This document shows positions 1-64,000 of a DNA stretch of 64,000 bases, piece by piece. The position numbers and the translations under genes are program-made. The stretch lies in contig JADKIH010000007.1 of the NCBI GenBank assembly GCA_016721305.1, positions 112,595-176,594 on the forward strand, in the 5' to 3' direction. The DNA is from Bacteroidota bacterium (GTDB taxonomy: Bacteria > Bacteroidota > Bacteroidia > AKYH767-A > 2013-40CM-41-45). Numbering within the stretch: position 1 is the first letter of the stretch; every line of letters starts with the position of its first letter. Under the pieces are notes generated by a model that saw only the letters and a program-made list of their open reading frames with translations, did no database searches and had not been told where the DNA came from.

Positions 1-286
1 GGAAGAACCAATCTGCCGACAGGGCGATTTTCTACAGTAACATTTGAATTTATCTCGGTCAGACGAACACTCCAGTTATTGGGGTTTTGCAGAATGAGAT
101 TGAAAGAAATTACAGGTGAAGAGGAACCACTCAATTCAACTTGTTCGATACGACGATATTCGACAGACTTCGTCGAAAAACAAGCCGTCATTGAGAAAGC
201 AACTACGATAAATAAAAAGAAGGATAACCCATAATGATGACGGGTTAAGTGAACTGTTTTACTTTTCATTCAATCAGTACGAAAAA

Positions 287-1069
287 TTATTTATAAGTCT
301 CCGTCTGTTTTTTATTCAAAAACTGAAAGAAAGTATCGCTGCGGAGTCCGATTCGCAATGATTCCAGAGCGATGACTTCAGTAGGAGCGATGTTACCGAG
401 ATTAACATTGGCACCCAGCAATTTGATAAAGTAAACCTGTCCACTCTTATTTGGAGTTTCCCAGATGATGTGCTCGGCTGAAACTTTAGAAATAATTTTG
501 TTGATGAGAACAACGTGCGCTTTTCCATTCGGTCGATAGATACCGACAGTACCACTCTCACGGGCTTCGGCGATAACCTTCCATGCACCGGCCTGAATTT
601 CACTCTCAATCAATTCAATCCATTTATTTGGGTGAATGATAATTCCTTCTTCCTTCGAGCCTACCTCAGTAATGACAGTTACATACTTGCTAAGCTTACG
701 AATAAATTCAAGTTTTTTATTGTGATCAAGTGAAATACTACCATCACTAACTTCGGCATGTGTTAGCTTGTACTTTTCGATCAGCTTGAGATAATCATCG
801 AATTTATTTCGAGCAATGAAAGCCTCAAGTAGTGTACCTCCAAAATAAACAGGAATTTTAGCCGAGCGATAAACTGCCAGTTTTTTGTCGAGATTCGGTG
901 TAACATAAGAGCTGCCAAAGCCCAATTTTACCATGTCGATATAGTCGCCCGACACTTCAATCATGTCTTCAGCCTGACGAGTGCTCAAGCCCTTATCCAT
1001 AACCATAGTAAGTCCCGACTGACGCGGTTTCGCAGACCGTGCCGGTATATTATCAAGGGAGAAATTCAT
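287..1069 (-). CDS. (2R)-phospho-3-sulfolactate synthase family protein (ComA-like)
   Basis: 260-aa ORF with overall resemblance to the ComA/PF02679 family (N-terminal MNFSLDNIP...RQSGLTMVMDKGLS). Its start overlaps the stop of the upstream TPR gene. Confidence 0.5.
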   Translation of the reverse strand: MNFSLDNIPARSAKPRQSGLTMVMDKGLSTRQAEDMIEVSGDYIDMVKLGFGSSYVTPNLDKKLAVYRSAKIPVYFGGTLLEAFIARNKFDDYLKLIEKYKLTHAEVSDGSISLDHNKKLEFIRKLSKYVTVITEVGSKEEGIIIHPNKWIELIESEIQAGAWKVIAEARESGTVGIYRPNGKAHVVLINKIISKVSAEHIIWETPNKSGQVYFIKLLGANVNLGNIAPTEVIALESLRIGLRSDTFFQFLNKKQTETYK

Positions 1070-2484
1070 ATTCTATTTTTATAAAGGTCAATTAAATCGA
1101 GAATATTCTTGTCGTTTTCCATGACAGGAGCATACTCGAAGACCAGGTGGCAAAGGTGGACATTTTTCTCCAGTGCTTCGGCAAGAATCTGATACGATTC
1201 ATGAACTTTTCCGCACATGTAGAGATAGCAAGCCATCCTATAATTTAATTCAGCGTTATCGGGGTGATAAATCATTCCTGCCTGAAGTAATTCAACTGCT
1301 TCATCGGCACGATTATCAACCATGAGAAGGTGAGAATATTCAATCCAGATATCGGCATTTTCAGGTTCGAGTTCCAGCACTTTTTTGTAACTCATTTCAG
1401 CCGAAATGTAATTGTCGAGATGATATTCTGCGTCACCTAGAGCAAACCAGAATTCCGCGTTATTGGAATCGATCTCCAGGGCTTTTTTGATATAATGTGT
1501 TGCTTCAAACCAGCGTTCTTCATTCTGAAGAGTCACGCCGATTCCCAACCAGGCTTCAGCAATATTCGGATCGAGTTTCGTAGCCTTTTTGTAATAGTCA
1601 CGTGCACGATGCATATCCTCGAGCTGTTCGTAGCATTCGCCGATATTGTAATAAGTGAGAGCGTCGGGAGCTTCGAATTCGAATGTCTTTTTGTAGCATT
1701 CGATAGCTTCGGCATAACGATTCAAGTTCGCCAGTGTGTTTCCTTTATTGAAATACGCTGAAGAGAAATCGTCTTTGATAACCAGGCAATAATCGTAGGC
1801 ATTTAAGGCATCTTCATAGCGATTCAACCTGTTATAGACATTGCCCAAATTGTACCATGCAGGGAAGCTATACGGCTGCAGATCGATGAAACGAGTATAG
1901 AAGTCGATGCTATCGGTAAAACGCTCCGTGAATTCAAAACAGAATGCGATCTCATAAAGAGCGACATCATTTTCCGGATTGTTTTCCAAACTCAATTTGA
2001 GATAGGAGATAGCCTTATCATAATCGCCCCAGCTTTCATAAACATAGGCAAGATTCAGATAAAGCATATCCAGTTCCTCGGCAAGAGGAATGGCTTTATT
2101 GAAGCTCTCGATAGCCTCTTCAAATTTTTGAAGTTGGGAATAGATGGAGCCTCTGATCATATACAGATCGGGATCTAACGGTGTTATCCGCTCAGCCTTA
2201 TCCAATATACTGAGAGCTTCATCTAAACGCTCGACCATAGCCAAAAGCTGAGCTTTGCGCAGAAGAAATTCTACCGAAGCCGGATGCTGGTCCTGAGCGA
2301 ATTCAACAACCTGCAATGCTTTTACAGGATCGTTTTTTTCGATGTAGTAATCTATAATATTGAGAAATGCGTCGACGTCAAAGAAGTAAGCATCTTTGTT
2401 GCGAATCATCTCTTCGTACCGTTCAATGGAATGGCGGATCTGATTTTGCTGGTCGCCTGGACCAAGGAATTCTTCTTCTTCCAT
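1066..2484 (-). CDS. tetratricopeptide (TPR) repeat protein
   Basis: 472 aa with repeated AxxYYNLGxxYxxLxxYxEAxxxYxKAL 34-residue units. Confidence 0.65.
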   Translation of the reverse strand: MEEEEFLGPGDQQNQIRHSIERYEEMIRNKDAYFFDVDAFLNIIDYYIEKNDPVKALQVVEFAQDQHPASVEFLLRKAQLLAMVERLDEALSILDKAERITPLDPDLYMIRGSIYSQLQKFEEAIESFNKAIPLAEELDMLYLNLAYVYESWGDYDKAISYLKLSLENNPENDVALYEIAFCFEFTERFTDSIDFYTRFIDLQPYSFPAWYNLGNVYNRLNRYEDALNAYDYCLVIKDDFSSAYFNKGNTLANLNRYAEAIECYKKTFEFEAPDALTYYNIGECYEQLEDMHRARDYYKKATKLDPNIAEAWLGIGVTLQNEERWFEATHYIKKALEIDSNNAEFWFALGDAEYHLDNYISAEMSYKKVLELEPENADIWIEYSHLLMVDNRADEAVELLQAGMIYHPDNAELNYRMACYLYMCGKVHESYQILAEALEKNVHLCHLVFEYAPVMENDKNILDLIDLYKNRI

Positions 2485-2605
2485 TTAGTAAAATTAGGTC
2501 TCGAAAAAGATTGTTACCCCCAAATATAGTCAAAAAAAGCGAATTCCGCGCTATTGAGTTGCGAGTTTTCCACAGGGGGGTGCGGGCTTCGACAAGCTCA
2601 GCCAA

Positions 2606-2671
2606 CGGGTTGCGGGTTGCGGGGTGCGGGTTACGGGTTGCGGGTTACGGGTTACGGGTTACGGGTTGCGG
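2606..2671. repeat. Tandem heptamer array (GGGTTRC)x9, G-rich on the + strand
   Basis: Direct read: gggttgcgggttgcggggtgcgggttacgggttgcgggttacgggttacgggttacgggttgcgg. Confidence 0.85.
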
Positions 2672-2756
2672 AAGAGGCTCTCTGCCAATTAAAGCCGTTA
2701 TAGTAGATTTTCGCCCAATTTCGCCATCTCACCCTCAATTATAACGACCAGGAGGT

Positions 2757-2862
2757 TACACTTACTTACTAATTACTAATTACCAATTGCTACTTACTAC
2801 TAGCTACTTACTACTTACTACTTACTACTTACTACTTACTACTTACCACTTACTACCTACTA
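2757..2862. repeat. Tandem heptamer array (TACTTAC)n with leader taattactaattaccaattgctac
   Basis: Direct read. About 12 units lie 28 bp upstream of the recF ATG. Confidence 0.85.
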
Positions 2863-2889
2863 ATCCCACACATTCCGTACCTTAGCCCC

Positions 2890-4041
2890 ATGCATCTCCA
2901 TTCCCTTTCTCTTGTCAATTTCAAGAATTACCCCGCTGCTGAGCTAATGTTCTCGTCAGGGGTAAATGCCTTTACGGGGAACAATGGAGAAGGTAAGACC
3001 AATTTGTTGGATGCGGTGCATTATCTGGCACTCTGCAAGAGCTATTTCAATCCATCCGATGTCCAGAATATCCGTCAGGGCGAGGACTTTTTCGTCGTTC
3101 AGGGAAATTTTGAACTGAACAATGTTCCCGAGATGGTGAGTTGCGGATTCAAGCGCGGACAGAAGAAAGTCTTGAAGCGTAATCAGAAGGAATATGAACG
3201 CTTGGCAGATCATATCGGAATGATACCCGTGGTGATGATTTCGCCAACCGATTCGACATTGATTACCGATGGAAGTGAAGAACGTCGAAAATTTCTCGAC
3301 AGCATCATCTCTCAATTTAATCCGCATTACTTGGACGATCTGATCAATTACGGACGAGTACTTTCGCAGCGAAATGCGTATTTGAAACAAGCATTTCAGT
3401 CGCGCCGTTTCGATATCGATTCATTATCTATTTGGGATGAACAACTCATTCCGCTTGGCAACCGAATTTTTGATGTCCGAAAAGAATTCGTTGAAGCGAT
3501 GCTGCCGATTTTCCGACATTACTACAATTTCATTTCAGGCGGGAAAGAGGAAGTTGAAATTCGTTACGATTCATATCTGGTCGACGATACATTCTCCGTT
3601 CAACTGGCGAATGCATTGGAGAAAGACCGGATTATGCAGTATACAACCGTTGGTACTCACAAAGACGATTTGCTCTTTATGATCGGCGGATTCCCTGCGA
3701 AGCGATTTGCATCGCAAGGACAGCAGAAATCATTCTTAGTCGCTCTGAAATTGGCACAATTCGATTACATGGCGAAGCAAAAAGGAATGAAGCCCATTCT
3801 TTTACTCGACGATATTTACGACAAGCTCGACGACAAACGCATTTCGCGATTGATGGAATTAGTGAGCAAGCATAATTTCGGGCAAATATTTATTACCGAT
3901 ACACACACCGAACGCGTTCTCGAAATTTTCGATCGTATTCAGGTTGACATAAAGTGTTTCTTTTTGCAAGGCGGAAACATAGAGGTATGTAAAGACGTAC
4001 ATCACCCTTCATACGCAGCTGAAAATTCAAATCCGTCATGA
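2890..4041 (+). CDS. recF: DNA replication and repair protein RecF
   Basis: N-terminal LSLVNFKNY...FTGNNGEGKTNLLDAV Walker A and an SMC-like C-terminal LLLDDI motif. 383 aa. Confidence 0.9.
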   Translation: MHLHSLSLVNFKNYPAAELMFSSGVNAFTGNNGEGKTNLLDAVHYLALCKSYFNPSDVQNIRQGEDFFVVQGNFELNNVPEMVSCGFKRGQKKVLKRNQKEYERLADHIGMIPVVMISPTDSTLITDGSEERRKFLDSIISQFNPHYLDDLINYGRVLSQRNAYLKQAFQSRRFDIDSLSIWDEQLIPLGNRIFDVRKEFVEAMLPIFRHYYNFISGGKEEVEIRYDSYLVDDTFSVQLANALEKDRIMQYTTVGTHKDDLLFMIGGFPAKRFASQGQQKSFLVALKLAQFDYMAKQKGMKPILLLDDIYDKLDDKRISRLMELVSKHNFGQIFITDTHTERVLEIFDRIQVDIKCFFLQGGNIEVCKDVHHPSYAAENSNPS

Positions 4042-4337
4042 AGCACTTTCGTCAGTCGAACGACCTCACTTTAAAAGAAGCACTCGAGGCAATGGTTAAG
4101 TCTTTTCGTTTAGAAGGGAAGATGAACGAGGTAAAATTGATCAATGCCTGGGAAAAAGTGATGGGAGCAGCCGTAGCACATCGAACCACAGAAATCAAGA
4201 TCATTAACAAAAAGCTTTACGTTACTTTATCATCTGCTGCACTTCGCCAGGAGTTATTTATGGCGAGAGAAAAGATTGCTGTTTCTTTGAATGAAGAGGC
4301 GGGGGCAGCGGTGATTGATGAAATTATCTTCAAATAA
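4038..4337 (+). CDS. DUF721 domain protein (recF-associated small protein)
   Basis: 99 aa, with ATGA start/stop overlap with recF and the conserved recF-DUF721 position. Confidence 0.6.
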   Translation: MKHFRQSNDLTLKEALEAMVKSFRLEGKMNEVKLINAWEKVMGAAVAHRTTEIKIINKKLYVTLSSAALRQELFMAREKIAVSLNEEAGAAVIDEIIFK

Positions 4338-4394
4338 TTTTTTTCTCTAATCGGTGTCGGAGTTGCAACTCCAACACCGATTAGAGAAAAAAAT
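4338..4394. terminator. Bidirectional rho-independent terminator hairpin between DUF721 (+) and ndk (-)
   Basis: tctctaatcggtgt..loop..acaccgattagaga is a perfect ~14-bp stem flanked by T-run and A-run. Confidence 0.65.
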
Positions 4395-4810
4395 TAGAAT
4401 CGCTCAAACGCCGAGAAGAAGAAGTTTCCTTCAATCGCAGCATTCTCATCGCTATCAGAACCGTGAACTGCATTCGCTTCAATTGATTTAGCGAAGAGAT
4501 TACGGATAGTTCCTTTTTCTGCTTTAGCAGGATCAGTTGCACCGATCAGCTTACGGAAGTCTTCCACAGCATTATCTTTTTCAAGAATAGCCGCTACAAT
4601 CGGACCTGACGACATATAGTTTACCAGATCTTTGTAGAACGGACGCTCTTTGTGAACTGAATAAAATTCACCGGCACGTTCAGGTGTCAGGCGTGTATAT
4701 TTCATCGCCACAATACGGAATCCCGCTTCGTTCATTTTGGCTAAAATTGGACCGATGTAATTGTTTCCAACTGCATCCGGTTTAAGCATTGTAAATGTTC
4801 TGTTTGACAT
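4394..4810 (-). CDS. ndk: nucleoside diphosphate kinase
   Basis: 138 aa: [10 protein letters not shown]...NAVHGSDS. Confidence 0.9.
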
Positions 4811-4847
4811 GTGATTATATTGGTTGTTTTATTTTTTTTTTAGAGTT

Positions 4848-4913
4848 AGCTGATTAGCTGATTAGCTGATTAGCTGATTAGCTGATTAGCTGATTAGCTG
4901 ATTAGCTGATTAG
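4848..4913. repeat. Octamer tandem array (AGCTGATT)x8
   Basis: Direct read. It lies between the pntB stop and the ndk start. Confidence 0.85.
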
Positions 4914-5016
4914 AAATGCGTAGTACTTTCCAATCTTATGGTTACAAAAACCGCAATGTAAATAATAAATGAAATTATGAGAATGTCCGAATTTAACATG
5001 TAGGTGAGAAGCTCGT

Positions 5017-5043
5017 ATTAGCTAATCAACTAATCAGCTAATC
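5017..5043. repeat. Inverted partner array (AGCTAATC / AATCAGCT)x3
   Basis: tattagctaatcaactaatcagctaatc is the reverse-complement orientation of the 4848-4913 array. The two arms are separated by about 105 bp and could form a hairpin. Confidence 0.75.
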
Positions 5044-6444
5044 TTAAAGAGTCTTAATCTCATTCACCAACTTCGTCAACGCATCCTTAGCATCTCCGAA
5101 AAGCATGCTGGTCTTAGGATCGTAGAAGAGTTGATTTTCGATACCGGCATAACCTGCATTCATTGAACGCTTGTTGATGATGATATGCTGAGCAGCTTCG
5201 ACATCTAAAATAGGCATTCCGTAAATAGGAGAGGACGGATCATTTTTCGCAGCAGGGTTTACAACGTCATTGGCACCAACAACAAGTACTACATCTGTAG
5301 AAGCAAATTCCGGATTGATTTCTTCCATTTCCGAAAGCTTTCCGTAATCGACATTACTTTCTGCAAGAAGAACATTCATGTGACCCGGCATACGACCGGC
5401 AACAGGGTGGATGGCATACTTTACCTGAACACCGCGTTCTTCGAGAATCAGTTCAAGTTCGTGAATGATATGTTGTGCCTGTGCTACGGCTAAGCCGTAA
5501 CCGGGAACGATAATAACTTTCTTAGAGTAATTAAGGAGAACGGCTGCATCACTAATCGTGATGTCTTTGATTGAACCTTTGGTAGATGCTCCGGCACCTG
5601 CAGCAGCAGTTTCACCAAATGCACCGAAAATGACATTGAAGAGCGGACGATTCATCGCTTTACACATCGCAAGTGTCAAAATCGTACCTGCCGATCCTAC
5701 AAGGATACCACCGGTAAGCATAACCTGATTGTTGTAAAGGAAACCACCGAATGCAGCTGCCAGTCCGGTGAATGAGTTCAATAATGAAATTACGACCGGC
5801 ATATCGGCTCCACCAATCGGAACTACGAAGAAGATACCATACATTAAAGCTAAAGCAAACGTACCGTACAACCACATACTTGAATCTGTTCCCGAAGCCA
5901 CAACGAATACGGCAACACCAACTGTAACAATCATCAGAATTAAGTTGATGATATTGTAATTAGGCAGACGAATTGATTTGCTGAGTGTACCATTCAGTTT
6001 CATGAAGGCAATCATACTACCGGAAAAAGAAACGCTACCGATAATGAGTCCTGCCATGATAATAGAGATACGATCTGTATGACCGACATTGTGGTGAAAC
6101 TCGAGTAAAGAGATCAAAGCCGCACAGGCACCACCCATACCGTTAAACAACGATACAAGTTCGGGCATAGCTGTCATCTTAACTTTCTTAGCGGTCATCC
6201 AGCCAATCGTTGTACCGATGGCCAGTCCACCGAAGATTAGTCCGAGATTGACCGAAGTACGGAATGTTTCGCCATTCGGATTTTCATAAATGAAAATTGT
6301 TCCGAGAATAGCAAGCGTCATTCCGAAAGCCGCATAAAGATTTCCTTTACGAGCGGTTTGAGGATTACTCAGCATTTTTAGTCCCAGCACAAAAGTGACT
6401 GAGGCTATTAAATAGATAATGTCTAATATATATTGATTCGTCAT
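5044..6444 (-). CDS. pntB: NAD(P) transhydrogenase subunit beta
   Basis: 466 aa, multi-TM N-terminus plus the C-terminal NADP(H)-binding domain (GYGLAVAQAQH). Confidence 0.9.
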   Translation of the reverse strand: MTNQYILDIIYLIASVTFVLGLKMLSNPQTARKGNLYAAFGMTLAILGTIFIYENPNGETFRTSVNLGLIFGGLAIGTTIGWMTAKKVKMTAMPELVSLFNGMGGACAALISLLEFHHNVGHTDRISIIMAGLIIGSVSFSGSMIAFMKLNGTLSKSIRLPNYNIINLILMIVTVGVAVFVVASGTDSSMWLYGTFALALMYGIFFVVPIGGADMPVVISLLNSFTGLAAAFGGFLYNNQVMLTGGILVGSAGTILTLAMCKAMNRPLFNVIFGAFGETAAAGAGASTKGSIKDITISDAAVLLNYSKKVIIVPGYGLAVAQAQHIIHELELILEERGVQVKYAIHPVAGRMPGHMNVLLAESNVDYGKLSEMEEINPEFASTDVVLVVGANDVVNPAAKNDPSSPIYGMPILDVEAAQHIIINKRSMNAGYAGIENQLFYDPKTSMLFGDAKDALTKLVNEIKTL

Positions 6445-6458
6445 AACCTGGGCACTAA

Positions 6459-6773
6459 TTATTTTTTATCCTTTTTCTTAAACATCTCAAGCATTCTGTC
6501 CGTCACCACAAATCCTCCGACAACGTTCAGCGTACCTAAAATTACGGCAACAAAACCAAGGCTGAGTAAAAGGATATTATCAGGTTCGGTGTTGAGCATA
6601 ACGATGATTGAACCTACGATCACAACACCGTGAATCGCATTCGCACCCGACATCAGCGGGGTATGGAGTACAGAAGGTACTTTTCCGATAACTTCGACTC
6701 CGACGAAAATGGAGAGAATCAAAACATAGACTTTGTCGATGTGCTCTCCGAGAAATGAAATGAAATTGCTCAT
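6459..6773 (-). CDS. pntAB: NAD(P) transhydrogenase subunit alpha part 2
   Basis: 104-aa membrane protein immediately upstream of pntB. Confidence 0.8.
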   Translation of the reverse strand: MSNFISFLGEHIDKVYVLILSIFVGVEVIGKVPSVLHTPLMSGANAIHGVVIVGSIIVMLNTEPDNILLLSLGFVAVILGTLNVVGGFVVTDRMLEMFKKKDKK

Positions 6774-6776
6774 TGA

Positions 6777-7139
6777 TTAATTTAAATTTTCCTGGAACTT
6801 GATAACGCGAAGAGTAGCTTCCAGCACTTCAATCATACTCTTGCCTTGATTAATAATAAGGTGACTGTTATTCAGATTCACTTTTTCGTATTCGAGTGAA
6901 CGCTCATACCAGTACATACAATTCTTTGCTTCCTGAATAAACACACACAGATAGGAGTAGAACTCACGCGGTGATCTGCATGTGTGTATCATTGTCGATG
7001 CTTCTTCTAAAGAAGCTACCGATGTTTTCAACTTCTTGCTCAAAAATAAATCGATGTGATTTTCTTCAGCCTGTAAAGAGGATGATAAAATCGATTGTGC
7101 AAAATTTTCAGTCCAGTTTTTAAAATTCATGTCTTTCAT
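6777..7139 (-). CDS. hypothetical protein inserted between pntAA and pntAB
   Basis: 120-aa ORF, co-directional and tightly spaced inside the pnt operon. Predicted helical. Only weak, uncertain similarity to four-helix-bundle (23S rRNA IVS-like) proteins. Confidence 0.4.
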   Translation of the reverse strand: MKDMNFKNWTENFAQSILSSSLQAEENHIDLFLSKKLKTSVASLEEASTMIHTCRSPREFYSYLCVFIQEAKNCMYWYERSLEYEKVNLNNSHLIINQGKSMIEVLEATLRVIKFQENLN

Positions 7140-7160
7140 AAATGTTTAATAAGTGTGGGA

Positions 7161-8291
7161 TCACGCCGTCACTGTTTGAGCGACAGATGGGTGGACAGCT
7201 TGACCATTGTGAACTATCAGGGATCCTTTGGTAATTTCTTCTTCCATTTCCCACTTAAAACCGTCTTTCGTAGCTAAGTGGAGAAGAAATGCCTGAATGT
7301 TTTTTGCATACAATTCAGACGCATTTAAAGGTAACAGACTAGGTAAATTTGATTCGCCAATAATGGTAACACCATTCTTGACTACAGTTTTATTTACCTC
7401 ACTCAGAACGCAATTTCCGCCCTGAGCAACAGCCATATCAACAATCACAGATCCCATTTTCATACTCTTCACCATATCTTCTGTAACCAGCACCGGTGCT
7501 TTACGACCCGGAACCAGGGCAGTGGTGATAACCAGATCTGCTTCTGAAATATGTTTAGCAATCAGGGCCTGCTGCATTTTGAGGAATTCGTCGGAAACAC
7601 CTTTTACATACCCGCCTTCAATCTTCACAGAGGCATCTCCTTTTACTTCGATGAATTTACCACCAAGAGATTCGACTTGTTCTTTTGTTTCAGGACGGAT
7701 ATCCGACACTTCTACAATTGAACCCAATCGTTTCGCCGTAGCGATTGCCTGAAGTCCGGCAACACCGGCTCCCATAATGACAACCTTCGAAGGCTTGATC
7801 GTTCCGGCCGCTGTCATCAGCAACGGGAAGATTTTACCTAAGGCAGCAGCACCGATAATGACGGCTTTGTAACCGGCCAAATTGGCCTGAGAACTGAGCA
7901 CGTCCATTTTCTGAGCACGGGAAATACGCGGGATGGCATCCATCGAAAAGGCACTGATACCCTGACGAACGCAAGCTTCAACAACCTGAGGGTTGGTGCC
8001 GGCATACATCAGCGAAATCAGAATGGCGCTTTTCTTCATCCAGCCGATTTCGGCAGGAGTAGGAGCGTTAATTTTTAAGATTACATCGGCTTCGCGATAG
8101 AGCGATTCAGCATCGGCCACCATTCGGGCTCCTGCCTTTTCATATCCTGAATTGTCGAAATACGAGTTCAAACCCGCATCTTTTTCAACCAGAACCTCAA
8201 AACCCGCTTTGATCAGGGCCGCTACAACGTCGGGGGTCAATGACACACGACGTTCATAATCATTCTTTTCTTTTGGAACGCAAACTTTCAC
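7161..8291 (-). CDS. pntAA: NAD(P) transhydrogenase subunit alpha part 1 (AlaDH/PNT domain)
   Basis: 376 aa with the Rossmann motif VIMGAGVAGLQA. Confidence 0.85.
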   Translation of the reverse strand: MKVCVPKEKNDYERRVSLTPDVVAALIKAGFEVLVEKDAGLNSYFDNSGYEKAGARMVADAESLYREADVILKINAPTPAEIGWMKKSAILISLMYAGTNPQVVEACVRQGISAFSMDAIPRISRAQKMDVLSSQANLAGYKAVIIGAAALGKIFPLLMTAAGTIKPSKVVIMGAGVAGLQAIATAKRLGSIVEVSDIRPETKEQVESLGGKFIEVKGDASVKIEGGYVKGVSDEFLKMQQALIAKHISEADLVITTALVPGRKAPVLVTEDMVKSMKMGSVIVDMAVAQGGNCVLSEVNKTVVKNGVTIIGESNLPSLLPLNASELYAKNIQAFLLHLATKDGFKWEMEEEITKGSLIVHNGQAVHPSVAQTVTA

Positions 8292-8580
8292 TTGAAACTG
8301 TTTTTTCTGAAAAATAATCGTGCAAATAAAGCAATAAAAATTGGTTTATCACATGGCAATTGTCATGCGTTTCGAGGCGTTCATTCAACTTACAAAGTAT
8401 ATCCTGACAGCAAATAAATGACATTTATCTGCCTGATGAACAACACCATAGAAAAATCTTTCAGTTGCAATCAGCTGGCTTATCAACAATTCAACCGACC
8501 TCATATGGGGATAAATCAGCCTTATCGGGCGTGGTTTTGTGGATTTACGTATGGCTTAAAAAAGTATATTTGCCCCACTT

Positions 8581-8865
8581 ATGATCAAATTAACTCAACA
8601 TTCACTCGACAAGATCGAAGAACTGCTCACTGTAGCGGGCTACAAAGTCCGTAATGAAAAAGGCAACTTTAAATCAGGCAGTTGTGTAATCGAAAGTTCG
8701 AAAATGATCGTCCTGAACAAATTCGCACCGGTAGAAGCGAAAGTAGGTTATCTGGTTGAGGCTGTTCAGAATCTCGAGTTGGACGAGAGTCTCTTTGATG
8801 AGAAAAATTTAAAACTGCTCCAGGAAATCCGCCAAACCGAAATTAAGTTTTCGGCCGAAGCCTGA
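8581..8865 (+). CDS. hypothetical small protein
   Basis: 94-aa ORF upstream of and co-directional with the MBL hydrolase gene. Confidence 0.4.
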   Translation: MIKLTQHSLDKIEELLTVAGYKVRNEKGNFKSGSCVIESSKMIVLNKFAPVEAKVGYLVEAVQNLELDESLFDEKNLKLLQEIRQTEIKFSAEA

Positions 8866-8886
8866 TTTACCCGGTGATAACCGGAT

Positions 8887-9648
8887 ATGAAATTCACATT
8901 TTTGGGCACCGGCACTTCGCAAGGTGTTCCTATGATAGGTTGTAGGTGCAAGGTGTGCACATCTTCCGATCCTCATGATGCACGGCTTCGTACGTCTCTG
9001 ATGATCGAAGAAGGTGATTCCCGCATCGTAATCGATTCCGGTCCCGACTTCCGACAACAAATGCTAAGAACGGCTGTACAGTCGCTCGACGCTATTGTTT
9101 TTACCCACGAACACAAAGATCATATTGCCGGCCTGGACGATGTGCGTGCGTTTAATTACCTCCAGCAACGCCCAATGGACGTTTATGCTACAGAGCAAGT
9201 TCAGGTGGCTTTAAACAGGGAATTCCATTACATCTTTAACGGTGACAACTACCCGGGAATTCCAAAGATCAATCTGCACGAAATTCACGATGCAGCCTTT
9301 GAAGTTGCCGGAATTCGTTTCATTCCAATACCCGTCATGCACATGCGACTTCCGGTTCTCGGTTTCAAAGTAGGAGGGTTCTCATATATCACCGACGCGA
9401 ATTACATTCCGGATGCTTCGAAAGAACTAATTCGAAATTCCGACGTTCTTGTTTTAAATGCTCTGCGTAACGAAAAACACATTTCGCATTTTAATCTGAA
9501 CGAAGCACTTGAAATGATTGAAGAGCTTCAGCCGAAACAGGCTTATCTTACCCACATTTCACATCAATTAGGATTACAAAAAGAGATCGATGAAATATTA
9601 CCGGCACATGTAAAATGTGCATTCGATGGTTTAACCGTGACTCTTTAA
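8887..9648 (+). CDS. MBL-fold metallo-hydrolase (PhnP/GumP-like)
   Basis: 253 aa with an HxHxDH motif (THEHKDHIAGLDD). Confidence 0.7.
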   Translation: MKFTFLGTGTSQGVPMIGCRCKVCTSSDPHDARLRTSLMIEEGDSRIVIDSGPDFRQQMLRTAVQSLDAIVFTHEHKDHIAGLDDVRAFNYLQQRPMDVYATEQVQVALNREFHYIFNGDNYPGIPKINLHEIHDAAFEVAGIRFIPIPVMHMRLPVLGFKVGGFSYITDANYIPDASKELIRNSDVLVLNALRNEKHISHFNLNEALEMIEELQPKQAYLTHISHQLGLQKEIDEILPAHVKCAFDGLTVTL

Positions 9649-9660
9649 TTTTTCTCCTAA

Positions 9661-11772
9661 TTATACCAGTTGGTTTTTTTTGCTGACGAAATATATCCCT
9701 GAAAATAACAGGAGTATTGTCAAGCCAATCAATCCCCATTCACCAAGCGTAGGAACTGCCGCCGGCGTTCCATATCTCATTTCCATTCTTGCAGGAGGAG
9801 AGTCTGCTTGCCAGTCGGCTCCATAATTTGTACTTATTTCTAAAGCGCATCCACGAAGTATGACATTCGGAAAGAACCACCCTGATCGGTAATCCATATT
9901 TGTCCGTACGAATGAAGCGTCGGGCTTTCTCTGATCACAACTCCCGCAGGCAAAGTTCCGCCAATTAAATCCAGTTGAATTATCTCCGTGTCGAAAACTC
10001 TGAGAGGTAAAGCTGTTTGAACCAATTCAACCTTTTGTTTTAAAAGAGCTGTACAGGAAACAGGAATTGCACCGCTTCCTGAATTATAGGTACCGGTAAA
10101 ATCACAGGTGAAAGAAATGATCGAAGAACCGGAAGCGGGAAGTGGAGCACCGGGTGAAAAATTCTTGAACACAGCATTAGAGATCGAAATGCCGCCACCA
10201 TTATAAATGCTGACACTCGTGATAATAATTGGAGGATTAGTTGTAATGATTGGTGGAGTCGGAGGCAGGCTATCGTTTGGTACAATAACTTCCTCATGAG
10301 GAACAGCTGTTGCAAATTTCACAATTCCTCCATCCCAATTTCCGCCACCAAAAGTATTTTGATGACCACCTGAAGCAATACCGGTTGTACTCTTTACGGT
10401 GCCGGCTAAATAAACATCACCAAATACATTTACGGTGACACGTGCTTCTTCTTCATGAAGATTTCCGTAGTATGTAGCACTGGCACGAAAGCCATTTGAA
10501 GTGAAAGCAGCCAGGCATAAATTTTCTGTACCAATCAATGTATTCTGAAAACCATAAGGGGTCGCAATGCAATTACCAACGTTAGGCGTATAGGTATCTG
10601 AAGTCAGAAAAACATTTCCAAAAGCATCGGCTGCAACATCCGTTCCTTCATCATTCCCGGTTCCTCCGTAATAAGTACCCCAAACGCGGTTTCCTGCAGC
10701 ATCGAATTTTACAAGGTAAGCGTCAGCCCATCCGCCAAACGTATTTTGAAAGCCGCCTGAAGCAATATTATTCGGGCTGTCCGTTCTTCCGGAAAGATAA
10801 ATAAAGCCTGATGGACCTGTGGCAATACCAAATCCCCACTCAGTTCCTGTTCCACCATAATAAGTCGACCATATTGTATTACCTGATGGATTAAACTTCG
10901 CAACAAAAGCATCCTGATCACCACCTGATACATTTTGAAATCCACCCGACGCAATACTATTCGTACTGCTTGTAGATCCGCCAATCACAATATTTCCTGA
11001 AGCATCAACAGCAATGTCAAAACCATAATCCTGATCGGTGCCGCCGAAATAACTTCCCCATAACCGTGTACCTGACGAATTATATTTTACCAGAAACGCA
11101 TCCTGAAAACCACCACTGCTTGGTTGGTGAGTTCCTCCGGTTCCAATATTAGTGGTACTTCCCGTCGTTCCTGTCATATAAACATTGCCTGCAGCATCCG
11201 TTGCTACATCAGCTCCCTGATCAAAATCCGAACCGCCACAATACGTCGCCCAAAGTCGATTTCCATTTGAGTCAAATTTTACAAGGAAAGGCATCATCCA
11301 CGCCATTAAATGTAGATTGAAACGCACCCGGAGATGCAATTCCGGTTGTACTTTCAGTATATCCGGTTATGTATACATTTCCTGAATTATCTGTTCTAAC
11401 ACCATATCCAAAATCACCACCCGAACCTCCGTAATATGTTGCCCAAAGACGAACACCTGCACCATTAAATTTTACAAGATATGCATCAGCACCTCCTGCA
11501 TTAGCTGTTTGATAAGCCCCCGGACTGGAGATCCCACTTGCGCTATAAGTCCAACCGACTACATAAACATTACCTGCGGCATCTGTCGTAACAGCATTCG
11601 CAAAATCGTCAGCTGATCCTCCGTAGTAAGATGCCCAGAGTCGGTAGTTTTGTGCGATGCTAAAATTTGTGATAGCAGCGAAAACCAAAAACAAGAGTAA
11701 TTGCTTTTTCATTGGAATTATTTTTGCGTGGGATAAGAAATAAAGACTGATAAAAATTCCGGAATCTCCCAA
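9661..11772 (-). CDS. secreted SBBP (beta-propeller) repeat protein with IPTL-CTERM-like sorting tail; reading frame broken twice
   Basis: Three overlapping ORFs (11272-11772, 9840-11339, 9661-9897) encode one protein. It has a signal peptide (MKKQLLLFLVFAAITNFSIAQ) and about 10 repeats of the form YGGxxxDxGxxVxxDxxGNVYxTGxTxS. The extreme C-terminus AAVPTLGEWGLIGLTILLLFSGIYFVSKKNQ matches IPTL-CTERM: a PTLxEWG motif, then a TM helix, then a basic tail. Confidence 0.6.
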
Positions 11773-11936
11773 AGCCTTATCAGGCGCTGAAATTCACGGT
11801 GGTGGTGGTATTTTCCAAAGATAGATTTTATTCTTTCACTTCAAAATCAAAAAACAAATTCATGGGAATAAACGGTATGACATAATGCAGAATCAAGCAA
11901 AATCGTATATTTAACGAAGCCAGTACGGAATAAACT

Positions 11937-12516
11937 ATGGGATATAACAAAGCAAAAAAGAGCAGGAAAATCAATTCAGGCAAAAACCTATGGTTGTTGA
12001 AATTTAAAGAAAACTGGAATTCAAAGAAACCTGTCCTTCTCTTTGTTTTAATTTTCCTTCTCATTCTGGTCGCTTTTATTCGTTCCTGCTCACCGCCTTT
12101 TATCTGGAAAAATTCAACCGCGAATTGTTAACGTCAATGCTGCAATTTCAAATTTTATACTGAATACCCTCGGACAGAAAACAACCGCCGTGGCTGAAAA
12201 TATTTATTCTGCAGCTTTTAACATTAGCGTAAAACGGGGATGCGATGGAGTAGAAGCAATGGCACTTTTTGCCGCAGCATTACTGGCATATCCTGCAGCC
12301 TGGAAACTGAAGGCGAAAAATCTGCTCATCGGAATTAGCCTGCTTTTTTGTTTAAATATCATTCGCATTGTAAGTCTGTTTATGATTGGAGTCTATAAGC
12401 CACAATACTTCGAAACTTTTCACATTGAAGTCTGGCAAGTCATTTTTATTCTTGTTGCTGTAACGATGTGGATCATTATGTTGAGCAGGTATTCAAAAGC
12501 AAAATCACATGCTTAA
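11937..12516 (+). CDS. xrtF: exosortase family protein XrtF (frameshifted near 12055-12075)
   Basis: Multi-TM protein with a conserved Cys motif (VKRGCDGVEAMALFAAALLAY, compare the exosortase CSG motif) and an Asn/Arg motif (CLNIIRIV). It is followed by the obligate partner gene. Confidence 0.5.
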
Positions 12517-13129
12517 AAGAAACCCTGTCATCTTCTTTTTTCTAAAAGCATTGCTTGTCTATGCGCTCTTGGCTTTCCCTTCATTTCTTTCAAAAGGTTA
12601 TGAAAAATTTTACCGTTCGGTGTCCCGAACATTTCTATCAACTGTGAGAGGAACCGGGTTTTGTGTCTTTGAGTCCAAAAATGACATTTCGGATACGGAG
12701 ATAATAATCGGGAACAAAACTCAGCTCGACGAGAATCAGAGAACTCGAACAATGAATATTCCGGTTAATTCCCACCAGGACGGCTACCTGCCAACCATAT
12801 TACTCCTGTCGTTAATTCTGGCTTCGCCAATTCCTGTTAGAAGGAAAGGGAGGGCACTTATCATCGGATTTGTGCTCATGACAGCCTTCGTCTTGTTCAA
12901 AGTTTGGATCCGAATAATGTACACCTGCGACACCAATCCGTGGCTCCAATTGACTAATCCATCCAATTCCCAAATGAAAATAGTGAGCTTTATCAAAGTC
13001 AATTTCGTTACCTACGGAGCCCCATCTCTGACGCTCACCGTCATCTTATGGCTGCTGATATCATTTACCAAAAACGACGTCGAAGCATTTCATCAAACAA
13101 ATTTTCCAATCCGAAATTCCGGAAAATAG
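12509..13129 (+). CDS. exosortase F system-associated membrane protein
   Basis: 206-aa TM protein overlapping the XrtF stop, in the typical XrtF-partner arrangement. Confidence 0.45.
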   Translation: MLKRNPVIFFFLKALLVYALLAFPSFLSKGYEKFYRSVSRTFLSTVRGTGFCVFESKNDISDTEIIIGNKTQLDENQRTRTMNIPVNSHQDGYLPTILLLSLILASPIPVRRKGRALIIGFVLMTAFVLFKVWIRIMYTCDTNPWLQLTNPSNSQMKIVSFIKVNFVTYGAPSLTLTVILWLLISFTKNDVEAFHQTNFPIRNSGK

Positions 13130-13329
13130 TAGCGAGAATCATCTTTAAATAAAAGGTTTCAAAAATTTGATTTTAAATTACTTAGGCCGCAATAAGAGGA
13201 ATCGCCTTAAAGATGTTTTTTTCTAGTTTTTCAATGACATTAAACGTGATTTATCAGAGCTGAACAACCTGACACTTTAGGATATTTTGAAAGATGAAGT
13301 CTCAATCTCCATCAAATTGAGCCTCCATT

Positions 13330-13440
13330 TTCAATCTGCACTATTCAATCTTCCTTAAAAAACCCGCCTCAATCTTCAATTTTCAATATTCAATCTTCAA
13401 TAAATACGTCTCCAATCTTCAATAAATTCCGCTACTTTTG
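13330..13440. repeat. Degenerate tandem repeat (TTCAATCTTCAATA-like) in the ffh upstream region
   Basis: Direct read: ctcaatcttcaattttcaatattcaatcttcaataaatacgtctccaatcttcaataaa. Confidence 0.45.
13431..13438 (+). promoter_or_regulatory. putative Bacteroidetes sigmaA -7 element (TACTTTTG)
   Basis: Matches TAnnTTTG about 30 bp upstream of the ffh ATG. Confidence 0.25.
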
Positions 13441-13467
13441 CCCTGCTTACAAAATCGATGATTTATT

Positions 13468-14802
13468 ATGTTCGAGAATTTATCCGACAAGCTCGAAAGG
13501 GCGTTTAAAGTATTAAAAGGCGAAGGCAAGATTACGGAAATCAACGTAGCGGAAACGCTAAAGGAAGTCCGTAAAGCACTTTTGGATGCCGACGTTAACT
13601 TCAAAGTAGCCAAGCAATTTACAGATACGGTTAAGGAAAAAGCTTTCGGTCAGAATGTAATGACGTCGGTTTCTCCCGGACAATTGATGGTCAAGATCGC
13701 CCACGATGAGTTGGTTCAGTTGATGGGTGGCGATAAGGTAGACGTTAATATCAACGAAAACCCGTCGATCATTTTGATGTCCGGTCTGCAAGGATCGGGA
13801 AAGACAACCTTATCAGGAAAGCTGGCATCATTCTGGAAATCGAAGCGCCAGAAGCTTCCTTTGCTCGTTGCCTGTGACGTTTATCGTCCGGCCGCTATTG
13901 ATCAGTTGAAAGTTCTTGGTGAACAAATTGGCGTTCCTGTTTACTCCGAAGAAGGAAATAAAAACCCGGTTGAAATTGCGAAAAACGGTATTGCCTTCGC
14001 AAAGCAATTCCATCATAATCTGGTGATCATCGATACGGCCGGTCGTTTAGCGATCGACGAGGAGATGATGAACGAAATTGAAGCCATTAAGAAGGCCATC
14101 AATCCGCATGAAATTCTCTTCGTCGTGGATGCGATGACAGGTCAGGATGCTGTGAATACGGCAAAGGCCTTCAACGATCGACTCAACTTCGATGGCGTTG
14201 TTCTGACAAAGCTCGACGGTGATACGCGTGGTGGTGCGGCGCTTTCCATTAAATCGGTTGTAAATAAGCCAATCAAATTTGTCGGTACCGGTGAAAAGCT
14301 CGACGCATTGGATATTTTCTATCCAAGTCGTATGGCCGATCGTATTCTGGGCATGGGTGATATCGTATCACTCGTAGAAAAAGCTCAAGAGCAGTTCGAC
14401 GAAGTAGAAGCAGCGAAACTCCAGAAAAAAATTGCCAAGAATCAGTTTGGTTTCGACGACTTCCTGAGTCAGATTCAGCAAATCAAGAAGATGGGAAACA
14501 TGAAAGACCTTTTAGGTATGATTCCCGGAGTCGGAAAAGCTGTTCGCGATATTGATATTAGTAACGATTCATTCAAACATATTGAAGCCATTATTCACTC
14601 GATGACCAAAGAAGAGCGCTCTAATCCGGCGATCATCAATGGAAGTCGTCGCCAGCGCATTGCGAACGGAAGCGGAACTTCCATTCAGGATGTGAACAAA
14701 CTCATCAAGCAATTTGATGAGATGAGAAAAATGATGAAGATTTTCTCAAACAAAGATCAGGCTGCCAAGATGATGAGAAATATGCCGGGAATGAGGAGAT
14801 AA
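13468..14802 (+). CDS. ffh: signal recognition particle protein Ffh
   Basis: 444 aa with the SRP54 N, G (GLQGSGKTT) and Met-rich M domains. Confidence 0.95.
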   Translation: MFENLSDKLERAFKVLKGEGKITEINVAETLKEVRKALLDADVNFKVAKQFTDTVKEKAFGQNVMTSVSPGQLMVKIAHDELVQLMGGDKVDVNINENPSIILMSGLQGSGKTTLSGKLASFWKSKRQKLPLLVACDVYRPAAIDQLKVLGEQIGVPVYSEEGNKNPVEIAKNGIAFAKQFHHNLVIIDTAGRLAIDEEMMNEIEAIKKAINPHEILFVVDAMTGQDAVNTAKAFNDRLNFDGVVLTKLDGDTRGGAALSIKSVVNKPIKFVGTGEKLDALDIFYPSRMADRILGMGDIVSLVEKAQEQFDEVEAAKLQKKIAKNQFGFDDFLSQIQQIKKMGNMKDLLGMIPGVGKAVRDIDISNDSFKHIEAIIHSMTKEERSNPAIINGSRRQRIANGSGTSIQDVNKLIKQFDEMRKMMKIFSNKDQAAKMMRNMPGMRR

Positions 14803-14817
14803 TTAAACTGCATTCTT

Positions 14818-15699
14818 ATGATTTTACTGGACGGTAAGCTTGTCAGCGCTGAGATGAAACTCAAACTGAAAGCTGAAGTAACCGAAATGGTAGCAGCGGG
14901 AAAACGCGCACCACACCTTTGTGCCATTCTTGTGGGAAACAATGGCGCTTCCGAAACCTATGTCTCCAGTAAAGTCCGAAATTGCGAAGAAGTCGGATTT
15001 GGTTCATCGCTCATTCGCTTCGACAGTGATATTTCCGAAGAAGTTTTGCTCGACAAAATTCATGAGATCAACGACGATGAAACAATCGACGGCTTGATCG
15101 TTCAGCTTCCTTTACCACCTCAAATAAACGTACAAAAAGTTACTGAAGCAATCAGTCCTTCGAAAGACGTCGATGGTTTCCATCCGACCAATTCCGGACG
15201 ACTTATGCAAAACCTTCCGGCTTTCATTCCGGCCACTCCTTATGGTATTTTGATGATGCTCGACTATTACGGCATTCAGACCGAAGGAAAGACTTGTGCC
15301 GTTATCGGACGTAGTAATATCGTCGGTATGCCAATGAGTGTTCTGATGGCCCGCAATGACTCTCCGGGGAATTGTACGGTAACTCTGTGCCATAGCAAGA
15401 CGAAAAATCTGGAGCAGGTGACAGCAGCCTCCGACATCATTGTTGCAGCCCTCGGCCGTCCCGGTTTTGTCAAGGAAAACATGGTAAAAGAAGGTGCAAT
15501 CGTGATTGATGTCGGTATTACCCGTGTACCATCTGCAACCACAAAAAGTGGCTTTAAAATTGCAGGGGACGTCGACTTTCAGAACGTATCCTCTAAATGC
15601 GCATATATTTCACCGGTTCCCGGAGGCGTAGGGTTAATGACAATCATCGGTTTATTAAAAAACACGATGGCCGCCGCGAAGAAGGAAATCTCTTTCTAA
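14818..15699 (+). CDS. folD: bifunctional methylenetetrahydrofolate dehydrogenase/cyclohydrolase
   Basis: 293 aa: ILVGNNGASETYV...VIGRSNIVGMP. Confidence 0.9.
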   Translation: MILLDGKLVSAEMKLKLKAEVTEMVAAGKRAPHLCAILVGNNGASETYVSSKVRNCEEVGFGSSLIRFDSDISEEVLLDKIHEINDDETIDGLIVQLPLPPQINVQKVTEAISPSKDVDGFHPTNSGRLMQNLPAFIPATPYGILMMLDYYGIQTEGKTCAVIGRSNIVGMPMSVLMARNDSPGNCTVTLCHSKTKNLEQVTAASDIIVAALGRPGFVKENMVKEGAIVIDVGITRVPSATTKSGFKIAGDVDFQNVSSKCAYISPVPGGVGLMTIIGLLKNTMAAAKKEISF

Positions 15700-15748
15700 T
15701 TTTACTGCGAAACATCCGTTTGGATGTGCTTTACCTTAATAATCACGA

Positions 15749-16357
15749 ATGACAGAATTAATCAAGTACCCTGTGATGGAAGATTTCTATACCATCCAGG
15801 GAGAAGGCTATAATACGGGCCGTCCTGCTTACTTTGTAAGACTAGGCGGTTGCGATGTGGGATGTGTGTGGTGCGATGTAAAAGAATCGTGGGATGCCGG
15901 CAAACACATATTGTTGAGTATCGATGACATCCTGAAAAAAGTTGAATCAGGCACCGGCGATAATGTAGTAATTACAGGTGGCGAGCCGGCGATGTACGAT
16001 TTAAAACCGCTGACCGATTCGCTTCATCATAAGTTCTACAACTGCTGGATCGAAACCAGTGGCGCATATCCAATCAGTGGCGACTGGGAATGGATTTGTG
16101 TTTCGCCAAAGAAATTCAAATCACCATTACCCGAATCCTTATACAAAGCCAACGAATTAAAAGTAATCGTCTTCAATAAAAGTGATTTCGATTTCGCTCT
16201 GGAGAATGCAAAAGGAGTAAACCCCGATTGCCAGTTATTCTTCCAACCCGAACATTCCAAATTCAATGAAATGATGCCACTCATCGTTGATTTCGTAAAA
16301 GCAAATCCACTGTGGCGAATCTCACTGCAGACGCATAAGTTCATGCAAATCCTTTAA
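15749..16357 (+). CDS. queE: 7-carboxy-7-deazaguanine synthase (radical SAM)
   Basis: 202 aa with CDVGCVWCD Cys cluster. Confidence 0.8.
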   Translation: MTELIKYPVMEDFYTIQGEGYNTGRPAYFVRLGGCDVGCVWCDVKESWDAGKHILLSIDDILKKVESGTGDNVVITGGEPAMYDLKPLTDSLHHKFYNCWIETSGAYPISGDWEWICVSPKKFKSPLPESLYKANELKVIVFNKSDFDFALENAKGVNPDCQLFFQPEHSKFNEMMPLIVDFVKANPLWRISLQTHKFMQIL

Positions 16358-16365
16358 GGAATTTA

Positions 16366-16435
16366 TGAATTCAGAATTATGAATTATGAATCTGGTTTCT
16401 GAATTTTAAATTCTAAATTTTGAATTACATTTCCG
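16366..16435. repeat. Degenerate AT-rich repeat (GAATTATGAATT-like) between queE and the OmpA gene
   Basis: Direct read. Confidence 0.4.
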
Positions 16436-16493
16436 TGTAAATTTCCGTGATTGGAGCCTGCCCCTTGGGGGTGGGAAACAAATTAAAGAAAAT

Positions 16494-18444
16494 ATGAAAA
16501 TTAAAAGCTTCTTACTGACCCTGCTCATCACTCTCTCACTCGCGACATACGCACAAAATAAGGAGGAGTTAACTTCATCTGTACCAAAAGCCGTTAGAGC
16601 ATTCGAAACAGCTTTGAAATACTACGATGGCAGGTTGAACCAAAAAGCAGTTGAAGCACTTGATGAGGCAATCGAAGCCGACCCTAAATTTGTAGAAGCA
16701 CATACATTGAAGGGCAACATTCTCTCCGACATGAAAGAATATGAAAAGGCCATTGCCAGTTATAAGAATGCAATTACAGCGAGTCCTGATTTTTTCCCAA
16801 ACACGTATTACTCACTCGGAAAATTACAATACCGAGCCGGGCATTATGAAGAAGCAAAATCTTCGTTCACAAAATTTTTAAGTTATGATAAAATCAGCCC
16901 GGGGCTAAAGCAAGGAGCAAATGTTCTGAGTGCGAATTGTGATTTTGCAATCAATGCAGTTAAAAATCCTGTAGCATTTGACCCGACGAATATGGGTGAT
17001 AGCATCAACTCAAAAGAAGACGAGTATTTCCCATCGTTTACAGTAGATGGACAATCTTTGCTCTTCACTCGTAAATTACCTTCAGGGAGAACATTTCAGG
17101 AAGACTTTTATAAATCAGAGTTAAAAGGATCTTCGTGGTCATTTGCAAAAGCTGTTACCGAGTTAAATACACCGGCTAACGAAGGAGCGTCTTTTATGAC
17201 GGCCGATGGACAATACTTATTTTTTGCCTCTTGTGAAGAGCTTGGAAATCCTGATTCGCGTCCGACCAAGGGAAGCTGCGATATTTTCATTGCTAAAAAA
17301 GTCGGCGATAAATTTATGAATCCGCGTGATTTGCTTGAACCGCTGAATTCAGGTGGATGGGAAAGTCAGCCATCATTTTCAACAGATGGAAGAACAATTT
17401 ACTTCGTAAAAAAAGTGAAAGAAGCTTCGAATCAAACTCACACCGATATTTATATTTCTCAATTAGACGATAAAGCAAATTGGAGCGTTCCTGTTTCAGT
17501 AAGTGATAAGATCAATACAAAGATGAATGAAAGCGCCGTCTTTATTCATCCCGATGATCAGACATTTTATTTCACATCAAACGGACATCCGGGAATGGGA
17601 GGAGAGGATATTTTTTATTCACGTCGTCAGATCGATGGAACTTGGGGCGATCCTGTAAACTTAGGCTATCCGATAAATACCGTCAACGATGAATTTGGTT
17701 TTGCCGTAAGTCCCGATGCTAAAACAGGGTACTTTGTTTCTGATCGTCCGGGCGGTTTGGGTGGTCTCGATTTATATTCATTTCCATTGTACGAAAGTGC
17801 GAGACCAAAAATCGTAACATACATGAAAGGTCGAGTTTTCGATAGTGAAACGAATGCACCTTTGGATGCATCTTTTGAATTGATTGATCTCGGTACTGGA
17901 AAAGTTATGGTTCGATCTGTGTCTGATTCCAAAACCGGTGAATTTCTTTTATGCCTTCCAACCGGCAAAACAATATGCGCTCAATGTTTCACGTTCCGGC
18001 TATTTATTCTATTCCGATCACTTCGAATTGAAAGATCCTGCTACAGCAAGTAAGCCTGTCAAAAAAGATATTCCGCTCAAACCAATCAAAGCCGGACAAA
18101 CCATTGTCCTCAACAATATCTTTTACGAAACCGACAAGTTCGATTTAAAGCCGGAATCAAAAATTGAATTGGATCGATTAGTAAGTTTCCTGAACAACAA
18201 TCCGAAAGTCCATTTCGAAATCAGCGGTCACACCGATAATGTAGGCGGAAAAGAGTACAACAAAACGCTCTCTGAAAAGCGTGCAAAAACCGTCTATGAT
18301 TATTTAGTCACCGCCGGAATTCCTGCAACAAGAATGAGTTCAAAAGGTTTTGGAGACACCGTCCCTGTTGCCGAAAACACATCCGATGCCGGTAGAGCGA
18401 AGAATCGGAGGACGGAGTTTAAGGTGACTTCTTTGGACAATTAG
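16494..18444 (+). CDS. OmpA family protein with N-terminal TPR and TolB-like beta-propeller repeats (frameshift near 17950-18050)
   Basis: Two overlapping ORFs. The C-terminal OmpA-like domain reads NNIFYETDKFDLKPES...HTDNVGGKEYNKTLSEKRA. Confidence 0.75.
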
Positions 18445-18548
18445 CTAATGGGCTGATTAGCTAATTAGCTAATGATGTTTCATCGGAAGCAGTTGGTGTA
18501 GCGCCATCAGCTAATCAGCTAATCAGCTAATCAGCTAATCAGCTAATT
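18441..18548. repeat. Inverted pair of (AGCTRATT)n arrays forming a potential long hairpin between the convergent OmpA and kdsA genes
   Basis: Left arm ttagctaatgggctgattagctaattagctaatga; right arm atcagctaatcagctaatcagctaatcagctaatcagctaatt. Confidence 0.75.
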
Positions 18549-19354
18549 GGCAACAGCACGTATCGCCACCAACTTCACCAACAACCCCTCCAGCAAATCC
18601 AAATGCAGCATATTAGCGCCGTCGGATTTTGCGTTTTTCGGGTCGGGGTGAGTTTCTACGAAGATGCCGTCGAAGCCCGTAACAATTCCTGCTTTAGCGA
18701 TGAGTTCTATGAGATCGGGACGACCGCCGGTAACACCGGAAGCTTGATTGGGTTGTTGCAGTGAGTGTGTGATATCGAGAATGACAGGAACATTATTCTT
18801 CTTCATTTCAACAACGCCACGGTAATCAACGATCAAATCCTGATAGCCGAACATCGTTCCGCGCTCGGTGAGCATGACGTGATTATTTCCGGCACCGCGA
18901 ACTTTATCCACAGCAAATTTCATTGACTCGGCTGCGAGAAATTGTCCCTTCTTGATGTTTACGGTTTTGCCCGTTTCTGCAGCAGCAACTAAAAGTTCTG
19001 TCTGGCGACAAAGAAAAGCCGGGATCTGCAGTACATCGACGTACTTCGCAGCAATTGCAGCGTCATCGCTTTCGTGAATATCGGTTACAATGGGCACCTG
19101 AAAAGTATCACGAACTTTTTCAAAATCTCCAATGCGTTTTCATCGCCTATACCGGTGAATGAATCCGTACGAGTACGATTTGCTTTGCGATAGCTAGCTT
19201 TAAAAATAAAAGGAATTTTTAAACGGTCTGTAATTTCTTTAACTCGTTTTGCGATTCCCATCGTCATTTCTTCGCTTTCAACTACACATGGTCCTGCAAG
19301 GAGGAAGAAATTTCCGGAATCGGTATTTTTTATAAATGGAATATGATTCAACAT
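18543..19354 (-). CDS. kdsA: 3-deoxy-8-phosphooctulonate synthase (1-bp deletion in an A6 run near 19128)
   Basis: Two ORFs. The N-terminal half reads LNHIPFIKNTDSGNFFLLAGPCVVESEE. Restoring one A gives the continuous ILKKVRDTFQVPIVTDIHE. Confidence 0.85.
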
Positions 19355-19358
19355 CGCA

Positions 19359-20600
19359 TTAGAAATATTTGCCCAAAGATACAAAAGCCCCTTGAGCGCG
19401 TCCGTTTTTGAGGAAGAGCGCATCTACATAATCGCTGCCTATACGCAGTCTCCAGCCCTGGCGGGAATACTGATACGACAATCCGATATGAAATCCGCTA
19501 TATCCACCGTAACGCAGCTTTAGTGCTGCTGTATGATTGGAAGTGATTGTATAAGTATGAAGCTGATAAATCAGCAATTTAGATTCTGCATTGAATGTTT
19601 GCGACAGACCTGTCTCCATCGTCCATTTCTTCTTGACAGGAATTGAATAACTCACCTGGATGGTTGCCGGCAACCAGGTTGTTTCTGCCAGATAAGTTCT
19701 GTTTTTCAAATAAGGCTGAACTAAAGAGGAATCAAGATTGATGGATGATTCGACAGTGTCGGCAAAATTAAATAACTCGGAGATATCAACGCCTTCGAAT
19801 CGAAAAGCTGTATCAGCCGTAACGAACGACGACTTCGAATTCCAGCTGATGAAACCGATATTAGATGCTTGCACCCGAAGCAATCGTTTCTTACTGTCTG
19901 TCCACTTGAAACCGAATTGCATCGTTCCGCCAAGTCCATTCACATCAGTGATATTATTTTTGACGGAGTCTGAACGATGAATGTGCAGATTCGCGTCGAG
20001 ATCGATATAGTCACCAAACTCCGAAGTAAAAACAGTTGCCCTCGGTGCTTCGATCAAAAGATATTTTTGGCCTTTATTAATTCCAAAACCGCCCCACCAT
20101 TCAATAATATTCGTTTCATGTCGGAACCAGTGGCCAAAAGTAAAGGTAGCTTGCTGATAGTTTAGTTGTCGAAATAAAAAATCAGATAAGTCGGCAGTTT
20201 TTTTAGCGTAATTTTTATTTCCCCGGAAATAAACTTCAAACACATCTTTGCTGAAATCGGAACTGAAGTGATAGTTGTTAGAGAAATTAACCTCGTACCA
20301 AACATGACGCAAACCAAACATTGAATCAGGTTTATGCTTGTATTGAACACCGGCTGAAAAACCGGCTCCGAAATAATTTTTGTCTTTGAGCTTCGGGCTC
20401 ACCTGATCTTTCATATCATCCGTAATGAATGAATTTCGGAAGTATGTCGAGCCCAATTCGTTTGTCAGAGCATTAGATCCGAAGAAATACTCGGTATTAA
20501 TTCCAATAAAATTCACTGCCGTCGAATCCGAATAAGATTTCGACGAAGCAGCAAACGAAAGTATAAGGAATAAAGAGAGAAGCGAGAATATTCTTTTCAC
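19359..20600 (-). CDS. hypothetical outer-membrane beta-barrel protein
   Basis: Signal peptide MKRIFSLLSLFLILSFAASS, alternating amphipathic strands and a C-terminal aromatic (..GKYF). No family recognised. Confidence 0.45.
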   Translation of the reverse strand: MKRIFSLLSLFLILSFAASSKSYSDSTAVNFIGINTEYFFGSNALTNELGSTYFRNSFITDDMKDQVSPKLKDKNYFGAGFSAGVQYKHKPDSMFGLRHVWYEVNFSNNYHFSSDFSKDVFEVYFRGNKNYAKKTADLSDFLFRQLNYQQATFTFGHWFRHETNIIEWWGGFGINKGQKYLLIEAPRATVFTSEFGDYIDLDANLHIHRSDSVKNNITDVNGLGGTMQFGFKWTDSKKRLLRVQASNIGFISWNSKSSFVTADTAFRFEGVDISELFNFADTVESSINLDSSLVQPYLKNRTYLAETTWLPATIQVSYSIPVKKKWTMETGLSQTFNAESKLLIYQLHTYTITSNHTAALKLRYGGYSGFHIGLSYQYSRQGWRLRIGSDYVDALFLKNGRAQGAFVSLGKYF

Positions 20601-20603
20601 AGA

Positions 20604-22205
20604 TCAACGGATGGAATAGATACCATCGGCGATGAATTTCAAATCGAGATGGTAAGAATTAAACAATTGAACTGTCTGAGGATAGTTCGGAGTGGTGAAA
20701 CTTGCTTTTATACAAATCTTCTTGACTACCTGAAGATGTTGCTTACGACTTTCATTCACCGGAATCGGAATGCGTGTTTCAGTTGACGAAGTCACGATGT
20801 AATTCGCATCAACCGAGGCCGCGCGGATCAAATCAGGTGAAAATAGCGAATCGATAACTTGATTCTGTTCGTTCACGAGCAGCAATTGCAGATTCATATC
20901 GAACGGAAATCCGTTTTTCGCAACCATCGTAATCGTTGAGACACCAATTGCCTCCAGGTTAGTAGTTGAAGCTAAATTAAAATCCGTCGTATCGACAAGC
21001 ATAAGCTGATTCGCAGCAAAACGTAATGGAATTTTCAAATTCATTTGACTTTCCACCAGATAATCGCTGTAAACAAAATCGTTGAATCCGGAGATATTTC
21101 CCAGAGGATTAATTCCGAGATCAACATTGTATTGCAGACGATCAGGCAAATTTTCAAGGAGCGCTTTCAGATTGCTATTGCCATTATCCAGATGAAACGA
21201 ATAAATTCCGGGAGTAATATTACCGGAGGCAGTCGATGTTTCAGTGGCGCGGTTCAAATTAATCGTGTGTTGTATGAGTGACGGATTAGTCAATGCTACA
21301 TTGGCACCTGTGTTTGAATTATGCGAAGTCAGCAGGTTCACATAAGCTTGAATATCGGCTCCGACATAATTTGTAAATCGCAAATCAAGTGTTGAACTGT
21401 CGAGCAACAAAGTACCTGACTGTATAAGTCCTCCAATTCCGACATTCATATCTTTTACTTCATTGATATCCGTTTGTCCGAGATATCCTTTCACATAAGA
21501 AGGAGTGATGCCGATAAGAGAGCTATTGATGTTGATTACAGTGTCCGAAGCATTCACAGTAAAAGGAACTCCGTTAGGATCGGAGCGTGCTTCGACAGAA
21601 TACGAAATTGTATTACTCAATGAGCCGGTAGAACCGGTCATGTCAACTGTATAACCTGAGAAATCATAATCGCCGGTAAAGCTTTGCGGTTGTGTTGCGG
21701 AGGCAGAGTCTACCCAAATCACAATCGTAAACGGATTTCCGTTTTTAATTGCTTTCGGAATCGTATAAGTAAACTTAATCTTCGAATGCATGGAATTCCG
21801 AATGTCGATTCGGATGATGCCGGATGAAATCACAGCTTTCTTTATCGAAACACCACCTACACCAAGAGCCACATTATTGTTGTTCGAATAAAACGGGAAG
21901 TCGGGCTGAATCGTCGCAGGGAAAGGAGGAAAGAGCACAACGGTCGGTATAGTCGTATCCGGAACCTGATAAATTGAATCGAGCTGAAAGTTCGAGAACG
22001 TTGTATCGTAACTGATTTCAAGTCGTCCGTTCGGATCAGCCTGAAGATAGTTATTCCCCATCAACTGACCGACACCAATAGTGGCATGTGCCAAAGGTCC
22101 AAGAATGTTAACATCCCATTGAGGGCTGTCATTTTCCTTCTTGCAAGAGAAAACAAAGAGGACAAGCGAAAGGAGAATAAGGCAGTTCCTGATACTTCTT
22201 TTCAT
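20604..22205 (-). CDS. hypothetical lipoprotein
   Basis: Likely start at MKRSIRNCLILLSLVLFVFSCKK (lipobox). About 530 aa. No family recognised. Confidence 0.45.
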   Translation of the reverse strand: MKRSIRNCLILLSLVLFVFSCKKENDSPQWDVNILGPLAHATIGVGQLMGNNYLQADPNGRLEISYDTTFSNFQLDSIYQVPDTTIPTVVLFPPFPATIQPDFPFYSNNNNVALGVGGVSIKKAVISSGIIRIDIRNSMHSKIKFTYTIPKAIKNGNPFTIVIWVDSASATQPQSFTGDYDFSGYTVDMTGSTGSLSNTISYSVEARSDPNGVPFTVNASDTVININSSLIGITPSYVKGYLGQTDINEVKDMNVGIGGLIQSGTLLLDSSTLDLRFTNYVGADIQAYVNLLTSHNSNTGANVALTNPSLIQHTINLNRATETSTASGNITPGIYSFHLDNGNSNLKALLENLPDRLQYNVDLGINPLGNISGFNDFVYSDYLVESQMNLKIPLRFAANQLMLVDTTDFNLASTTNLEAIGVSTITMVAKNGFPFDMNLQLLLVNEQNQVIDSLFSPDLIRAASVDANYIVTSSTETRIPIPVNESRKQHLQVVKKICIKASFTTPNYPQTVQLFNSYHLDLKFIADGIYSIR

Positions 22206-22244
22206 CAGGGTAAAGATGGGAAAAAATGTCCAATTCTCTCCCAA

Positions 22245-22289
22245 ATTAGCTAATTAGCTAATTAGCTAATTGATTTAACAGCTAATCTT
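22245..22289. repeat. (AGCTAATT)x4 palindromic-phase octamer array
   Basis: Direct read: aaattagctaattagctaattagctaattga...cagctaatc. Confidence 0.75.
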
Positions 22290-22297
22290 AAAAAGAA

Positions 22298-22337
22298 CAA
22301 ACGCCGCAAGCCTTACGGGGCTTTTCGGCGTTTGAAG
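22298..22337. terminator. Stem-loop aaacgccg...cggcgttt followed (on the minus strand) by a T-rich tract
   Basis: Perfect 8-bp inverted repeat with an inner partial stem. Its function is uncertain. It lies in the long ribBA leader. Confidence 0.35.
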
Positions 22338-22595
22338 TCAACCTTACGGGGTTGGGTTTAAACCATATGCTGTTTAGGTTATGACACAATATTATAGCAT
22401 TTTGAAGGCGATAGTTTGCTGAGATGGCGCATTCCTTACATCGGTAATTTTCTCTTGGCGATGAGTTTAAAATTGTCTGCAGATCTAGAAATTTCGTCAA
22501 AAAGATCAATCTGGAAAGGAAGTTAACATGTAAGAAATCGCTCTTTTTCAATCAAAAGTGACTTAAAAATGAGGAAAACAATAGTCTGATGAACT

Positions 22596-23840
22596 TTGTT
22601 AAATTTGCAGTCTTATTTTAGGAGTATGTACAAGCTGAATACCGTTGAAGAAGCCATTAATGATTTGAAAAATGGCAAGGTCATTATCGTAGTGGATGAC
22701 GCGAATCGTGAGAATGAAGGTGATTTTATCACTACAGCCGAAAACTCTACACCGGAAGTAATCAATTTCATGGCCACACATGGCCGCGGATTGATTTGTG
22801 TAGCCTTAACCGAAGAACGTTGCGATGAATTGCAGCTTCCTTTGATGGTTAAGAAGAACACAGCATCGCATGAAACGCAGTTCACGGTTTCAGTGGATCT
22901 AATCAGTCCTGATACATCTACCGGAATTTCCGCGTCCGATCGCTCGCATACGATTCGTGCATTGATCGACCCTAATACAAACCCTGATGATCTTGGTCGT
23001 CCGGGTCATATCTTCCCGTTACGTGCTAAAAAAGGTGGTGTACTTCGTCGTACAGGACACACAGAAGCTACCATCGATCTTGCTCGCCTTGCAGGTGCAA
23101 GTCCGGCAGGTACATTGGTAGAGATTATGAACGAAGACGGAACGATGGCTCGTTTGCCGGATCTCATGCTGATTGCCAAGAAATTCAATCTCTCCATTAT
23201 TTCGATTGAAGATCTCATTGCTTACCGACTCAAAGAAGAATCACTTATCGAAAAACAAGTGGACGTAAAGCTGCCAACTGTTTACGGTGATTTCGAATTA
23301 TACGCATACAAACAAATAACAACAGAGCAGGAGCATCTGGCACTTGTAAAAGGTACATGGACGAAAGACGAACCCGTACTTGTTCGTGTTCACTCATCAT
23401 GTCTGACCGGCGATATTTTCGGTTCCTGCCGTTGCGATTGCGGACCTCAGTTACACGCTGCCATGGAAATGATCGAGAAAGAAGGTAAAGGTGTAATCGT
23501 TTACATGAACCAGGAAGGTCGCGGTATCGGTCTGCTCAATAAATTGCGCGCTTATAAACTCCAGGAAAATGGTCGCGATACCGTAGAAGCCAATCTGGAA
23601 TTAGGTTTCAAGAGCGACGAACGCGATTACGGCGTTGGTGCACAAATCTTGCGTGATCTTGGTGTTTCGAAAATGAAATTGATGACTAACAATCCGAAGA
23701 AACGTGCCGGACTAATTGGTTACGGATTGGAGATTGTGAGTGTCGTTCCGATTGAAATGGAATCGAATCAGCATAACAGAAGTTATCTGATGACGAAGCG
23801 CGACAAATTAGGTCACACCCTGAAACTAAATCACGACTAA
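22596..23840 (+). CDS. ribBA: bifunctional 3,4-dihydroxy-2-butanone-4-phosphate synthase / GTP cyclohydrolase II
   Basis: 414 aa with a RibB N-terminus ([11 protein letters not shown]) and a RibA C-terminus (CxCDCGPQL zinc site). The start may be the internal M at 22626. Confidence 0.9.
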
Positions 23841-25033
23841 AATAATTCGTTATAGAATTTCGTAATTTGATTTCCGATAGCTGCTACAGAATATTTTTCT
23901 TCTGCCAGTTTTCGTCCTTCTATGCCTATTGATTTGGCTTTTTCAGGATGATGGAGACAGAGCGCTATCGCAATTTCGAATTGTTCCGGCGTATCGGCTA
24001 ATAGAATGTTTTTCCCGTCTTCCACGGCTATTCCTTCGGCACCTATTGTTGTGGAAATAATTGTTTTTCCTAAAGCAAGCCCTTCGATAATTTTCACGCG
24101 CATTCCGCTGCCGGAACGGAGAGGAACCACCATCAGTTGTTTATCGTTCATGTAATCAGAAGCTCGCTCCACCTGTCCATCGCAAATAACATTCGGGTAA
24201 TGCGCCTCTTTCAAATGCTGAGGAAAATTCCTTCCGGCTAAGAACAATCTGAGTTCCGGAAAAACTTCACCTACTAACGGCCAGCATGTATGCAAAAACC
24301 ACTCAACTCCTTCAACATTTGGCATCCAGTCCATAGCGCCCAGATGGAAGAGCGAAAGCTTCCTTTCATCGAATGGCTGAAACCGGTAGTCGCTCAGATC
24401 AAGGCCCAGAGGAGATGAAGCAGTCTTGCCTTTATAGCCGTGCTGAAGAAAAAACTCTTCATCGACAGGAGTAATTGCAAGAATAGCATCGATTTTGGAG
24501 AGTAAGTTGAGCTCATATTTTTTCAATCGGTTTGCGAGTAGATTCAAATATCATTTTTTGTTTGTTTTATTTTCAGCTTTTGCCAATCGTTCCCAGATGA
24601 TGTGTTCGACATTATGGGCGCGAAGAACAATTTTTGCTTTTGAGTTCTTTCGAATGGCATCCAGATACGGCGTACAAAATATCGTTTCGAATTGAATGAT
24701 ATCAAAAGTGTTTTTCTGAAGATAATCGACCAGCTTTTGTTCGATGGCTTTATTATAAAAACGACTGATATTATAAGATTGTCCGGAGAACAAAGTTCGA
24801 AGAGCACCACTAATTCGTAAATCTGTATTGATAGAAGCAGACTGAAAATGCAACGACTTTTTCAAATCTTCCGGCATCAAAGAAACATCGGAGTAATTGC
24901 GGCTCGGATTCAAAGCGAACTGATGCACTTCATGACCTGAGGCAAGGAGAGCCTTTGCCATATTCATCATGGCAATTTTTCCGCCGTCGCGGGGAGGAAA
25001 AGGAACATGGTGACAGAGCTGCAGAATTCTCAT
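23837..25033 (-). CDS. glycosyltransferase family 4 (interrupted by an in-frame TGA at 24551-24553)
   Basis: The N-terminal ORF ([19 protein letters not shown]...) and the C-terminal ORF (GT1-type EX7E region) are in the same frame and separated by a single TGA. Confidence 0.6.
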
Positions 25034-26456
25034 GAATGAAACCAGCTAAATACATCAAGGGCTTTCCCGACCTTTTGAAAAAACGACTGTACGCTTCGCT
25101 TTCAAACAAAGCTGAATCCGTGGTTGCTTTATAGGTGAGAAAAACACCAATAGGCAGTAAAACAAGAGAAGAAATCCACATTCCCTTCCAGGCAGGAATC
25201 ACATCTTCGCGAGCAAATTTCTCACCCGATATTGAAATAATGTGATACAAGACGAAGAAAAGAATGGAAACAACTAACGGCATTCCTAATCCGCCTTTAC
25301 GGATGATTGCACCGAGTGGCGCTCCAATGAAGAAGAGAATCAGGCAGGCAATTGAGAGAGTGAATTTGCGTTGCCATTCGATATTATGTTTGGCAAGGCT
25401 TCTAGATTTTTGATCGATGTCGAAGTAAGAATCATCAGCCATCGTCTTAACATTTCTTGCCGAATACAAGGCAGCGGAAGCCAAAGATGCTTGTTTATCC
25501 TTTCTGAAATTGGAGAGGAAATTTCCTTTGAATGACAACGACGCAAGATTTTTTGATTCCGACGAATCGATATTGAGAGCAGGGGTAATCAACTTGTATA
25601 AATTTGCGCGACTGCCATCAATTCTCTTTTGTATGGAATCGGCAGCATAATTCAGCTGTTTAAGATTCAGCATTTGGTAGTTGTCGCGGAACAATTGCTC
25701 ATTGGTACGAGTCATTTTGAAAGAAGAAAGATCGAGACGAATTAATTCCGATTCAAATTCCGTTCTCATCATCGGATGCGATTGATGTCCGGGACGATTC
25801 TCCTGTTCTTCGTAACTTGAGCCTTTATACAAATTGAGAAGCAAAAAGCGTTCATCATCGGACATAGCCATTTTCCCCGATTCCGCCAGAATAACTTTTG
25901 TGTTCCCGCGATTTTCGGAATGATCATAGATCATGATATTCTTCAGACTTTGTCCATCCGGATCTTTATGCCCGATCTTGATCGAATAGCCGTCGATACC
26001 ATTATAGAAAACACCTTCCTTAATGAGAAGAGCCGGCTTTTGCTGTCGCACATCATAGAGAAGAGCATTCATTTTCAGATTCGCTACCGGAAGAATATTG
26101 TTAGAGAAGAAGAATGCGCTTCCTGAAATGAGCAATGCTGTAATGGTAAGCGGGCGCATGACACGTTGAAGCGACACACCGGCCGATTTGCAGGCAGTGA
26201 GTTCAAAATGCTCGGCCAGATTTCCGAACGTCATGATTGAAGATAGCAGCAGCGAAAGAGGCAAGGCTAGTGGAACAAGTGTTACCGAAACGTACATCAT
26301 TAGTTTAAGGATGAGAAAAGCATCAAGACCTTTTCCGACGAGATCATCAATATACTTCCACAAAAACTGCATTAAAAGCACAAAAAGCGAGATCAGGAAG
26401 GTCACCACCATCGGGCCTGCAAATGATCGGAGAACAAGCAGAGTTAATTTCTTCAC
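24930..26456 (-). CDS. LptF/LptG family LPS export permease (3' end uncertain)
   Basis: YjgP/YjgQ-type TM topology with a large periplasmic domain. The last ~34 codons overlap the GT4 start and look out-of-frame. Confidence 0.65.
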   Translation of the reverse strand: MKKLTLLVLRSFAGPMVVTFLISLFVLLMQFLWKYIDDLVGKGLDAFLILKLMMYVSVTLVPLALPLSLLLSSIMTFGNLAEHFELTACKSAGVSLQRVMRPLTITALLISGSAFFFSNNILPVANLKMNALLYDVRQQKPALLIKEGVFYNGIDGYSIKIGHKDPDGQSLKNIMIYDHSENRGNTKVILAESGKMAMSDDERFLLLNLYKGSSYEEQENRPGHQSHPMMRTEFESELIRLDLSSFKMTRTNEQLFRDNYQMLNLKQLNYAADSIQKRIDGSRANLYKLITPALNIDSSESKNLASLSFKGNFLSNFRKDKQASLASAALYSARNVKTMADDSYFDIDQKSRSLAKHNIEWQRKFTLSIACLILFFIGAPLGAIIRKGGLGMPLVVSILFFVLYHIISISGEKFAREDVIPAWKGMWISSLVLLPIGVFLTYKATTDSALFESEAYSRFFKRSGKPLMYLAGFIHENSAALSPCSFSSPRRRKNCHDEYGKGSPCLRS

Positions 26457-26574
26457 GTTATCTTTGTCGCTTAATGAGGTATTCTTTTCGGACTCAAAAA
26501 GACCAACCTTAATTGGCTGAAACGAATCGAGTCCTAATTCTTTTGTATTTTTCTAACACTAATTCTAAAAACAG

Positions 26575-27180
26575 GTGCAAGATACTATTTTGAACTTTAG
26601 CGAAAAGGAACTGCTTATTTTGCAGGATACCGATTTCTACCTTCTCAAGCATTCGGCAACGAAGAAGATTATGGATTTATTGGGGCATCTGGAAGTTGGT
26701 CTGAAACCCCTTGCATTGAATGCCGGCTTAAGCATTCATGGGTTAAATGCAGAGAGCGGTAAGATCTTCCGCGGAGAGAATTACAAGGGCTTCCCATATA
26801 TCATTCTGGATTGTCCACGACTATTTCATGCAGATTCGGTTTTTGCTTTTCGATCGATGTTCTGGTGGGGGCATGAATTCAGCTTTACATTGCACTTACA
26901 AGGAGCTGCGTTGGAAGGCTTACGGGAGAAGCTTTACGAGGGAATGGGGCTCCTAAAAGGGCAGGGGTTCTATTTTTGTGTGAACGACAATCCATGGCAA
27001 TATCACTTCGAGGAAAGCAATTACATCATGCTCGATCACCGCTTCGAAAAAAGTCGAGAAGAAGTTATGACGAAATCATTCATCAAACTAAGCCGTCGAT
27101 TGAAAATCACTGAATATCAGGAGACAGAATTGTACGGTAAGCAAAGCTTTGAATTGCTTTTGGCCTGTTTGAAAAAATAA
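26575..27180 (+). CDS. hypothetical protein
   Basis: 201-aa ORF. No family recognised. Confidence 0.4.
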   Translation: MQDTILNFSEKELLILQDTDFYLLKHSATKKIMDLLGHLEVGLKPLALNAGLSIHGLNAESGKIFRGENYKGFPYIILDCPRLFHADSVFAFRSMFWWGHEFSFTLHLQGAALEGLREKLYEGMGLLKGQGFYFCVNDNPWQYHFEESNYIMLDHRFEKSREEVMTKSFIKLSRRLKITEYQETELYGKQSFELLLACLKK

Positions 27181-27302
27181 TTGAAAAAGCTAATTCAGCC
27201 ATCAAAGGCCGGAAAAAATAAAAGTTAGCTCAATGGCTAACCTCGTTTAAAGTAATTTCTAAAAAGCAATATCACACTTACAAATCCACCTTCAAAATAA
27301 GA

Positions 27303-27372
27303 GTAGCGAGGGGGGGAGTCGAACCCCCGACCTCAGGGTTATGAATCCTCTCTACCATCGAGCACCCCAATT
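27303..27372 (-). tRNA. tRNA-like element: canonical T-arm and 3' acceptor, CAT-containing anticodon loop, defective 5' half
   Basis: Minus strand reads GGGGTGCTCGATGGTAGAGAGGATTCATAACCCTGAGGTCGGGGGTTCGACTCCCCCCCTCGCTA. The T-arm GGGGGTTCGACTCCCCC is canonical, but the D-stem is missing and the 5' acceptor is not complementary. Confidence 0.4.
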
Positions 27373-27379
27373 TTTTCTT

Positions 27380-27447
27380 GGGTCGAAACCCCGTCCGCCG
27401 TGGCGGATATGAATCCTGCGCTCTAACCATCTGAGCTACCTCGCCGG
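27380..27447 (-). tRNA. tRNA-like 5' half (acceptor + D-arm + anticodon loop) lacking a T-arm and 3' acceptor
   Basis: GGCGAGGTAGCTCAGATGGTTAGAGCGCAGGATTCATATCC then a GCCACGGCGG hairpin. Its 5' acceptor GGCGAGG is complementary to the 3' acceptor CCTCGCT of element 27303-27372. Confidence 0.35.
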
Positions 27448-27469
27448 AAATATTTTTCTCACTCTTTGG

Positions 27470-27535
27470 AGTCGAAACCCCGTCCGCCGTGGCGGATATG
27501 AATCCTGAACTCAAATACTCTGAGCTACCTTGCCA
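27470..27535 (-). tRNA. tRNA-like 5' half, a variant copy of 27380-27447
   Basis: GGCAAGGTAGCTCAGAGTATTTGAGTTCAGGATTCATATCCGCCACGGCGGACGGGGTTTCGACTCC. Confidence 0.3.
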
Positions 27536-27583
27536 AATTGGGGGTGCAAATATCCGAATTCATTTGATTTTTGCAAACTTTTT

Positions 27584-28042
27584 TCAGCTTCTGCCCTCTT
27601 CGTTGAGCAATTTGGTATAATGCTTTAGAGATCGGAGAATTAACGTCATTATTGCAGTGACTCCCAGCAAAATGAGGAGTTTTTGACTTACGTAAAAGAC
27701 ATCCCAGTTTTTGAAATTGATAACAGCATCAACGAAAACATAGCCGATTACCGTTGCCAAAACGCCGGAATATTCTCTTCGAAGCACACTTTTCATGGAG
27801 AAAGGAATAGTGCTCTTTTTGAAGGAGCTGAAACGAGGAATAAAAGCCGGAATAGATTTAGCCCAATCAAGGTACGACTGGCCAAACTTTCTTTCCAAAA
27901 AACGCTCTTCGGCAAACATGATACGCTCATAATAGAGCCAGTACATCAGGCTTACGATAATCGTAAACGAAATATTCTTTGTAAAGAGAACGATACCAAT
28001 CCACATGAGATAATTTCCCAGGTAGAGTGGATGGCGAACCAT
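27584..28042 (-). CDS. isoprenylcysteine carboxyl methyltransferase / PEMT-family membrane methyltransferase (possibly N-terminally truncated)
   Basis: HPLYLGNYLMWIG motif and a TM C-terminal half. 152 aa is short for the family. Confidence 0.5.
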   Translation of the reverse strand: MVRHPLYLGNYLMWIGIVLFTKNISFTIIVSLMYWLYYERIMFAEERFLERKFGQSYLDWAKSIPAFIPRFSSFKKSTIPFSMKSVLRREYSGVLATVIGYVFVDAVINFKNWDVFYVSQKLLILLGVTAIMTLILRSLKHYTKLLNEEGRS

Positions 28043-28344
28043 TGAATAAATGCCACTGCTGTTTAATTGCTCAGCTACCTGTTCTTCCGGGTTGAACGGT
28101 CATCGGTTTAATGGTAATTTGCCAATCGAAAATTAGGAATACAATTTTGCCAAATGCAATTTCACACAGAATTGTTTAATGTAGAACCGATCACGGTCCA
28201 CCGAGCACCGATCGCAAACCACCCGTACAGAGCGATTTTCGTCTATTTTAAGCGTATTAAAACTAACTCGTTTCAGAAAATATGACTATCTTGAGCGCCG
28301 CTCCAAAAGAGCCATCCTATTAGTTTTACAAGTAACAACACATC

Positions 28345-28749
28345 GTGAAGCAAGAAATCAAAGCGAAGAAAAAAGTGAAATATTCACTTGAATTTGAAGT
28401 TAAATCGTCACCAAAGATTCTCTATAATTACCTCAGTAATGCAAGTAGTCTCGAAGAATGGTTTGCCGATAAAGTAACTATCCGGGAAGGTGATTTTATT
28501 TTTCATTGGGATGGCACTGAACAACGTGCTCATATCGTAACGAAAAAGGAAAATCAGATGATCCGCTATAAGTGGGTAACTGATGATAAAAAAGACGAGA
28601 CTTTTTTCCAGTTCGAAATCGTGCAGGATGAAATTACTTCAGATGTAGCCCTTATCGTTACCGACTTTGCCGAAGAAGAGGAGAAAGAAGAAAACTCAAT
28701 GCTTTGGGATAGTCAGATTCATAACCTGATGCATATTATTGGATCCTAA
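28345..28749 (+). CDS. SRPBCC (START/AHSA1-like) family protein
   Basis: 134 aa of typical length, with an acidic tail. Confidence 0.45.
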   Translation: MKQEIKAKKKVKYSLEFEVKSSPKILYNYLSNASSLEEWFADKVTIREGDFIFHWDGTEQRAHIVTKKENQMIRYKWVTDDKKDETFFQFEIVQDEITSDVALIVTDFAEEEEKEENSMLWDSQIHNLMHIIGS

Positions 28750-28774
28750 ACTCGGATTTTATTTATAAGAAAAT

Positions 28775-28820
28775 TAAAAAACAGAAAGGTTAGTCAATCG
28801 ACTAACCTTTCTGTTTTTTC
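28775..28820. terminator. rho-independent terminator
   Basis: aaaaaacagaaaggttagtc-aat-cgactaacctttctgtttttt is a perfect 17-bp stem with flanking A-run and T-run. Confidence 0.7.
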
Positions 28821-28906
28821 TATCAATTCAATAATGATCTTCTGACTTCATCCAAATAAACTTGAGAAAGAATACCACAAGCCCTCATCTCAAATAAAAT
28901 TACCCA

Positions 28907-29001
28907 TCTCTAATTTCTAATTACCAATTTCTACTTTCTACTTACTACTTACTACTTACTACTTACTACTTACTACTTACTACTTACAACTTACTACTTC
29001 C
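28907..29001. repeat. (TACTTAC)x~9 heptamer array with leader ctaatttctaattaccaatttctac
   Basis: Direct read. Same leader and repeat unit as 2757-2862. Confidence 0.85.
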
Positions 29002-29017
29002 AGCCAATAAAAAAAAC

Positions 29018-29052
29018 GGCTCCTATTTCAAAAGCCGTTTACAAAGAGGTTA
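29018..29052 (-). terminator. terminator for the histone-like gene
   Basis: The minus strand reads aaacggcttttgaaataggagccgttt followed by T8. Confidence 0.55.
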
Positions 29053-29062
29053 GGACAAAAAA

Positions 29063-29251
29063 TTATGAACCTTGTCCTTCAGTCTTTTTCAGATCCTGAA
29101 TAGCATCACGCATATCCTGACAAGCACGTTTGATGTCCTGTAAGCCTTTGCGTACACGTGTTCCGGCAGCTGCATTGCCTTTTTCAGAAAACTTAATCAC
29201 ATCTTCCTCGATAGCAGCAACGAGTTGTTTGATTGCTTCGTATTCTTTCAT
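29063..29251 (-). CDS. Bacteroidetes histone H1-like small DNA-binding protein
   Basis: 62 aa with an F..KGN.AAGTRVRK.LQ.IK motif. Confidence 0.55.
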   Translation of the reverse strand: MKEYEAIKQLVAAIEEDVIKFSEKGNAAAGTRVRKGLQDIKRACQDMRDAIQDLKKTEGQGS

Positions 29252-29313
29252 TTGTGTCTGGTTTTAATTATTTTTTTAATATGGAGGGGTAAGACTATTA
29301 AAATTTAGGTAAC

Positions 29314-30555
29314 TCAGAACGCAGCAATTTTATCCGACATATATTCTCCGGCTTTCAGTTTCACATACGCTTTGCGGAAGGCTTCGATAGTATATGTAAC
29401 ATCTTCGAGAGTATGTACGGCAGTAGGAATTAATCGGAGAATGATAATACCCTTTGGAACGACAGGATAAACGACCATAGAACAGAAGATATCGTAGTTC
29501 TCACGCATATCGTAAATCAGGTTGGTTGCTTCACCGATGGTACCGTTCATGTAAACAGGAGTAACCGGAGATTGTGTTTTACCAATATCAAATCCGGCTT
29601 CTTTCAGTCCGTTTTGAAGCGCATTCACTACTTTCCAGAGATTGTCTTTCAATTCCGGTTTTGTGCGAAGCAATTCCAAACGTTTAAGAGCGCCTGTAAC
29701 CAGAGCAGAAGGCATCGACTTGGCGAAAATCTGCGAACGCATATTGTAACGCAGGTATTCAACAATGTCTTCACGACTTGAAATGAATCCTCCGATCATC
29801 GCCATACTCTTGGCAAAGGTTCCGAAGTAAATATCGATTTCATCCTGAACGCCTTGTTCTTCACCGGTACCTGCACCGGTTTTACCCATTGTGCCGAAAC
29901 CGTGAGCATCGTCAACAAAGAGACGGAACTGGAATTTCTTTTTTAAGGCAACGATATCTTTCAAACGACCCATATCACCGCTCATACCAAAGACGCCTTC
30001 AGTAATCACTAAGATAGAACCGCCTGTTTCTTCAACAATACGTGTAGCTCTTTCTAATTGCTTTTCGCAGTTTGCGATATCATTATGAGGAAAAACAAAA
30101 CGTTTTCCCATGTGTAAGCGAACACCGTCGATAATACAAGCGTGGCTTTCGCTGTCGTAAACAATAACATCATGACGATCAACCAGGCAATCAATGGCCG
30201 AAACCATTCCCTGATAACCGTAATTGAGCAGAATAGTATCTTCTTTGCTCATGAAGGCTGAAAGTTCATTTTCAAGCTGTTCATGCTGATTCGTATTGCC
30301 CGACATCATTCTTGCACCCATCGGAGAAGCGAAACCATAATTGATAGCGCCTTCTGTATCAGCTTTCCGAACGTCAGGATGATTGGCTAAACCAAGATAA
30401 TTATTCAGACTCCAAACCAATCGTTCTTTTCCACGAAATACCATTCTCGTTCCGATATCACCTTCCAGTTTTGGAAAAGTAAAATAACCATGAGAATCTT
30501 TCGCATGCTGACCAATTGGTCCACGATTCTTTTTTAATTTTTCAAATAAATCCAC
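29314..30555 (-). CDS. PLP-dependent alpha-oxoamine synthase (serine palmitoyltransferase / CapB / KBL-like)
   Basis: 413 aa with class II aminotransferase fold signatures (GFASPMGARMMSGN, FGTFAKSMAMIGGF lysine region). Confidence 0.75.
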   Translation of the reverse strand: MDLFEKLKKNRGPIGQHAKDSHGYFTFPKLEGDIGTRMVFRGKERLVWSLNNYLGLANHPDVRKADTEGAINYGFASPMGARMMSGNTNQHEQLENELSAFMSKEDTILLNYGYQGMVSAIDCLVDRHDVIVYDSESHACIIDGVRLHMGKRFVFPHNDIANCEKQLERATRIVEETGGSILVITEGVFGMSGDMGRLKDIVALKKKFQFRLFVDDAHGFGTMGKTGAGTGEEQGVQDEIDIYFGTFAKSMAMIGGFISSREDIVEYLRYNMRSQIFAKSMPSALVTGALKRLELLRTKPELKDNLWKVVNALQNGLKEAGFDIGKTQSPVTPVYMNGTIGEATNLIYDMRENYDIFCSMVVYPVVPKGIIILRLIPTAVHTLEDVTYTIEAFRKAYVKLKAGEYMSDKIAAF

Positions 30556-31017
30556 TTTTATTATTCTTTAATGATTCACAAAAACACTGATAACTTCGAT
30601 GAAAAGAAGTTTTAGTAAACCTTGTTAAACACGCCAAATTTAAGCACGATGAAGGCAAAAGTAACTCTTTTGGTTTAAAAACCAAGGAAATTTTCAAACA
30701 AGGGGGTGTTGTTAACTTGCCAGTATGGCCCGACACGATGGATTGAATTAAGAATTTAGAGTTCAAAATTTGGAAAAATTGGGATGCAACAGCAGGGGAA
30801 AGCATGTAAACTTCACCCTTATGTTTTGAATATCAATACATTAAGCTGTCTCAAAAAATAGTGTCTAAGCCATGATTTAGTGCTTTGGGTTCTAAATTAG
30901 AAAAGGCCTAAAAGCGGTTGGATTCAGCACATTATCAGCCCGGTTGACCGATAATTCAGCCAAACATCAACGTGTTCTAGCTTTTTTAATGCACTTTTGG
31001 CGCTCGAAAAAATCCAT

Positions 31018-33402
31018 ATGAAAATTAAAAATCTACTATTAGTGGGATTGGTCCTGCTGGGTTTCCAAAGTTTCGGACAAAACATTCAACTGGCTGCCAA
31101 TTTAAGTTATGGTAACAGTGCTTTGGCAAATATTGGCGGTTACGTCGATTCTTTAGGAAACGAATATGCGTTAGTCGGAACCGATTTCGGTTTGTCCATC
31201 GTCGATGTCACAGACCCTGCTAATCCGGTGATCAGATTCACCGTCAATGGTCCATCGTCTGATTGGCGTGAAGTGAAAACGTACAGAAAATATGCTTACG
31301 TTACTACAGAAGGCGGTGGTGGCTTACAAATAATCGATCTCTCTAATTTGCCGGCAACGATTAACTCTCATAATTGGACAGGCGATGCAGCGATTTCCGG
31401 ACAATTGTCATCTATACATGCTTTGCATTGCGATACGGCGAAAGGATTTCTTTACTTGTATGGTAGCAATATCGGTTCAGGTCAGTCATTGTTTATCGAT
31501 TTAGCTGATCCGTGGAATCCACATTATGCAGGTTCGTATACTTTTCCGGGTTCAGGAAATGATCGGTATGTGCATGATGGATTTGTTGTGAACGACACGA
31601 TGTATGAATCTCATATTTACTCAGGCTTCTGTGCAATCGTTGAAGTAAGCGACAAGGCGAATCCGGTACTATTAGCTACGATTTCTACACCAACGAACTT
31701 TACTCATAACACCTGGCTTTCCGACGATCATAAAACGCTCTTTACGACTGACGAAAACAGTGCATCATATCTGGGCATTTTTGATATTCATGATTTGGCA
31801 AATATTACGGAAATCGGTCGTTGGCAAACGGCTCCCGGTTCAGGCTCCATTATTCACAATACGCATATCCTGAATGACTACGCAATTACTTCGTGGTACA
31901 CGCAGGGCGTTGTGATTACCGATGTTGCGCGTCCGCACAATCCGATAGAAGTAGGGCATTACGATACATATCCTGCTTCCGATGGAAACGGATTTTTCGG
32001 TTGCTGGGGTGTGTACCCATTCCTGCCTTCGGGAAATTTAGTTGCATCCGACATCAACAATGGTCTTTTCGTTTTAACTCCGACTTATGTGCGAGCTTGC
32101 TACCTCGAAGGAATAGTAACCGACAGTGTAACCGGCGCATTTTTAAATGGTGCAGTCGTAGAAATTCTAACAACAGGAATTACAAAGTCTTCTGATTTAA
32201 GCGGACAATACGCTACAGGTACGGCAACGGCAGGCACTTACGATATCCGAATTAGCAAATCAGGTTATTATACTCGTACCATGACAGGAGTGAGTCTTGT
32301 TAACGGTGTACTGACGACACTGGATGTAAAACTAGTGCCTTTCCAAACATTCGCTTTTAGTGGACATGTGAACGATTCAATTTCGGCTGCAGGAATTGCG
32401 AATGCTTCCATCGTGTTATCATCAACAAATGGACTTACCTACACAGCAACAACAAATGCTTCCGGAGATATTATTTTCCCTGCCGTAGTTCCCGATACAT
32501 ACACGCTTTATGCAGGTAAGTGGGGCTATCGTACTACTTGCGGAACGGTTACATTAGTTCCGGGCGACTCGGTGAATACACTGCTTGCGCAAGGATATTA
32601 CGATGACTTTACATTCGATTTCGGCTGGACGGTAAGCGGTACTTCAGGAAACGCATGGGAAAGAGGAGAACCGACCGGAACATTCGACGGAAACAGTACA
32701 GAGATCAATCCTGAATACGATGCTTCGGGCGATTGCGGCGACCAATGCTTCGTTACCGATAACGGTGGATCTCCATATAACAATCATGATGTGGATAATG
32801 GAAATACCATCCTGACTTCTCCTGTTTTCGATGCAACGATCTATCAAACGGCAACATTGTCATACTACCGCCGTTACCTCGATATCAATGGTACCGGCCA
32901 ACCAAACGATACAATGAAGGTTTATCTGACCGACGGCGTATCAACCGTACTTGTTGAATCGGTAGGTCCAAATGCAAGTGGAAACGGCACATGGGTTCAC
33001 AAAACCTTTACGTTGGGGTCATTAATGACGGCCGGAACCAATATGCAAATCCGTGTGGAAGTAGCTGACAATACCCCCGGTAATATCGTTGAAGGCTCAT
33101 TCGACCAGTTCGAAATTACAGGTCAGCTCGTTAACGGAATCGGTACAATGGCAAAAAACGACCATATCACGGCCTTCCCTAATCCGTTCAGCAAATCAAT
33201 TGCAATTTCTTATGAATTAGGCAATTATAACTCAACTGCTCATCTGATTATTCGTGACATTACAGGACGTATAGTCGAGGAAACCGATCATTTATCACAG
33301 CAAGGAAGCATTACCTTAGGTGAGGAGTTAAATCCGGGAATTTATCTGACCGAATTATGGAATGGAAACAATCGAACGCTTTGCAAAATAGTTAAGCAAT
33401 AA
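31018..33402 (+). CDS. T9SS C-terminal-target protein with LVIVD repeats and Ig/CarbopepD-like domains
   Basis: Signal peptide MKIKNLLLVGLVLLGFQSFGQ, LVIVD-type repeats (GLSIVDVTDPANPV) and a type-A T9SS CTD (...GIYLTELWNGNNRTLCKIVKQ). Confidence 0.7.
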   Translation: MKIKNLLLVGLVLLGFQSFGQNIQLAANLSYGNSALANIGGYVDSLGNEYALVGTDFGLSIVDVTDPANPVIRFTVNGPSSDWREVKTYRKYAYVTTEGGGGLQIIDLSNLPATINSHNWTGDAAISGQLSSIHALHCDTAKGFLYLYGSNIGSGQSLFIDLADPWNPHYAGSYTFPGSGNDRYVHDGFVVNDTMYESHIYSGFCAIVEVSDKANPVLLATISTPTNFTHNTWLSDDHKTLFTTDENSASYLGIFDIHDLANITEIGRWQTAPGSGSIIHNTHILNDYAITSWYTQGVVITDVARPHNPIEVGHYDTYPASDGNGFFGCWGVYPFLPSGNLVASDINNGLFVLTPTYVRACYLEGIVTDSVTGAFLNGAVVEILTTGITKSSDLSGQYATGTATAGTYDIRISKSGYYTRTMTGVSLVNGVLTTLDVKLVPFQTFAFSGHVNDSISAAGIANASIVLSSTNGLTYTATTNASGDIIFPAVVPDTYTLYAGKWGYRTTCGTVTLVPGDSVNTLLAQGYYDDFTFDFGWTVSGTSGNAWERGEPTGTFDGNSTEINPEYDASGDCGDQCFVTDNGGSPYNNHDVDNGNTILTSPVFDATIYQTATLSYYRRYLDINGTGQPNDTMKVYLTDGVSTVLVESVGPNASGNGTWVHKTFTLGSLMTAGTNMQIRVEVADNTPGNIVEGSFDQFEITGQLVNGIGTMAKNDHITAFPNPFSKSIAISYELGNYNSTAHLIIRDITGRIVEETDHLSQQGSITLGEELNPGIYLTELWNGNNRTLCKIVKQ

Positions 33403-33414
33403 ATTCGTTTTCAA

Positions 33415-33455
33415 TTAAAAAAAGAGCCTTTTCCGGATATGGAAAAGGCTCTTTT
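33415..33455. terminator. rho-independent terminator
   Basis: aaaaaagagccttttcc-ggatat-ggaaaaggctcttttt. Confidence 0.7.
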
Positions 33456-33476
33456 TATTGAAAGAACCAAAGAAAA

Positions 33477-33484
33477 TATTATCT
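33477..33484 (+). promoter_or_regulatory. putative -7 element TATCTTTG upstream of bamD
   Basis: TAnnTTTG match 11 bp before the ATG. Confidence 0.25.
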
Positions 33485-33494
33485 TTGCACGCCT

Positions 33495-34310
33495 ATGAAA
33501 TTTAGACTAGTTGTAGTCGGCCTGTTGGCCGTCCTTTTTCTTGCTTCCTGCAGCCATTATAACAAAATGCTCAAGAGCAGGGATTATGATGCAAAGCTTG
33601 AATATGCTGTAAAGCTTTACAACAAAGGCGATTATTTCAAAGCACTTCCTTTACTGGAAGAGTTGATTACGGTTTACCGCGGTACGAAGAAAGCCGAGCA
33701 GACGTATTACTACTATGCTTACACGAATTACCGCATTGGCGATTACGAAACGGCGGCATATGATTTCGACAATTTCACGAAAACATATTCGTCGAGTGAG
33801 TTTGCGGAAGAATGTGCTTTCATGCATGCATATTGCTACTATGAAAGTTCACCGTTGTATTCATTGGATCAATCTAATACTCAAAAAGCGATCAATGAAT
33901 TGCAATTATATATCGACCGCTATCCGCAGAGCAAGAAAATTGACGAGTGCAACACACTAATCGATAAGCTTCGCGAAAAGTTAGAACGTAAAGACTTTGA
34001 AATTGCCGACCTGTATTTTCACACGGACGCATTCAAAGCAGCAGTAACCTGCTACAAAAATATTTTGCACGATTATCCTGCAACTAAATACCGCGAAGAA
34101 GTGATGTTTAAAATCGTCAAAGCTTCGTATCTTTTAGCTGAAGGAAGTGTAGATGAGAAAAAAGTGGAGCGCTACAATGCAACATTGACAGCGTATGCAG
34201 AGTTTGCCAATGCTTTCCCGACAAGCAAGTGGAAAGATAAAGCCGACGATGTGTATCAGTCAACGCAAAAGCGTCTCGAGAAGTTAACAAATAAATTGGT
34301 TCAGAAATAA
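33495..34310 (+). CDS. bamD: outer membrane protein assembly factor BamD (TPR lipoprotein)
   Basis: Lipobox LASCSHY, TPR content and the conserved bamD-rpoZ-coaBC order of Bacteroidetes. Confidence 0.7.
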   Translation: MKFRLVVVGLLAVLFLASCSHYNKMLKSRDYDAKLEYAVKLYNKGDYFKALPLLEELITVYRGTKKAEQTYYYYAYTNYRIGDYETAAYDFDNFTKTYSSSEFAEECAFMHAYCYYESSPLYSLDQSNTQKAINELQLYIDRYPQSKKIDECNTLIDKLREKLERKDFEIADLYFHTDAFKAAVTCYKNILHDYPATKYREEVMFKIVKASYLLAEGSVDEKKVERYNATLTAYAEFANAFPTSKWKDKADDVYQSTQKRLEKLTNKLVQK

Positions 34311-34323
34311 TAAATCCATCAAC

Positions 34324-34653
34324 ATGAGCTACAAATCAGAAGTAAGCACAACGGTTACACGCAACGTACCTGATTTCGATATGAAAACAGGAAATGTTTA
34401 TGAATCGTTAGTTGTCATTGCAAAACGCGCTAACCAGATTGCCTCTGAAATGAAAGAAGAGCTGAATTCTAAACTTTCAGAATTCAATTCATCGACAGAT
34501 AATCTCGAAGAGGTTTTCGAAAACCGCGAGCAAATCGAAATCTCGAAATATTACGAGCGTCTTCCTAAACCGACATTGATCGCGATTCAGGAATTCACCG
34601 ATCATAAAATTTATTTCCGTAATCCTTCTAAGGAAAACCAAAGCGGACAATAA
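34324..34653 (+). CDS. rpoZ: DNA-directed RNA polymerase subunit omega
   Basis: YESLVVIAKRANQI motif. 109 aa. Confidence 0.6.
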   Translation: MSYKSEVSTTVTRNVPDFDMKTGNVYESLVVIAKRANQIASEMKEELNSKLSEFNSSTDNLEEVFENREQIEISKYYERLPKPTLIAIQEFTDHKIYFRNPSKENQSGQ

Positions 34654-34674
34654 TCGTTCTTTAAAACATGTTAT

Positions 34675-34711
34675 GAAATAAATCCAAGACCCTGGAGTTT
34701 TGGATTTTTTC
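34675..34711. terminator. stem-loop terminator after rpoZ
   Basis: aaatccaa-gaccctggagtt-ttggattt followed by a T-run. Confidence 0.5.
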
Positions 34712-34730
34712 ATTTCTGTACCTGAAGACA

Positions 34731-35933
34731 ATGAGAGGAAAAAGAATAGTGCTTGGCGTCACCGGCAGTATTGCGGCTTACAAATCTGCATTACTTGTTC
34801 GCTTATTGGTGAAAGCCGGCGCCGAGGTAAAAGTCATCATGACTCCTTCGGCATCCGATTTCGTAACGCCCTTAACTCTTTCCGTACTCTCGAAAAACCC
34901 TGTTCTTACTGCGTTCACTGATGCCGAAAGCGGGCAATGGAATAATCATATCGACCTTGGTCTCTGGGCCGATGCGTTGGTAATTGCTCCTGCAACGGCA
35001 AATACGCTTGCTGCAATGGCCGATGGTGTTTGCGATAATTTATTACTGGCTGTTTATTTGTCGGCGCGTTGTCCGGTTTTCATTTCACCGGCAATGGATC
35101 TCGATATGCTTAAGCATCCGGGAACTCAGGCAAACATTGCAAAGCTTCGTACTTACGGTAATCATATTATTGCACCGACCGATGGTGAATTAGCCAGCGG
35201 TTTGTCAGGTGAAGGACGAATGGAAGAGCCTGAGAACATCTTTAGCATTCTCGATAATTTCTTCCATGCGAATCTTCCACTGCGAGGCAAAAGAGCATTG
35301 GTCACCGCAGGCTCAACGTACGAAGCAATAGACCCCGTGCGGTTCTTTGGTAATCGTTCATCCGGTACAATGGGTTTTGCCTTGGCCGAAAGTCTGGCTA
35401 ATCTGGGTGCCGATGTCACTTTAATCAGTGGTCCGACTCACCTGAATGTTGAAAATCGTTCTATCCGTCTTATTCGCATTGAAAGCGCTTCTGAAATGCA
35501 TGCAGAATGCATGAAGTATTTCCCGGAAATGGAATTTACGATCATGGCTGCAGCCGTGGCTGATTACCGCCCGGAAAATCCGGCCGGAGAAAAGATCAAA
35601 AAGAAAAATGATTCTCTTTCCGTTTCGTTAGTGGCAACAGCCGACATTCTGAAAGAAATGGGAGCGAAGAAAAAAGCCGGACAAACACTTATTGGCTTTG
35701 CTCTTGAAACGGAGAATGAAACAGAAAATGCGAAATCGAAACTCGATAAAAAGAATCTCGATTACATAATATTAAACTCCCTACGTGATGAAGGAGCCGG
35801 ATTTAACTCTGACACTAATCGCGTGACAATTTTCGGAAGGAATGGAACTGAAACTGTTCTAAGCCTGAAATCGAAAACGGATATTGCAAAAGAAATTATC
35901 AATTTACTCATCTCGTCTAATCCATCTCAATAA
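34731..35933 (+). CDS. coaBC: bifunctional phosphopantothenoylcysteine decarboxylase / phosphopantothenate-cysteine ligase
   Basis: 400 aa with a flavoprotein N-terminus (ILGVTGSIAAYK) and a CoaB C-terminus. Confidence 0.9.
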   Translation: MRGKRIVLGVTGSIAAYKSALLVRLLVKAGAEVKVIMTPSASDFVTPLTLSVLSKNPVLTAFTDAESGQWNNHIDLGLWADALVIAPATANTLAAMADGVCDNLLLAVYLSARCPVFISPAMDLDMLKHPGTQANIAKLRTYGNHIIAPTDGELASGLSGEGRMEEPENIFSILDNFFHANLPLRGKRALVTAGSTYEAIDPVRFFGNRSSGTMGFALAESLANLGADVTLISGPTHLNVENRSIRLIRIESASEMHAECMKYFPEMEFTIMAAAVADYRPENPAGEKIKKKNDSLSVSLVATADILKEMGAKKKAGQTLIGFALETENETENAKSKLDKKNLDYIILNSLRDEGAGFNSDTNRVTIFGRNGTETVLSLKSKTDIAKEIINLLISSNPSQ

Positions 35934-35939
35934 TCAATC

Positions 35940-36866
35940 ATGATGAAAGTTCGGATTTTCATTTTCGCCATCATCAGCCTCTTGGCTATCGGAGCGAATG
36001 CTCAGGAGTTAAATTGTCAAATCTCCATTATGACCCCGCAAATTCAGGCGAGCGATAAGTCTATTTATGATAAGCTTCAGACTGACCTGCGCGATTTCAT
36101 GAACAATAGAAAATGGACGAGCGATGAATTTCTCAATCAGGAGAGAATTGAATGTAGTTTTGTGATTACGATTTCCGATCGTCCATCGACAGATGAGTTC
36201 AAGGCTAATATTCAGATTCAATCACGTCGCCCTGTTTACAAAAGCTCCTACAACACGCCAATGTTCAATCACCAGGACAATAATTTTACTTTTAAATACG
36301 TCCAGGATCAGTTGATTGAATTCGACGAATCGAATATCAGTTCAAATCTCACCGCCGTCCTTGCATATTATGCATATATCGTAATCGGCCTCGACTACGA
36401 TTCGTTTTCTCCGGAAGGAGGATCGCCTTATTTTGCAAAAGCTCAGACGATCGTAAATAATGCGCAGAGCTTACCGGATATTGGATGGAGAGCATTTGAA
36501 TCGACACGTAACCGATACTGGTTGGTCGAAAACTTAATGAATGTTTCTTTCAAGCCCTTGCGTAATTTCATTTACACCTACCACCGTCAGGGCTTTGATA
36601 AATTTTCCGACAATATTACTGACTCAAGAATGGCTGTTACTGAATCAATGAAAGATTTGCGCAAAGTATACCAGGATAAGCCAAATTCATTTCTGATGCA
36701 GGCTTTCTTTACTGCAAAAGTTGATGAGATTATCAATTTGTATTCACAAGCTACATCAAATGAGAAAAATGATGTAATTCAAATATTAAGTCTGGTAGAT
36801 CCGGCGAACACGCTGAAATACCAGGGAATCATGACAACAACTCCTGCCGCCGGCGGCGGGAAGTAA
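35940..36866 (+). CDS. DUF4835 family protein
   Basis: 308-aa secreted protein in the conserved position after coaBC. Confidence 0.5.
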   Translation: MMKVRIFIFAIISLLAIGANAQELNCQISIMTPQIQASDKSIYDKLQTDLRDFMNNRKWTSDEFLNQERIECSFVITISDRPSTDEFKANIQIQSRRPVYKSSYNTPMFNHQDNNFTFKYVQDQLIEFDESNISSNLTAVLAYYAYIVIGLDYDSFSPEGGSPYFAKAQTIVNNAQSLPDIGWRAFESTRNRYWLVENLMNVSFKPLRNFIYTYHRQGFDKFSDNITDSRMAVTESMKDLRKVYQDKPNSFLMQAFFTAKVDEIINLYSQATSNEKNDVIQILSLVDPANTLKYQGIMTTTPAAGGGK

Positions 36867-36894
36867 TTACTGACCGAATAGTATAATAGAAATT

Positions 36895-37995
36895 ATGGCA
36901 CTGAAGTGTGGAATTGTAGGATTGCCGAACGTAGGCAAATCAACTTTGTTTAACTGTCTTTCGAATGCAAAAGCACAAGCGGCAAACTTTCCGTTTTGTA
37001 CGATTGAACCAAATGTCGGAGTTATCACTCTTCCCGACGAACGACTGAATGAACTGGAGAAATTAGTTAAGCCGGAGCGTGTAGTTCCGACAACGACAGA
37101 AATCGTAGATATCGCCGGCCTGGTGAAAGGTGCCAGTAGAGGTGAAGGACTGGGAAATCAATTCCTCAGTAATATTCGCGAATGCGATGCAATCATTCAC
37201 GTGATCCGTTGCTTCGAAGATCCGAATGTGGTACACGTCGATGGATCGGTAAATCCGGTACGCGATAAAGGAACGATCGATACTGAATTGCAATTAAAAG
37301 ATCTCGAAAGTGTAGATAAGAAAATCGGACGTACAGAGAAGCTGGCGAAAATCGGCCAGGATAAAGAAGCAAAGAAATGCCTCGAAATTCTTCAGGTCTA
37401 CAAAAACCACCTAGAGCAGGGAAAATCTGCCCGTAGTGCGCCCGTGGCTCCGGAAGATGTTCGTTTCATCGACGATATATTTTTGCTTACAGCAAAACCA
37501 ATTCTGTACGTCTGCAACGTAGATGAAGGATCAGTAATTACAGGCAACAAATACGTTGATCAACTCAAAGAAGAAATCAAAGGCGAGAATGCCGAAGTGT
37601 TGGTTATTGCCGCAGCAATCGAAGCAGAAATAACTCAGTTAGATAGCTTCGAAGATCGTGCAGCATTCCTCAGTGATCTCGGACTCGAAGAATCAGGTGT
37701 TGCTAAATTAATTAAAGCAGCTTATCGCTTATTGAATCTCTATACATATTTCACTGCCGGAGTTAAAGAAGTTCGTGCCTGGACGATAACAAAAGGCATG
37801 TTTGCACCACAGGCAGCAGCTGTTATCCATACCGATTTTGAAAAAGGCTTTATCAAGGCAGAAGTTATTAAGTACCTCGACTTCCTCCAGTTCGGCTCTG
37901 AGTCAGCTTGTCGTGATGCAGGAAAATTGAGCATCGAAGGCAAGGAATATCTTGTTGGAGATGGCGATGTAATGCACTTCCGATTTAATGTCTAA
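36895..37995 (+). CDS. ychF: redox-regulated ribosome-binding ATPase YchF
   Basis: GIVGLPNVGKSTLFN G1 motif, and TGS domain. Confidence 0.9.
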   Translation: MALKCGIVGLPNVGKSTLFNCLSNAKAQAANFPFCTIEPNVGVITLPDERLNELEKLVKPERVVPTTTEIVDIAGLVKGASRGEGLGNQFLSNIRECDAIIHVIRCFEDPNVVHVDGSVNPVRDKGTIDTELQLKDLESVDKKIGRTEKLAKIGQDKEAKKCLEILQVYKNHLEQGKSARSAPVAPEDVRFIDDIFLLTAKPILYVCNVDEGSVITGNKYVDQLKEEIKGENAEVLVIAAAIEAEITQLDSFEDRAAFLSDLGLEESGVAKLIKAAYRLLNLYTYFTAGVKEVRAWTITKGMFAPQAAAVIHTDFEKGFIKAEVIKYLDFLQFGSESACRDAGKLSIEGKEYLVGDGDVMHFRFNV

Positions 37996-38008
37996 ATAAT
38001 TTTACTCA

Positions 38009-38626
38009 ATGGTTTTTATTCTGATCGCTGTTACGGTAATTGTCAGTTTTATGGCCTTCTCCAATCAGGAGTTGATGCGTAAACTGATTTTCAATCCGTA
38101 CATGATTCAGACTCACAAGCAGTGGTATCGGTTTATCACGAGCGGATTTATTCATGCCGACCCGCTTCACCTTTTCGTGAATATGTTTGTGATGTATTCG
38201 TTCGGAACAGCTGTGGAGCAAAACTTTCAGTTATACTTTGAGGAGAAAGCCTACTACTATTTATTCCTTCTGTATTTCGGAGGAATGATTACGTCCGTGC
38301 TGCCAACGTTTAAAAGAAATCAGATGAATCCCGGCTATAATGCCTTGGGAGCTTCCGGTGCCGTAGCATCTTTGTTGTTCAGCTTCATATTATTCGAGCC
38401 GATGCAAAAGATTTACATTTTCGCCTTAGTTCCAATCCCGGCTATCGTATTCGGAATATTGTATATTGTTTATTGTCAGTATATGGACAGAAAGGGTGGC
38501 GATAACGTAAATCACAGTGCGCACTTATGGGGCTCGGTTTTCGGGTTTATCTTTACCATTCTTTTAGAGCCATCCATTTTTTCGATCTTCCTCCAAAAAC
38601 TGATTTATTTCCGCAATGCCATCTAA
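38009..38626 (+). CDS. rhomboid family intramembrane serine protease
   Basis: GASGAV catalytic Ser motif and a downstream HLWG His. Confidence 0.7.
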   Translation: MVFILIAVTVIVSFMAFSNQELMRKLIFNPYMIQTHKQWYRFITSGFIHADPLHLFVNMFVMYSFGTAVEQNFQLYFEEKAYYYLFLLYFGGMITSVLPTFKRNQMNPGYNALGASGAVASLLFSFILFEPMQKIYIFALVPIPAIVFGILYIVYCQYMDRKGGDNVNHSAHLWGSVFGFIFTILLEPSIFSIFLQKLIYFRNAI

Positions 38627-39122
38627 AACAAACAAAGCTATTTTTCTTGACCGCGATGGTGTAATCATTCGTGAGCATGGCGATTACACATGGCTTTTGG
38701 AAGATGTAAAAATGAATGACGGTATTGGCGAACAATTGGCGAAACTTCAACAAAAGGGATATAAGCTAATCGTTATTTCCAATCAGGGTGGAATAGGCAA
38801 AGGACTTTACACAACAAAGGAAGCCGATTACATCCATTTTCACATTTCACGAATTTTATCACTGAGCGGAGTGGTGATCGACGAGTATTACTATTGTCCG
38901 CATCACCCGAATTCCGGAAAATGCATTTGCCGCAAACCCGACTCACAATTGCTCGAAAAAGCACTCGGACGCTTCGAGCTGAACGCAGCTGAATGTTACT
39001 TCATAGGCGACACCGATCGTGATATGGAAGCAGGAATCAAAGCAGGAGTGAAGCCGCTCAGAGTTGAACCGAATGAGAATTTGGCGAGAGTAGTTGATGG
39101 TATTCTTTCCGGTGGTCTTTGA
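38616..39122 (+). CDS. gmhB: D-glycero-beta-D-manno-heptose 1,7-bisphosphate 7-phosphatase (HAD-IIIA)
   Basis: FLDRDGVI motif and a CPHHP...CICRKP zinc motif. Confidence 0.75.
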   Translation: MPSKTNKAIFLDRDGVIIREHGDYTWLLEDVKMNDGIGEQLAKLQQKGYKLIVISNQGGIGKGLYTTKEADYIHFHISRILSLSGVVIDEYYYCPHHPNSGKCICRKPDSQLLEKALGRFELNAAECYFIGDTDRDMEAGIKAGVKPLRVEPNENLARVVDGILSGGL

Positions 39123-39231
39123 ATGGTGAACGGTTAGAAAGCGATCTCTCCGAAGACTTACTAAGATTTCCAAGTTAATAATTCATGAAACTTCCTGAAT
39201 CAAACGCGCGGAAACTCTCTACATTTGTCGC

Positions 39232-40089
39232 GTGCCAAATAGCTTCATCAACTTTAACGGAAATATTATAGACGCCAATCAACCTATTTTTACAGGTGCA
39301 AATCGTGCGTTCCGCTATGGAGATGCAGTTTTTGAGACCATTCGATTAATGAATGGAGAAATTCTTTTTTTTGAAAGACATTTGGCACGATTGACACGTT
39401 CGATGGAATTGCTTGGCATGAACATGAACGACGATCTCACCTTCCACAATTTGTATTTGAGCATTCGTCATCTAGATCAGATCAATCATCTCAAAGGCAA
39501 CGGACGAATTCGTTTGGAAGTTTATCGGAACGATGGCGGATTATACACACCACATTCCAACAACGTTTCCTATCTGATCGAAGCAGCCGCCTTGCATCAC
39601 AAACAATATCAACTGAATGAAACGGGTTTGAAGATTGAGCTCTACACAGAGATCAAGAAACCGGTTAGTCGGTTATCGAATTTAAAATCATCGAATGCAC
39701 TTTATTATGTAATGGCCGGCTTGCACAAAAACAAGGCAAATTCCGGCGATTGTTTAGTGCTGAATACGGATGGCCGTATTGCAGAAGCCATCAGTTCAAA
39801 TATTTTCCTGGTAAAAGATCAAAAGGTATATACGCCATCACTCGATGAGGCTTGCGTTTCCGGCGTTATGAGGGAAACTTTGATTCAGCATTTGAAGATG
39901 CAGGGCAAGGAAGTCATTGAGAAAGGAATTGAAGTAGACGACTTAATTGCTGCCGACGAAATTTTCCTGACCGATGTAATCCATGGACTCCGTTGGGTAA
40001 GTGCTTTCAGAAACAAGCGGTACTTCAACAATTTCTCCAACCGTTTGATAAAAGAAATAAACGAGTTATATCAAATAAAAAAGGTCTGA
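39232..40089 (+). CDS. class IV aminotransferase / aminodeoxychorismate lyase family
   Basis: 285 aa with fold type IV signatures (FRYGDAVFETIR). Confidence 0.65.
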   Translation: MPNSFINFNGNIIDANQPIFTGANRAFRYGDAVFETIRLMNGEILFFERHLARLTRSMELLGMNMNDDLTFHNLYLSIRHLDQINHLKGNGRIRLEVYRNDGGLYTPHSNNVSYLIEAAALHHKQYQLNETGLKIELYTEIKKPVSRLSNLKSSNALYYVMAGLHKNKANSGDCLVLNTDGRIAEAISSNIFLVKDQKVYTPSLDEACVSGVMRETLIQHLKMQGKEVIEKGIEVDDLIAADEIFLTDVIHGLRWVSAFRNKRYFNNFSNRLIKEINELYQIKKV

Positions 40090-40113
40090 TTTCTCAGACC
40101 TTTTTTATTTATA
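40076..40113. terminator. bidirectional rho-independent terminator
   Basis: aaaaaaggtctgatttctcagacctttttt. Confidence 0.7.
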
Positions 40114-40125
40114 GCAATCGATTGC

Positions 40126-40698
40126 TTATTTCTTAGTTTTAGCTTCAGGCTGAGTAGTTACAGGTTCTGCACTTGCCATATTTTGCTCAGTAGCAGTTTT
40201 GATTTCAGCGTAGCTAGTTGTCCAGCTTTGGATTTTGTTGCTCGCATCACTCATTTTTGATTGGAAATCAGCCAAACCTTTAGCAGCATCTTCAGGAGTT
40301 ACTTCACCCTTAGTTACTTTGTCTTTCCACTCGCTGAATTGAGTAGTAGTAGCATCCCAAGTTGCTTTGAATGTATTCCATTCGTTTTGCATATTCTCAA
40401 GCTTCGTAACATTCTCATTTGATGACTGAACCATTGTAGCCATTTGAGTTTTCATTGCTTCGTCCTTAGAAGAAGTCATGCTGTTCATACGTTCAGCTTG
40501 TTTCGCAGCGAATTCTTTAGCTTGCGTAGTTGTTTGAGCCATTTCTGTGCTCCATGCTGTTGCTTTTTCGCCCATTGCAGTCCAGTCAGTACCAAATTGG
40601 TTGATGTCTGCTACAGTCTTAGGATCAATTTTCTTTGTGCAAGCCGAGAAGCTCAATGTTCCGGCAACCACCAATGCAAGAATTGCTTTTGTTTTCAT
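40126..40698 (-). CDS. hypothetical lipoprotein (internal twofold W-containing repeat)
   Basis: Lipobox LSFSACTKK. 190 aa. Confidence 0.45.
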   Translation of the reverse strand: MKTKAILALVVAGTLSFSACTKKIDPKTVADINQFGTDWTAMGEKATAWSTEMAQTTTQAKEFAAKQAERMNSMTSSKDEAMKTQMATMVQSSNENVTKLENMQNEWNTFKATWDATTTQFSEWKDKVTKGEVTPEDAAKGLADFQSKMSDASNKIQSWTTSYAEIKTATEQNMASAEPVTTQPEAKTKK

Positions 40699-40799
40699 GG
40701 TTTTTTCTGGTTAGTGTTTAGTGTTTATTTGGAACTAAAATTAGGAGTTCATTGGTGGCAATTTCTAAGTAAATCAATTACTTATTGACATCAAATAGT

Positions 40800-41402
40800 T
40801 TATTTCTCCTTAGGCTCCGGGATGGCATTCCGGATGTAATCAAAAGTCGAATTCAGGGTTTTTCGCTTCGGAAAAACGCCCTGATTCGCAATACGGATAT
40901 CTTCAATCGAGTAAAAAGCATTCGGATTAAGCTCTCTCACAATGTCTCGCACTTTGGCAATGTCTTTCCGCTTCACAATGGTAAAAATGATCTTCACCGG
41001 TCCTTTTGCACCGTGGCCGTCCATAATGGTTACTCCGAGATTTTCCTTCTGAAGCGCATCAACCAAGGGCTGGTAATCGGTATGAACGATGATTCGAAGC
41101 ACCTGCAAACCCAAAGCCAGACGATTGTCGATAATAAGCCCCACGTAAGTCCCCATGGCAAAGCCCCCGGCAAAACCGATATAGCAAACCGGATTATCCA
41201 GATGCTGCATAACCTGACGGATCGAAACCAGCCATATCAACACTTCGACAAATCCGATAAAAGGAACGATATTCCTGAAACCTTTAGAGATAAATACATT
41301 TCTGAGCGTACCTAGAGTAACATCCAAAGTACGGGCAATAAATATCAGCATGGGCAAAATCACCCATTTGAAAACTTCACTTTCTAAAAACTGAGGGTTC
41401 AT
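40800..41402 (-). CDS. DUF2179 / UPF0316-family membrane protein
   Basis: 200 aa with TM N-terminal half and a soluble C-terminal domain. Confidence 0.55.
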   Translation of the reverse strand: MNPQFLESEVFKWVILPMLIFIARTLDVTLGTLRNVFISKGFRNIVPFIGFVEVLIWLVSIRQVMQHLDNPVCYIGFAGGFAMGTYVGLIIDNRLALGLQVLRIIVHTDYQPLVDALQKENLGVTIMDGHGAKGPVKIIFTIVKRKDIAKVRDIVRELNPNAFYSIEDIRIANQGVFPKRKTLNSTFDYIRNAIPEPKEK

Positions 41403-42082
41403 TACGATTTCTTCAATAACAGATCAACAATTTCCGGAACACCGGTCCCGGCCTTCTTTTGCACAAAGGTAAAGTCGGGCAGGGTAAAGCTACCCGGGTC
41501 AATGAGATACTTTTCAGCTTCCGATGGTGCGTAATTAATAAGTCCAGCCGCCGGATAAACATTGAGAGAAGTGCCAATCACCATTAAAATATCAGCTTGC
41601 GAAACGAGCATAGCTGCATTTTCAAGTTGAGGAACCATTTCACCAAACCATACAATGTGCGGCCTTAGCTGAGAGCCTCGTTCACAGTAATCACCCAAAT
41701 TCAATTCATCGCCTTCAATCGGGTAGACCAATCGAGGGTCTATAGTGGAACGGGACTTGAGAATTTCACCATGAAGATGCAATACCTTCGAAGAGCCGGC
41801 ACGCTCATGTAAATCGTCGATATTCTGCGTAACAATTCGCACATCGTATTTCTGCTCGAGCCGAACAAGCGCAAGATGAGCTGCGTTCGGCACTGACAGT
41901 CGGACTTGCTTTCGACGTTCGTTATAAAAATTCAGTACGAGCTTTGGATCAGCCAACCATGCATGAGGAGTCGCCACATCTTCGACACGGTAGTTCTCCC
42001 ACAATCCATCACTGTCACGAAAGGTCTTTAGCCCGCTCTCAGCGCTGATACCGGCACCTGAGAGAACGATTACTTTTTTCAT
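41402..42082 (-). CDS. cobB: NAD-dependent protein deacylase (Sir2 family)
   Basis: GAGISAESG...TQNIDDLHERAG and Zn-binding Cys. Confidence 0.85.
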   Translation of the reverse strand: MKKVIVLSGAGISAESGLKTFRDSDGLWENYRVEDVATPHAWLADPKLVLNFYNERRKQVRLSVPNAAHLALVRLEQKYDVRIVTQNIDDLHERAGSSKVLHLHGEILKSRSTIDPRLVYPIEGDELNLGDYCERGSQLRPHIVWFGEMVPQLENAAMLVSQADILMVIGTSLNVYPAAGLINYAPSEAEKYLIDPGSFTLPDFTFVQKKAGTGVPEIVDLLLKKS

Positions 42083-42154
42083 CGACGTAAAAATGAACTT
42101 TTCTTCCGCAGAAGAAATTCAGTTCATCGAGCTTTTATCAACAAAGAAATTCGC

Positions 42155-43120
42155 TTAAATGAGCTTCCAGTTTCCTTCGAGCTTGAGTCCATTCAAGAAG
42201 TCCTTTATCTTCATTCGGTTTCTGCCCGACAGTTGCAAATCGGTCAGATCGATATAACCACCCGGTAGATAAACACGCAGGTAAGAACGGCCATCGCTTT
42301 CCACAGTACCTGCCGGATGTGGATGCGAAGCTTCTTTCGCATCAGCGGCAAATAGTTTCACGGCAAAGCCTATACCATTGTCGTTAGTGAGCATAGCATG
42401 GGCAGCCGGATACGGACTCAATCCTCTGATGAAATTGCGAGCTTCTTCCGGATGCAGATGGAGTGATAAACGAGTGTTTTCACGATTCAGCTTAGGAGCA
42501 CTTTTCAATTCTTCGCCGGCAGCTAATTGCTGCTGATGAGTTGTCTTCAATGCACCGGCTTCGATCGAACGAACGGTTTTCAAAATAAGCTCGGAGCCTT
42601 TTTGCATCAGCTTATCGTGTAAACTTCCTGCATTATCGTCGTACTCAACAGGAACTTCTTCTCTGAAAATTACATCTCCCGTATCGATTTCATGACGAAG
42701 GAAAAACGTTGTGATACCGCTAACTTTTTCACCACGAATAATTGCCCAATTAATTGGAGCAGCACCACGGTACTGCGGAAGGAGCGAAGCATGTAAGTTG
42801 AATGTCCCAAGCTTTGGCATGGCCCAAACAGCTTCCGGCAACATGCGAAAGGCAACCACAATCTGTAAGTCAGCCTTAAGTGATTTCAGCTCTTCAATAA
42901 AAACCGGATCTTTCAAATTGGTCGGTTGTAAAACTTTCAGACCATGCTTCACCGCACAATCTTTAACCGGCGATGAAAGAATTTTCTGTCCACGTCCGGC
43001 AGGCTTATCAGGTGCAGTGACTACTGCCAAAACCGGGTATTCATTTTCGATGAGTCTTTCCAATGCAGGCACCGCAAAATCCGGAGTCCCAAGAAAAACA
43101 ATGGAGGGCTTTTTTTGCAT
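42155..43120 (-). CDS. fmt: methionyl-tRNA formyltransferase
   Basis: Likely start at MQKKPSIVFLGTPDFA. The ORF extends upstream into the heptamer array. Confidence 0.9.
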   Translation of the reverse strand: MQKKPSIVFLGTPDFAVPALERLIENEYPVLAVVTAPDKPAGRGQKILSSPVKDCAVKHGLKVLQPTNLKDPVFIEELKSLKADLQIVVAFRMLPEAVWAMPKLGTFNLHASLLPQYRGAAPINWAIIRGEKVSGITTFFLRHEIDTGDVIFREEVPVEYDDNAGSLHDKLMQKGSELILKTVRSIEAGALKTTHQQQLAAGEELKSAPKLNRENTRLSLHLHPEEARNFIRGLSPYPAAHAMLTNDNGIGFAVKLFAADAKEASHPHPAGTVESDGRSYLRVYLPGGYIDLTDLQLSGRNRMKIKDFLNGLKLEGNWKLI

Positions 43121-43151
43121 GGGCAAATGTAGGATTCTTTCTTGGAACGTT

Positions 43152-43184
43152 TGTAAGTTGTCAGGTAAGTAGTAAGTAGTAAGT
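43152..43184. repeat. (GTAAGTA)n, the reverse-orientation TACTTAC heptamer array 32 bp upstream of fmt
   Basis: Direct read: gtaagttgtcaggtaagtagtaagtagtaagttgaccaatt. Confidence 0.75.
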
Positions 43185-43385
43185 TGACCAATTCTAAAGA
43201 ACACTTGGGCTATCACCATACAACGAATCAGGAAATAAATACCCTAATCTATTAAGCAGATTATCAACAAGATAAGCAGAGTCGGTTAATTAGGCGGAGT
43301 TCAAAAAAATCTCAAAATAATTTAAATCTTTGATGCCCTCACGGAGTTTTTATCTAAACTGCCCACCAGTTGCCTATGTAAAAGT

Positions 43386-43440
43386 CAACTTACTACTTAC
43401 AACTTACTACTTACGAATTTCTACCCACTACCTACAACTA
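43386..43440. repeat. (TACTTAC)n degenerate array downstream of the MATE gene
   Basis: Direct read: caacttactacttacaacttactacttacgaatttctacccactacctac. Confidence 0.7.
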
Positions 43441-43445
43441 GCTGG

Positions 43446-44781
43446 CTACAGAGTCTTCAACTTCTTCCAAACCCCCGACCTCAAATAAGCATAACAAGCT
43501 GCTCCGGCGAAGAGCCAGTAAATAATTTCGGAGCCCCAAACGGATTCGACACTGCCTTTGAAAACGAAGGTGAAAAGATAAATGTAAACGAGATAGAGAA
43601 AGATTGAAACGATCTCAATGTACAAAGCCATGCGTGTGGCACCGGTACCGCTAACGGCGTTGATGGAGACGATGGCAAACGAAAAGAAAATTAAGGCGAT
43701 GTCTACTATCTGCATAGTATGCAACGAATCATGTATCAATTGTTGATCATTGGTAAAAATGCCGAGTATTTCTTCCGGAAAAAGTAGATTGATCAGAATC
43801 ATCACTACAGCGACAATCATGGTCAGGCTGATGATGCGATTCAAAAGCACCATCACTTCATCTTTACGTCCCTGGCCGATAATATTGCTCACCATACTAT
43901 TCGCCGAAACCGAAAATCCCCAGAATGGTGTCATGCTGATCATATAACTTCCGCGAACTACATTCGACATGGCCAATTCGTGTGCACCGATTTTCTCGAT
44001 GAAGACAAAGAAAACAAACCATGCGCCTATTGAAAGCAGATTTTGTACGATCAACGGTAACGATAAAGTAATGATTTTCGAGACTTCCTCACGATTAAAG
44101 CTCCGGAATCTGAATAATTGAAATTCCTTGATCTCCTTTTCGAAAACAGTGAATAAAATCAAATACAACAAAGAGATAAATTCTGCCACGGAAGAAGCCA
44201 GGCCGGCACCTTTAATTCCCATAGCGGGACTTCCCCAATGACCAAAGATGAATGCATAGCCGCAAAGAATATTTACACCGGGCCATCAGAAACGAATAAT
44301 AGCCATACACTCTTGGACGGGCAATCCCAACATAAAGCGATCTGAATGCCGTTGCAAGCATCACAAAGATGATTCCATAAGATCGATAACATAAGAAATC
44401 GCTTACTGCATCTATAAGCTCGTGACCATTTAACAGAAATGGAAGCAGAGGAGGAGCTATCCATTTTAAAAAGACAAAAAGAAAAATAGCAAGAGCAGAA
44501 AGAATAATCAGACTCTGATCAAAGACTTCACCAATTGCCTGATGATTTTTTTCACCGGCACGACGTGAAATGATTATCTGTGTACCAATGCCTATCGAAA
44601 TCCCTATCATCGCAAACACAAAATACAACACACCGCCAAGAGCCGAAGCACCCAATTCCGTCTCGCCGATGCGACCAAGGAAAACGGTGTCGGTTACATT
44701 CACGACTGTCATGGCAAAGCTCCCGATCATTACCGGAAGCGCCATTCTGAAAATTTCGCGATAGCTAGTGTTTACCTGCAT
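43446..44781 (-). CDS. MATE family efflux transporter (frameshift near 44212-44290)
   Basis: Two ORFs of 12-TM topology that resemble a MATE transporter when joined. Confidence 0.65.
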
Positions 44782-44847
44782 CTGGAATCTCTCAATAAAC
44801 CTGAAGAACTATTCCCTTCAGGTATTCGCCCTCAGGATGATAAATGT

Positions 44848-45976
44848 TTATCGGATGATCCGGTCCCTGCGAGAGCTGATATAAAATTCTAACCTGGCGT
44901 CCCGATTGAGCAGCTGCCTGAAACACAACTTTACGGAAGAGAACTTATCCATTACCTGTGAACAGGAGAAAGTAAATAACAAACCACCTCGTTCAACACG
45001 CTTAAATCCTTCGAGATTCAAATTGCGATATCCTATCATCGCTTTCTCAACAGCCGATAAATGTTTGGCAAATGCCGGAGGATCCAATATGACGATATCG
45101 TATTTTTCCTGTGAGCTTTTCAGAAAATCAAAAGCATCTTCGTTAAAGAACTTATGTCTTTCAGAAACCTGATTCAACTCTGCATTACGAACTGCAAGAT
45201 CTGCCGCTCGCTTCGAACTATCAATCGAGTGAACTTCTGCAGCACCGGCTTTCAAAGCATACATTGAAAAACCGCCTGAGTATGAAAACGTATTTAAGAT
45301 TTTTTTGCCTTCAGAATAACGAGCGAGTAAAGCACGATTCTCTCTTTGATCGATGAAGAACCCTGTCTTTTGTCCTTCAACCCAATTCACATAAAACTGA
45401 ACATCGTTTTCCAAAACAATACTCTCTCCTGCAGATTGCCTAGCAAAAAGTGTTCTCAGTTACAACAGCATTTTGCTTGCTCATTGTTTCCGAACTTTTA
45501 TCATAAATGGCTTCGAGCTGAGTTCCGTAAATTTTCTTCAACGCTTCGGCAATATCATGACGTGCCGAATGCATACCGACAGTATGAGTTTGAATCACAG
45601 CAACCGAACCGTAAATATCAATGATCAATCCCGGCAAGCCGTCTCCTTCCGCATGTACCAAGCGATAGACATTCGTCGAAGAAAGATTTGTTATCCCGAT
45701 CTTCTCACGCGCATCAAATGCTGCTTGCAGTCGGTCATACCAGAAAGATGCACCGGCGTCGGTTTTCGAAAATGAAAACAAACGAACTTTTATCGATCCT
45801 TCGTGAAAATGTCCGGTAGCAAGATAATTTCCGTCTGCCGAAAAAACTTCTACGATATCACCTTCTTTTACCGTGCCTTCAACTTTGTGAATGGCGCCGG
45901 AGAAAACCCAAGGATGATAGAGGCGGACAGAACGGTCCTTTTTGGGATTTAGAATAATGCGGGGGAAACTGCTCAT
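44848..45976 (-). CDS. class I SAM-dependent rRNA methyltransferase, RlmI-like with PUA domain (frameshift near 45414-45440)
   Basis: N-terminal ORF reads RIILNPKKDRSVRLYHPWVF. C-terminal ORF carries the methyltransferase domain. Confidence 0.65.
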
Positions 45977-46038
45977 TCCTGCAAAGAAACCGTAAAAAGA
46001 TGGAATCAGAAAGCACTTTTAGCGTTAAGGATACACAA

Positions 46039-46659
46039 TCAAAGACCAATAACTTCGGCTGGAATGTCCTGATGCTGAACGTAGAAGCGAAAAGGCAGTA
46101 AGGCATCCTTCCCGGCATAATCAATGCCGATTCTGGGGCCTATTCGAATAATCCTCTCCGGAAATTTCAACTTTCTATCCTCAACCCAAATCTTGTCGTC
46201 CATTAAACTCATTCCGGTATGCGAAAAATGAATACCCAAGCCCTTAGAAACCGAACCCGGACCGGTCATAAGCTTTGCAGGACTGGAATTTTTGAGTGCT
46301 CGTCTTTCAACAATTTGAGTCATACCATGCGTCGGGTAAATCGCACGAATCAAGACTGCATGTGGCGTATCTTTTACATTCGTCACGATATTAAAAAGCG
46401 AATGAATACCATAGCAGAGATAGACATATGAAGTCCCTCCGTCAGCGTACATAATTTCTGTTCTGGTCGAGCGCTTTCCGCCAAAAGCATGCGAAGCCTT
46501 ATCTGTAACACCTGCATATGCTTCGGTCTCTGTTATAATTCCTCCGGTAACGATGCCGTCAAAATTTGTAAAAAGCCATTTACCTAAAAGGTCCTTTGCC
46601 AGATGTACTACATCGGAATTCCGAAAATAGTTACGGCTTAGTTTTTTGCCTCTTTCCAT
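46039..46659 (-). CDS. DNA-3-methyladenine glycosylase (Mpg/AAG family)
   Basis: IITETEAYAG...GKRSTRTEIMY. Confidence 0.75.
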   Translation of the reverse strand: MERGKKLSRNYFRNSDVVHLAKDLLGKWLFTNFDGIVTGGIITETEAYAGVTDKASHAFGGKRSTRTEIMYADGGTSYVYLCYGIHSLFNIVTNVKDTPHAVLIRAIYPTHGMTQIVERRALKNSSPAKLMTGPGSVSKGLGIHFSHTGMSLMDDKIWVEDRKLKFPERIIRIGPRIGIDYAGKDALLPFRFYVQHQDIPAEVIGL

Positions 46660-48557
46660 CCCAGAGTATTTCCTTCTACATATTGAATTTCTTCGTTATC
46701 CAAAAGCCATTCGATAACCTTAATCGATTTTTCTTCGGCCAATGGTCGGAGCTGAACAACTAACTCATGCAATTCGATAGGCTTCTTCACCAGTAAATTT
46801 TTCACCCGCAATTTTGTCTGATCAAATTCCATATCAGAAATTCCCGTCTTGTTACGCTCCAGGCAATAATCACAGACTCCGCAACGCTCTGTATCCGTTT
46901 CTCCGAAATAAGCAACGAGCATCTGCGAACGACAACGATTTTTTGTCTCCGAATAATGCAAAAACGATTTCACCTGTTCAATTGCCATCTCTTTTCGCAT
47001 CGCTAAATTTTCTCTGTCGATATACAGATTGCTTTGCTCCAATCGCCCTGAAGTATAAGTCAATTGTGGTACATCGCTTTGTGGTTGATAGGTGAGAACT
47101 TTTAAATGATTCAGCTGCGTCAAAAGTCGAACAGCTTCATCTTTGCTCATGGTAGCTCGTAAAGCAATTTCATTTTCGTTGATTTGAACATATTCATCAA
47201 ACACTCCTTCATAAAGACGAAGAAGTACTTTAATAAAATGATCGAACTTCGGATTTTTAACCTGATACTCGTATAAATCATTAGCCCGAATAGTAAAATG
47301 AATTCTCGACTGCATGAATGCCGAGTCAGATGTTGAAATCAAACCTTGTAACTCCAGAATCTTAAGACAGGAGAAAGTTTCTGCTGCCGGCAAATTATAG
47401 GTTGAACAAAACCGGTGCAAATCAAAATCGAAGCTCACACCTTTACCTGAACCAACCGGAAGCTGAAAATAATTTCCCAATGCTTGGTAAACGTGCTTCA
47501 CACGACTCATTTCCGGAAAGCTCAAGTCTATTCTCCTCTCAAGCTCTTCGCGATCATTTTGATTATAGAGAAGAACGGCATATGCTTTTTCCTCATCCCG
47601 ACCGGCACGACCGGCTTCCTGATAATAAGCTTCCAAACTGTCGGGAGAATCAACGTGAACGACAAAACGAACATTTCCCTTATCGATGCCCATTCCGAAT
47701 GCATTCGTGGCAACCACGATTCGCGTTTTCTCCTTCATCCAATTGTCCTGAATCCTGCTTCTGTCAGCGGCCGTGAGTCCTGCATGGTAGGCTTCGGCAG
47801 AAATAGAATTACGTTGAAGAAATTCTGCTATGTCTTTGGTGCGCTTTCGGGTACGAACATAAACAACTCCGGTGCCTTTTAAATTTGTTGCAACTTTTCG
47901 CAAACGATTCAATTTATCTTCTTCGTACAATACGACGTAAGAAAGATTTTTCCGCTCAAAGCTCTTACGAAATACATTTTCCTTCTTGAAATTTAGTCGC
48001 TTTTGAATATCGTTCTCAACATTCTTGGTTGCTGTAGCCGTGAGTGCCAGTACAGGAACATTTGGAAGATGAGCTCGGATATCAGCAATCTGCAAATAGG
48101 ATGGACGAAAATCGTATCCCCATTGCGAAATACAATGAGCTTCATCAACAGCCAGCAAATTAACCTTCATCAATTTGACCCGCTCAAGAAAAATATCTGA
48201 AGTAAGTCGCTCCGGTGAGATGTAAAGAAATTTCTCTTTTCCATACACACAATTATCGAGAGCAATATCAATTTCATTCCGGCTCATTCCGGAAATAATG
48301 GAGGTGGCCGGAATCCCCTTCTTCCTCAGATTTTGCACTTGATCTTTCATCAATGCGATCAAAGGAGAGATCACGATACAGATGCCGTCTTTCGCCATTG
48401 CCGGCACCTGAAAGCAAACAGACTTTCCACCACCGGTTGGCAAAAGAGCCAGCGTATCGTTTCCGGCAAGAACAGATTCTATGATCTCTTCCTGCATCGG
48501 ACGAAACGCATGATGCCCCCAGTAACGGGTGAGTATTTGCTGAATCTGCGACGACAT
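46638..48557 (-). CDS. recQ: ATP-dependent DNA helicase RecQ
   Basis: DEAH box (LLAVDEAHC), RQC with Zn Cys cluster, and HRDC domain. 639 aa. Confidence 0.9.
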   Translation of the reverse strand: MSSQIQQILTRYWGHHAFRPMQEEIIESVLAGNDTLALLPTGGGKSVCFQVPAMAKDGICIVISPLIALMKDQVQNLRKKGIPATSIISGMSRNEIDIALDNCVYGKEKFLYISPERLTSDIFLERVKLMKVNLLAVDEAHCISQWGYDFRPSYLQIADIRAHLPNVPVLALTATATKNVENDIQKRLNFKKENVFRKSFERKNLSYVVLYEEDKLNRLRKVATNLKGTGVVYVRTRKRTKDIAEFLQRNSISAEAYHAGLTAADRSRIQDNWMKEKTRIVVATNAFGMGIDKGNVRFVVHVDSPDSLEAYYQEAGRAGRDEEKAYAVLLYNQNDREELERRIDLSFPEMSRVKHVYQALGNYFQLPVGSGKGVSFDFDLHRFCSTYNLPAAETFSCLKILELQGLISTSDSAFMQSRIHFTIRANDLYEYQVKNPKFDHFIKVLLRLYEGVFDEYVQINENEIALRATMSKDEAVRLLTQLNHLKVLTYQPQSDVPQLTYTSGRLEQSNLYIDRENLAMRKEMAIEQVKSFLHYSETKNRCRSQMLVAYFGETDTERCGVCDYCLERNKTGISDMEFDQTKLRVKNLLVKKPIELHELVVQLRPLAEEKSIKVIEWLLDNEEIQYVEGNTLGWKEAKN

Positions 48558-49957
48558 TATTGCACTATTAAAAGTTCAGAGAACTGCTTTCTTGCTATTG
48601 AAAAACGAATGATGTAAGCACCCGGTGAAAGACTTTGTAGAGGAATCGAAGCTGAGTCATTTCCGGAGAAGACTACTTGGCCGGAAATATTTACCACATC
48701 AAAATGCTCCACCGATCTTTTGAGTTTTAATTCAGTTCCGGTAGAGGCAGGATTGGGATAAATGATTGATGAATGCTCCGGTACTTCACTAATTCCGATA
48801 CTTCCGGAAGGTCGCGCATAAACGAGAATATTTTGCCCAAGCGTATTGTCGGTACCCGCCAGTAAATATCCGTCATAAATAGATGGTGAAATTGTATAGG
48901 CAATATTGATAGGGGAGTCGGCAAAATAATCACGGCTTAATTCAGTGCCGGAGGAATCGGTAAGGATTAAGACAACTCTCTTTTTTGAAGTGGCCGTGTC
49001 GTATCCATAACCAGTAATCAAATACTCATGAAAAGCATTTTCCAATAAATGAAATCCCGCATCGCTTTCATTTGATGCACGCAAATATTTATGCCAGATC
49101 AATGTTCCGGCAGTAGGATCTATCTTGCTCAGAATAATATCGAAGTTCGCACTCGAATCGGTCGCAGCTTCTCCGACCAACACTAAATTTCCATCGCTGT
49201 CCTGCATCACACTTTTGCTGCCTGAATTGTAATGCGAGCTGATTGAAAGCTCCCATTGTTTCTGGCCATTGGTACTGTCGAGGCAAACCAGGAATGGATT
49301 ATAAGTTCCGGAAGTTAGTTGCTCGTCACCGCTCAAAATGATTCTTCCGTCGGCAAGAAAATGGCAATCAAAGCTTAAATTCTTTTTAATGTCATTATTC
49401 AAGAACGTCCATTGAAGGATTCCTGAAGAAGAAAATTTCTGAGCAAAAAACTGAACAAATTGAGCAGTCGTTGAATCAGGGTAAAAACCGGAAACAACGA
49501 TACAGCCATCGATATCTTCTGCGATTCCTACAATACTGTTATTCACATTGGGAGAGCCACAGTCGAATGATTGAACCACCGTTCCGGAAGTGTCGACACG
49601 CAAGACAAGCGGAGTAACATTTCCGGCCGTATACACATTGCAACAAAGCAAAAAATTCCCGGTGCGATCCGGCATCATTCGTTCAACCATCAGATGTGAA
49701 CCACCATATGAAATCAGCTTTGAAAAAATCAGATTGCCATTTTCATCGAGCTTCGAAAACTCAGCATACATCGAATCAGCATTAATATTCAATGCATGTC
49801 CACCGTAATAAATGCTTCCTGAAGAAGATTGGAATGCAGCCTTCCCGGTATGGATCAATGTAGTATCTCCGAATTCTTTTGTAAAGAAAGCCGGCTGGGC
49901 TTGCGTCAGGACTGAAACGAAGAACAAACTAAAGAGAAGGTGGATAAATTTGGACAT
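48557..49957 (-). CDS. secreted T9SS C-terminal-target protein
   Basis: Signal peptide MSKFIHLLFSLFFVSVLTQAQ and a CTD ending ...SPGAYIIRFSIARKQFSELLIVQ. Confidence 0.6.
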   Translation of the reverse strand: MSKFIHLLFSLFFVSVLTQAQPAFFTKEFGDTTLIHTGKAAFQSSSGSIYYGGHALNINADSMYAEFSKLDENGNLIFSKLISYGGSHLMVERMMPDRTGNFLLCCNVYTAGNVTPLVLRVDTSGTVVQSFDCGSPNVNNSIVGIAEDIDGCIVVSGFYPDSTTAQFVQFFAQKFSSSGILQWTFLNNDIKKNLSFDCHFLADGRIILSGDEQLTSGTYNPFLVCLDSTNGQKQWELSISSHYNSGSKSVMQDSDGNLVLVGEAATDSSANFDIILSKIDPTAGTLIWHKYLRASNESDAGFHLLENAFHEYLITGYGYDTATSKKRVVLILTDSSGTELSRDYFADSPINIAYTISPSIYDGYLLAGTDNTLGQNILVYARPSGSIGISEVPEHSSIIYPNPASTGTELKLKRSVEHFDVVNISGQVVFSGNDSASIPLQSLSPGAYIIRFSIARKQFSELLIVQ

Positions 49958-50035
49958 ACCATAATGCGGGATTTCTCCCTTTTATGAGGTAAAAATACGA
50001 TTCTTTCGCGAGTCCTTATCTGCTTAAAATAAGAA

Positions 50036-50063
50036 ATCCCGGCCTTTTTGACCGGGATTTGTG
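50036..50063 (-). terminator. clpB terminator hairpin
   Basis: aaatcccggcctttttgaccgggattt. Confidence 0.55.
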
Positions 50064-50064
50064 C

Positions 50065-52676
50065 TTAAACCTCTACCGTTTTCCTGATATTCTTAAAAAC
50101 GAATTCGTTTTTACTATTTATGTCCAATTCGATGTGATCTTCCTTGTTAATCGAACCGGCCAGAATTTGCTTCGATAATTCATTCAAAACACGTTTTTGC
50201 ATGACGCGTTTCAATGGGCGGGCACCGAATTGCGGATCAAATCCGAGCTGTGACAACCATTCAATGGCTTTTTCACTTGCTGTGATTTGAATTTCATTTT
50301 GGCCTAAGAGCTCCTGAAGTTTTGTGAATTGAATTCTCACGATATCTTCAACTTCATCGCGTGTCAGCGGTTGGAACATGATCACTTCATCAATGCGATT
50401 CAAAAACTCCGGACGAATCGTCTTCTTCAGCAAATCAAACACCTTCGTTTTGCTCCGTGCAATCACTTCTTCCTTATTCAGCTCATTCATTTCTTCAAAA
50501 CTTTCCTGAATGAGGTGAGAACCGATATTGGAAGTCATGACGATGATTGTGTTCTTGAAATTAGCCGTACGTCCTTTGTTGTCCGTTAAGCGACCATCAT
50601 CCAATACCTGCAATAAGATGTTGAATACATCCGGATGTGCTTTTTCAATCTCATCGAGCAAAATTACAGAGTAGGGACGACGTCGAACCGCTTCGGTAAG
50701 CTGTCCGCCTTCATCGTAGCCTACGTAACCGGGAGGTGCACCTACGAGTCGAGATACTGCATGGCGCTCCTGATATTCGCTCATATCGATGCGAGTCATC
50801 GCACTTTCGTCGTTGAATAAAAACTCAGCCAGTGCTTTTGCCAATTCGGTTTTTCCGACACCTGTTGTTCCAAGAAAGATGAAAGAACCGATTGGTTTTT
50901 TCATATCCTGTAAGCCTGCACGACTGCGACGAACAGCATCACTCAACGCTTCAATGGCTTCGTTCTGTCCGATGACACGCTTGTGCAATTCTTCTTCCAG
51001 ATGGAGTAATTTCTCCGTTCACTTTGAAGCATCCGTTGCACCGGAATGCCGGTCCAGCGAGCAACTACTTCTGCAATATCTTCCGAATCGACTTCTTCTT
51101 TAATCAAAGCCTTATCGGTTTGCATACTTGCCAGTTGTTTTTCGAGCTTGTGTAATTGCTCTTCGGCTTCAACGACGCGTCCATAGCGGATTTCGGCAAC
51201 CTTTCCATAATCACCGCTGCGTTCAGCCTGCTCAGCTTCAATCTTGAGCATTTCTACTTTTTCTTTATTGGATTGAATGCCTTGAACAACGGCCTTTTCA
51301 GATTCCCAACGAGCTTTGATTTGATTTCGTTCTTCATTCAGATTTGCAAGTGTCTCATTCAACTCCTGCAATTTTTTCTGATCCTTTTCGCGCTTGATCG
51401 CTTCACGTTCGATTTCAATCTGCATAATGCGACGATTTAATTCATCCAGCTCTTCCGGAACTGAATCAATTTCCAATCGCAACTTAGAAGCTGCTTCGTC
51501 CATTAGGTCAATAGCTTTATCCGGGAGGAATCGATCGGAGATGTAACGCTCGCTTAATTCAACGGCGGCAATAATTGCTTCGTCTTTGATACGAACTTTG
51601 TGATGTGTTTCATAACGTTCTTTCAGCCCGCGTAGAATTGAGATGGCATCTTCCGCAGATGGCTCTTCTACCATGACTTTCTGAAAACGACGTTCGAGTG
51701 CTTTATCTTTTTCTACATACTTCTGGTATTCGGCAAGTGTAGTAGCACCGATAGCTCTTAATTCGCCACGTGCAAGAGCAGGCTTGAGAATGTTCGCAGC
51801 ATCCATAGCACCTTCACCGCCACCGGCTCCAACGAGCGTATGTATTTCATCGATGAAGAGAACGATATTCCCTTCGGCGCTGATTACTTCTTTCACAACG
51901 GCTTTTAATCGTTCTTCGAACTCACCTTTATATTTCGCACCGGCGATGAGTGAACCCATGTCGAGCGAGAAAATTTGTTTCGTTTTTAAATTCTCCGGAA
52001 CGTCGCCATTGATAATACGATGGGCGAGTCCTTCGGCAATAGCTGTCTTTCCAACACCGGGTTCACCGATTAATATCGGATTATTTTTGGTACGACGAGA
52101 TAAAATCTGAAGCACACGTCGAATTTCTTCATCGCGACCAATAACAGGATCAAGCTTACCCTGACGGGCGAGCTCATTCAGATTCTTTGCGTACTTGTTT
52201 AATGAATTGTACGTCTCTTCAGCGCTGGCGCTCGTCACTTTCGAACCCTTTCGTAATTCGGAGATGGCAGCCTTTGCATCCTTTTCATTCAGTCCTTCGC
52301 CCTTCAGCATTTCGCTTACTTTATCGCGAATACTAAACATGGCAAGAAATAAATGTTCGAGTGAAACAAACTCGTCACCTAAACCTTTTGCAAGAGCAAT
52401 TGATTTTTGAATAAGCTTGTTCGATTCGTCAGACAAATAAATCCGTCCGCCCTGAACTTTCGGAAGAGAGTCGATAATCTTCAGTGTGGCTGTTTGGATT
52501 TTATCCGGACTCACATTGCTTTTCTTAAGAATGAAAGGCAACACGTTTTCATCAACTTCGAATATTCCTTTGAGTATATGAGCAGGTTCAATCGATTGCT
52601 GTCCGTTACTCTCGGCCAGTTGTTGAGCAGACTGTATGGCTTCCTGCGATTTGATGGTGAAATTGTTCAGATTCAT
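50065..52676 (-). CDS. clpB: ATP-dependent chaperone ClpB (1-bp deletion in a G3 run near 50960)
   Basis: Two ORFs with both AAA+ modules ([18 protein letters not shown]) and a coiled-coil M domain. Restoring one G gives the continuous ...[24 protein letters not shown]. Confidence 0.9.
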
Positions 52677-52880
52677 AATAGGAGATTTTGTGATCCCGCT
52701 CGCTCAAAGAGACTGCCAGACCAATAAAGGGTAAAAGTAAGGGGCAAAATGGCATTTTCACTAAAAATTGAGCGCCAATCTGGCCGAGAAAATTGAGTTT
52801 TTCACCCAAAATGGCCGAAAAAAAACCTGAGCTTACGGGCTCAGGTATTATAAACTAACCGGAAATGGAAACTACTTTTT

Positions 52881-52910
52881 GATTAGCGGATATGCTGATT
52901 AGCTAATTAT
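52881..52910. repeat. (AGCTRATT) unit cluster overlapping the 3' end of the small T9SS gene
   Basis: Direct read: gattagcggatatgctgattagctaattat. Confidence 0.6.
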
Positions 52911-53272
52911 AAGGCGGCGGGTAAATCGTTTGCCTGAAATATTTAATTCGACTATATAAATTCCTTCGTTTAAAAATTCCCGGTCGAGAGATTCGCTGTA
53001 AGTACCGCTCCTTGAACCGGAAGGTGAATGTCCTTTACAATCTTTCCTGTGATTTCATACACACGGATTCTGGTATCGCTATTTGCGGAGATGTGATAGA
53101 TAAGATTGATGCTATTTTCACTTTTTGAATAGTACGCTGATGTGAACTCATCAGCAGGAAGTATTTCGGAAGTATTTATTGTTGTCTGTTCGGTTGTTGT
53201 CTGAATTGCCTTCGATTCAAGTGAAGCAAATAAGACAAAGAACAGAACGCAGATTGTGTAGATTGTTTTCAT
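52899..53272 (-). CDS. small secreted protein consisting of a signal peptide plus a T9SS C-terminal domain (1-bp deletion near 53000)
   Basis: N-terminal MKTIYTICVLFFVLFASLES. After frame correction the tail reads ...GTYSESLDREFLNEGIYIVELNISGKRFTRRLIIS. Confidence 0.5.
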
Positions 53273-53509
53273 TTGAATAGGGGTTAGACTTAATTACAGG
53301 CTTGAATGTAATTTTCGTGCCAAAAAATCTAGGAAGTGGAAAATAACATTGGAAGTATCCCTCAAAAATACTTTACGGCAAATGGACCAAAAAGAGGCTG
53401 ATTTGAGTATATTTATAATCCTTTTCTTTATATGGAAAGTCTTTCACCCTAAATCTATGAGCTTCATATAGAATATATGTAGTGTAGAGTTTTACTTAGC
53501 CTGGACCAG

Positions 53510-54153
53510 TATGATAAAAGAATCAATTGTAGCCTATGCAAGAAACAAGACAAACGCATCGATGCATACATCGCAAAGAGTGCTGACTTTGCAAACAGCC
53601 AATTCTGACGCACATCAGAAAGCTAGTTCACAAAAGTTGTCCAAAAGTCGAGGAGACAATTAAGTGGGGATTTCCAAACTTCGTATACGAAGGTGCAATT
53701 CTTTGTTTTATGGCTTCATTTAAAAAGCACTGTTCATTTGGTTTCTGGAAAAGGTTCGTTGATGACAGAACTATCGGAAACCATAAATGAAAAAGCGAAA
53801 CAGCCATGGGTAATTTCGGAAAACTCACTTCCGTTAAAGATCTTCCGTCTGATAAAAAAATGGCCGGCTACATAAAGTCAGCCATGAAATTAAACGAAGA
53901 AGGAGTGAAATTACCAAACAGAGCACCGGTAAAAAAAGGAAGCAAAGAAATAGTCGTTCCCGATTACATTCTTAAAGCTCTTTCCAAAAACAAAAAAGCC
54001 CAAGCCACCTTCGAAGCTTTTGGTTACAGTCACAAAAAAGAATACGTCCAGTGGATCGAAGAAGCCAAAACTGAGCCGACACGCAACAAACGAATTGCGA
54101 CGATGATGGAATGGTTGAAGGAGGGGAAGGGGAGGAATTGGAAGTACTCCTAA
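53510..54153 (+). CDS. DUF1801 + YdeI/OmpD-associated family protein (3 or more frameshifts)
   Basis: Across three frames the pieces read KRIDAYIAKSADF / AKQPILTHIRKLVHKSCPKVEETIKWGFPNFVYEGAILCFMASFKKHCSFGFWKGSLM / ...YILKALSKNKKAQATFEAF. Confidence 0.5.
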
Positions 54154-54155
54154 AC

Positions 54156-54280
54156 GATTAGCTGATTTGATGATTTGCTGATTAGCTAATGTCATACAAA
54201 AGTGCAGTCACCCGCATAAAAAGTAATAATGTAAGTTTGACCCTGACGGCCCCATCAGCTAATTAGCTAATTAGCTAATT
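54156..54280. repeat. Inverted pair of (AGCTRATT)n arrays with a ~65-bp spacer between the convergent YdeI-like and NlpC/P60 genes
   Basis: Left arm cgattagctgatttgatgatttgctgattagctaatg; right arm catcagctaattagctaattagctaatt. Confidence 0.75.
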
Positions 54281-55008
54281 CGGCGAATGAGGCGCAAATT
54301 GTGCGAGTACCCCTTCGCCGCCTCATTGTAAATCCCCTGATGGTCGAGGATATCGATGCGCACCTGACCACTGGCATGGATGATACGGTTGCCGGGTAGA
54401 ATAATACCGACGTGAATAATCTTTCCCTCTTTATTATCGAAGAATGCTAAATCGCCGGGCTTTGCTTCCTGGAAGAGATGAACATCTTCACCTTGTTCTG
54501 CTTGTTGATTTGCATCACGTTTCAATTTGTAACCGCAGAGCTTAAAAACAACTTGCGTAAATCCTGAACAATCGATTCCAAAAGGAGAACGGCCGCCCCA
54601 GAGATAAGGTGAGTTGAGGTACATGTGAGCATACGAAGAAATTTTATCAGGGAAAGTCTGACTTACAATCTGCGTATTTCCTTCGTAAGAATATTCACGT
54701 CCGCCGAAAGAGACTTTTCGCTCATGAAAAAAGGGTAGAGTGCTACCCATTACGATCGAAGTTAACAATCCGCCGGAAAGAGCAATTTGAATCAGGTCGG
54801 TTGACACAACCATCGGTTGCGCCATTAAAGTCTGAGCTTCTTCGTCGGAAATTGGCTGGACCTGTTTTTGATCGATCCAGCCGGTATAGTCATCAAAGAG
54901 CTGGCGCGAGGAACCAGCCCTTTTTTTTATCCAATATTTCAACCGCTTCGCCAAACAAAAGCTCGAGGTAATTTCACTGATCAGAATCCTCTTTTCGCAG
55001 AGGATCAT
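54271..55008 (-). CDS. C40 family peptidase (NlpC/P60). The N-terminus is likely frameshifted at a T8 run near 54925
   Basis: Catalytic YLWGGRSPFGIDCSGF and HVGII motifs. Confidence 0.75.
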   Translation of the reverse strand: MILCEKRILISEITSSFCLAKRLKYWIKKRAGSSRQLFDDYTGWIDQKQVQPISDEEAQTLMAQPMVVSTDLIQIALSGGLLTSIVMGSTLPFFHERKVSFGGREYSYEGNTQIVSQTFPDKISSYAHMYLNSPYLWGGRSPFGIDCSGFTQVVFKLCGYKLKRDANQQAEQGEDVHLFQEAKPGDLAFFDNKEGKIIHVGIILPGNRIIHASGQVRIDILDHQGIYNEAAKGYSHNLRLIRRIS

Positions 55009-55040
55009 GCTTAGATGGCAAATGTGACATCAATTCTAAA

Positions 55041-56217
55041 TTAAACGAGTTCAACAACTACAGCACTAGCACCCCACCACCATTACAGATTCCGGCAGCA
55101 CCCAACTTAGCACCTTTTGCTTTAATACGTTCAAAAGGGTTACAATGATACGTGCACCTGAACATCCGAGTGGGTGACCTAAAGAAACGGCTCCACCATA
55201 AACGTTCACTCGCGCAGGGTCAAGCTTCATAAGTTGGTTATTGGCAATTGAAACAACAGAGAATGCCTCATTGATCTCAAAATACTCGATAGCTTCCATC
55301 TTCACACCGGCTCTTTCAGCTGCACGAGGAATTGCTTTCGATGGAGAAGTCGTGAACCATTCAGGCGCTTGTTGAGCATCGGCATAACCACGCAGAATTG
55401 CCAAAGGCTTAATGCCTAATTTGTCGGCTTTCTCTTTGCTCATCAAAACAACTGCAGCAGCGCCATCATTCAATTTTGATGCATTTGCAGCAGTTACTGT
55501 TCCGTCTTTCACAAACGCAGGCTTGAGTGTAGGAACTTTATCAGCTCTTAAGTTTTTATACTCTTCGTCTTCACTCACAACGATCGGATCTTTTCCTCTT
55601 ACCGGAACAGAAATAGGAGCAATCTCTTCTTTGAAAGCACCTGCCGCATACGCTTCTTTCGAACGACGATACGACTCCAATGCAAAAGCATCCTGATCTT
55701 CGCGGGAAATTTTACACTCTGTAGCACAAAGCTCAGCAGCATTTCCCATGTGATAATCTTTGTAAACGTCCCAAAGTCCGTCCTTCACCAATCCGTCTGT
55801 AATTGAGCCGTGACCGAGTTTGTAACCATTACGTGCTTTGTCGAGATAATAAGGAACATTACTCATGCTTTCCATACCGCCTGCAACAACGCAATCGTTA
55901 TGACCTAGCTGAATTGATTCAGCAGCCAGCATAATGGCCTTCATTCCTGATGCACAAACTTTATTCACCGTAGTTCCGGGAACTGTATTCGGGATACCTG
56001 CCCAGATTGAAGCCTGAGTAACGGGAGCCTGACCAACACCGGCAGAAAGTACATTACCCATGTACACTTCCTGAACTTCTTTCGGGTCCAATTTTATTTT
56101 CTCGAGCGCCGCTTTAATAGCATGAGCACCCAATTGAGTTGCTGTAAAAGAGGAAAGTGAACCACCGAAACTTCCAATAGGAGTGCGGGTTGCTGATACG
56201 ATATAGACTTCTTTCAT
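55041..56217 (-). CDS. acetyl-CoA C-acetyltransferase (thiolase II), with a 1-bp deletion in an A4 run near 55110
   Basis: VCASGMKAIMLAA active-site Cys. The correct C-terminus ...[30 protein letters not shown] is recovered by restoring one A. Confidence 0.85.
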
Positions 56218-56435
56218 AAGAGTGGATTTCTTGATTTTGGTGTGCAAATGTAGCACTAAATTCTGAATAGGAATTGGCCTTCATCACTCTTTGAATACAG
56301 AATATAAACAAGGAAACACTTTCTTTTCCAAGCACTTAATACCTCAAGGAATGTTCATGGATAGTTTCATAACTCTGTTAGCTACACTAGTATAGAAAGG
56401 AGGTAAAATTGTAATTTGCCGTCATTATCCATTTC

Positions 56436-58528
56436 ATGAAGAAGTATTTCATCCGCCTTTCAAATCAGCACGAGAATATCACCCGATACCTTTTGGTATT
56501 GCTTACGGTGGTCCTTATCGTCGTGGCCCTCCCGAAGGAGACGCAGTTCAATTACACGTATCAGAAAGGCAAACCTGGGCTTACGAAAATCTCCTGGCTC
56601 CGTTTGATTTTGCCATTGCAAAAACCGAATCGGAATTGAATGAGGAGAAAACTTCGGTGATGAAAAACGCTCATCCGTTTTATCGATTCGACGATAAAAT
56701 GGTGGATCAGAAAATTTACCTCTTCAAAAATGAACTGAACGATGTTTGGACAAAGCGCTTTAAGAATACATCGCAATCACTGAAAGAGCAGGAGCAACAC
56801 GATAAACTCAAGCATGCTCAGGAGACCATAGGCATTCAGGTTCTGAAAATGGTCTACGAACGGGGAATCATTCTCATCAACGATCAGTCGATGGAGAACA
56901 ATCCGGATGGCATCATCACCGTCGTTCGTGAAAACATAGCGGAAGAACAAAGTCTCAAAGATTACTATACAATTCAATCGGCTTTTGCCTTCATTCAATC
57001 GCAACTCGATAATATTTCATCGGCCGATGTGAATCTTCTTTCGCCATTACTGGAAAACTCGCTTGCTCATAATTTGCTATACGACGATCAGGCGACTAGG
57101 GTGTGGACAAAGCTTTTGCTCGATAAGATTTCACTTTCACACGGACTTGTTCAAAAAGACGAGACCGTCATCCTCAAAGGAGAAATTGTCGATGATATCC
57201 GATTCCAAAAGTTAGAATCGCTCAAGCTGGAAATGAAAAACCAGGAATTCAGCAGTAGCTCTCGGTGGTTGATGTTCCTGGGACATTTCATTTTGGTCGG
57301 ATTGGCGATCACCATGCTGATTGTTTTCCTGTATATGTTCCGCCGACATATATACGACGACAACGGCCGTATGCTCTTACTGATGTTGCTGATTCTTTTG
57401 GTAACATACATGTTCTTATGGGCAAGGAAGATCAACATCTTCGATATGTATCTGGTTCCGGTATGTATTCTGCCGATTATCGTTAGGGCATTTTATGATA
57501 CGAGAACAGCTTTATTCACACATATCATCACACTGCTGATTATCGGATTCGACGCACCGAGTGGATTCGAGTTTATGTTCATTCAAACCATCGCCGGAAT
57601 GGTATCGATTTTCAGTATCCTGAATATGAGCCGCCGTGTACAATTCTTCATTTCCGTGATGATGATCTTCGCCTCATATGCCATCTCGTTTATCGGCGTA
57701 TCCATCATTCATGAAGCCAATTTCAGAAGCATCGACTGGATGAATCTGAAATGGTTCCTGGGAAATTCAATCATCACGCTATTTGCATTCCCACTGATTT
57801 TCATTTTCGAAAAAGCATTCGGCTTCCTGAGCGATGTAAGCTTAATGGAACTTTCCGATTCCAACTCGCCATTGATGCGTGAATTGTCGACAAAAACTCC
57901 GGGTACTTTCCAACATAGTTTGCAGGTAGCGAATCTCGCCGAAGCTGCCATTTTCCGAATAGGAGGGAATCGCCTGTTGATTCGTGCCGGCGCCATGTAT
58001 CACGATATCGGGAAGATCGATATGCCGATGTACTTTATCGAAAATCAGAATACGCAGAGCAATCCTCACGACGATCTTTCATTTGAAGAGAGTGCAAAAA
58101 TCATCAAGAGTCACGTCATCCGCGGAATAGAAAAAGCCCGAAAGCATAATATTCCGGAGCAGATCATCGACTTCATACGTACGCATCACGGTACAATTCG
58201 CCTGCAGTATTTTTATCAGTCATTCCTGAAGAATTTCCCGGAGCAGGTTCCCGATGAAGACCTATTCCGTTATCCCGGACCCTTACCATTTTCACGCGAA
58301 ACCGCTGTTCTGATGATGGCCGATTCTGTAGAGGCTGCTTCCAGAAGTCTGAAAAATGCCGATGCCGAATCGATCTCCAATCTGGTCGATTACATCATCG
58401 ACAATCAGATCGAGCAAAATCAGTTTGAGAATGCGCCAATTACCTTGAAGGATATCAGCGAAATCCGCAAATTATTTAAGAAAATGCTCATGAGTATCTA
58501 CCATGTGCGGATAGAATACCCTCATTAA
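56436..58528 (+). CDS. 7TM-receptor HDIG-domain metal-dependent phosphohydrolase (frameshift near 56600-56640)
   Basis: N-terminal TM, a large extracytoplasmic domain, a 7TM block and an HD motif (AMYHDIGK). Confidence 0.7.
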
Positions 58529-58537
58529 ATCGTATCT

Positions 58538-59299
58538 TTGCCCGACTTTTTGAGACCCGTGCGATACTTCCTCCGAATAGCCTTTAATGGCACTCCTTTC
58601 CATGGCTGGCAAATCCAGCAAAACGCAGATTCCGTTCAGGCACATATCAATTATGCCCTTGGAACACTTTTGCGCTCTGAAGTGGTGACTATCGGTTGCG
58701 GACGTACGGATACAGGCGTGCATGCAAGTCGTTTCTATTTGCATTTTGAAACGGAGAAGGAGATCGAAAGTAGTCCTTTCCTGCATCAACTGAATTCTAT
58801 TCTTCCGCCTGCCATTGCAGCTTATGCAATTTTCAAAGTAGGAGAAACCGATCACGCACGTTTCAGCGCGACACAGAGAACATACCATTACCATATTTAT
58901 CAGCAGAAAAATCCATTCATCGGCGATCAGGCCTGGTTCTATCCGCATCCCTTGAATTTGGAAAAGATGAATTCGCTTGCTCCGCATTTGAAGGCACATA
59001 CCGACTTTTCCTGTTTCAGCAAATCCAATACGCAGACATTTACAAACAATTGTAAAATCTTCGATGCAGAATGGACGAAGACCGAAACCGGACTTGTGTT
59101 CCGAATCACTGCTGATCGTTTCTTACGAAATATGGTGAGAGCTATTGTCGGAACATGTATCGAAGCCGGCACAGGAAAATTATCGGAAAGCGATTTTCAA
59201 AAAATCCTTGAAAGCAAAAACAGAAGTGAAGCAGGAGCGTCGGTTCCGGCTCACGGATTATTTCTTACCGACATAAAATATCCTTTTAACACAATTTAG
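58538..59299 (+). CDS. truA: tRNA pseudouridine(38-40) synthase
   Basis: RYFLRIAFNGTPFHGWQ...GCGRTDTGVHA with catalytic Asp. Confidence 0.85.
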   Translation: MPDFLRPVRYFLRIAFNGTPFHGWQIQQNADSVQAHINYALGTLLRSEVVTIGCGRTDTGVHASRFYLHFETEKEIESSPFLHQLNSILPPAIAAYAIFKVGETDHARFSATQRTYHYHIYQQKNPFIGDQAWFYPHPLNLEKMNSLAPHLKAHTDFSCFSKSNTQTFTNNCKIFDAEWTKTETGLVFRITADRFLRNMVRAIVGTCIEAGTGKLSESDFQKILESKNRSEAGASVPAHGLFLTDIKYPFNTI

Positions 59300-59301
59300 A
59301 A

Positions 59302-61108
59302 ATGGCGAAAGATTCCGTTAGCGGGCGTGCGTTTGATATGAGGATTCTTCGTCGGATCTATGCCTTTACGCGACCATACAGATCTCGATTCATTCTGAGC
59401 GTTGTACTTACGCTCTTACTTGCTTTTATTTCGCCTGTTCGTCCAATATTAATTCAATATACGATCGATCATTATATCCTAAAGCTCGATGAACATGGCT
59501 TGATGAATATGATGATTCTGATGGTCGTCTTGCTTTTAATTCAGACTGCGATTCAGTACTTACACACGTATATCACAAACTGGCTCGGGCAGATCGTCAT
59601 CCGCGATTTGCGTGTAAAGTTGTTCCGACACATTGCAAATTTACGCCTGAAATATTTCGATCATACACCGATCGGAACGCTAGTTACCCGAACCATCAGT
59701 GACTTGGAAACCATTGCCGATATTTTCAGCGAAGGTTTGATTGTGATCATTGGAGACTTACTACAGCTTTTCGTCATCATTGCCGTCATGTTTTTCAAGG
59801 ACTGGCGATTAACACTCATCAGCTTGAGTACAATGCCAATCTTGCTGGTAGCGACACGAATTTTCCAATACGGAATCAACAAAACTTTCCGTGAAGTCAG
59901 AACTCAGGTTGCTGCCTTGAACACTTTTGTTCAGGAGCATATTACGGGAATGAATATCGTGCAGATCTTTAATCGTGAAGAAGAAGAAATGAAGCGCTTC
60001 AAATCGATTAACAAAGAGCATATGAAAGCGAATATTCGCTCGGTATGGTATTATTCGATTTTCTTTCCTGTTGTCGAGTTGCTCTCAGCCACATCTATCG
60101 GACTACTCGTTTGGTGGGGATCAGCAGGCGTCATCACGCATGATGTTTCATTGGGAAATGTCATTGCCTTCATCATGTTCATCAACATGCTCTTTCGTCC
60201 GATCCGGGAATTGGCCGATAAGTTCAATACGCTTCAGATGGGAATGGTAAGCAGCGAGCGGGTTTTCAAAGTGCTGGATACGCAGGAATTCATTGCCGAT
60301 AAAGGAACGATCCCAAGACAAATCACCGGCAATATTCGATTTGAGAATGTCTGGTTTGCCTATAATGAAAGTCCGAAAACTGAAAACGGCGAGCCGGAAT
60401 GGGTTATCCGCGATCTCAGCTTCGAAATTAAAGCAGGGGAGACGCTGGCATTGATCGGCGCTACCGGTGCAGGAAAATCGTCGGTGATCAATCTCGTCGG
60501 CCGTTTATACGAATTCCAAAAAGGGAATATCTACATCGACGACATAAACATCCGAGATTACAAGCTCGACGATCTCCGTAAACAGATTGCCGTAGTTTTG
60601 CAGGACGTCTTTCTTTTTTCAGATTCCGTCATAAATAACATTACACTGAAAGATCATGCATTTCAGGAAGCAGGTGATGGAAGCCGCCGAAGCGGTCGGT
60701 GCCGACGAATTCATCAACAAGCTTCCCGGTAAGTACGATTTCAATGTGATGGAAAGAGGAGCGATGCTTTCTGTAGGACAGCGACAGTTGTTGTCATTTA
60801 TCCGAGCCTATGTTTTCAAACCGTCGATTCTGGTTTTAGACGAAGCCACTTCCTCGATTGACAGTGAATCGGAAGAAGTTAATTCAGGAGGCAACCGCAC
60901 GAAGCTGACATCGAACCGAACTCAATCGTCATTGCCCACCGACTGGCAACTATTCAGAACGCTAATAAAATCATTGTCATGTCGCACGGCAAAAAGGCCG
61001 AAGAAGGGAATCATCAGGAATTATTGACGACAAAACGGGCTTTACAAGCAGCTGTATGAGTTGCAGTTTAGCGGAGCGGCAGGTACTAAGGTTAGGGATA
61101 AATTTTAA
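59302..61108 (+). CDS. ABC transporter permease/ATP-binding protein, MsbA-like exporter (2 or more frameshifts in the NBD region)
   Basis: 6-TM domain, Walker [10 protein letters not shown], signature LSVGQRQLL, Walker [10 protein letters not shown] and a C-terminus [11 protein letters not shown] found across three frames. Confidence 0.75.
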
Positions 61109-61220
61109 GAACTTTAGTGCTTTCCAATTACGATCTACCAATAACCTATAACATCTTTAACCTTTATTTAACGCTTATATTTAATAAAAAGTAATTCATT
61201 TGACATAACAAACCAACACA

Positions 61221-61999
61221 ATGAAAAACAAAGCCCTACTTAATTCTTGCCTTAATCTTCTCGGTTAACGGTAAAAGCACAATCAGTTGACGAAATTGTA
61301 ACTCACCACATCGATGCAATGGGTGGTGCTAAAAACTGACAAGTTTGAATTCGGTTATCATGCAAGGTTCAATAGAAGTGAGCCCCGGTATGAAAGCTCC
61401 TTTCTCTATGAAAATTAAAGATCAGAAAAAAGTACGTTTTGAACTTGAAATTCAGGGAATGAAAATGATCACTGCCTGCGATGGAGAAAGTGGTTGGAAA
61501 ATCGTTCCATTTGCAGGCAAAACAGATCCTGAGCGTATGTCGGCGGAGGAAATTAAAGATTCAAAAGAACAGGCTGATGTTACAGGTGATCTTATTCAAC
61601 TATAAAGAAAAAGGTTCAACTGTTGAGTTAGTCGACAAAGAAGATATGGAAGGAACAGAAGTTTACAAACTTAAAATCACCAAAAAATCAGGTGATGTGA
61701 GTTATGTATTTCTTGATGCATCTTCTTATATCATGCTTAAACAAACAAACGTTATCAAAATGGCCGACAAAGAAGTTCGTACAACAACGATAATGTCTAA
61801 TTTCCAGGATGTCGAAGGCTATAAATTTCCTTTTACCATTGAAGTTCGTGGTGGTGATGGAGAAGAGCAAGGTCAGGCGATGGCTATTGAAAAAGTTTTG
61901 GTCAATCCTGTTATTGCCGATTCTGAATATGCAATGCCTGAAGTTAAACCTGCTGCACCTGCAACGCAGGAGCACCTGAGAAAAAATAAGAAGAGCTAA
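61221..61999 (+). CDS. LolA-like outer-membrane lipoprotein-sorting family protein (2 or more frameshifts)
   Basis: Pieces in three frames, about 250 aa when joined. Confidence 0.45.
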
Positions 62000-62087
62000 G
62001 ATTCCAGTCCCGAAAACATACTAATTTATCGAGTACGTTTTCGGGATTTTTTATACCCAATCTTTTTTGAATGACAAAAAACAACAC

Positions 62088-64000
62088 ATGAAAAATAACA
62101 CTACACTCACTTTTCTCTTCATCTTGATTGCCGGAATAAGTTTCGGACAGTCGGGAGTAAAACTGACCAGCGGTATGCTGGGAACAATGGAGGCACGTCA
62201 TATTGGTCCGGCGTTATGGGTGGACGTATTACCGCCATCGATGCCGTTAACAAAGATTCGCATTCTGTATGTCGGAACTGCCGGAGGTGGAATCTGAAAT
62301 CTTCAACAGGCGGTTCGCTATTCAAACCAATTTTCGATAAGTACACTCAATCTATCGGAGCAATTGCCATCGATCAGAAAAATCCGGATGTGATCTGGGC
62401 AGGAACAGGTGAATCAAATATGCGAAACACGGTTTCAATCGGGACTGGCTTATATAAATCGACGGATGCCGGAAACAGCTGGTCAAAAGTCGGACTCGAC
62501 AGCACAGAGCATATCAGTCGCGTTGCGATCGACCCAACAAACTCCAATACAGTCTACGGGCAGCACCAGGACCATTATGGGTGATTCTCCGAATCGTGGC
62601 TTATACAAGACTACCGACGGCGGAAAGACGTGGGAGAAGGTGTTATACATCAATCCTACGCACAGGAGTGGCCGAAGTCTTAGTGGATCCGCAAACTCCA
62701 TCGACAATTTACGCCAGCACCTGGGAATTCCGTCGCAAGCCGTATGAGTTTGCATCGGGCGGAAAAGGATCAGCTGTTTACAAAAGTACGGATGGCGGAA
62801 AAACATGGAACAAAATCATCAGTGGCCTGCCTACAGGAGATTTCGGGCGTGTCGCACTAGCATTAGCTCCAAGCGAACCAAAGAACCTATTTGCCATCGT
62901 TGAATCGAAGAAGACAAATCTTTATTTGTCGACCGACGGCGGACAAAACTGGCAGGAGCAAGGCTCGAATAACAACGTGGAAGGTCGTCCTTTTTATTTC
63001 AGCGTAATTGCCGTTGACCCAACAAAATCCGAAACGTGTTTATCGCCCGGCTTGGTCGCTTTCTATCAGCGATGATGGTGGTCGTTCTTTTACCGATGCG
63101 TCATTCGAAGGTGGCTGGGTTCATAGCGATCATCATGCTCTTTGGATTAATCCGAATAACACCAAGCACATGTATCTCGGTACAGACGGCGGAGTTTACA
63201 TGAGTCTCGATAAAGGAAACAACTGGTTATTCCTGAATAATATTCCTGTTTCAATGTTCTACCACGTTGTAACCGACAAAGCCAAACCATATAATGTATA
63301 TGGAGGTTTGCAGGACAATGGTTCATGGTTAGCACCTTCACAAAGCATCGGCGGAATCGATAATGGTGACTGGAAGAATATCGGTGGTGGCGACGGATTC
63401 TGGGTTCAGGTAGATCAATCGAATCCTGATTATGTTTATTCGGAATCACAAGGCGGTTATGCCTCTTGTGTAAACATGAAAACGAACGAGTATTTTTCGA
63501 TACAACCACAAGCATTACCCGGTGAGCCGAAACTTCGCTTCAACTGGAACACGCCGTTGTATGCAAGTCCGACGAATAAGCACAAAATTTACATGGGTGC
63601 TCAGTATTTATACATGTCGGAAAATCGTGGTATCACCTGGAAAAAATTGTCACCGGATCTGACAACGAATGATCCGTTAAAACAAAAGCAGGAAGAAAGC
63701 GGCGGAATCACTACCGACAACTCATCGGCAGAAAATCACTGTACGATTTTCACCGTTGCAGAATCACCTTTCGACGAGAACACCATCTTTGTTGGAACAG
63801 ATGACGGCAACATTCAACTCACGACGAATGGAGGAACGAATTGGACAAAAATCAATCCGGTGATTGCCGGAATGCCTACTCAAATTTGGGTTTCGAGTAT
63901 TGAGCCTAGTAAGTACGATAAGAACACCGTTTACGCTACGCTCGACAATCACATGTACGGCGATATGAATACTTACGCCGTCGTTTCACATGACATGGGC
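62088..64000 (+). CDS. BNR/Asp-box repeat (sortilin/VPS10-like) protein, runs off the window end; 4 or more frameshifts
   Basis: Repeated S/TxDxGxTW motifs (STDGGQNW, TTDGGKTW, SLDKGNNW, TTNGGTNW) spread over four or five overlapping ORFs in different frames. Confidence 0.6.

What the first reader, a model, noticed from the sequence alone, without database searches (positions are those of the whole stretch)
2606..2671. Telomere-like G-rich heptamer array (GGGTTRC)9 with strong G-quadruplex potential in the TPR/recF divergent promoter
There are nine consecutive GGG tracts spaced by four nucleotides on the + strand. GGGTTA is the vertebrate telomere repeat. Such arrays readily form intramolecular G4 structures, and this one sits in a 400-bp divergent intergenic region together with the TACTTAC array. 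It could be a G4 regulatory switch for recF or the TPR gene, or a recombination hotspot.
Basis: partly seen in the sequence, partly recalled or inferred. Interest (0 to 1): 0.5.

Follow-up and report, generated by a model that had tools for sequence, protein, structure and literature searches.

The report
Strain-variable G-rich heptamer repeat, not a switch
The nine-unit GGGTTRC array is real and could fold into a G-quadruplex, but it is best read as one of many fast-evolving 7-8-base intergenic simple repeats in this uncultured Bacteroidota genome, not as a telomere-like or conserved regulatory element.

Summary
Window 2606-2671 holds nine GGG tracts in 7-nt register, and it is the only canonical G4 motif in 64 kb (G4Hunter 1.32). 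It lies between a TPR gene and recF.

The functional reading is not supported:
- The window carries 12 period-7/8 arrays, 11 of them intergenic. All the others are AT-rich.
- In 728 kb of related Bacteroidota DNA, 114 such arrays occur. Only 4.4% have a GGG/CCC unit, against about 10% expected.
- Six relatives with the same TPR/recF layout have a 228-239 bp spacer and no arrays. The window's 405 bp equals that length plus the two arrays.
- Three strains about 99% identical carry 8, 9 and 10 units, two of them with GAGTTGC units that break G-tracts.
- Conserved -7 boxes place the array upstream of both predicted start sites (-90..-155 for TPR, -219..-284 for recF), so it is probably untranscribed.
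- (GGGTTRC)≥3 occurs in at least 120 unrelated metagenome contigs, which also carry other heptamer arrays.

Verdict: a slippage-generated long simple sequence repeat whose G4 capacity is incidental, and a new member of a known kind. Its left flank is a copy of a widely dispersed 17-nt motif, which may have seeded it.

The parts
2606..2671 (+). G-rich heptamer array (GGGTTRC)x9.4, with nine G3-4 tracts at 2607-2665. This is the finding itself.
2575..2585 (+). Degenerate G-rich stretch (GGGGGGTGCGG) between the conserved box and the dispersed motif. It adds two more G-runs upstream of the array.
   Evidence: G4Hunter window 2572-2599, score 1.04
2586..2602 (+). GCTTCGACAAGCTCAGC, a solitary copy of a widely dispersed 17-nt motif. 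Its tail, CAACGGG, runs into the first array unit and may be the seed of the array.
   Evidence: a partial second copy follows the array in strain contig L189
2566..2574 (+). TTTTCCACA box (DnaA-box-like), conserved in all relatives with this gene layout at a fixed distance of about 38 nt from the TPR -7 box. It probably belongs to the TPR promoter module.
2521..2528 (-). Predicted sigma-A -7 box of the TPR gene (TATATTTG on the - strand). It implies a TSS near 2516 and a 5' UTR of about 32 nt.
   Evidence: conserved as CAAAGATA in relatives; consensus TAnnTTTG at -12..-5 (PMC9723704); inference
2704..2711 (+). Partly conserved TAGATTTT box between the two arrays. It could be a second recF-direction promoter, in which case the TACTTAC array would be transcribed and the G array would not.
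   Evidence: inference
2763..2862 (+). AT-rich heptamer array (TACTTAC)x14.3, ending at the recF core promoter. It differs between strains and is nearly absent in L067/L068.
2878..2885 (+). Predicted recF -7 box TACCTTAG. It implies a TSS at 2890, the A of the ATG, so recF would be leaderless.
   Evidence: TACCTTCG is conserved in all relatives; PMC9723704; inference
1066..2484 (-). TPR-repeat protein gene (472 aa)
2890..4041 (+). recF (383 aa), followed by dciA at 4038-4337

Best explanation
The array is a long simple sequence repeat made and maintained by replication slippage in 7-nt (and 14-nt) register. Its host lineage, an uncultured Bacteroidia, is unusually prone to expanding 7- and 8-nt units in non-coding DNA.

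It probably nucleated on the ...CAACGGG tail of a dispersed 17-nt motif that sits immediately to its left. It then expanded inside the unconstrained middle of the TPR/recF spacer, between the TPR promoter module (about 2485-2575) and the recF core promoter (about 2863-2889).

Its main effect is to add about 67 bp of length-variable spacer DNA. The + strand could fold into one or two G-quadruplexes if unwound, for example by the negative supercoiling expected between divergent promoters. That capacity is a by-product of the unit that happened to expand, not a selected switch.

Shown here: the array exists, it varies between strains, it is absent in relatives, and it belongs to a class of arrays that is not enriched in G-tracts. 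Inferred: the slippage mechanism, the seeding from the motif, the promoter positions, and the lack of regulatory function.
For: 1. Class membership. The window has 12 period-7/8 arrays, 11 of them in the 17% of bases that are intergenic. Dinucleotide shuffles give a mean of 2 low-score arrays, against 17 arrays of all periods observed. In window plus 64 recF loci (728 kb) there are 114 arrays, with a sharp period spectrum: 7 nt 74, 8 nt 40, 9 nt 5, others about 0.
2. G-tracts are not favoured. Only 5 of 114 units contain GGG/CCC (4.4%), against 10-11% for random units at this GC. In 267 imperfect interior units of metagenomic GGGTTRC arrays, G positions 1-2 are the most often substituted (151 of 342 mismatches, mainly G>A).
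3. No conservation. L002, L003, L005, L006, L017 and L063 have the same TPR<->recF layout and the same conserved promoter boxes, but spacers of 228-239 bp with no arrays. 405 - 67 - 100 = 238.
4. Hypermutability. The window has 9 units, L190 has 10 and L189 has 8. The latter two each carry two GAGTTGC units. The 124-nt left flank is identical in all three and the whole contigs are 99.1-99.2% identical to the window.
5. Position. The array lies at -90..-155 from the predicted TPR TSS and -219..-284 from the predicted recF TSS. It is outside any -33/-7 spacer and outside the predicted transcripts.
6. No promoter bias of the class. Arrays occur in 10.8% of divergent, 19.5% of convergent and 14.7% of tandem intergenic regions. 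Metagenomic GGGTTRC arrays split into tandem 29, convergent 7 and divergent 4.
7. Recurrence of the unit. (GGGTTRC)>=3 is found in at least 120 contigs of GC 0.34-0.73, with 3-31 units and no flank homology to the window. Those contigs carry 130 other heptamer arrays.
8. No Rfam family is found in 2300-3100. The ORF that crosses the array has no Pfam match.
Against: There are no expression, TSS or in-vivo structure data, and the promoter positions rest on consensus and conservation only. All three strains keep at least four consecutive intact G3 tracts, so G4 capacity is retained in each. The site between divergent promoters is where negative supercoiling would favour non-B DNA. The same few units recur at several loci in the window (TACTTAC at 4 arrays, AGCTAAT-type at 6 arrays), which pure local slippage from random seeds does not explain and which leaves room for sequence-specific function or spread. 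Only 64 kb of the genome could be examined. The closest relatives with the same gene layout are distant (66-72% RecF identity).
Confidence: 0.7

Rival explanations
1. Functional G4 (and i-motif on the other strand) element. Negative supercoiling from divergent TPR and recF transcription extrudes a quadruplex on the + strand. This either absorbs superhelical stress or recruits or blocks factors, tuning one or both promoters.
For: It is the only canonical PQS in 64 kb, with G4Hunter 1.32 and a maximum of 1.72. Folding with G-quadruplex terms predicts two G4s (-28.5 versus -23.1 kcal/mol). The same G3N4 architecture folds in vitro (PMC4692102). It lies between divergent promoters. Every strain seen keeps at least 4 consecutive intact G3 tracts.
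Against: The array is absent from all relatives with the same promoter architecture. G-tract-breaking units occur in two of three strains. G-tract positions are the most mutated across metagenomic arrays. G3 units are under-represented among Bacteroidota arrays. Arrays of this unit are rare in divergent spacers, and G-rich heptamer repeats are under-represented there in Xanthomonas and Nostoc (PMC4692102). The array is predicted not to be transcribed.
Confidence: 0.1
2. Copy-number-dependent promoter modulator (a contingency-type repeat). Slippage in 7-bp steps changes the distance and helical phase between the TPR promoter module (with its TTTTCCACA box) and elements on the recF side, giving heritable expression variants.
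For: Copy number is 8, 9 and 10 in three strains. The array sits between conserved promoter elements. The neighbouring TACTTAC array also varies between strains.
Against: The array lies outside the -33/-7 spacers, where known promoter phase variation acts. The TTTTCCACA box keeps its fixed spacing to the TPR -7 box on the near side of the array. The genes are housekeeping types (TPR, recF), not surface or restriction-modification genes. Arrays of the class are at least as common in convergent spacers that hold no promoter.
Confidence: 0.07
3. Recombination or rearrangement hotspot. The array, by itself or through G4 formation, promotes breakage or ectopic exchange with other copies.
For: Strain contig L189 departs from the window sequence exactly after the eighth unit. 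It runs into a second partial copy of the flanking motif (GCGACAAGCTCAGCAAACG), then a hairpin, then another repeat. L067 and L068, from two independent assemblies, share an alternative junction at the end of the TACTTAC array. 48 of 120 metagenomic arrays lie within 400 nt of a contig end.
Against: Short-read assemblers break or mis-join at repeats, which explains both the contig ends and possibly L189. L190 and the window are collinear through the array. No second GGGTTRC array exists in the 64-kb window. Gene order around the locus is conserved in the other strain contigs.
Confidence: 0.08
4. Array of binding sites for a sequence-specific DNA-binding protein (iteron-like). Three heptamers span two helical turns, so every third unit would face the same side.
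For: The periodicity is regular, and the same units recur at several loci for other arrays in the window.
Against: No candidate protein was found, and this unit occurs only once in the window. The unit sequence drifts between strains. Units differ at orthologous positions between relatives, for example upstream of recF in L001, L010, L011 and L013.
Confidence: 0.04

Closest known systems
G-quadruplex-forming heptamer SSRs of Xanthomonas (GGGAATC) and Nostoc (GGGGAYT), Rehm et al. 2015, PMC4692102
   Same: Both are tandem heptamers with one G3-4 tract per unit (G3N4), non-coding, and variable in copy number and sequence between close relatives. Oligonucleotides of that architecture fold into G4 in K+. 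No regulatory role could be shown there either.
   Different: Those units occur at hundreds of loci per genome with a preference for exactly four units, and they are under-represented between divergent ORFs. This array has 8-10 units, is the only G-rich array in 64 kb, and lies between divergent ORFs. The unit sequence and the phylum also differ.
Long simple sequence repeats (LSSR) of 5-11 nt units in prokaryotes, heptamers commonest (Mrazek, Guo & Shah 2007, as summarised in PMC4679880)
   Same: It is a head-to-tail short-unit array far longer than chance allows, in non-coding DNA, in a lineage where heptamers dominate. Polymerase slippage is the proposed cause.
   Different: Nothing essential differs. 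Bacteroidota were not among the top LSSR-rich genomes listed there. The strong second peak at 8 nt and the frequent inverted array pairs do not appear in the summary of that work read here; the original paper was not read.
TAACTGA heptamer repeats of Beggiatoaceae, cyanobacteria and five Bacteroidetes (MacGregor 2015, PMC4679880); cyanobacterial STRR heptamers (own knowledge)
   Same: These are dispersed intergenic heptamer arrays of unknown function. They include long arrays in Bacteroidetes whose close relatives have shorter spacers without repeats.
   Different: Those arrays are AT-rich, often lie a few nucleotides upstream of start codons, and were proposed to bind RNA-level regulators. 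This array is G-rich and predicted to be untranscribed.
Eukaryotic telomere repeats (vertebrate TTAGGG; fission-yeast-type TTAC(A)G2-5, own knowledge)
   Same: There is a G3 tract followed by TTA/TTG, so the strand is G4-prone. A few metagenome hits to the pattern sit among AACCCTA-type repeats and may be eukaryotic (L086, L103, L139, L163).
   Different: This array is at an internal chromosomal position between bacterial housekeeping genes. Its period is 7 rather than 6, and it has no terminal location. The resemblance is coincidental.

Membership tests
Long simple sequence repeat (LSSR, 5-11 nt unit) | Head-to-tail copies of a 5-11 nt unit | tested here: met
   Period 7, 9.4 copies, 89% matches
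Long simple sequence repeat (LSSR, 5-11 nt unit) | Longer than expected by chance in that sequence | tested here: met
   8 two-unit matches against 0.01 expected. Shuffles give only low-score arrays.
Long simple sequence repeat (LSSR, 5-11 nt unit) | Copy-number polymorphism between close strains (slippage behaviour) | tested here: met
   8, 9 and 10 units in contigs 99.1-99.2% identical to the window, with identical flanks
G4-forming heptamer SSR (Xanthomonas/Nostoc type) | Heptamer unit with a G3-4 tract and at least 4 consecutive units | tested here: met
   Nine G3-4 tracts; G4Hunter 1.32
G4-forming heptamer SSR (Xanthomonas/Nostoc type) | Same unit dispersed at many loci of the genome | tested here: inconclusive
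   Only one locus in the 64-kb window. The rest of the genome is not available. L189 hints at a possible second copy.
G4-forming heptamer SSR (Xanthomonas/Nostoc type) | Preference for four units; placement between co-oriented ORFs and under-representation between divergent ORFs | tested here: not met
   8-10 units, in a divergent spacer. Metagenomic GGGTTRC arrays do follow the family's placement: tandem 29, convergent 7, divergent 4.
G4-forming heptamer SSR (Xanthomonas/Nostoc type) | G4 formation shown by CD or melting in K+ | not testable with these tools
   Only in-silico scores are available, plus analogy with (GGGAATC)3GGG.
Telomeric repeat | Located at the end of a linear replicon | tested here: not met
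   Bacterial genes lie on both sides: TPR and ComA to the left; recF, dciA, ndk and pntB to the right.
Telomeric repeat | Unit equals a known telomerase product (such as the TTAGGG hexamer) | tested here: not met
   Strict 7-nt period, GGGTTRC
Phase-variable promoter SSR (contingency locus) | Repeat lies in the core promoter spacer or in the 5' coding region | tested here: not met
   The array is at -90..-155 (TPR) and -219..-284 (recF) from the predicted start sites. The start sites are predicted, not mapped.
Phase-variable promoter SSR (contingency locus) | Associated with surface, antigen or restriction-modification genes | tested here: not met
   The flanking genes are a TPR protein and RecF.
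Replication origin (DnaA-box cluster with repeats) | Several DnaA boxes clustered next to an AT-rich unwinding region | tested here: not met
   There is a single TTTTCCACA at 2566-2574. The window holds 9 boxes against 8.1 expected, with no cluster.
Known structured RNA (Rfam) | Match to a covariance model | tested here: not met
   No match with E<=1 in 2300-3100

The most novel reading that the evidence does not exclude
The 7-8-nt arrays of this Bacteroidota lineage are not junk. They would form a system of structure-forming intergenic elements: inverted array pairs acting as terminator hairpins, and orphan arrays acting as supercoil-absorbing or insulating spacers. They would be seeded by, or spread with, dispersed motifs such as GCTTCGACAAGCTCAGC. 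Within that system the GGGTTRC array would be a G4/i-motif insulator that uncouples the divergent TPR and recF promoters.
Probability: 0.06. Interest if true: 0.55.

Novelty: new member of a known kind. Interest (0 to 1): 0.2.

Why it matters
For this locus it matters little. The array is a strain-variable simple repeat, not evidence of telomere biology or of a conserved G4 switch in bacteria, and it should not be annotated as regulatory.

Its practical value is as a hypervariable strain marker. It also warns that short-read assemblies of this lineage break or mis-join at such arrays.

The wider pattern may be worth a separate study of how heptamer and octamer repeats arise and persist in bacteria. 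That pattern includes the sharp 7/8-nt period spectrum across Bacteroidota, the frequent inverted array pairs, and the recurrence of a few units at many loci.

Tried and rejected
- Telomere reading: rejected, because the position is internal and the period is a heptamer.
- oriC or DnaA-box cluster next to recF/dciA: rejected, because there is one box and no cluster.
- Known RNA family in the spacer: none found.
- Protein-coding reading of the 125-aa ORF 2367-2744 that crosses the array: it has no Pfam match, overlaps the TPR gene on the other strand, and its translation is a repeat peptide.
- Inverted partner for the G array, as many other arrays have: none in the spacer or the window.
- Complementarity between the GGGTTRC and TACTTAC arrays: none, by inspection.
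- Same locus among metagenome pattern hits: none of the 120 share flanks with the window.
- Exact-protein look-ups for the TPR and Ndk proteins: not on record. RecF and ComA look-ups did give the strain contigs.
- Sigma-70 consensus scan: uninformative for a Bacteroidota promoter type.
- Literature searches for a described Bacteroidota 7-8-nt array class, or for the 17-nt motif by sequence: nothing specific found.
- General link between GGGTTRC arrays and the 17-nt motif: not seen in the 120 metagenome contigs.

Full report
OBSERVATION. The sequence at 2606-2671 reads GGGTTGC GGGTTGC GGGGTGC GGGTTAC GGGTTGC GGGTTAC GGGTTAC GGGTTAC GGGTTGC GG. Tandem Repeats Finder reports period 7, 9.4 copies, 89% matches, score 97. 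It also reports a 14-nt super-period with score 113, which suggests duplication of two-unit blocks. The two-unit pattern occurs 8 times, all here, against 0.01 expected in shuffles. This is the only canonical (G3+N1-7)x4 motif on either strand of the 64-kb window. G4Hunter averages 1.32, with a best 25-nt window of 1.72. Folding with G-quadruplex terms predicts two quadruplexes (-28.5 versus -23.1 kcal/mol without those terms). The flanking genes are a TPR-repeat protein (1066-2484, -) and RecF (2890-4041, +), followed by DciA, Ndk and PntB.

ORGANISM AND GENERAL CONTEXT. RecF finds only uncultured Bacteroidota/Bacteroidia, with a best identity of 75%. The window is full of similar arrays: 12 with period 7 or 8, of which 11 lie in the 17% of bases that are intergenic. 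All the others are AT-rich, for example TACTTAC, TTAGCTGA, AATTAGCT, TTATGAA and TCAATCT. Across the window plus 64 recF loci of related Bacteroidota (728 kb) I count 114 arrays of at least 3 copies. The period spectrum is sharp: 7 nt 74, 8 nt 40, 9 nt 5, and almost nothing else. Only 5 units (4.4%) contain GGG or CCC, against 10-11% expected for random units at this GC content. Arrays occur in 10.8% of divergent, 19.5% of convergent and 14.7% of tandem intergenic regions, so the class is not tied to promoters. The G-rich array is thus one unusual flavour of a lineage-wide repeat habit.

COMPARISON WITH RELATIVES. Six relatives (L002, L003, L005, L006, L017, L063; 66-72% RecF identity) have the same divergent TPR/recF layout. 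Their spacers are 228-239 bp and contain no tandem arrays. The window's spacer is 405 bp, and 405 minus the two arrays (67 + 100) gives 238. The alignment shows four conserved landmarks:
- the TPR 5' leader;
- a -7 box on the minus strand (window 2521-2528, TATATTTG);
- a TTTTCCACA box at a fixed ~38 nt from that -7 box (2566-2574);
- a recF -7 box, TACCTTCG in relatives and TACCTTAG in the window (2878-2885).
The sigma-A -7 box of this phylum lies at -12..-5 (PMC9723704). That predicts a TPR start near 2516 (leader about 32 nt) and a recF start at 2890, the A of the ATG, which would make recF leaderless. The G array then lies at -90..-155 and -219..-284, upstream of both core promoters and outside both predicted transcripts. 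These positions are inferred, not mapped.

STRAIN VARIATION. Exact-protein look-ups recovered contigs of the same species from ENA metagenomes. They are 98.9-99.2% identical to the window. On the TPR side the 124-nt left flank is identical in all three, but the array differs:
- The window has 9 units.
- L190 has 10 units: GGGTTGC x2, GAGTTGC x2, GGGTTGC x2, GGGTTAC x3, GGGTTGC.
- L189 has 8 units and then leaves the window sequence.
The array therefore changes much faster than its flanks, in copy number and by substitutions that break G-tracts. The neighbouring TACTTAC array also differs between strains. In two independent assemblies (L067, L068) it is reduced to about two degenerate units with a different upstream sequence.

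THE UNIT ELSEWHERE. They span GC 0.34-0.73 and carry 3-31 units. None shares flanks with the window. These contigs carry 130 other heptamer arrays with diverse units. Of the arrays that could be classified, 40 are intergenic (tandem 29, convergent 7, divergent 4) and 12 fall in crude ORFs. Among 267 imperfect interior units, G positions 1 and 2 are the most often substituted. There is therefore no sign that G-tracts are protected. The same unit also occurs once in another Bacteroidota locus (L015 7739-7765).

ORIGIN. Immediately left of the array lies GCTTCGACAAGCTCAGC (2586-2602). This exact 17-mer recurs in distant Bacteroidota loci. In L011 it forms an inverted pair making a 19-bp stem, and it also occurs in L023. 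It is present in at least 120 IMG/VR contigs of GC 0.35-0.70. Of 114 copies far enough from contig ends to score, 32% have an inverted partner within 200 nt, 19% have complementary 3-nt flanks (1.6% expected), and 22% are followed by GAACGG. In the window the motif is followed by CAACGGG, which runs into the first unit. In L189 a second partial copy follows the array. I infer that the array nucleated on the tail of this dispersed motif and then grew by slippage. This is plausible but unproven.

MECHANISM AND VERDICT. The best-supported reading is a slippage-generated long simple sequence repeat. It works like the LSSRs surveyed by Mrazek et al. 2007 (summarised in PMC4679880). Its closest relatives in kind are the G4-capable heptamer repeats of Xanthomonas and Nostoc (PMC4692102). 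An oligonucleotide of this array would very probably fold into a G4 in K+, as (GGGAATC)3GGG does. Nothing indicates that this capacity is used in the cell: the array is not conserved, it tolerates G-tract loss, it is predicted to be untranscribed, and it is atypically placed for such repeats. A supercoiling-driven G4 between divergent promoters, a length-dependent promoter effect, and a role as a rearrangement breakpoint all remain possible at low probability. None can be excluded without experiments. I rate it as a new member of a known kind, of low interest in itself.

Noticed in passing
window 2586-2602; L011 6321-6404; L023 1061-1077; L191-L270 and further IMG/VR loci from the same scan: GCTTCGACAAGCTCAGC is an exact 17-mer shared by very different genomes and at least 120 viral contigs (GC 0.35-0.70). 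It often occurs as inverted pairs or with complementary flanks and a GAACGG tail, so it looks like a cross-phylum dispersed palindromic element. Full elements give only sub-threshold hits to Rfam RF02901 (AaHKsRNA41). No description of it was found by sequence search of the literature.
   Followed up: partly
window 4846-4913 with 5017-5043; 43165-43184 with 43386-43439; L002, L017 and L063 about 7104-7202; L010 5873-5973; L013 5804-5959: Neighbouring arrays often have reverse-complementary units. Of 61 adjacent pairs within 300 nt, 15 are inverted and 3 are direct, against a rough by-hand estimate of about 1% for two random heptamers (no control was run). These pairs would form long hairpins built from tandem repeats. 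Several sit right after stop codons, for example after recF in L002, L017 and L063, like terminators.
   Followed up: partly
window plus L001-L064 (728 kb): The period spectrum of tandem arrays is sharply bimodal at 7 nt (74 arrays) and 8 nt (40), with almost none at 6, 9 or 10+. A few units recur at many loci in the window: TACTTAC at 2763, 28931 and 43386, with its complement at 43165; AGCTAAT-type at 4846, 5017, 18439, 18506, 22244 and 54257, and also at L001 5910. Purely local slippage does not explain this recurrence.
   Followed up: partly
window 2566-2574: TTTTCCACA, a DnaA-box-like 9-mer, is invariant in the window and six relatives at a fixed ~38 nt from the TPR -7 box. It may be a regulator site for the TPR gene next to recF/dciA. 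It is a single box, not an origin.
   Followed up: partly
window 2878-2892: The conserved -7 box TACCTTAG ends 4 nt before the recF ATG, which predicts a leaderless recF mRNA. In relatives the predicted leader is about 2 nt.
   Followed up: no
L189 1-130 (reverse of window orientation), after the array: In one strain contig the array is followed by GCGACAAGCTCAGCAAACG, an A10 run, a GGCCGA...TCGGCC hairpin and the start of a GAATTCATAATTC-type repeat. None of this is in the window. It is either a structural variant or an assembly join through a second GGGTTGC array elsewhere in the genome.
   Followed up: partly
L067 1-65 and L068 1-65, compared with window 2672-2846: Two independent assemblies share an alternative recF-upstream sequence that lacks the long TACTTAC array and keeps a TAGATTTTC box. 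This looks like a second allele of the spacer within the species.
   Followed up: partly
window 4335-4396: A 62-nt near-perfect palindrome lies between the convergent dciA and ndk genes. It is probably a bidirectional terminator.
   Followed up: no
window 18054-18441: Reading the sequence by eye, an OmpA-like C-terminal coding sequence seems to continue to a TAG near 18441, beyond the ORF end called at 18053. That suggests a frameshift or a mis-called boundary just before the AATTAGCT array. No translation or family search was run.
   Followed up: no

What the first reader, a model, noticed from the sequence alone, without database searches (positions are those of the whole stretch)
2757..2862. 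Second repeat family: (TACTTAC)n heptamer arrays at four sites, two of them behind a conserved leader ...AATTACCAATT(G/T)CTAC...
Arrays occur at 2757-2862 (28 bp upstream of recF), 28907-29001, 43152-43184 (reverse orientation, 32 bp upstream of fmt) and 43386-43440. The first two share a 25-bp leader. Heptamer tandem arrays next to promoters are hotspots for slipped-strand change. Unit number would alter promoter spacing and 5' UTR length, so this could be a contingency or phase-variation mechanism acting on housekeeping genes (recF, fmt), which would be unusual. Alternatively they are a second mobile minisatellite.
Basis: seen in the sequence. Interest (0 to 1): 0.55.

Follow-up and report, generated by a model that had tools for sequence, protein, structure and literature searches.

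The report
Dispersed intergenic heptamer repeat arrays
The (TACTTAC)n arrays are real, but they are an ordinary case of the heptanucleotide repeats that litter the intergenic DNA of some bacteria, here an uncultured Bacteroidota, and nothing found here supports an on/off switch for recF or fmt.

Summary
The window comes from an uncultured Bacteroidota MAG. Its intergenic DNA also carries other 7- and 8-bp arrays.

The "leader" is a run of in-phase degenerate units (TAATTAC-CAATTKC). Sites 1 and 2 share it more than chance allows, so these two arrays are probably copies of each other. Sites 3 and 4 form an inverted pair with 24-nt arms and a 195-nt spacer.

The switch reading finds no support:
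- Site 2 lies between two convergent terminators, with no gene start nearby.
- The recF array has the same unit count in three strains.
- Site 2 differs by one unit between assemblies.
- Syntenic relatives have no array upstream of recF, but carry the same motif in other spacers.
- No Bacteroidota-type promoter box flanks the recF array.

In 116 loci from many phyla, skewed heptamer arrays follow an orientation rule already reported for G-rich heptamers in Xanthomonas and Nostoc. The 5' end of the purine-rich strand faces the nearer gene, and in inverted pairs the purine-rich arm comes first (36 to 2).

Verdict: a new member of a known kind (heptameric simple-sequence repeats, STRR-like). Function is unproven, and interest is low to moderate.

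The parts
2763..2867 (+). Site 1. (TACTTAC)n array in the divergent spacer between the TPR gene and recF: 14 units plus one decayed unit. It ends 27 nt (perfect part) before the recF ATG at 2890. The pyrimidine-rich strand is the recF sense strand.
   Evidence: TRF; probe; unit-by-unit phasing; the same unit count in L001 and L002
2770..2790 (+). The 'leader' of site 1: in-phase variant units TAATTAC TAATTAC CAATTGC
2605..2671 (+). Neighbouring heptamer array (ACGGGTT/GCGGGTT)n, 9 G3 tracts with 4-nt loops. It is G-rich on the strand opposite to the nearer gene (TPR, minus strand), so it follows the same orientation rule.
   Evidence: TRF; little Watson-Crick structure
28911..29001 (+). Site 2. 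(TACTTAC)n array of 13 units, including the variant units TAATTTC TAATTAC CAATTTC TACTTTC. It lies between the convergent genes START-domain (28345-28749 +) and Hc1 (29063-29251 -). It reads GTAAGTA in the sense of the nearer gene, Hc1.
   Evidence: one unit fewer in L118, L123 and L131
28776..28819 (.). Perfect 20-bp terminator-type hairpin with A and T runs, left of site 2
29014..29040 (-). Terminator-type hairpin with a T tail belonging to the Hc1 gene, immediately right of site 2
43152..43188 (-). Site 3. Short (TACTTAC)3 array on the minus strand, 31 nt upstream of the fmt ATG (43120). On the plus strand it is the purine-rich left arm of an inverted pair.
43189..43383 (.). 195-nt unique spacer between the two arms. 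It is not repeated elsewhere in the window.
43384..43442 (+). Site 4. Degenerate (TACTTAC)n array of 8 units, starting 3-6 nt after the stop of the MATE transporter ORF (43446-44222, minus strand). It is the right arm of the inverted pair.
   Evidence: the long-range stem appears in the predicted fold
2890..4041 (+). recF (flanking gene, not part of the repeat)
   Evidence: TIGR00611, 340 bits
42155..43120 (-). fmt (flanking gene, not part of the repeat)
   Evidence: TIGR00460, 239 bits

Best explanation
The four sites belong to a genome-wide population of intergenic heptanucleotide simple-sequence repeats. This is the class described as long simple-sequence repeats (LSSR), as cyanobacterial STRR, and as the TAACTGA and GGGNATC repeats. 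Shown here: the arrays are restricted to non-coding DNA. They coexist with other 7- and 8-bp arrays in the same genome. They change by whole units and by point mutations between strains. They are gained and lost between related genera. They follow the orientation rule of this class, with the purine-rich strand's 5' end toward the nearer gene. Inferred: units are added and removed by replication slippage. New arrays arise by copying or gene conversion from existing ones (sites 1 and 2 share derived units), and sometimes as inverted pairs (sites 3 and 4). Selection mainly decides where and in which orientation they are tolerated. The tolerated orientation puts a G-free, completely unstructured (UACUUAC)n on the sense strand before start codons, and (GUAAGUA)n, which carries stop codons in all three frames, after gene ends. 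They are not a dedicated switch for recF or fmt. Any effect on these genes would be a side effect on 5' UTR length or on read-through.
For: Every period-7 or period-8 array in the window with TRF score of at least 40 is intergenic; site 3 only appears to lie in an ORF because the crude gene call extends fmt upstream of its true ATG. Six or more different units occur in 64 kb. Site 2 sits between convergent genes and between two terminators. Strain comparison shows the recF array with an identical unit count in three strains, differing by 2 SNPs and a 3-nt indel, and site 2 differing by one 7-nt unit. Syntenic relatives with RecF 71% identical lack the recF array. They carry (GTAAGTR)n/(YACTTAC)n in other spacers that are 15-49 nt and array-free in the window. 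Sites 1 and 2 share 4 identical derived substitutions (P about 1e-4), in variant units that are absent from 115 other loci. Sites 3 and 4 are a 24-nt inverted pair. In 116 loci there are 335 heptamer arrays of 138 distinct units. Among 43 inverted pairs the purine-rich arm comes first in 36 and second in 2. Among solo arrays the purine-rich strand faces the nearer gene with odds ratio 9.6, p = 4e-8, whatever the gene orientation. All six skewed arrays in the window obey this rule. Arrays are commonest in convergent spacers and rarest in divergent ones. The array strands do not fold on their own, with a minimum free energy of 0 kcal/mol for 91 nt. Published work reports heptamers as the commonest long SSR class with polymerase slippage proposed as the cause, heptamer arrays in Bacteroidetes whose close relatives lack them (PMC4679880), and the same orientation rule, under-representation between divergent ORFs and 'phase variation unlikely' for GGGNATC repeats (PMC4692102).
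Against: No expression, transcription start or per-read length data exist for this organism, so a regulatory effect of unit number cannot be excluded. Only two loci could be compared between strains. The one-unit difference at site 2 could in principle be an assembly error in one source. The strong orientation rule suggests that the arrays are not simply neutral. The gene calls behind the cross-locus statistics are crude longest-ORF calls, although the rule also holds in convergent spacers, where start-codon errors cannot matter. The way arrays are copied between loci is unknown.
Confidence: 0.7

Rival explanations
1. Contingency locus. Slipped-strand changes in unit number alter promoter spacing or 5' UTR length, and so switch or tune recF and fmt.
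For: The arrays lie 27 and 31 nt upstream of the two start codons. Heptamer arrays can slip, and one whole-unit difference is seen at site 2.
Against: Site 2 has no gene start. The recF array does not vary in unit number across three strains. It is absent from syntenic relatives. No TAnnTTTG box lies on the recF strand of that spacer, and there is no room for a promoter between the array and the ATG. The neighbouring genes are housekeeping genes, not surface or host-interaction genes. The same class of repeats was judged unlikely to be phase-variable elsewhere (PMC4692102).
Confidence: 0.06
2. RNA or transcription punctuation elements. Purine-first inverted pairs would act as terminator- or insulator-like hairpins, formed while the RNA:DNA hybrid is a weak pyrimidine-rich-RNA one. 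Pyrimidine-rich solo arrays before start codons would serve as structure-free leaders or as binding platforms for S1 or cold-shock proteins in a phylum that lacks Shine-Dalgarno pairing.
For: Purine-first polarity is 36 to 2, the same polarity as A-run/hairpin/T-run bidirectional terminators such as 28776-28819. Closely spaced pairs are enriched in convergent spacers (5 of 71) over tandem (2 of 302) and divergent ones (0 of 86). The site 3/4 arms pair in the predicted fold, z = -2.5. The recF leader is essentially unstructured. Binding of S1 or Csp to heptamer repeats has been proposed for TAACTGA repeats (PMC4679880).
Against: The arms of the window's only pair are 195 nt apart, too far for an intrinsic terminator. 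Site 2 lies after two canonical terminators, where no such function is needed. The arrays are not conserved at orthologous positions in relatives. The counts for close pairs are small. There are no transcript data.
Confidence: 0.2
3. Arms or remnants of a MITE- or REP-like mobile element that is moved by a transposase encoded elsewhere.
For: Sites 3 and 4 look like terminal inverted repeats around a 195-nt core. In relative L133, two adjacent elements (arm, spacer, arm) are 77% identical including the non-repeat spacer. Sites 1 and 2 share derived units. Structural breakpoints lie in or beside the arrays in other strains.
Against: The L133 spacer has no match in the window or in any other locus. 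The window's spacer is unique. Arm lengths vary by whole units. No target-site duplications were seen. A scan of metagenome contigs with the leader pattern found only one hit in an array context among the 120 returned. The orientation rule holds across many phyla, which argues against one particular transposase.
Confidence: 0.1

Closest known systems
G-rich heptameric repeats GGGAATC / GGGGA(C/T)T of Xanthomonas and Nostoc (Rehm et al. 2015, PMC4692102)
   Same: Both are tandem heptamers spread over the genome and over-represented in non-coding DNA. Unit number varies between relatives, and both occur as inverted repeats too. The orientation rule is the same (G- or purine-rich strand on the coding strand after stops and on the non-coding strand before starts, nearer to its 5' neighbouring ORF). 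Both are under-represented between divergent ORFs and are not tied to surface genes.
   Different: The unit here (GTAAGTA/TACTTAC) has isolated G's and cannot form a G-quadruplex. The host is a Bacteroidota. There is no preference for four units. The neighbouring (CGGGTTG)n array at 2605-2671 is the closer analogue of that family.
TAACTGA heptamer direct repeats of Beggiatoaceae, cyanobacteria and five Bacteroidetes (MacGregor 2015, PMC4679880)
   Same: Both are intergenic heptamer direct repeats, often just upstream of start codons in a fixed orientation. Both are mixed with other heptamer arrays in the same spacers. They include long arrays in Bacteroidetes. Close relatives have shorter spacers without repeats. 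The downstream genes have no common function and include essential genes.
   Different: The unit is different. TAACTGA carries stop codons in the 'forward' orientation, whereas TACTTAC has none. Here only two of the four sites precede a start codon.
Cyanobacterial STRR sequences and long simple-sequence repeats of prokaryotes (Mazel et al. 1990, from my own knowledge; Mrazek et al. 2007, as summarised in PMC4679880)
   Same: Both are heptanucleotide tandem arrays dispersed in intergenic DNA. Heptamers are the commonest long SSR class, attributed to polymerase slippage.
   Different: The organism is not a cyanobacterium (no HIP1 site in 64 kb; Bacteroidota proteins). The unit is not one of STRR1-3.
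Phase-variable contingency loci (for example Haemophilus or Neisseria tetranucleotide tracts, and Moraxella uspA2 AGAT repeats in a 5' UTR)
   Same: Both are simple-sequence tracts next to a gene start that can change by whole units.
   Different: Here the units are 7 nt, the neighbouring genes are housekeeping genes, one array has no gene start beside it, the arrays are not conserved in relatives, and no hypervariability is seen between strains.

Membership tests
Heptameric long simple-sequence repeats (LSSR / STRR-like class) | Head-to-tail tandem copies of a 7-nt unit, longer than chance allows | tested here: met
   3-14 units per site. 25 probe matches against 0.17 expected.
Heptameric long simple-sequence repeats (LSSR / STRR-like class) | Many dispersed loci, strongly biased to non-coding DNA | tested here: met
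   Four loci in 64 kb. Every period-7 or period-8 array with TRF score of at least 40 is intergenic, although only about 12% of the window is non-coding.
Heptameric long simple-sequence repeats (LSSR / STRR-like class) | Coexistence of several unrelated heptamer units in the same genome or spacers | tested here: met
   CGGGTTG, TCAATCT and TTATGAA arrays in the window. 138 distinct units in 116 loci.
Heptameric long simple-sequence repeats (LSSR / STRR-like class) | Unit number and presence vary between strains and related species | tested here: met
   A one-unit difference at site 2. The recF array is absent in relatives, which carry the motif elsewhere.
Heptameric long simple-sequence repeats (LSSR / STRR-like class) | Orientation rule of Rehm et al.: the G- or purine-rich strand has its 5' end toward the nearer ORF | tested here: met
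   All six skewed arrays in the window obey it. Odds ratio 9.6, p = 4e-8, for solo arrays in other loci. Inverted pairs 36 to 2.
Cyanobacterial STRR sensu stricto | Cyanobacterial (heterocystous) host and STRR1-3 units | tested here: not met
   No HIP1 octamer in the window. The proteins match uncultured Bacteroidota. The unit is TACTTAC.
Phase-variable contingency locus | The tract lies inside a reading frame or between core promoter elements of the regulated gene | tested here: not met
   All arrays are outside ORFs. No TAnnTTTG box lies on the recF strand in 2485-2889, and only 27 nt separate the array from the ATG. Site 2 has no gene start. The sigma-70-type scan shows nothing above the shuffle background.
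Phase-variable contingency locus | High-frequency unit-number variation between and within strains | tested here: inconclusive
   recF array: the same count in 3 strains. Site 2: one unit of difference. Per-read heterogeneity cannot be tested with these tools.
Phase-variable contingency locus | Association with surface, host-interaction or restriction-modification genes | tested here: not met
   The neighbours are recF, a TPR protein, fmt, a MATE transporter, a START-domain protein and Hc1.
MITE / REP-like mobile element | Terminal inverted repeats around a core that is conserved between copies | tested here: not met
   Sites 3 and 4 have inverted arms, but the 195-nt core is unique in the window. 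The L133 spacer model hits only itself.
MITE / REP-like mobile element | Target-site duplications and an associated transposase | not tested
   No duplication is obvious at the array edges by eye. The rest of the source genome is not available to search for a transposase.
Intrinsic terminator | A compact G+C-containing hairpin followed directly by a U tract | tested here: not met
   The arms of the only pair are 195 nt apart. Solo arrays have no structure. Canonical terminators lie beside site 2, not inside it.

The most novel reading that the evidence does not exclude
The orientation rule (the purine-rich strand's 5' end toward the nearer gene, and the purine-rich arm first in inverted pairs) holds here for a unit that cannot form a G-quadruplex, and across many phyla. 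It may therefore reflect a general, strand-specific function or insertion mechanism of heptamer arrays rather than G4 biology. One possibility is a dispersed punctuation system: purine-rich RNA after genes, structure-free pyrimidine-rich leaders before genes, and paired arms acting as hairpin insulators. Lineage-specific copying between loci would explain the shared TAATTAC-CAATTKC units.
Probability: 0.15. Interest if true: 0.55.

Novelty: new member of a known kind. Interest (0 to 1): 0.25.

Why it matters
For this window, the result removes an attractive but unsupported idea, phase variation of recF and fmt. It files the arrays under a described class of repeats whose function is still unknown. 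Two points have some wider use. First, uncultured wastewater or freshwater Bacteroidota join cyanobacteria, Xanthomonas and Beggiatoaceae as lineages rich in heptamer arrays, and these arrays break short-read assemblies exactly at such sites. Second, the orientation rule reported for G-quadruplex-type heptamers also holds for a non-G4 unit in about a hundred unrelated genomes. This points to a cause based on purine/pyrimidine strand asymmetry, which transcript-end mapping could test.

Tried and rejected
1. A cyanobacterial origin was rejected. There is no HIP1 site and the proteins are from Bacteroidota.
No genome-wide census of the source was therefore possible.
3. The metagenome scan with the leader pattern TTACCAATTNCTACTT returned 120 hits, nearly all chance matches in unrelated sequence. 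Only one was in an array context.
4. Exact-protein look-ups for fmt (two start choices), the MATE ORF and the TPR protein found nothing. Sites 3 and 4 and the left side of site 1 could therefore not be compared between strains.
5. An nhmmer model of the L133 spacer found no copy in the window or in other loci, so a shared MITE core is not supported.
6. An alignment of the flanks of all sites showed no convincing conserved flank beyond the arrays. A short YCTCAAAT-like motif about 15 nt upstream of some arrays was seen by eye only and was not pursued.
7. Promoter searches were uninformative for recF, both sigma-70 type and the Bacteroidota -7 box TAnnTTTG. The total number of TAnnTTTG matches in the window is not above chance.
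8. Rfam found no RNA family at any array.
9. A start-versus-stop context rule was tested and is weak (odds ratio about 2). The 'nearer gene' rule explains the data much better.
10. A literature search for the unit itself found nothing relevant.

Full report
**1. The observation**

- Tandem Repeats Finder lists period-7 arrays at 2763-2862 (14.3 copies, unit TACTTAC), 28931-28999 (9.9 copies), 43165-43184 (2.9 copies, opposite strand) and 43388-43439 (7.4 copies, degenerate).
- A two-unit probe with up to two mismatches gives 25 matches against 0.17 expected. All of them fall in these four places.
- recF (2890-4041) and fmt (42155-43120) are correctly identified (TIGR00611 and TIGR00460).
- The arrays end 27 nt before the recF start codon and 31 nt before the fmt start codon.
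- Independent metagenome assemblies from several samples carry the same arrays, so they are not an assembly artefact.

**2. The organism and the genomic background**

- The window has 40-45% G+C and no HIP1 octamer.
- Its RecF is identical to a protein of an uncultured "Bacteroidetes bacterium" MAG, MBL0104013.1. The next relatives are 71% identical.
- The TACTTAC arrays are only one of several short-period families in the window:
  - (CGGGTTG)n at 2605-2671, in the same spacer as site 1;
  - (TCAATCT)n at 13369-13401;
  - (TTATGAA/TTCTGAA)n at 16363-16427;
  - an octamer family (TTAGCTGA / AATTAGCT) at 4846-4913, 5022-5043, 18439-18547, 22244-22271 and 54257-54280.
- With a crude gene set covering 88% of the window, every period-7 or period-8 array with TRF score of at least 40 is intergenic. 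Site 3 looks like an exception only because the longest ORF for fmt extends upstream of the true ATG.

**3. Anatomy of the four sites**

*Phasing.* When phased in sevens, the "leader" dissolves into degenerate repeat units.
- Site 1 reads TACTTAC TAATTAC TAATTAC CAATTGC TACTTAC TACTAGC (TACTTAC)x6 CACTTAC TACCTAC.
- Site 2 reads TAATTTC TAATTAC CAATTTC TACTTTC (TACTTAC)x7 AACTTAC TACTTCC.

*The shared variant units.* The two arrays share four identical derived substitutions in the same register. A simulation of independent substitutions gives P of about 1e-4. In 115 other loci that carry the same repeat, TAATTAC, CAATTGC and CAATTTC occur in none and CAATTAC in two, one of which is the close relative L133. 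So the shared pattern is not a common parallel mutation. The two arrays are most likely copies of one another, by duplication or by gene conversion.

*Gene context.*
- Site 1 lies in a divergent spacer between a TPR gene and recF.
- Site 2 lies between convergent genes, a START-domain gene on the plus strand and an Hc1 histone-like gene on the minus strand.
- Site 2 is also bracketed by two terminator-type hairpins, at 28776-28819 and 29014-29040. No promoter or 5' UTR is available there.
- Sites 3 and 4 are one structure. The arms GTAAGTAGTAAGTAGTAAGTTGAC and GTCAACTTACTACTTACAACTTAC are 96% complementary over 24 nt with 195 nt between them. They fill the spacer between the stop of a MATE transporter ORF and the fmt start.
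- In a fold of the minus-strand RNA the two arms pair (z = -2.5).

*Structure of the array strands.* On its own, the array strand has no structure at all. The minimum free energy is 0 kcal/mol for 91 nt of site 2, and -8.4 kcal/mol for 161 nt of the recF upstream region.

**4. Variation between strains**

*recF array.* Two assemblies from other samples (L001, L002) are about 99% identical to the window over 2 kb. They have the same number of units at the recF array and differ by two substitutions and one 3-nt indel. Two further assemblies (L003, L004) have identical RecF but a different 65 nt upstream. That sequence joins inside the last two units of the array, and both contigs end at the same base. 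This looks like a rearrangement or an insertion within the array. It could not be followed further.

*Site 2.* Three assemblies that span the whole spacer (L118, L123, L131) have exactly one unit (7 nt) fewer than the window. In two other samples the contigs diverge or stop at window position 28835, about 60-75 nt left of the array, where a small extra ORF follows.

*Reading.* The arrays behave like ordinary microsatellites, with occasional whole-unit changes. They sit next to structurally variable DNA. There is no sign of hypervariability. The one-unit difference could also be an assembly error in one source.

**5. Comparison with relatives**

- Two syntenic loci from relatives (L133 from GCA_016714715.1, and L134) keep the order ComA-TPR-recF-DciA-ndk-pntB.
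- Their TPR-recF spacers are 231 and 139 nt and hold no array, against 405 nt in the window. The window's two arrays sit between blocks that are conserved in all three.
- The same relatives carry the same motif elsewhere, as inverted pairs (GTAAGTR)n ... (YACTTAC)n:
  - between ffh and folD, and between folD and queE, in L133;
  - as a compact hairpin at the end of a DinB-family gene in L134.
- In the window the ffh-folD and folD-queE spacers are 15 and 49 nt, without repeats.
- Other units (AGGTCAA/TTGACCT, AAAGTCA/TTTTGAC) form similar pairs in L134.
- The two adjacent L133 elements are 77% identical including their non-repeat spacer. That spacer has no match anywhere else.
- Arrays are therefore gained, lost and replaced on the time scale of genera. 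They are not conserved regulatory parts of particular genes.

**6. Wider distribution and an orientation rule**

These came from many phyla, with many Bacteroidota (Terrimonas, Ferruginibacter, Sediminibacterium, Saprospiraceae and others), cyanobacteria (Calothrix, Rivularia), Patescibacteria and Firmicutes. This is a description of an arbitrary sample, not a census. Together with the window and the two relatives, these 116 loci hold 335 heptamer arrays of 138 distinct units. 84 of the 116 loci carry at least two arrays. The motif therefore marks genomes that are rich in heptamer arrays generally.

*Polarity of inverted pairs.* Among 43 inverted array pairs, the purine-rich arm comes first on either strand in 36 and second in 2.

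*Polarity of solo arrays.* Arrays that are purine-rich on the plus strand lie nearer the left gene (47 to 13). Pyrimidine-rich ones lie nearer the right gene (40 to 15). The odds ratio is 9.6 and p = 4e-8. The rule holds in tandem, convergent and divergent spacers. A simple start-versus-stop rule is much weaker (odds ratio about 2).

*Spacer type.*

| Spacer type | Spacers with at least one array | Any inverted pair | Closely spaced pair (gap up to 45 nt) |
|---|---|---|---|
| Convergent | 45% (32 of 71) | 5 | 5 |
| Tandem | 28% (84 of 302) | 13 | 2 |
| Divergent | 20% (17 of 86) | 0 | 0 |

*The window.* All six skewed arrays in the window obey the rule, including the G-rich (CGGGTTG)n array.

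*Caveat.* The gene calls are longest-ORF calls. Because TACTTAC has no stop codon in any frame, start positions next to such arrays are uncertain. The rule still holds in convergent spacers, where only stop codons matter.

**7. What is already known**

- According to MacGregor (PMC4679880), Mrazek et al. 2007 found heptanucleotide units to be the commonest long simple-sequence repeats in most prokaryotic genomes, and proposed polymerase slippage as the cause.
- MacGregor described TAACTGA heptamer direct repeats in Beggiatoaceae, cyanobacteria and five Bacteroidetes. These are mostly intergenic and often just upstream of start codons in one orientation. They are mixed with other heptamers, and close relatives have shorter spacers without them. 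S1, Csp or CsrA were suggested as possible binders.
- Rehm et al. (PMC4692102) described GGGNATC heptamers in Xanthomonas and Nostoc. These are spread over the genome and variable in number. They are under-represented between divergent ORFs. [quoted passage not shown] The authors judged them unlikely to serve phase variation.
- The rule found here is the same rule, now for a unit that cannot form a G-quadruplex.

**8. Interpretation**

*Shown.*
- The arrays are real, intergenic and dispersed, and they vary by whole units.
- They are not conserved at orthologous sites.
- Their orientation is constrained.
- Two of them are related by copying, and two form an inverted pair.

*Inferred.*
- Slippage adds and removes units.
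- Copying or gene conversion spreads arrays between spacers.
- Selection filters position and orientation. The tolerated orientation puts (UACUUAC)n on the sense strand before genes. This sequence is G-free and structure-free, with no start or stop codons in any frame. It puts (GUAAGUA)n, with stop codons in all three frames, after genes.

*The contingency reading* fails on site 2, on the invariance of the recF array, on its absence in relatives, on the kind of neighbouring genes, and on the lack of any promoter element that the array could space. A TAnnTTTG match at 43124-43131 lies only 3 nt from the fmt ATG and is probably chance.

*A functional reading* cannot be excluded and is the most interesting residue. 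In it, paired arms act as hairpin insulators or terminators, and pyrimidine arrays act as leaders or protein-binding platforms. The purine-first polarity is the same as that of A-run/hairpin/T-run bidirectional terminators. But the window's only pair has arms 195 nt apart, and site 2 lies behind canonical terminators.

*A MITE-like reading* has only local support and fails the test for a conserved core.

**9. Verdict**

The arrays are a new member of a known kind: heptameric simple-sequence repeats, STRR-like, in an uncultured Bacteroidota. The phase-variation idea is not supported, and the "mobile minisatellite" idea is partly supported. Interest is low to moderate, mainly for the generality of the orientation rule.

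Noticed in passing
It also forms inverted pairs with the G-richer arm first. As RNA, (UUAGCUGA)n on the plus strand is self-complementary through G-U pairs and folds into a perfect 30-bp hairpin (-44.6 kcal/mol, z = -10). The opposite strand folds far less well (-17.3 kcal/mol).
   Followed up: partly
window 2605-2671: A (ACGGGTT/GCGGGTT)n array with 9 G3 tracts and 4-nt loops, the sequence type that forms G-quadruplexes. It is G-rich on the strand antisense to the nearer TPR gene. Short-read contigs of other strains (L001, L002) stop just to its right.
   Followed up: partly
window 27304-27445 (minus strand): The Rfam tRNA model matches end to end (52 bits) with a 70-nt insertion right after a CAU anticodon. 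ARAGORN finds no tRNA here. The insert ends with GGATTCAT, which repeats the sequence before it. It also contains a T-arm-like GGGGTTTCGACCC, as if two partial tRNA copies were fused, or an element had inserted.
   Followed up: partly
L003 1-65 and L004 1-65 (equivalent to window about 2782-2846): Two assemblies with identical RecF have an unrelated 65 nt in place of the recF array. The junction lies inside the last two units, and both contigs end at the same base. This suggests a repeated or mobile sequence inserted in the array, or a deletion that ends in it.
   Followed up: partly
L122 1421-1579 and the end of L119 (equivalent to window 28835): In two other samples the sequence left of site 2 diverges after ...CAATTCAATAAT, and a small 59-aa ORF follows on the opposite strand. 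This is a strain-specific insertion beside the array.
   Followed up: no
window 43446-44222 and 44212-44781; 16494-18053 and 17884-18444: A MATE transporter is split into two overlapping ORFs, the N- and C-terminal halves of TIGR00797. An OmpA/PorE-like gene also seems to continue in a second ORF. These could be frameshifts, pseudogenes or assembly indels.
   Followed up: no
window 13369-13401, 16363-16427; L133 17467-17539: Other heptamer arrays sit at positions that are orthologous between relatives but carry different units. Upstream of ffh the window has (TCAATCT)n, L133 has (TTAAACC)n and L134 has none. This points to turnover of arrays in place.
   Followed up: partly
L133 16751-17199: An 88-bp tandem repeat of 5.4 copies, with G-rich GGGTTGGGTTGGGG segments, lies in the spacer before ffh of the relative. 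It is absent from the window.
   Followed up: no
window 43124-43131 (minus strand): A perfect Bacteroidota -7 box consensus, TACATTTG, lies only 3 nt upstream of the fmt ATG. It is either a chance match or a hint of a leaderless fmt mRNA.
   Followed up: no

What the first reader, a model, noticed from the sequence alone, without database searches (positions are those of the whole stretch)
4848..5043. New REP-like element family: phase-palindromic octamer arrays (AGCTRATT)n at 7 or more gene ends, mostly as inverted pairs
Arrays of the octamer AGCTGATT / AGCTAATT recur at 4848-4913 plus 5017-5043, 18441-18548, 22245-22289, 52881-52910 and 54156-54280. AGCTAATTAGCT is its own reverse complement, so the arrays are self-complementary in phase. 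Three sites are explicit inverted pairs with 30-105-bp spacers, sitting exactly between convergent or tandem gene ends. That is the geometry of REP/BIME elements and long bidirectional terminator hairpins. Seven occurrences in 64 kb implies hundreds genome-wide, and hence an active spreading mechanism, for example a RAYT-like transposase elsewhere in the genome, or a dedicated binding protein.
Basis: seen in the sequence. Interest (0 to 1): 0.6.

Follow-up and report, generated by a model that had tools for sequence, protein, structure and literature searches.

The report
Hairpin-forming octamer repeat arrays at gene ends
Short tandem arrays of the 8-base unit AGCTRATT sit right at the ends of genes in this Bacteroidota genome and in many relatives, oriented so that the RNA folds into a hairpin after stop codons; they behave as a new family of bacterial simple-sequence repeats, not as a transposase-driven REP element.

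Summary
(AGCTRATT)n arrays lie at all five reported sites: 25 hits to a two-unit pattern against 0.01 expected. Independent short-read metagenome contigs contain them too, so they are not an assembly artefact.

The family is widespread: 83 of 93 genome loci returned by a pattern scan come from Bacteroidota, mainly Chitinophagales.

Arrays hug stop codons. Fifty lie within 10 nt of a stop, against 22.7 expected, and the stop is often inside the array.

The asymmetric G variant is oriented by transcription:
- After stops the mRNA reads AGCUGAUU, a perfect G·U hairpin (35:6).
- Before start codons it reads the non-folding AAUCAGCU (12:3). Fisher p = 1e-5, replicated in a second data set.

Arrays behave as slippage-prone simple-sequence repeats. 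I saw a 16-nt unit indel within the species. Close relatives lack the arrays or carry a different array at the same site. Some loci hold mosaics with 7-mer arrays.

Spacers are unique, and none of 50 window ORFs scanned is a transposase.

Best reading: a new octamer family of intergenic long simple-sequence repeats under RNA-structure selection, REP-like in position and probably in effect, but not a REP/RAYT member. The function is inferred, not shown.

The parts
4846..4913 (+). 8.5 perfect units of AGCTGATT. On the minus strand, where the genes lie, it reads AAUCAGCU. It starts 37 nt upstream of the ndk start codon (4810).
   Evidence: The plus-strand RNA folds at -47.1 kcal/mol; the minus-strand RNA, which is the gene sense, folds at only -17.3. 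This orientation fits the '5'-adjacent' class.
4914..5016 (.). Unique 103-nt spacer between the two arrays of site 1.
   Evidence: It has no similarity to any other spacer or locus. The whole 192-bp block from 4846 to 5043 is absent from relatives whose PntB is at least 90% identical; there the pntB-ndk gap is 41 nt.
5017..5043 (-). Three degenerate units (GATTAGCTGATTAGTTGATTAGCTAAT) in sense orientation. They begin 1 nt after the pntB stop codon (5044-5046).
   Evidence: In a pntB-ndk co-transcript they pair with the 4846-4913 array (-62 kcal/mol, z = -7.6).
18439..18474 (+). Array AATTAGCTAATGGGCTGATTAGCTAATTAGCTAATG. It contains the TAG stop (18442-18444) of the TPR/PD40/OmpA-family gene.
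   Evidence: The sense RNA hairpin is -16 kcal/mol, z = -4.9.
18505..18548 (-). Five AGCTGATT units in sense orientation. They contain the TAG stop (18543-18545) of the kdsA-like (DAHP_synth_1) gene.
   Evidence: The sense hairpin is -30.2 kcal/mol, z = -8. The same-species contig L099 has 3 units instead of 5, an exact 16-nt indel.
22244..22288 (.). Palindromic (AATTAGCT)3.5 plus an isolated AGCTAATC. It lies in a divergent intergenic region, about 38 nt upstream of the probable ATG (22205-22203) of a minus-strand gene and 300 nt upstream of ribBA.
   Evidence: The start-codon assignment is my reading of the sequence (MKRSIRNCLILL...), not a tool result.
52881..52910 (+). Degenerate array GATTAGCGGATATGCTGATTAGCTAATT. 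In intact copies of the gene it overlaps the TAA stop (52899-52901, minus strand) of a small protein with a T9SS sorting domain. It is of the antisense type for that gene, so it is an exception to the rule.
   Evidence: L100-L104 give the intact 124-aa gene ending ...ATT AGC TAA inside the array. The sense RNA is unstructured at -3.5 kcal/mol.
52825..52846 (-). Canonical intrinsic terminator (8-bp GC-rich stem, TTACGG loop, U-run), 35 nt downstream of the site-4 array.
54156..54195 (+). Degenerate sense array GATTAGCTGATTTGATGATTTGCTGATTAGCTAATG. It starts 3 nt after the stop (54151-54153) of the OmdA/DUF1801-family gene.
54253..54280 (-). Sense array AATTAGCTAATTAGCTAATTAGCTGATG. It contains the TAA stop (54271-54273) of the NlpC/P60 gene, whose last codons ATT AGC are array sequence.
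   Evidence: It is identical in four other metagenome contigs.

Best explanation
These are members of a lineage-wide family (Bacteroidota, above all Chitinophagales) of intergenic long simple-sequence repeats with the 8-bp unit AGCTRATT.

Shown:
- Arrays gain and lose whole units. They appear, disappear or are replaced by other 7-8-bp arrays between close relatives. This is the behaviour of replication-slippage satellites, not of transposed copies.
- Arrays are strongly concentrated at, or overlapping, stop codons. Because the unit has stops in all frames, it can abut or even supply the stop.
- The asymmetric G variant is oriented by transcription. After stop codons the transcript reads AGCUGAUU, which is self-complementary through G·U pairs and folds into a long perfect hairpin. 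Before start codons it reads AAUCAGCU, which does not fold.

Inferred:
- Selection acts on the RNA. A stable stem-loop is favoured, or at least retained, in the 3' UTR directly after the stop. There it would act like an E. coli REP stem-loop: a barrier to 3'-5' exonucleases, a partial insulator between cistrons and, when within about 15 nt of the stop, a brake on the terminating ribosome.
- The folding orientation is removed next to start codons, because it would block initiation.
- 'Inverted pairs' arise in two ways. Two convergent genes can each carry their own array. Alternatively a 3'-type and a 5'-type array can sit in one tandem-gene spacer, as at pntB-ndk.
For: - Position: 50 arrays lie within 10 nt of a 3' gene end, against 22.7 +/- 2.7 for random placement in the same intergenic regions (maximum 32 in 2000 trials). 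5' ends show no excess, 12 against 15.6. In one search, 32 of 156 array-to-3'-end distances overlap the stop codon, and one search shows the junctions.
- Context: arrays are enriched between convergent genes and depleted between divergent genes. Counts are 36 convergent, 59 tandem and 13 divergent, against a background of 75, 256 and 91.
- Orientation: among arrays next to a 3' end only, sense to antisense is 24:2 in genome loci and 11:4 in an independent metagenome scan. Among arrays next to a 5' end only it is 3:6 and 0:6. Combined Fisher p = 1e-5.
- Folding: (AGCUGAUU)5 gives -20.5 kcal/mol and (AAUCAGCU)5 gives -7.5. Over 58 stop-adjacent arrays the sense RNA is the more stable in 34, the less stable in 9 and equal in 15 (Wilcoxon p = 1.3e-5).
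- Transcription, not replication: at convergent pairs the two arrays point in opposite directions within 100 bp.
- Not only translation: arrays with the same sense orientation lie between tRNA genes in L033/L076 and just upstream of a tRNA gene in L092.
- Interchangeable with hairpins: the L090 array occupies the place of an A-tract/hairpin/T-tract terminator in its ortholog L012. The L037 array occupies the place of a unique long hairpin in L013.
- Conservation: the array-bearing intergenic region is 100%, 98.4% and 93.8% identical where coding flanks are 92%, 87.8% and 85.3%.
- SSR behaviour: a 16-nt indel within the species. A 192-bp presence/absence difference at pntB-ndk. An octamer array in relatives where the window has heptamer arrays. 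Mosaic arrays. Periods 7 and 8 dominate the TRF output across loci.
Against: - No transcript data were available. Transcription through the arrays and any effect on RNA are inferred.
- Only the A/G position shows a strong strand asymmetry. The position-1/4 pair shows none (11 against 10) and the 3/2 pair only a trend (15 against 6, p = 0.08). The G asymmetry would also fit retention of two stop codons per unit.
- Variant arrays such as (TGCTAATG)n keep the same orientation but are not self-complementary.
- Two of the window's own arrays are of the antisense type, including one that overlaps a stop codon (52881-52910).
- Non-palindromic heptamer arrays in the window also start 5-6 nt after stops. 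Closeness to stops may therefore partly reflect where junk DNA is tolerated.
- Gene calls in the loci are crude ORF calls, and some loci are orthologs or duplicates.
- The explanation does not say why this one octamer, rather than another palindromic one, recurs across several orders.
Confidence: 0.6

Rival explanations
1. REP/BIME-type mobile element: palindromic units spread by a RAYT-like Y1 transposase encoded elsewhere, with the inverted pairs as the mobile REPIN-like unit.
For: - The element is multi-copy, extragenic and self-complementary, and three sites hold pairs.
- The whole paired block at pntB-ndk is present in the window and absent from close relatives, as an insertion would be.
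- The same unit occurs in many genera.
Against: - The units are 8-bp head-to-tail repeats whose number varies by whole units.
- Spacers are unique and have no shared core, and no target-site duplication is evident at the pntB-ndk junction.
- At two of the three paired sites, each member of the pair belongs to a different convergent gene.
- Most arrays elsewhere are solitary.
- No transposase domain was found in 50 window ORFs.
- Only 3 of 2.9 million viral contigs carry the array.
- Whether the genome holds a RAYT gene could not be tested.
Confidence: 0.08
2. Functionless slippage satellites. Arrays arise and expand neutrally wherever intergenic DNA is unconstrained, mostly just after stop codons. 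The only selection is removal of the hairpin-forming orientation next to start codons.
For: - Arrays turn over rapidly and replace each other between close relatives.
- Many other 7-8-bp arrays occur in the same genomes, some also starting 5-6 nt after stops.
- Mosaic higher-order arrays exist.
- Similar positional biases are reported for other bacterial long SSRs (PMC4692102).
Against: - A neutral model predicts about 1:1 orientation at 3' ends, but 35:6 is observed.
- Arrays are more conserved than coding flanks in three ortholog comparisons.
- An identical unit is kept across several orders.
- Flanks extend the hairpin more than shuffled flanks do (p = 0.001).
Confidence: 0.22
3. Translational backstop. 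The arrays matter because they carry stop codons in every frame (TGA and TAG in each sense unit). They would catch read-through or frameshifted ribosomes before the 3' end of the mRNA.
For: - Stops lie inside the arrays at four window genes and in 32 of 156 array-to-3'-end distances in the loci.
- The G variant keeps two stops per unit only in the sense strand.
- The position-1/4 substitutions, both of which destroy a stop, are symmetric, as this model predicts.
Against: - Arrays in the same orientation lie next to and between tRNA genes.
- Arrays also lie upstream of start codons and in divergent regions.
- Three to eight units is far more than is needed.
- The antisense unit still provides stops in all three frames over three units, so this model does not explain the 35:6 bias.
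Confidence: 0.05
4. Periodic binding platform. The directional motif [A/T]GCTRAT[T/G], repeated every 8 nt, is read by a Bacteroidota-specific RNA- or DNA-binding protein, and the hairpin potential is secondary.
For: - Non-palindromic variants such as (TGCTAATG)n and (TGATTTGA)n adjoin canonical units in the same orientation.
- The same unit is conserved across orders.
- The asymmetry is specific to one position.
Against: - No candidate protein was identified or tested.
- The reversal of orientation between 3' and 5' gene ends is explained more simply by folding against not folding.
- Unique hairpins and terminators replace arrays at orthologous sites.
Confidence: 0.05

Closest known systems
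Intergenic long simple-sequence repeats of bacteria. These include cyanobacterial STRR heptamers (own knowledge: Mazel et al. 1990), TAACTGA repeats of Beggiatoaceae, Cyanobacteria and some Bacteroidetes (PMC4679880), and GGGAATC / GGGGAYT repeats of Xanthomonas and Nostoc (PMC4692102).
   Same: - Head-to-tail arrays of a 7-8-nt unit, with many loci per genome sharing one unit.
- Almost all are intergenic.
- They lie closer to the upstream ORF than to the downstream one (28 against 160 nt in Xanthomonas; PMC4692102).
- The unit has stops in all frames in one orientation, and some arrays overlap stop codons (PMC4679880).
- Close relatives lack the array at the same site (PMC4679880; here).
- The phylogenetic distribution is patchy and no mobility mechanism is known.
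   Different: - The unit is an octamer and is self-complementary in phase, so the array itself is a hairpin. TAACTGA repeats are predicted to be unstructured, and GGGAATC repeats form G-quadruplexes.
- Orientation flips with the gene end, folding after stops and non-folding before starts.
- TAACTGA repeats sit mainly just upstream of start codons.
- I found no paper that describes this octamer.
REP / BIME elements of Enterobacteria and Pseudomonas.
   Same: - Extragenic and multi-copy.
- They form stable RNA stem-loops in 3' UTRs and between cistrons.
- Many lie within 15-20 nt of the stop codon, where E. coli REPs stall terminating ribosomes (as summarised in PMC12306157).
- They occur singly or as inverted pairs.
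   Different: - REPs are 20-40-nt imperfect palindromes with a conserved head, not tandem 8-mers.
- REPs are tied to RAYT transposases, for which there is no evidence here.
- Arrays here change length by whole units and grade into other repeats.
Rho-independent (intrinsic) terminators.
   Same: - A stem-loop just downstream of genes.
- One array (L090) sits between an A-run and a T-run, where its ortholog has a canonical bidirectional terminator.
   Different: - The stems are AU-rich.
- There is no U-tract enrichment after arrays.
- A canonical terminator follows the array at window site 4.
- The hairpin often overlaps the stop codon.
MITEs that carry internal minisatellites, for example the Porphyromonas gingivalis MITE (PMC4596501, title and abstract only).
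   Same: Short repeats in intergenic DNA of a Bacteroidota member. The block at pntB-ndk has inverted ends.
   Different: No conserved core, no defined terminal inverted repeats apart from the arrays themselves, and no target-site duplication seen.

Membership tests
Intergenic long simple-sequence repeats (LSSR / STRR-like) | Head-to-tail tandem copies of a 5-11-nt unit | tested here: met
   TRF finds period 8, 2.6-8.5 copies and 77-100% matches at every site.
Intergenic long simple-sequence repeats (LSSR / STRR-like) | The same unit at many dispersed, mostly intergenic loci of a genome | tested here: met
   There are 7 arrays in 64 kb of the window. MAG STL-BAC4 has 38 arrays in 23 loci. Only 2 of 146 arrays lie inside a called ORF.
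Intergenic long simple-sequence repeats (LSSR / STRR-like) | Length variation by whole units between strains (slippage) | tested here: met
   5 units in the window against 3 in L099, an exact 16-nt gap. This is a single case, and collapse of the repeat in the short-read assembly cannot be excluded.
REP / BIME (REPIN-RAYT) | Unit is a 20-40-nt imperfect palindrome with a conserved 5' tetranucleotide head | tested here: not met
   The element is a tandem 8-mer of variable length with no unique head.
REP / BIME (REPIN-RAYT) | A cognate RAYT (Y1 / IS200-like) transposase gene in the genome, usually flanked by REPs | not testable with these tools
   Only 64 kb of the genome was available. No transposase domain was found in the 50 window ORFs scanned with Pfam.
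REP / BIME (REPIN-RAYT) | Extragenic, at 3' ends or between cistrons, able to form an RNA stem-loop | tested here: met
Intrinsic terminator | GC-rich stem-loop followed directly by a U-tract | tested here: not met
   T makes up 31% of the 10 nt after arrays, which is no enrichment. The stems are AU-rich. By the strict pattern, 2 of 61 array-bearing gene ends and 41 of 481 others have a separate terminator downstream.
MITE | Conserved internal sequence, terminal inverted repeats and a target-site duplication | tested here: not met
   The spacers of the three paired sites match nothing else in the window or in 98 loci. No duplication is seen at the pntB-ndk junction.
Rfam RNA families | A match at or above a family's gathering score | tested here: not met
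   The only hit in the window is a tRNA-like sequence at 27304-27445.

The most novel reading that the evidence does not exclude
The octamer arrays could be a Bacteroidota-wide post-transcriptional control element whose strength is set by unit number. The hairpin, or a dedicated factor that reads the 8-nt periodic GCURAU motif, would set mRNA 3'-end stability, cistron insulation and termination-coupled ribosome stalling. Slippage would give each gene a heritable 'rheostat'. In this phylum, which lacks Hfq, ProQ and Shine-Dalgarno-led initiation (own knowledge), such an element would take the place of REP-like and other 3'-UTR elements.
Probability: 0.12. Interest if true: 0.75.

Novelty: new variant of a known kind. 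Interest (0 to 1): 0.45.

Why it matters
Long simple-sequence repeats with 7-8-nt units are abundant in some free-living bacteria. They have been noted for more than 30 years, yet no function or spreading mechanism has been agreed.

This octamer family offers an unusually clean handle. One base (G or A) makes the unit fold in one RNA orientation only. The orientation that genomes keep depends on whether the array lies after a stop or before a start. That is direct comparative evidence that at least one such repeat family is seen by selection at the RNA level.

It also makes the question testable with simple sense/antisense reporter constructs.

There are practical consequences too:
- These arrays break short-read assemblies; L001 ends inside one.
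- They supply the stop codons and last codons of real genes, which matters for annotating Bacteroidota MAGs.

Tried and rejected
1. Assembly artefact: rejected. Independent short-read contigs carry the arrays.
2. MITE or REPIN with a conserved core: rejected. The spacers are unique.
3. Known RNA family: none at Rfam gathering thresholds.
4. Prior description: an exact-sequence search of the literature found 0 papers. Keyword searches found only related heptamer families.
5. Canonical terminator: there is no U-tract enrichment. A test of whether arrays replace or precede strict terminators was inconclusive, 2 of 61 against 41 of 481, p = 0.21. My earlier impression that arrays usually sit between the stop and a terminator did not survive this count.
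6. Orientation set by replication: rejected. Convergent pairs point in opposite directions.
7. Wobble-asymmetry test at the other paired positions: weak or absent, so it adds little to the position-5 result. My first version of that script mis-assigned owner genes and was redone.
8. Phage or plasmid vector: only 3 viral contigs carry the array.
9. Transposase in the window: none among 50 ORFs. This does not test the rest of the genome.
10. FMN riboswitch upstream of ribBA as an explanation for the hairpins near site 3: no Rfam hit at gathering score.

Full report
**1. The observation**

- Positions 4846-4913 hold 8.5 perfect AGCTGATT units, and 5017-5043 hold three degenerate units in the opposite orientation.
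- Further arrays lie at 18439-18474 and 18505-18548, 22244-22271 plus 22281-22288, 52881-52910, and 54156-54195 and 54253-54280.
- A two-unit pattern with one mismatch allowed hits 25 times, against 0.01 expected from shuffles. TRF finds the same arrays.

AGCTAATT is palindromic in phase.

The window comes from an NCBI MAG labelled 'Bacteroidetes bacterium' (locus tags IPP51_, 204-kb contig). Several of its genes are split by frameshifts but are intact in short-read contigs of the same species. The assembly therefore has indel errors.

The arrays themselves are not artefacts. Contigs from other samples carry them at the same places:
- L001 has the pntB arrays and ends inside the long array.
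- L099 has the site at 18.4 kb.
- L100-L105 have the sites at 52.9 and 54.2 kb.

**2. Anatomy in the window**

Every array is intergenic or overlaps a stop codon.
- At 18.4 kb, two convergent genes (a TPR/PD40/OmpA-family gene and a kdsA-like gene) each end with a TAG that lies inside its own array.
- At 54.2 kb, the NlpC/P60 gene ends ...ATT AGC TAA inside its array. The converging OmdA-family gene stops 3 nt before its own array.
- At 52.9 kb, the intact form of a small gene with a T9SS sorting domain also ends ATT AGC TAA inside the array. A canonical terminator follows 35 nt later.
- At 5.0 kb, a three-unit array starts 1 nt after the pntB stop. The 8.5-unit array lies 37 nt before the ndk start.
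- At 22.2 kb, a palindromic array lies in a divergent region, about 38 nt upstream of a probable start codon.

The 'inverted pairs' at the two convergent sites are therefore two gene-end arrays facing each other.

**3. Distribution**

- 83 come from genomes labelled Bacteroidota. Most are Chitinophagales (Ginsengibacter, Flavisolibacter, Ferruginibacter, Hanamia, Segetibacter, Taibaiella). Others are Lentimicrobiaceae, Bacteroidales, Sphingobacteriales, Saprospirales, Pedobacter and Capnocytophaga.
- One MAG (STL-BAC4) supplies 23 loci holding 38 arrays. That is 0.084 extra arrays per kb beyond the seeding hits, against 0.11 per kb in the window. 'Hundreds per genome' is therefore a fair extrapolation.
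- Only 3 of 2.9 million viral contigs carry the pattern.

**4. Position relative to genes**

I used crude ORF calls on the loci.
- Arrays are enriched between convergent genes and depleted between divergent ones.
- Fifty arrays lie within 10 nt of a 3' gene end, against 22.7 +/- 2.7 for random placement within the same intergenic regions. 5' ends show no excess.
- 32 of 156 array-to-3'-end distances overlap the stop codon. The junctions show TAG, TAA or TGA of the gene lying inside ATTAGCTRATT.

**5. Orientation**

The unit AGCTGATT is not a DNA palindrome, but as RNA it pairs with itself through G·U.
- (AGCUGAUU)5 folds at -20.5 kcal/mol. Its complement (AAUCAGCU)5 folds at only -7.5.
- In genome loci, arrays next to a 3' end only are 24 sense to 2 antisense. 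Arrays next to a 5' end only are 3 to 6.
- An independent scan of metagenome contigs for (AGCTGATT)3 gave 11:4 and 0:6.
- Combined, this is 35:6 against 3:12, Fisher p = 1e-5.
- Across 58 stop-adjacent arrays the sense RNA is the more stable in 34 and the less stable in 9 (p = 1.3e-5).
- Unique flanks extend the hairpin more than shuffled flanks do (p = 0.001).
- At convergent pairs the two arrays have opposite orientation, so the rule follows transcription and not replication.
- Arrays in sense orientation also lie between tRNA genes in L033/L076 and just upstream of a tRNA gene in L092, so translation is not required.
- The window's site 1 fits both halves of the rule: a sense array after pntB, and a non-folding array before ndk. 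The two can also pair with each other in a co-transcript (-62 kcal/mol).

**6. Evolutionary behaviour**

- Within the species, one array differs by exactly two units.
- Relatives whose PntB is at least 90% identical have a 41-nt pntB-ndk gap and no arrays. The 192-bp block in the window is therefore an indel. Its 103-nt spacer matches nothing else.
- In the same relatives, the divergent region next to the recF-like gene carries an (AGCTRATT)4 array. The window has (GTAAGTA)14 and (CAACCCG)9 there.
- Other arrays persist. Three ortholog comparisons show the array-bearing intergenic region more conserved than its coding flanks. A pair with 78.5% identical flanks keeps an array of this family at the same junction, with different units.
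- At orthologous positions an array can be replaced by a canonical terminator (L090 against L012), by a unique long hairpin (L037 against L013), or by nothing (L066).
- Arrays grade into variant 8-mers (GCTAATGT, TGATTTGA, TTAGCACA, AATTAGTT, GATTGGTT). They also form mosaics with heptamers.
- Periods 7 and 8 dominate all tandem repeats in these loci.

**7. Interpretation**

These are slippage-prone long simple-sequence repeats. This class is known from cyanobacteria, Xanthomonas, Beggiatoaceae and a few Bacteroidetes (PMC4679880, PMC4692102). In that class too, arrays lie close to the upstream ORF, can overlap stop codons and are missing from close relatives.

What is new here is an octamer unit that is itself a hairpin, with an orientation rule that points to selection on RNA structure.

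By analogy with E. coli REP stem-loops, which stabilise upstream mRNA and stall terminating ribosomes when within 15 nt of the stop (as summarised in PMC12306157), I infer a REP-like role in the 3' UTR. This is not shown.

**8. Caveats**

- There are no expression data.
- Only the A/G position shows strong asymmetry.
- The G variant also keeps two stops per unit in the sense strand.
- Non-palindromic variants and heptamer arrays share the position next to stops.
- Two of the window's own arrays break the orientation rule.
- There is no U-tract after arrays, and the relation to canonical terminators is unresolved.
- The REP/RAYT mechanism has no support. It could be excluded only for the window, where 50 ORFs scanned carry no transposase.
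- Nothing found here explains why this one octamer recurs across orders.

Noticed in passing
window 2763-2862, 28931-28999, 43165-43184, 43388-43439: A second recurrent repeat family: heptamer (GTAAGTA)n / (TACTTAC)n at four sites, with up to 14 units. It is not self-complementary. The array at 43388-43439 starts 6 nt after the stop of a MatE gene fragment, in the stop-rich orientation.
   Followed up: partly
window 2606-2671, 13369-13401, 16363-16427: Further heptamer arrays: (CGGGTTR)9, (TCAATCT)4.7 and (TTATGAA)9. The last starts 5 nt after the stop of a radical-SAM gene. The genome is generally rich in 7-8-bp tandem arrays.
   Followed up: partly
L095:6393-6425 against window 2484-2890: In close relatives, the divergent region between the recF-like gene and the TPR gene holds an (AGCTRATT)4 array. 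The window holds (GTAAGTA)14 and (CAACCCG)9 between the same conserved anchors. Different repeat families therefore occupy the same intergenic site.
   Followed up: yes
window 16494-18444, 18543-19423, 43446-44781, 50065-52676, 52899-53272, 53806-54153: Several genes are split or truncated by frameshifts: TPR/PD40/OmpA, kdsA-like, MatE, ClpB, the T9SS-tail protein and the OmdA-family gene. Four of these (TPR/PD40/OmpA, kdsA-like, T9SS-tail, OmdA-family) are single intact genes on fetched short-read contigs of the same species (L099: 649 and 270 aa; L100: 124 and 203 aa). MatE has a 444-aa cluster member. No intact ClpB copy was examined. These are most likely long-read indel errors in the MAG, not pseudogenes.
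   Followed up: partly
window 27304-27445 (minus strand): Rfam scores a tRNA at 52 bits with a 70-nt insertion just after a CAU anticodon, but ARAGORN finds no tRNA in the window. The sequence looks like fused partial copies of a tRNA-Met-like gene, with another fragment just upstream.
   Followed up: partly
window 22308-22323, 22339-22354, 52825-52846: Three GC-rich hairpins share the loop TTACGG. One is a clear terminator with a U-run. TTACGGG is also the unit of the heptamer array at 2606-2671.
   Followed up: no
L053:2331-2900; L005:230-760: Higher-order satellites in two Bacteroidales MAGs. L053 has a unit of about 70 bp made of (AGCTGATT)2-4 plus a conserved 40-nt spacer, repeated eight times. 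L005 has alternating blocks of GATTAGCT octamers and GGATTTC heptamers.
   Followed up: no
L017, L085, L078, L025 (junctions listed): Variant octamer arrays such as (TGCTAATG)n, (AATGTGCA)n and (TTAGCACA)n follow canonical units in the same orientation but cannot self-pair. The hairpin model does not explain them.
   Followed up: no
L108 (IMG/VR contig, 13.3 kb): One 'viral' contig carries the octamer array at three separate sites. It may be a Bacteroidota prophage or a misclassified chromosomal fragment.
   Followed up: no

What the first reader, a model, noticed from the sequence alone, without database searches (positions are those of the whole stretch)
9661..13129. XrtF exosortase pair directly next to an SBBP beta-propeller protein with an IPTL-CTERM-type sorting tail: candidate substrate for the orphan Bacteroidetes exosortase
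XrtF (with its TM partner gene) is an exosortase family whose cognate sorting signal is, to my knowledge, undefined. Immediately upstream and divergent is a large secreted SBBP-repeat protein. Its last 30 residues are AAVPTLGEWGLIGLTILLLFSGIYFVSKKNQ: a PTLxEWG motif, then a hydrophobic helix, then a basic tail. That is the architecture of PEP-CTERM/IPTL-CTERM exosortase substrates. It is not a T9SS CTD, which two other proteins in this window carry. The adjacency suggests an XrtF-dependent, T9SS-independent surface-anchoring route for SBBP adhesin-like proteins.
Basis: partly seen in the sequence, partly recalled or inferred. Interest (0 to 1): 0.65.

Follow-up and report, generated by a model that had tools for sequence, protein, structure and literature searches.

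The report
XrtH exosortase cassette with IPTL-tailed substrate
This locus is an ordinary, database-defined exosortase H sorting cassette (not the orphan XrtF) sitting beside one of its expected substrates, a beta-propeller protein with an IPTL-type C-terminal sorting tail, and the broken reading frames are most likely sequencing errors.

Summary
An exosortase gene, a downstream membrane-protein gene and a divergent SBBP beta-propeller gene ending in VPTLGEWG + hydrophobic helix + KK are all at 9661-13129. The interpretation does not hold.

After frame correction the exosortase scores best as XrtH (TIGR04177, 76.9 bits, cutoff 86), not XrtF (47.2, cutoff 90). Its relatives are named "exosortase H (IPTLxxWG-CTERM-specific)". 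The partner weakly hits the XrtH-associated model, and its homologues sit directly downstream of XrtH in 47 of 80 related loci.

The tail passes the IPTL-CTERM models (TIGR04174, PF18203). The corrected 683-aa protein aligns end to end, tail included, with intact 686- and 712-aa ORFs in XrtH loci of two other Bacteroidota MAGs. IPTL-tailed ORFs lie within a few kb of XrtH in 34 of 80 loci.

Four single-base indels break the two genes. Three are absent from ~99%-identical short-read contigs. Housekeeping genes elsewhere in the window (kdsA-type DAHP-synthase-family gene, clpB) are split too, so I read them as assembly errors.

So this is a known enzyme-signal pairing in a new, uncultured Bacteroidota lineage. 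The one less expected point is that the partner is a remote exosortase paralogue without the catalytic Cys/Arg/His.

The parts
9661..11712 (-). SBBP-repeat beta-propeller precursor with an IPTL-CTERM tail. It is 683 aa after correcting two 1-nt indels. This is the predicted XrtH substrate.
   Evidence: PF06739 SBBP repeats. Full-length alignment to intact orthologues in L026 (57% identity) and L031 (53%), which lie in XrtH loci. IPTL_CTERM above cutoff.
11653..11712 (-). N-terminal Sec signal peptide, MKKQLLLFLVFAAITNFSIA|Q
   Evidence: By inspection of the translation: basic n-region, hydrophobic core, SIA-Q cleavage-type site. Conserved in L026 and L031. No signal-peptide predictor was run.
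11290..11290 (.). Extra base (a G on the + strand) that shifts the SBBP frame. Most likely an assembly error.
   Evidence: Absent from L001 and L002, where the N-terminal 443 aa form one called gene.
9842..9844 (.). AAA run (TTT on the coding strand) where one base is inferred to be missing. It separates the body of the SBBP gene from its tail.
   Evidence: Adding one T gives ...SYFVDALLEISTNYGADW..., which aligns continuously with L031 (...HSFFDLHMEVSLTNGADW...) and L026. No near-identical contig covers this site.
9664..9756 (-). IPTL-CTERM sorting signal: VPTLGEWG motif, hydrophobic helix LIGLTILLLFSGIYFV, basic end SKKNQLV
   Evidence: TIGR04174 27.0 bits on the fragment and 23.4 in the full-length protein (cutoff 20.5). 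PF18203 23.1 bits (cutoff 20.8). Tail-HMM E = 1.6e-10. The only hit in the window.
9757..10100 (-). Pre-tail module of about 110 aa (FDTEIIQLDLIGGTLPAGVVIRESPTL.S.G...SYFVD..EIS...G..W). It is shared with otherwise different IPTL-tailed proteins. Boundaries are approximate.
   Evidence: tblastn and MAFFT: 36-41% identity to the C-termini of the IPTL proteins in L030, L068 and L015. No Pfam or NCBIfam model matches it.
11713..11936 (.). 224-nt divergent intergenic region between the SBBP and XrtH genes
   Evidence: Coordinates. One Bacteroidota-type TAnnTTTG motif faces the SBBP gene (11823, minus strand, 104 nt upstream). The + strand motif at 11719 is 211 nt from the XrtH start. The motif occurs about 0.7 times per kb in the window, so this is weak evidence.
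11937..12516 (+). Exosortase of the XrtH type. It is 193 aa after restoring two bases at 12074 and 12108. Cys103, Arg144 and His163 are present.
   Evidence: Intact 193-aa ORF in L001-L003. TIGR04177 76.9 bits is the best hit; TIGR04178 54.6 (cutoff 23). C103, R144 and H163 are invariant in 26 homologues.
12074..12108 (.). Two homopolymer 1-nt deletions (T-run at 12074, A-run at 12108) that split the exosortase ORF
   Evidence: Direct comparison with three independent contigs.
12509..13129 (+). XrtH-associated membrane protein, 206 aa. It is a remote exosortase paralogue lacking the catalytic triad, and its start overlaps the XrtH stop by 8 nt.
   Evidence: NF041730 19.8 bits (cutoff 35). Homologue directly downstream of XrtH in 47 of 80 loci. 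hhalign against XrtH: 96.6% probability, E = 6e-10. AF2 pLDDT 94.5, with the same order of secondary-structure elements up to the long helix (two helices, three strands, a helix, a long helix) as the XrtH model; the C-terminal end differs (three helices against one).

Best explanation
The locus is a three-gene XrtH/IPTL-CTERM protein-sorting cassette of an uncultured Bacteroidota bacterium.

Proposed mechanism:
1. The SBBP beta-propeller precursor is exported by Sec through its N-terminal signal peptide.
2. It stays tethered in the inner membrane by the C-terminal helix, with the KK end in the cytoplasm. The VPTLGEWG motif sits at the outer face of the membrane.
3. XrtH, a small polytopic cysteine endopeptidase or possible transpeptidase (Cys103/Arg144/His163), recognises that motif. 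It removes the helix and probably passes the new C-terminus to an unidentified acceptor.
4. The translationally coupled downstream protein is an exosortase paralogue that has lost the catalytic residues. It most likely acts as a non-catalytic subunit that holds substrate or acceptor.

What is shown: gene identities, residue conservation, tail architecture, synteny.
What is inferred by analogy with ArtA/PGF-CTERM and XrtA/PEP-CTERM: cleavage, transfer, final location, and the partner's role.

The four frame breaks are assembly indels, not biology.
For: - XrtH is the best-scoring exosortase subfamily, and clade relatives pass its cutoff and carry that name.
- The catalytic Cys, Arg and His are invariant. 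The triad is as described in Haft 2023 (bioRxiv 10.1101/2023.06.07.544157).
- The tail exceeds the curated IPTL-CTERM cutoffs.
- The orthologous SBBP-IPTL proteins lie in XrtH loci of two other MAGs.
- 34 of 80 XrtH loci carry IPTL-tailed ORFs. Most end 26-300 nt upstream of XrtH or start right after the partner.
- The partner is syntenic in 47 of 80 loci and is homologous to XrtH by profile-profile comparison.
- Three of the four indels are absent from ~99%-identical contigs.
- A DAHP-synthase-family (kdsA-type) gene, clpB and a TPR-PD40-OmpA gene elsewhere in the window are likewise split.
Against: - The corrected enzyme is 9 bits under the curated XrtH cutoff (76.9 vs 86). The partner is under its cutoff too (19.8 vs 35).
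- The divergent gene order is seen in none of the 80 related loci.
- The fourth indel, at 9842-9844, could not be checked against a near-identical sequence.
- Four indels in 3.5 kb is denser than my rough count for the rest of the window.
- I found no experimental study of XrtH in any organism, so the biochemistry rests on analogy.
- How an inner-membrane-processed protein would cross the outer membrane is unknown.
Confidence: 0.85

Rival explanations
1. One reading: this is the Bacteroidetes-specific XrtF with its XrtF-associated partner, and the IPTL-like tail is the long-sought XrtF sorting signal.
For: The organism is Bacteroidota-like, because T9SS CTD proteins are present in the window. 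The enzyme is small with a downstream membrane partner, as XrtF is. The XrtF model gives a sub-threshold hit (47.2 bits).
Against: XrtF scores 47.2 against a cutoff of 90, and ranks fifth among family hits (fourth among exosortase subfamilies). XrtH scores 76.9 and ranks first. Homologues are named exosortase H. The partner hits only XrtH_assoc and XrtH. The tail fits the IPTL-CTERM model, whose cognate enzyme is XrtH.
Confidence: 0.03
2. The cassette is a decaying pseudogene cluster in this strain. The four frameshifts are real and the system is non-functional here.
For: There are four indels in 3.5 kb, which is denser than my rough count elsewhere in the window. One indel could not be checked.
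Against: The four indels sit in or beside short base runs (T-run, A-run, a GG pair, the AAA run). Three are absent from three independent ~99%-identical contigs. Housekeeping genes (a DAHP-synthase-family kdsA-type gene, clpB) show the same kind of split, which a viable cell could hardly tolerate. There are no in-frame stops or larger deletions, and the catalytic residues and tail are intact.
Confidence: 0.1
3. The tail is a chance ORF or frameshift artefact. The SBBP protein really ends at the stop at 9840, and it is unrelated to the exosortase.
For: In the raw sequence the tail is in a different frame from the 499-aa ORF.
Against: Orthologues in L026 and L031 carry the pre-tail region and the tail in one frame, with 50% identity across the junction. 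The tail passes two curated models and is the only such match in 64 kb.
Confidence: 0.02

Closest known systems
Exosortase H (XrtH, TIGR04177) with IPTL-CTERM / IPTLxxWG-CTERM sorting domains (TIGR04174, PF18203) and the XrtH-associated membrane protein (NF041730)
   Same: XrtH is the best HMM match for the enzyme. The tail is above the curated cutoffs. The partner sits immediately downstream. Substrate genes are clustered with the enzyme. Cys, Arg and His are conserved.
   Different: The enzyme and the partner both fall below the curated cutoffs (76.9 vs 86; 19.8 vs 35). The Bacteroidota clade has an N-terminal extension of about 30 Lys-rich residues. The clade's partner proteins that carry a source name (from NCBI or JGI) are called 'hypothetical protein'. 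The substrate gene is divergent rather than co-directional. The cargo is an SBBP beta-propeller.
XrtF (TIGR04128, Fjoh_1448) with the exosortase F system-associated protein of Flavobacterium johnsoniae
   Same: Same superfamily. Small enzyme plus a downstream membrane partner. Bacteroidota host. In F. johnsoniae both genes are needed for surface colonisation and biofilm formation (PMC10936215).
   Different: The XrtF model scores only 47.2 against a cutoff of 90. The partner gives no XrtF-associated hit. XrtF substrates are unknown and expected to be unlike PEP-CTERM. Here the signal is a recognised IPTL-CTERM.
XrtA/PEP-CTERM and ArtA/PGF-CTERM (exosortase and archaeosortase prototypes)
   Same: The tail has the same tripartite design, with the motif abutting the helix. 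The Cys/Arg/His polytopic enzyme family is the same. The presumed steps are the same: cleavage plus attachment of an anchoring moiety (Haft 2023 bioRxiv).
   Different: The motif differs (IPTLxxWG instead of PEP or PGF). The enzyme is much smaller (193 aa). No EPS locus is evident next to it. The acceptor is unknown.
IPTL-CTERM S-layer protein mela_00855 of Methylomirabilis lanthanidiphila
   Same: [quoted passage not shown] Antibodies were raised against it to confirm its identification as the S-layer protein, and S-layer sheets were isolated (PMC8671808; I read only that passage).
   Different: Different phylum and different cargo fold. Processing by XrtH was not examined there.
T9SS type A C-terminal domains (TIGR04183)
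   Same: A C-terminal sorting signal used by Bacteroidota for surface proteins. Two such proteins are in this window.
   Different: A T9SS CTD is a folded domain of about 70-80 aa that is recognised at the outer membrane. The SBBP protein has none. It has a short motif, helix and basic tail that would be processed at the inner membrane.

Membership tests
XrtF (TIGR04128) | Score at or above the curated cutoff (90 bits), and the best-scoring exosortase subfamily | tested here: not met
   47.2 bits on the frame-corrected protein. It ranks fifth among family hits, behind XrtH, XrtX, XrtM and the TIGR04178 signature.
XrtF (TIGR04128) | Adjacent exosortase F system-associated protein | tested here: not met
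   At E <= 0.1 the partner hits only NF041730 (XrtH_assoc) and TIGR04177. Its homologues behave the same way.
Exosortase/archaeosortase superfamily (TIGR04178, PF09721) | Signature model above its cutoff | tested here: met
   TIGR04178 54.6 bits (cutoff 23). PF09721 28.2 bits (cutoff 25.7) on the 108-aa fragment.
Exosortase/archaeosortase superfamily (TIGR04178, PF09721) | Conserved Cys, Arg and His (the putative catalytic triad) | tested here: met
   C103, R144 and H163 are invariant in 26 homologues and present in the window's gene. Triad as described in bioRxiv 10.1101/2023.06.07.544157.
XrtH (TIGR04177) | Best-scoring exosortase subfamily model | tested here: met
   76.9 bits against 69.9 for XrtX, 62.4 for XrtM and 47.2 for XrtF.
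XrtH (TIGR04177) | Score at or above the curated cutoff (86 bits) | tested here: inconclusive
   The window protein scores 76.9, the near-identical P0001 77.4 and P0009 80.4, all below the cutoff. Clade relatives P0002 (95.7) and P0020 (104.2) are above it. Several relatives are named exosortase H by JGI and NCBI. I read this as a divergent clade straddling the cutoff.
XrtH (TIGR04177) | Co-location or co-occurrence with IPTL-CTERM proteins | tested here: met
   The window has a tail gene 224 nt away. 34 of 80 homologous loci have IPTL-tailed ORFs within the fetched flanks, mostly adjacent to XrtH. Genome-wide co-occurrence was not testable.
XrtH-associated membrane protein (NF041730) | Model hit and position immediately downstream of XrtH | tested here: inconclusive
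   19.8 bits, below the cutoff of 35. 12 of 25 and 14 of 46 homologues hit the model at E <= 0.01. The position is conserved in 47 of 80 loci.
IPTL-CTERM sorting domain (TIGR04174, PF18203) | Model above its cutoff, located at the extreme C-terminus | tested here: met
   TIGR04174 27.0 and 23.4 bits (cutoff 20.5). PF18203 23.1 bits (cutoff 20.8). The motif starts 31 residues before the stop.
IPTL-CTERM sorting domain (TIGR04174, PF18203) | Tripartite architecture (motif, hydrophobic helix, basic cluster) on a protein with an N-terminal signal peptide | tested here: met
   VPTLGEWG, then LIGLTILLLFSGIYFV, then SKKNQLV. N-terminus MKKQLLLFLVFAAITNFSIAQ. Both read directly from the translation. 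No dedicated signal-peptide or TM predictor was run on this protein.
IPTL-CTERM sorting domain (TIGR04174, PF18203) | Actual cleavage by XrtH | not testable with these tools
   Needs C-terminal proteomics or genetics. I found no experimental work on XrtH in the literature search.
T9SS type A CTD (TIGR04183) | CTD model hit on the SBBP protein | tested here: not met
   No hit on the full-length protein. The same library detects the CTD in 30997-33402 and 48557-49957.

The most novel reading that the evidence does not exclude
The 'XrtH-associated membrane protein' is a catalytically dead paralogue of the exosortase itself, without the Cys, Arg or His. It would work as an obligate pseudoenzyme subunit of XrtH, for example presenting the IPTL helix or the acceptor. 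Together they would give T9SS-bearing Bacteroidota a second, T9SS-independent route for displaying SBBP beta-propeller proteins, which also share a conserved pre-tail module.

The homology itself is well supported: hhalign 96.6%, and the same order of secondary-structure elements up to the long helix in two AF2 models. The functional role and the surface destination are untested. I could not establish whether curators have already noted the paralogy.
Probability: 0.4. Interest if true: 0.45.

Novelty: new member of a known kind. Interest (0 to 1): 0.22.

Why it matters
It matters mainly as a correction. The locus does not de-orphan XrtF, so that open question stays open.

What it does add:
- A clade of XrtH cassettes in uncultured Bacteroidota that sits at or below the curated HMM cutoffs. 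The partner proteins of this clade that carry a source name are called 'hypothetical protein'.
- A conserved trio of XrtH, partner and SBBP-IPTL protein, seen in this window and two other MAG loci.
- The observation that the partner is a degenerate exosortase paralogue.

These could help model curators. They could also guide anyone who wants to test exosortase biochemistry on a minimal two-protein system with one defined substrate.

Tried and rejected
- Word-indexed homologue search with the 216-aa C-terminal region of the SBBP protein: no hit.
- Exact-product look-up of the neighbouring gene 8887-9648, to fetch a contig covering the tail: not on record.
- Metagenome scan with the same C-terminal region: 144 pattern matches, none confirmed. 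The fourth indel could therefore be verified only through orthologues at 53-57% identity.
It worked with the closer set A2.
- The source species is not among the GTDB representatives. The best XrtH identity there is 52%.
- The PDB sequence search with the XrtH profile and the Foldseek PDB search with the partner model found nothing. The afdb50 library was unavailable. Structural confirmation of the paralogy is therefore limited to comparing the order of secondary-structure elements in two AF2 models.
- Haft et al. 2012 (PMC3256604) is not held.
- Searches for 'XrtH', 'exosortase H' and 'IPTL-CTERM' returned no paper on XrtH function. The only on-topic hits were a passing IPTL-CTERM mention (PMC8671808) and an 'exosortase H' mention in the epsSMASH preprint, which I did not read.
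- The PEP-CTERM regex in the window gave only one implausible hit, at 59684.
- Bacteroidota promoter motifs in the intergenic region are too common to be informative.
Full report
**What is in the sequence.**
Between 9661 and 13129 the mechanical ORF list shows several fragments:
- On the minus strand: a 166-aa ORF, a 499-aa ORF and a 78-aa ORF.
- On the plus strand: a 64-aa ORF, a 108-aa ORF and a 206-aa ORF.

Three-frame translation shows that the minus-strand pieces are one SBBP-repeat protein read in three frames. It also shows that the 64-aa and 108-aa plus-strand pieces are one exosortase. The 206-aa ORF overlaps the exosortase stop by 8 nt (ATGCTTAA).

**The frame breaks.**
A word-indexed search with a provisional join of the exosortase pieces found P0001. 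This is an intact 193-aa protein, 94% identical to that imperfect join. It is encoded on three contigs from independent assemblies. Base-by-base comparison gives 98.9-99.7% identity to the window. The differences that matter are these:
- The window lacks one T in a T-run at 12074.
- It lacks one A in an A-run at 12108.
- It carries one extra G at 11290.

In L001 and L002 the N-terminal 443 aa of the SBBP protein are a single called gene.

The fourth break separates the SBBP body from its tail. No near-identical sequence covers it. Adding one T to the TTT run (plus-strand AAA at 9842-9844) produces a 683-aa protein. That protein aligns from residue 2 to 679 with intact single ORFs in two Bacteroidota MAGs: L026:11482-13542 (686 aa, 57% identity) and L031:11150-13288 (712 aa, 53%). 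Both alignments cross both frameshift sites and run into the tail.

Elsewhere in the window three more genes are each split over two overlapping ORFs: a DAHP-synthase-family (kdsA-type) gene, clpB, and a TPR-PD40-OmpA gene. I therefore read the indels as errors of an indel-prone assembly, not as locus-specific decay. I note that four indels in 3.5 kb is on the dense side.

**Which exosortase.**
NCBIfam scores for the corrected protein:

| Model | Score (bits) | Cutoff |
|---|---|---|
| XrtH (TIGR04177) | 76.9 | 86 |
| XrtX | 69.9 | 170 |
| XrtM | 62.4 | 125 |
| General signature (TIGR04178) | 54.6 | 23 |
| XrtF (TIGR04128) | 47.2 | 90 |

- Relatives at 41-50% identity score 95.7 (P0002) and 104.2 (P0020) on XrtH. 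P0009 scores 80.4.
- JGI names many of the hits 'exosortase H (IPTLxxWG-CTERM-specific)', and NCBI names P0020 'exosortase H'.
- In an alignment of 26 homologues C103, R144 and H163 are invariant. These are the residues proposed as the catalytic triad of the family (bioRxiv 10.1101/2023.06.07.544157). The window's gene has all three.

So the enzyme is an XrtH-type exosortase from a divergent Bacteroidota clade that straddles the curated cutoff. It is not XrtF.

**The partner.**
- The 206-aa protein hits only the XrtH-associated model NF041730 (19.8 bits, cutoff 35) and, faintly, XrtH itself.
- A homologue lies directly downstream of XrtH in 47 of 80 related genomic loci.
- A full HMMER scan finds 687 representative clusters at E <= 0.001, all of about 200 aa.
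- The five clusters sampled that carry a source name (four from NCBI, one from JGI) are all called 'hypothetical protein'.
- Profile-profile comparison of the partner family with the XrtH family gives 95.2% (E = 2.9e-8) and, with a broader alignment, 96.6% (E = 6.2e-10) over about 148 columns.
- 16 of 46 partner homologues hit TIGR04177 on their own at E <= 0.01.
- In the aligned columns the XrtH Cys falls on a variable position (Gln in the window). The Arg falls on a mostly Lys position, and the His is not conserved.
- AF2 models of the partner (pLDDT 94.5) and of XrtH (pLDDT 83.0) share the order of elements up to the long helix: two helices, three short strands, a helix and a long helix. 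After it the partner has three C-terminal helices and XrtH has one, and XrtH carries an extra N-terminal helix.
- No solved structure resembles either protein.

I conclude that the partner is a degenerate, presumably non-catalytic, exosortase paralogue.

**The substrate and its tail.**
- The protein has a Sec-type N-terminus, MKKQLLLFLVFAAITNFSIAQ, judged by inspection.
- It carries SBBP repeats (PF06739, six matched stretches across the two ORF pieces).
- It then has a pre-tail region of about 170 aa with no family hit.
- The tail is VPTLGEWG-LIGLTILLLFSGIYFV-SKKNQLV.
- The tail scores 27.0 and 23.4 bits on TIGR04174 (cutoff 20.5) and 23.1 on PF18203 (cutoff 20.8).
- A regex for the motif plus helix finds exactly one instance in all six frames of the window.
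- There is no T9SS CTD hit on this protein.

**Is the adjacency meaningful?**
A scan of one genome per GTDB species returned 80 XrtH loci, all from MAGs. They come from Bacteroidota, Planctomycetota, Verrucomicrobiota, Acidobacteriota and other phyla.

A tail HMM built from these loci finds IPTL-type tails on ORFs in 34 of the 80 loci. The tailed genes are almost always in one of two places: ending 26-300 nt upstream of XrtH on the same strand, or starting just after the partner. Some loci carry up to five tailed genes in a row (L015).

A looser motif regex over the same DNA gave only three obviously spurious hits. So the clustering of substrate genes around XrtH is general. The window's divergent orientation is the only unusual feature, since none of the 80 loci has it.

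The last ~110 residues before the tail (FDTE..QLD..GG.LP....RESP...S.G...SFFD...E.S..GG..W) are shared at 36-41% identity with otherwise different IPTL proteins in L030, L068 and L015. This suggests a conserved pre-tail module.

**How it most likely works.**
The steps below are inferred by analogy with ArtA/PGF-CTERM, XrtA/PEP-CTERM and rhombosortase/GlyGly-CTERM, as summarised.
1. The precursor is exported by Sec.
2. The C-terminal helix holds it in the inner membrane, with the basic end in the cytoplasm.
3. XrtH recognises the motif that abuts the helix and cleaves it through Cys103. It may transfer the protein to a lipid or glycan acceptor.
4. The inactive paralogue, made by translational coupling, probably acts as a subunit.

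The final location is unknown. One IPTL-CTERM protein, mela_00855 of Methylomirabilis lanthanidiphila, was identified as that organism's S-layer protein in PMC8671808; I read only the passage describing the antibody test and the isolation of S-layer sheets. So a surface destination is plausible.

**Comparison with what is known, and novelty.**
The XrtH-IPTL pairing is stated in the name JGI/IMG gives these relatives; from my own recollection the curated family definitions say the same. XrtF is a different family. Its substrates remain unknown and are expected to be unlike PEP-CTERM (PMC10936215). The finding therefore does not de-orphan XrtF.

It is a new member of a known kind of system, in an uncultured Bacteroidota lineage whose XrtH and partner fall at or below the curated cutoffs. 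I found no experimental paper on XrtH. The partner-as-pseudoenzyme observation is the only element that might interest a specialist.

**Verdict.**
- Observation: confirmed.
- Interpretation: partly supported. The enzyme-plus-substrate reading is right, but the enzyme family is wrong, so the novelty claim falls.
- Interest: 0.22.

Noticed in passing
window 27304-27445 (-): Rfam tRNA match (52.3 bits, full model 1-71) that spans 142 nt. A 70-nt insertion sits right after a CAU anticodon, and the GGATTCATA segment occurs twice. ARAGORN calls no tRNA in the window. It could be an intron-like insertion, a fused or duplicated tRNA-Met, or an assembly artefact.
   Followed up: partly
window 18543-19423 (-), 50065-52676 (-), 16494-18444 (+): Housekeeping genes are split into overlapping ORFs in different frames. 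DAHP_synth_1 (kdsA-type) profile positions 16-81 and 88-257 lie on separate ORFs. The N- and C-terminal halves of clpB are separate. So are the TPR-PD40 and OmpA parts of one gene. The whole window looks like an indel-prone assembly.
   Followed up: partly
window 59302-61027 (+) and 62216-63075 (+): An MsbA-like ABC transporter ORF stops at profile position 431 of 572 and is followed by overlapping ORFs. Three overlapping ORFs at 62216-63075 also look like a frame-broken gene.
   Followed up: no
window 12509-13129 (+); alignments A3 and A4: The XrtH-associated membrane protein family is a remote paralogue of XrtH without the catalytic Cys, Arg or His (hhalign 96.6%; 16 of 46 members hit TIGR04177). 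The Bacteroidota-clade members that carry a source name (NCBI or JGI) are called 'hypothetical protein'.
   Followed up: yes
window ~9757-10100 (-); L030:7479-8018, L068:10417-10737, L015:17538-17876: A conserved pre-tail module of about 110 aa with no Pfam or NCBIfam model is shared by IPTL-tailed proteins whose N-terminal parts differ.
   Followed up: partly
window 30997-33402 (+) and 48557-49957 (-): Two proteins carry T9SS type A sorting domains (TIGR04183). The first is a choice-of-anchor B family protein. The organism therefore has both T9SS cargo and an exosortase cargo within 64 kb.
   Followed up: yes
L025 (SACF01000041.1, labelled Alphaproteobacteria bacterium): Its XrtH locus carries the same IPTL tail sequence (the 34 residues printed) as L022 (Bacteroidales) and L027 (Prolixibacteraceae). 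Its partner protein is in the same 90%-identity cluster as Bacteroidales proteins. The bin's taxonomic label is probably wrong.
   Followed up: no
window 29314-30555 (-): A BioF/Kbl-family acyltransferase scores best on the Bacteroidota-type serine palmitoyltransferase model (314.6 bits, below the 640 cutoff). This is consistent with a sphingolipid-making Bacteroidota host.
   Followed up: no
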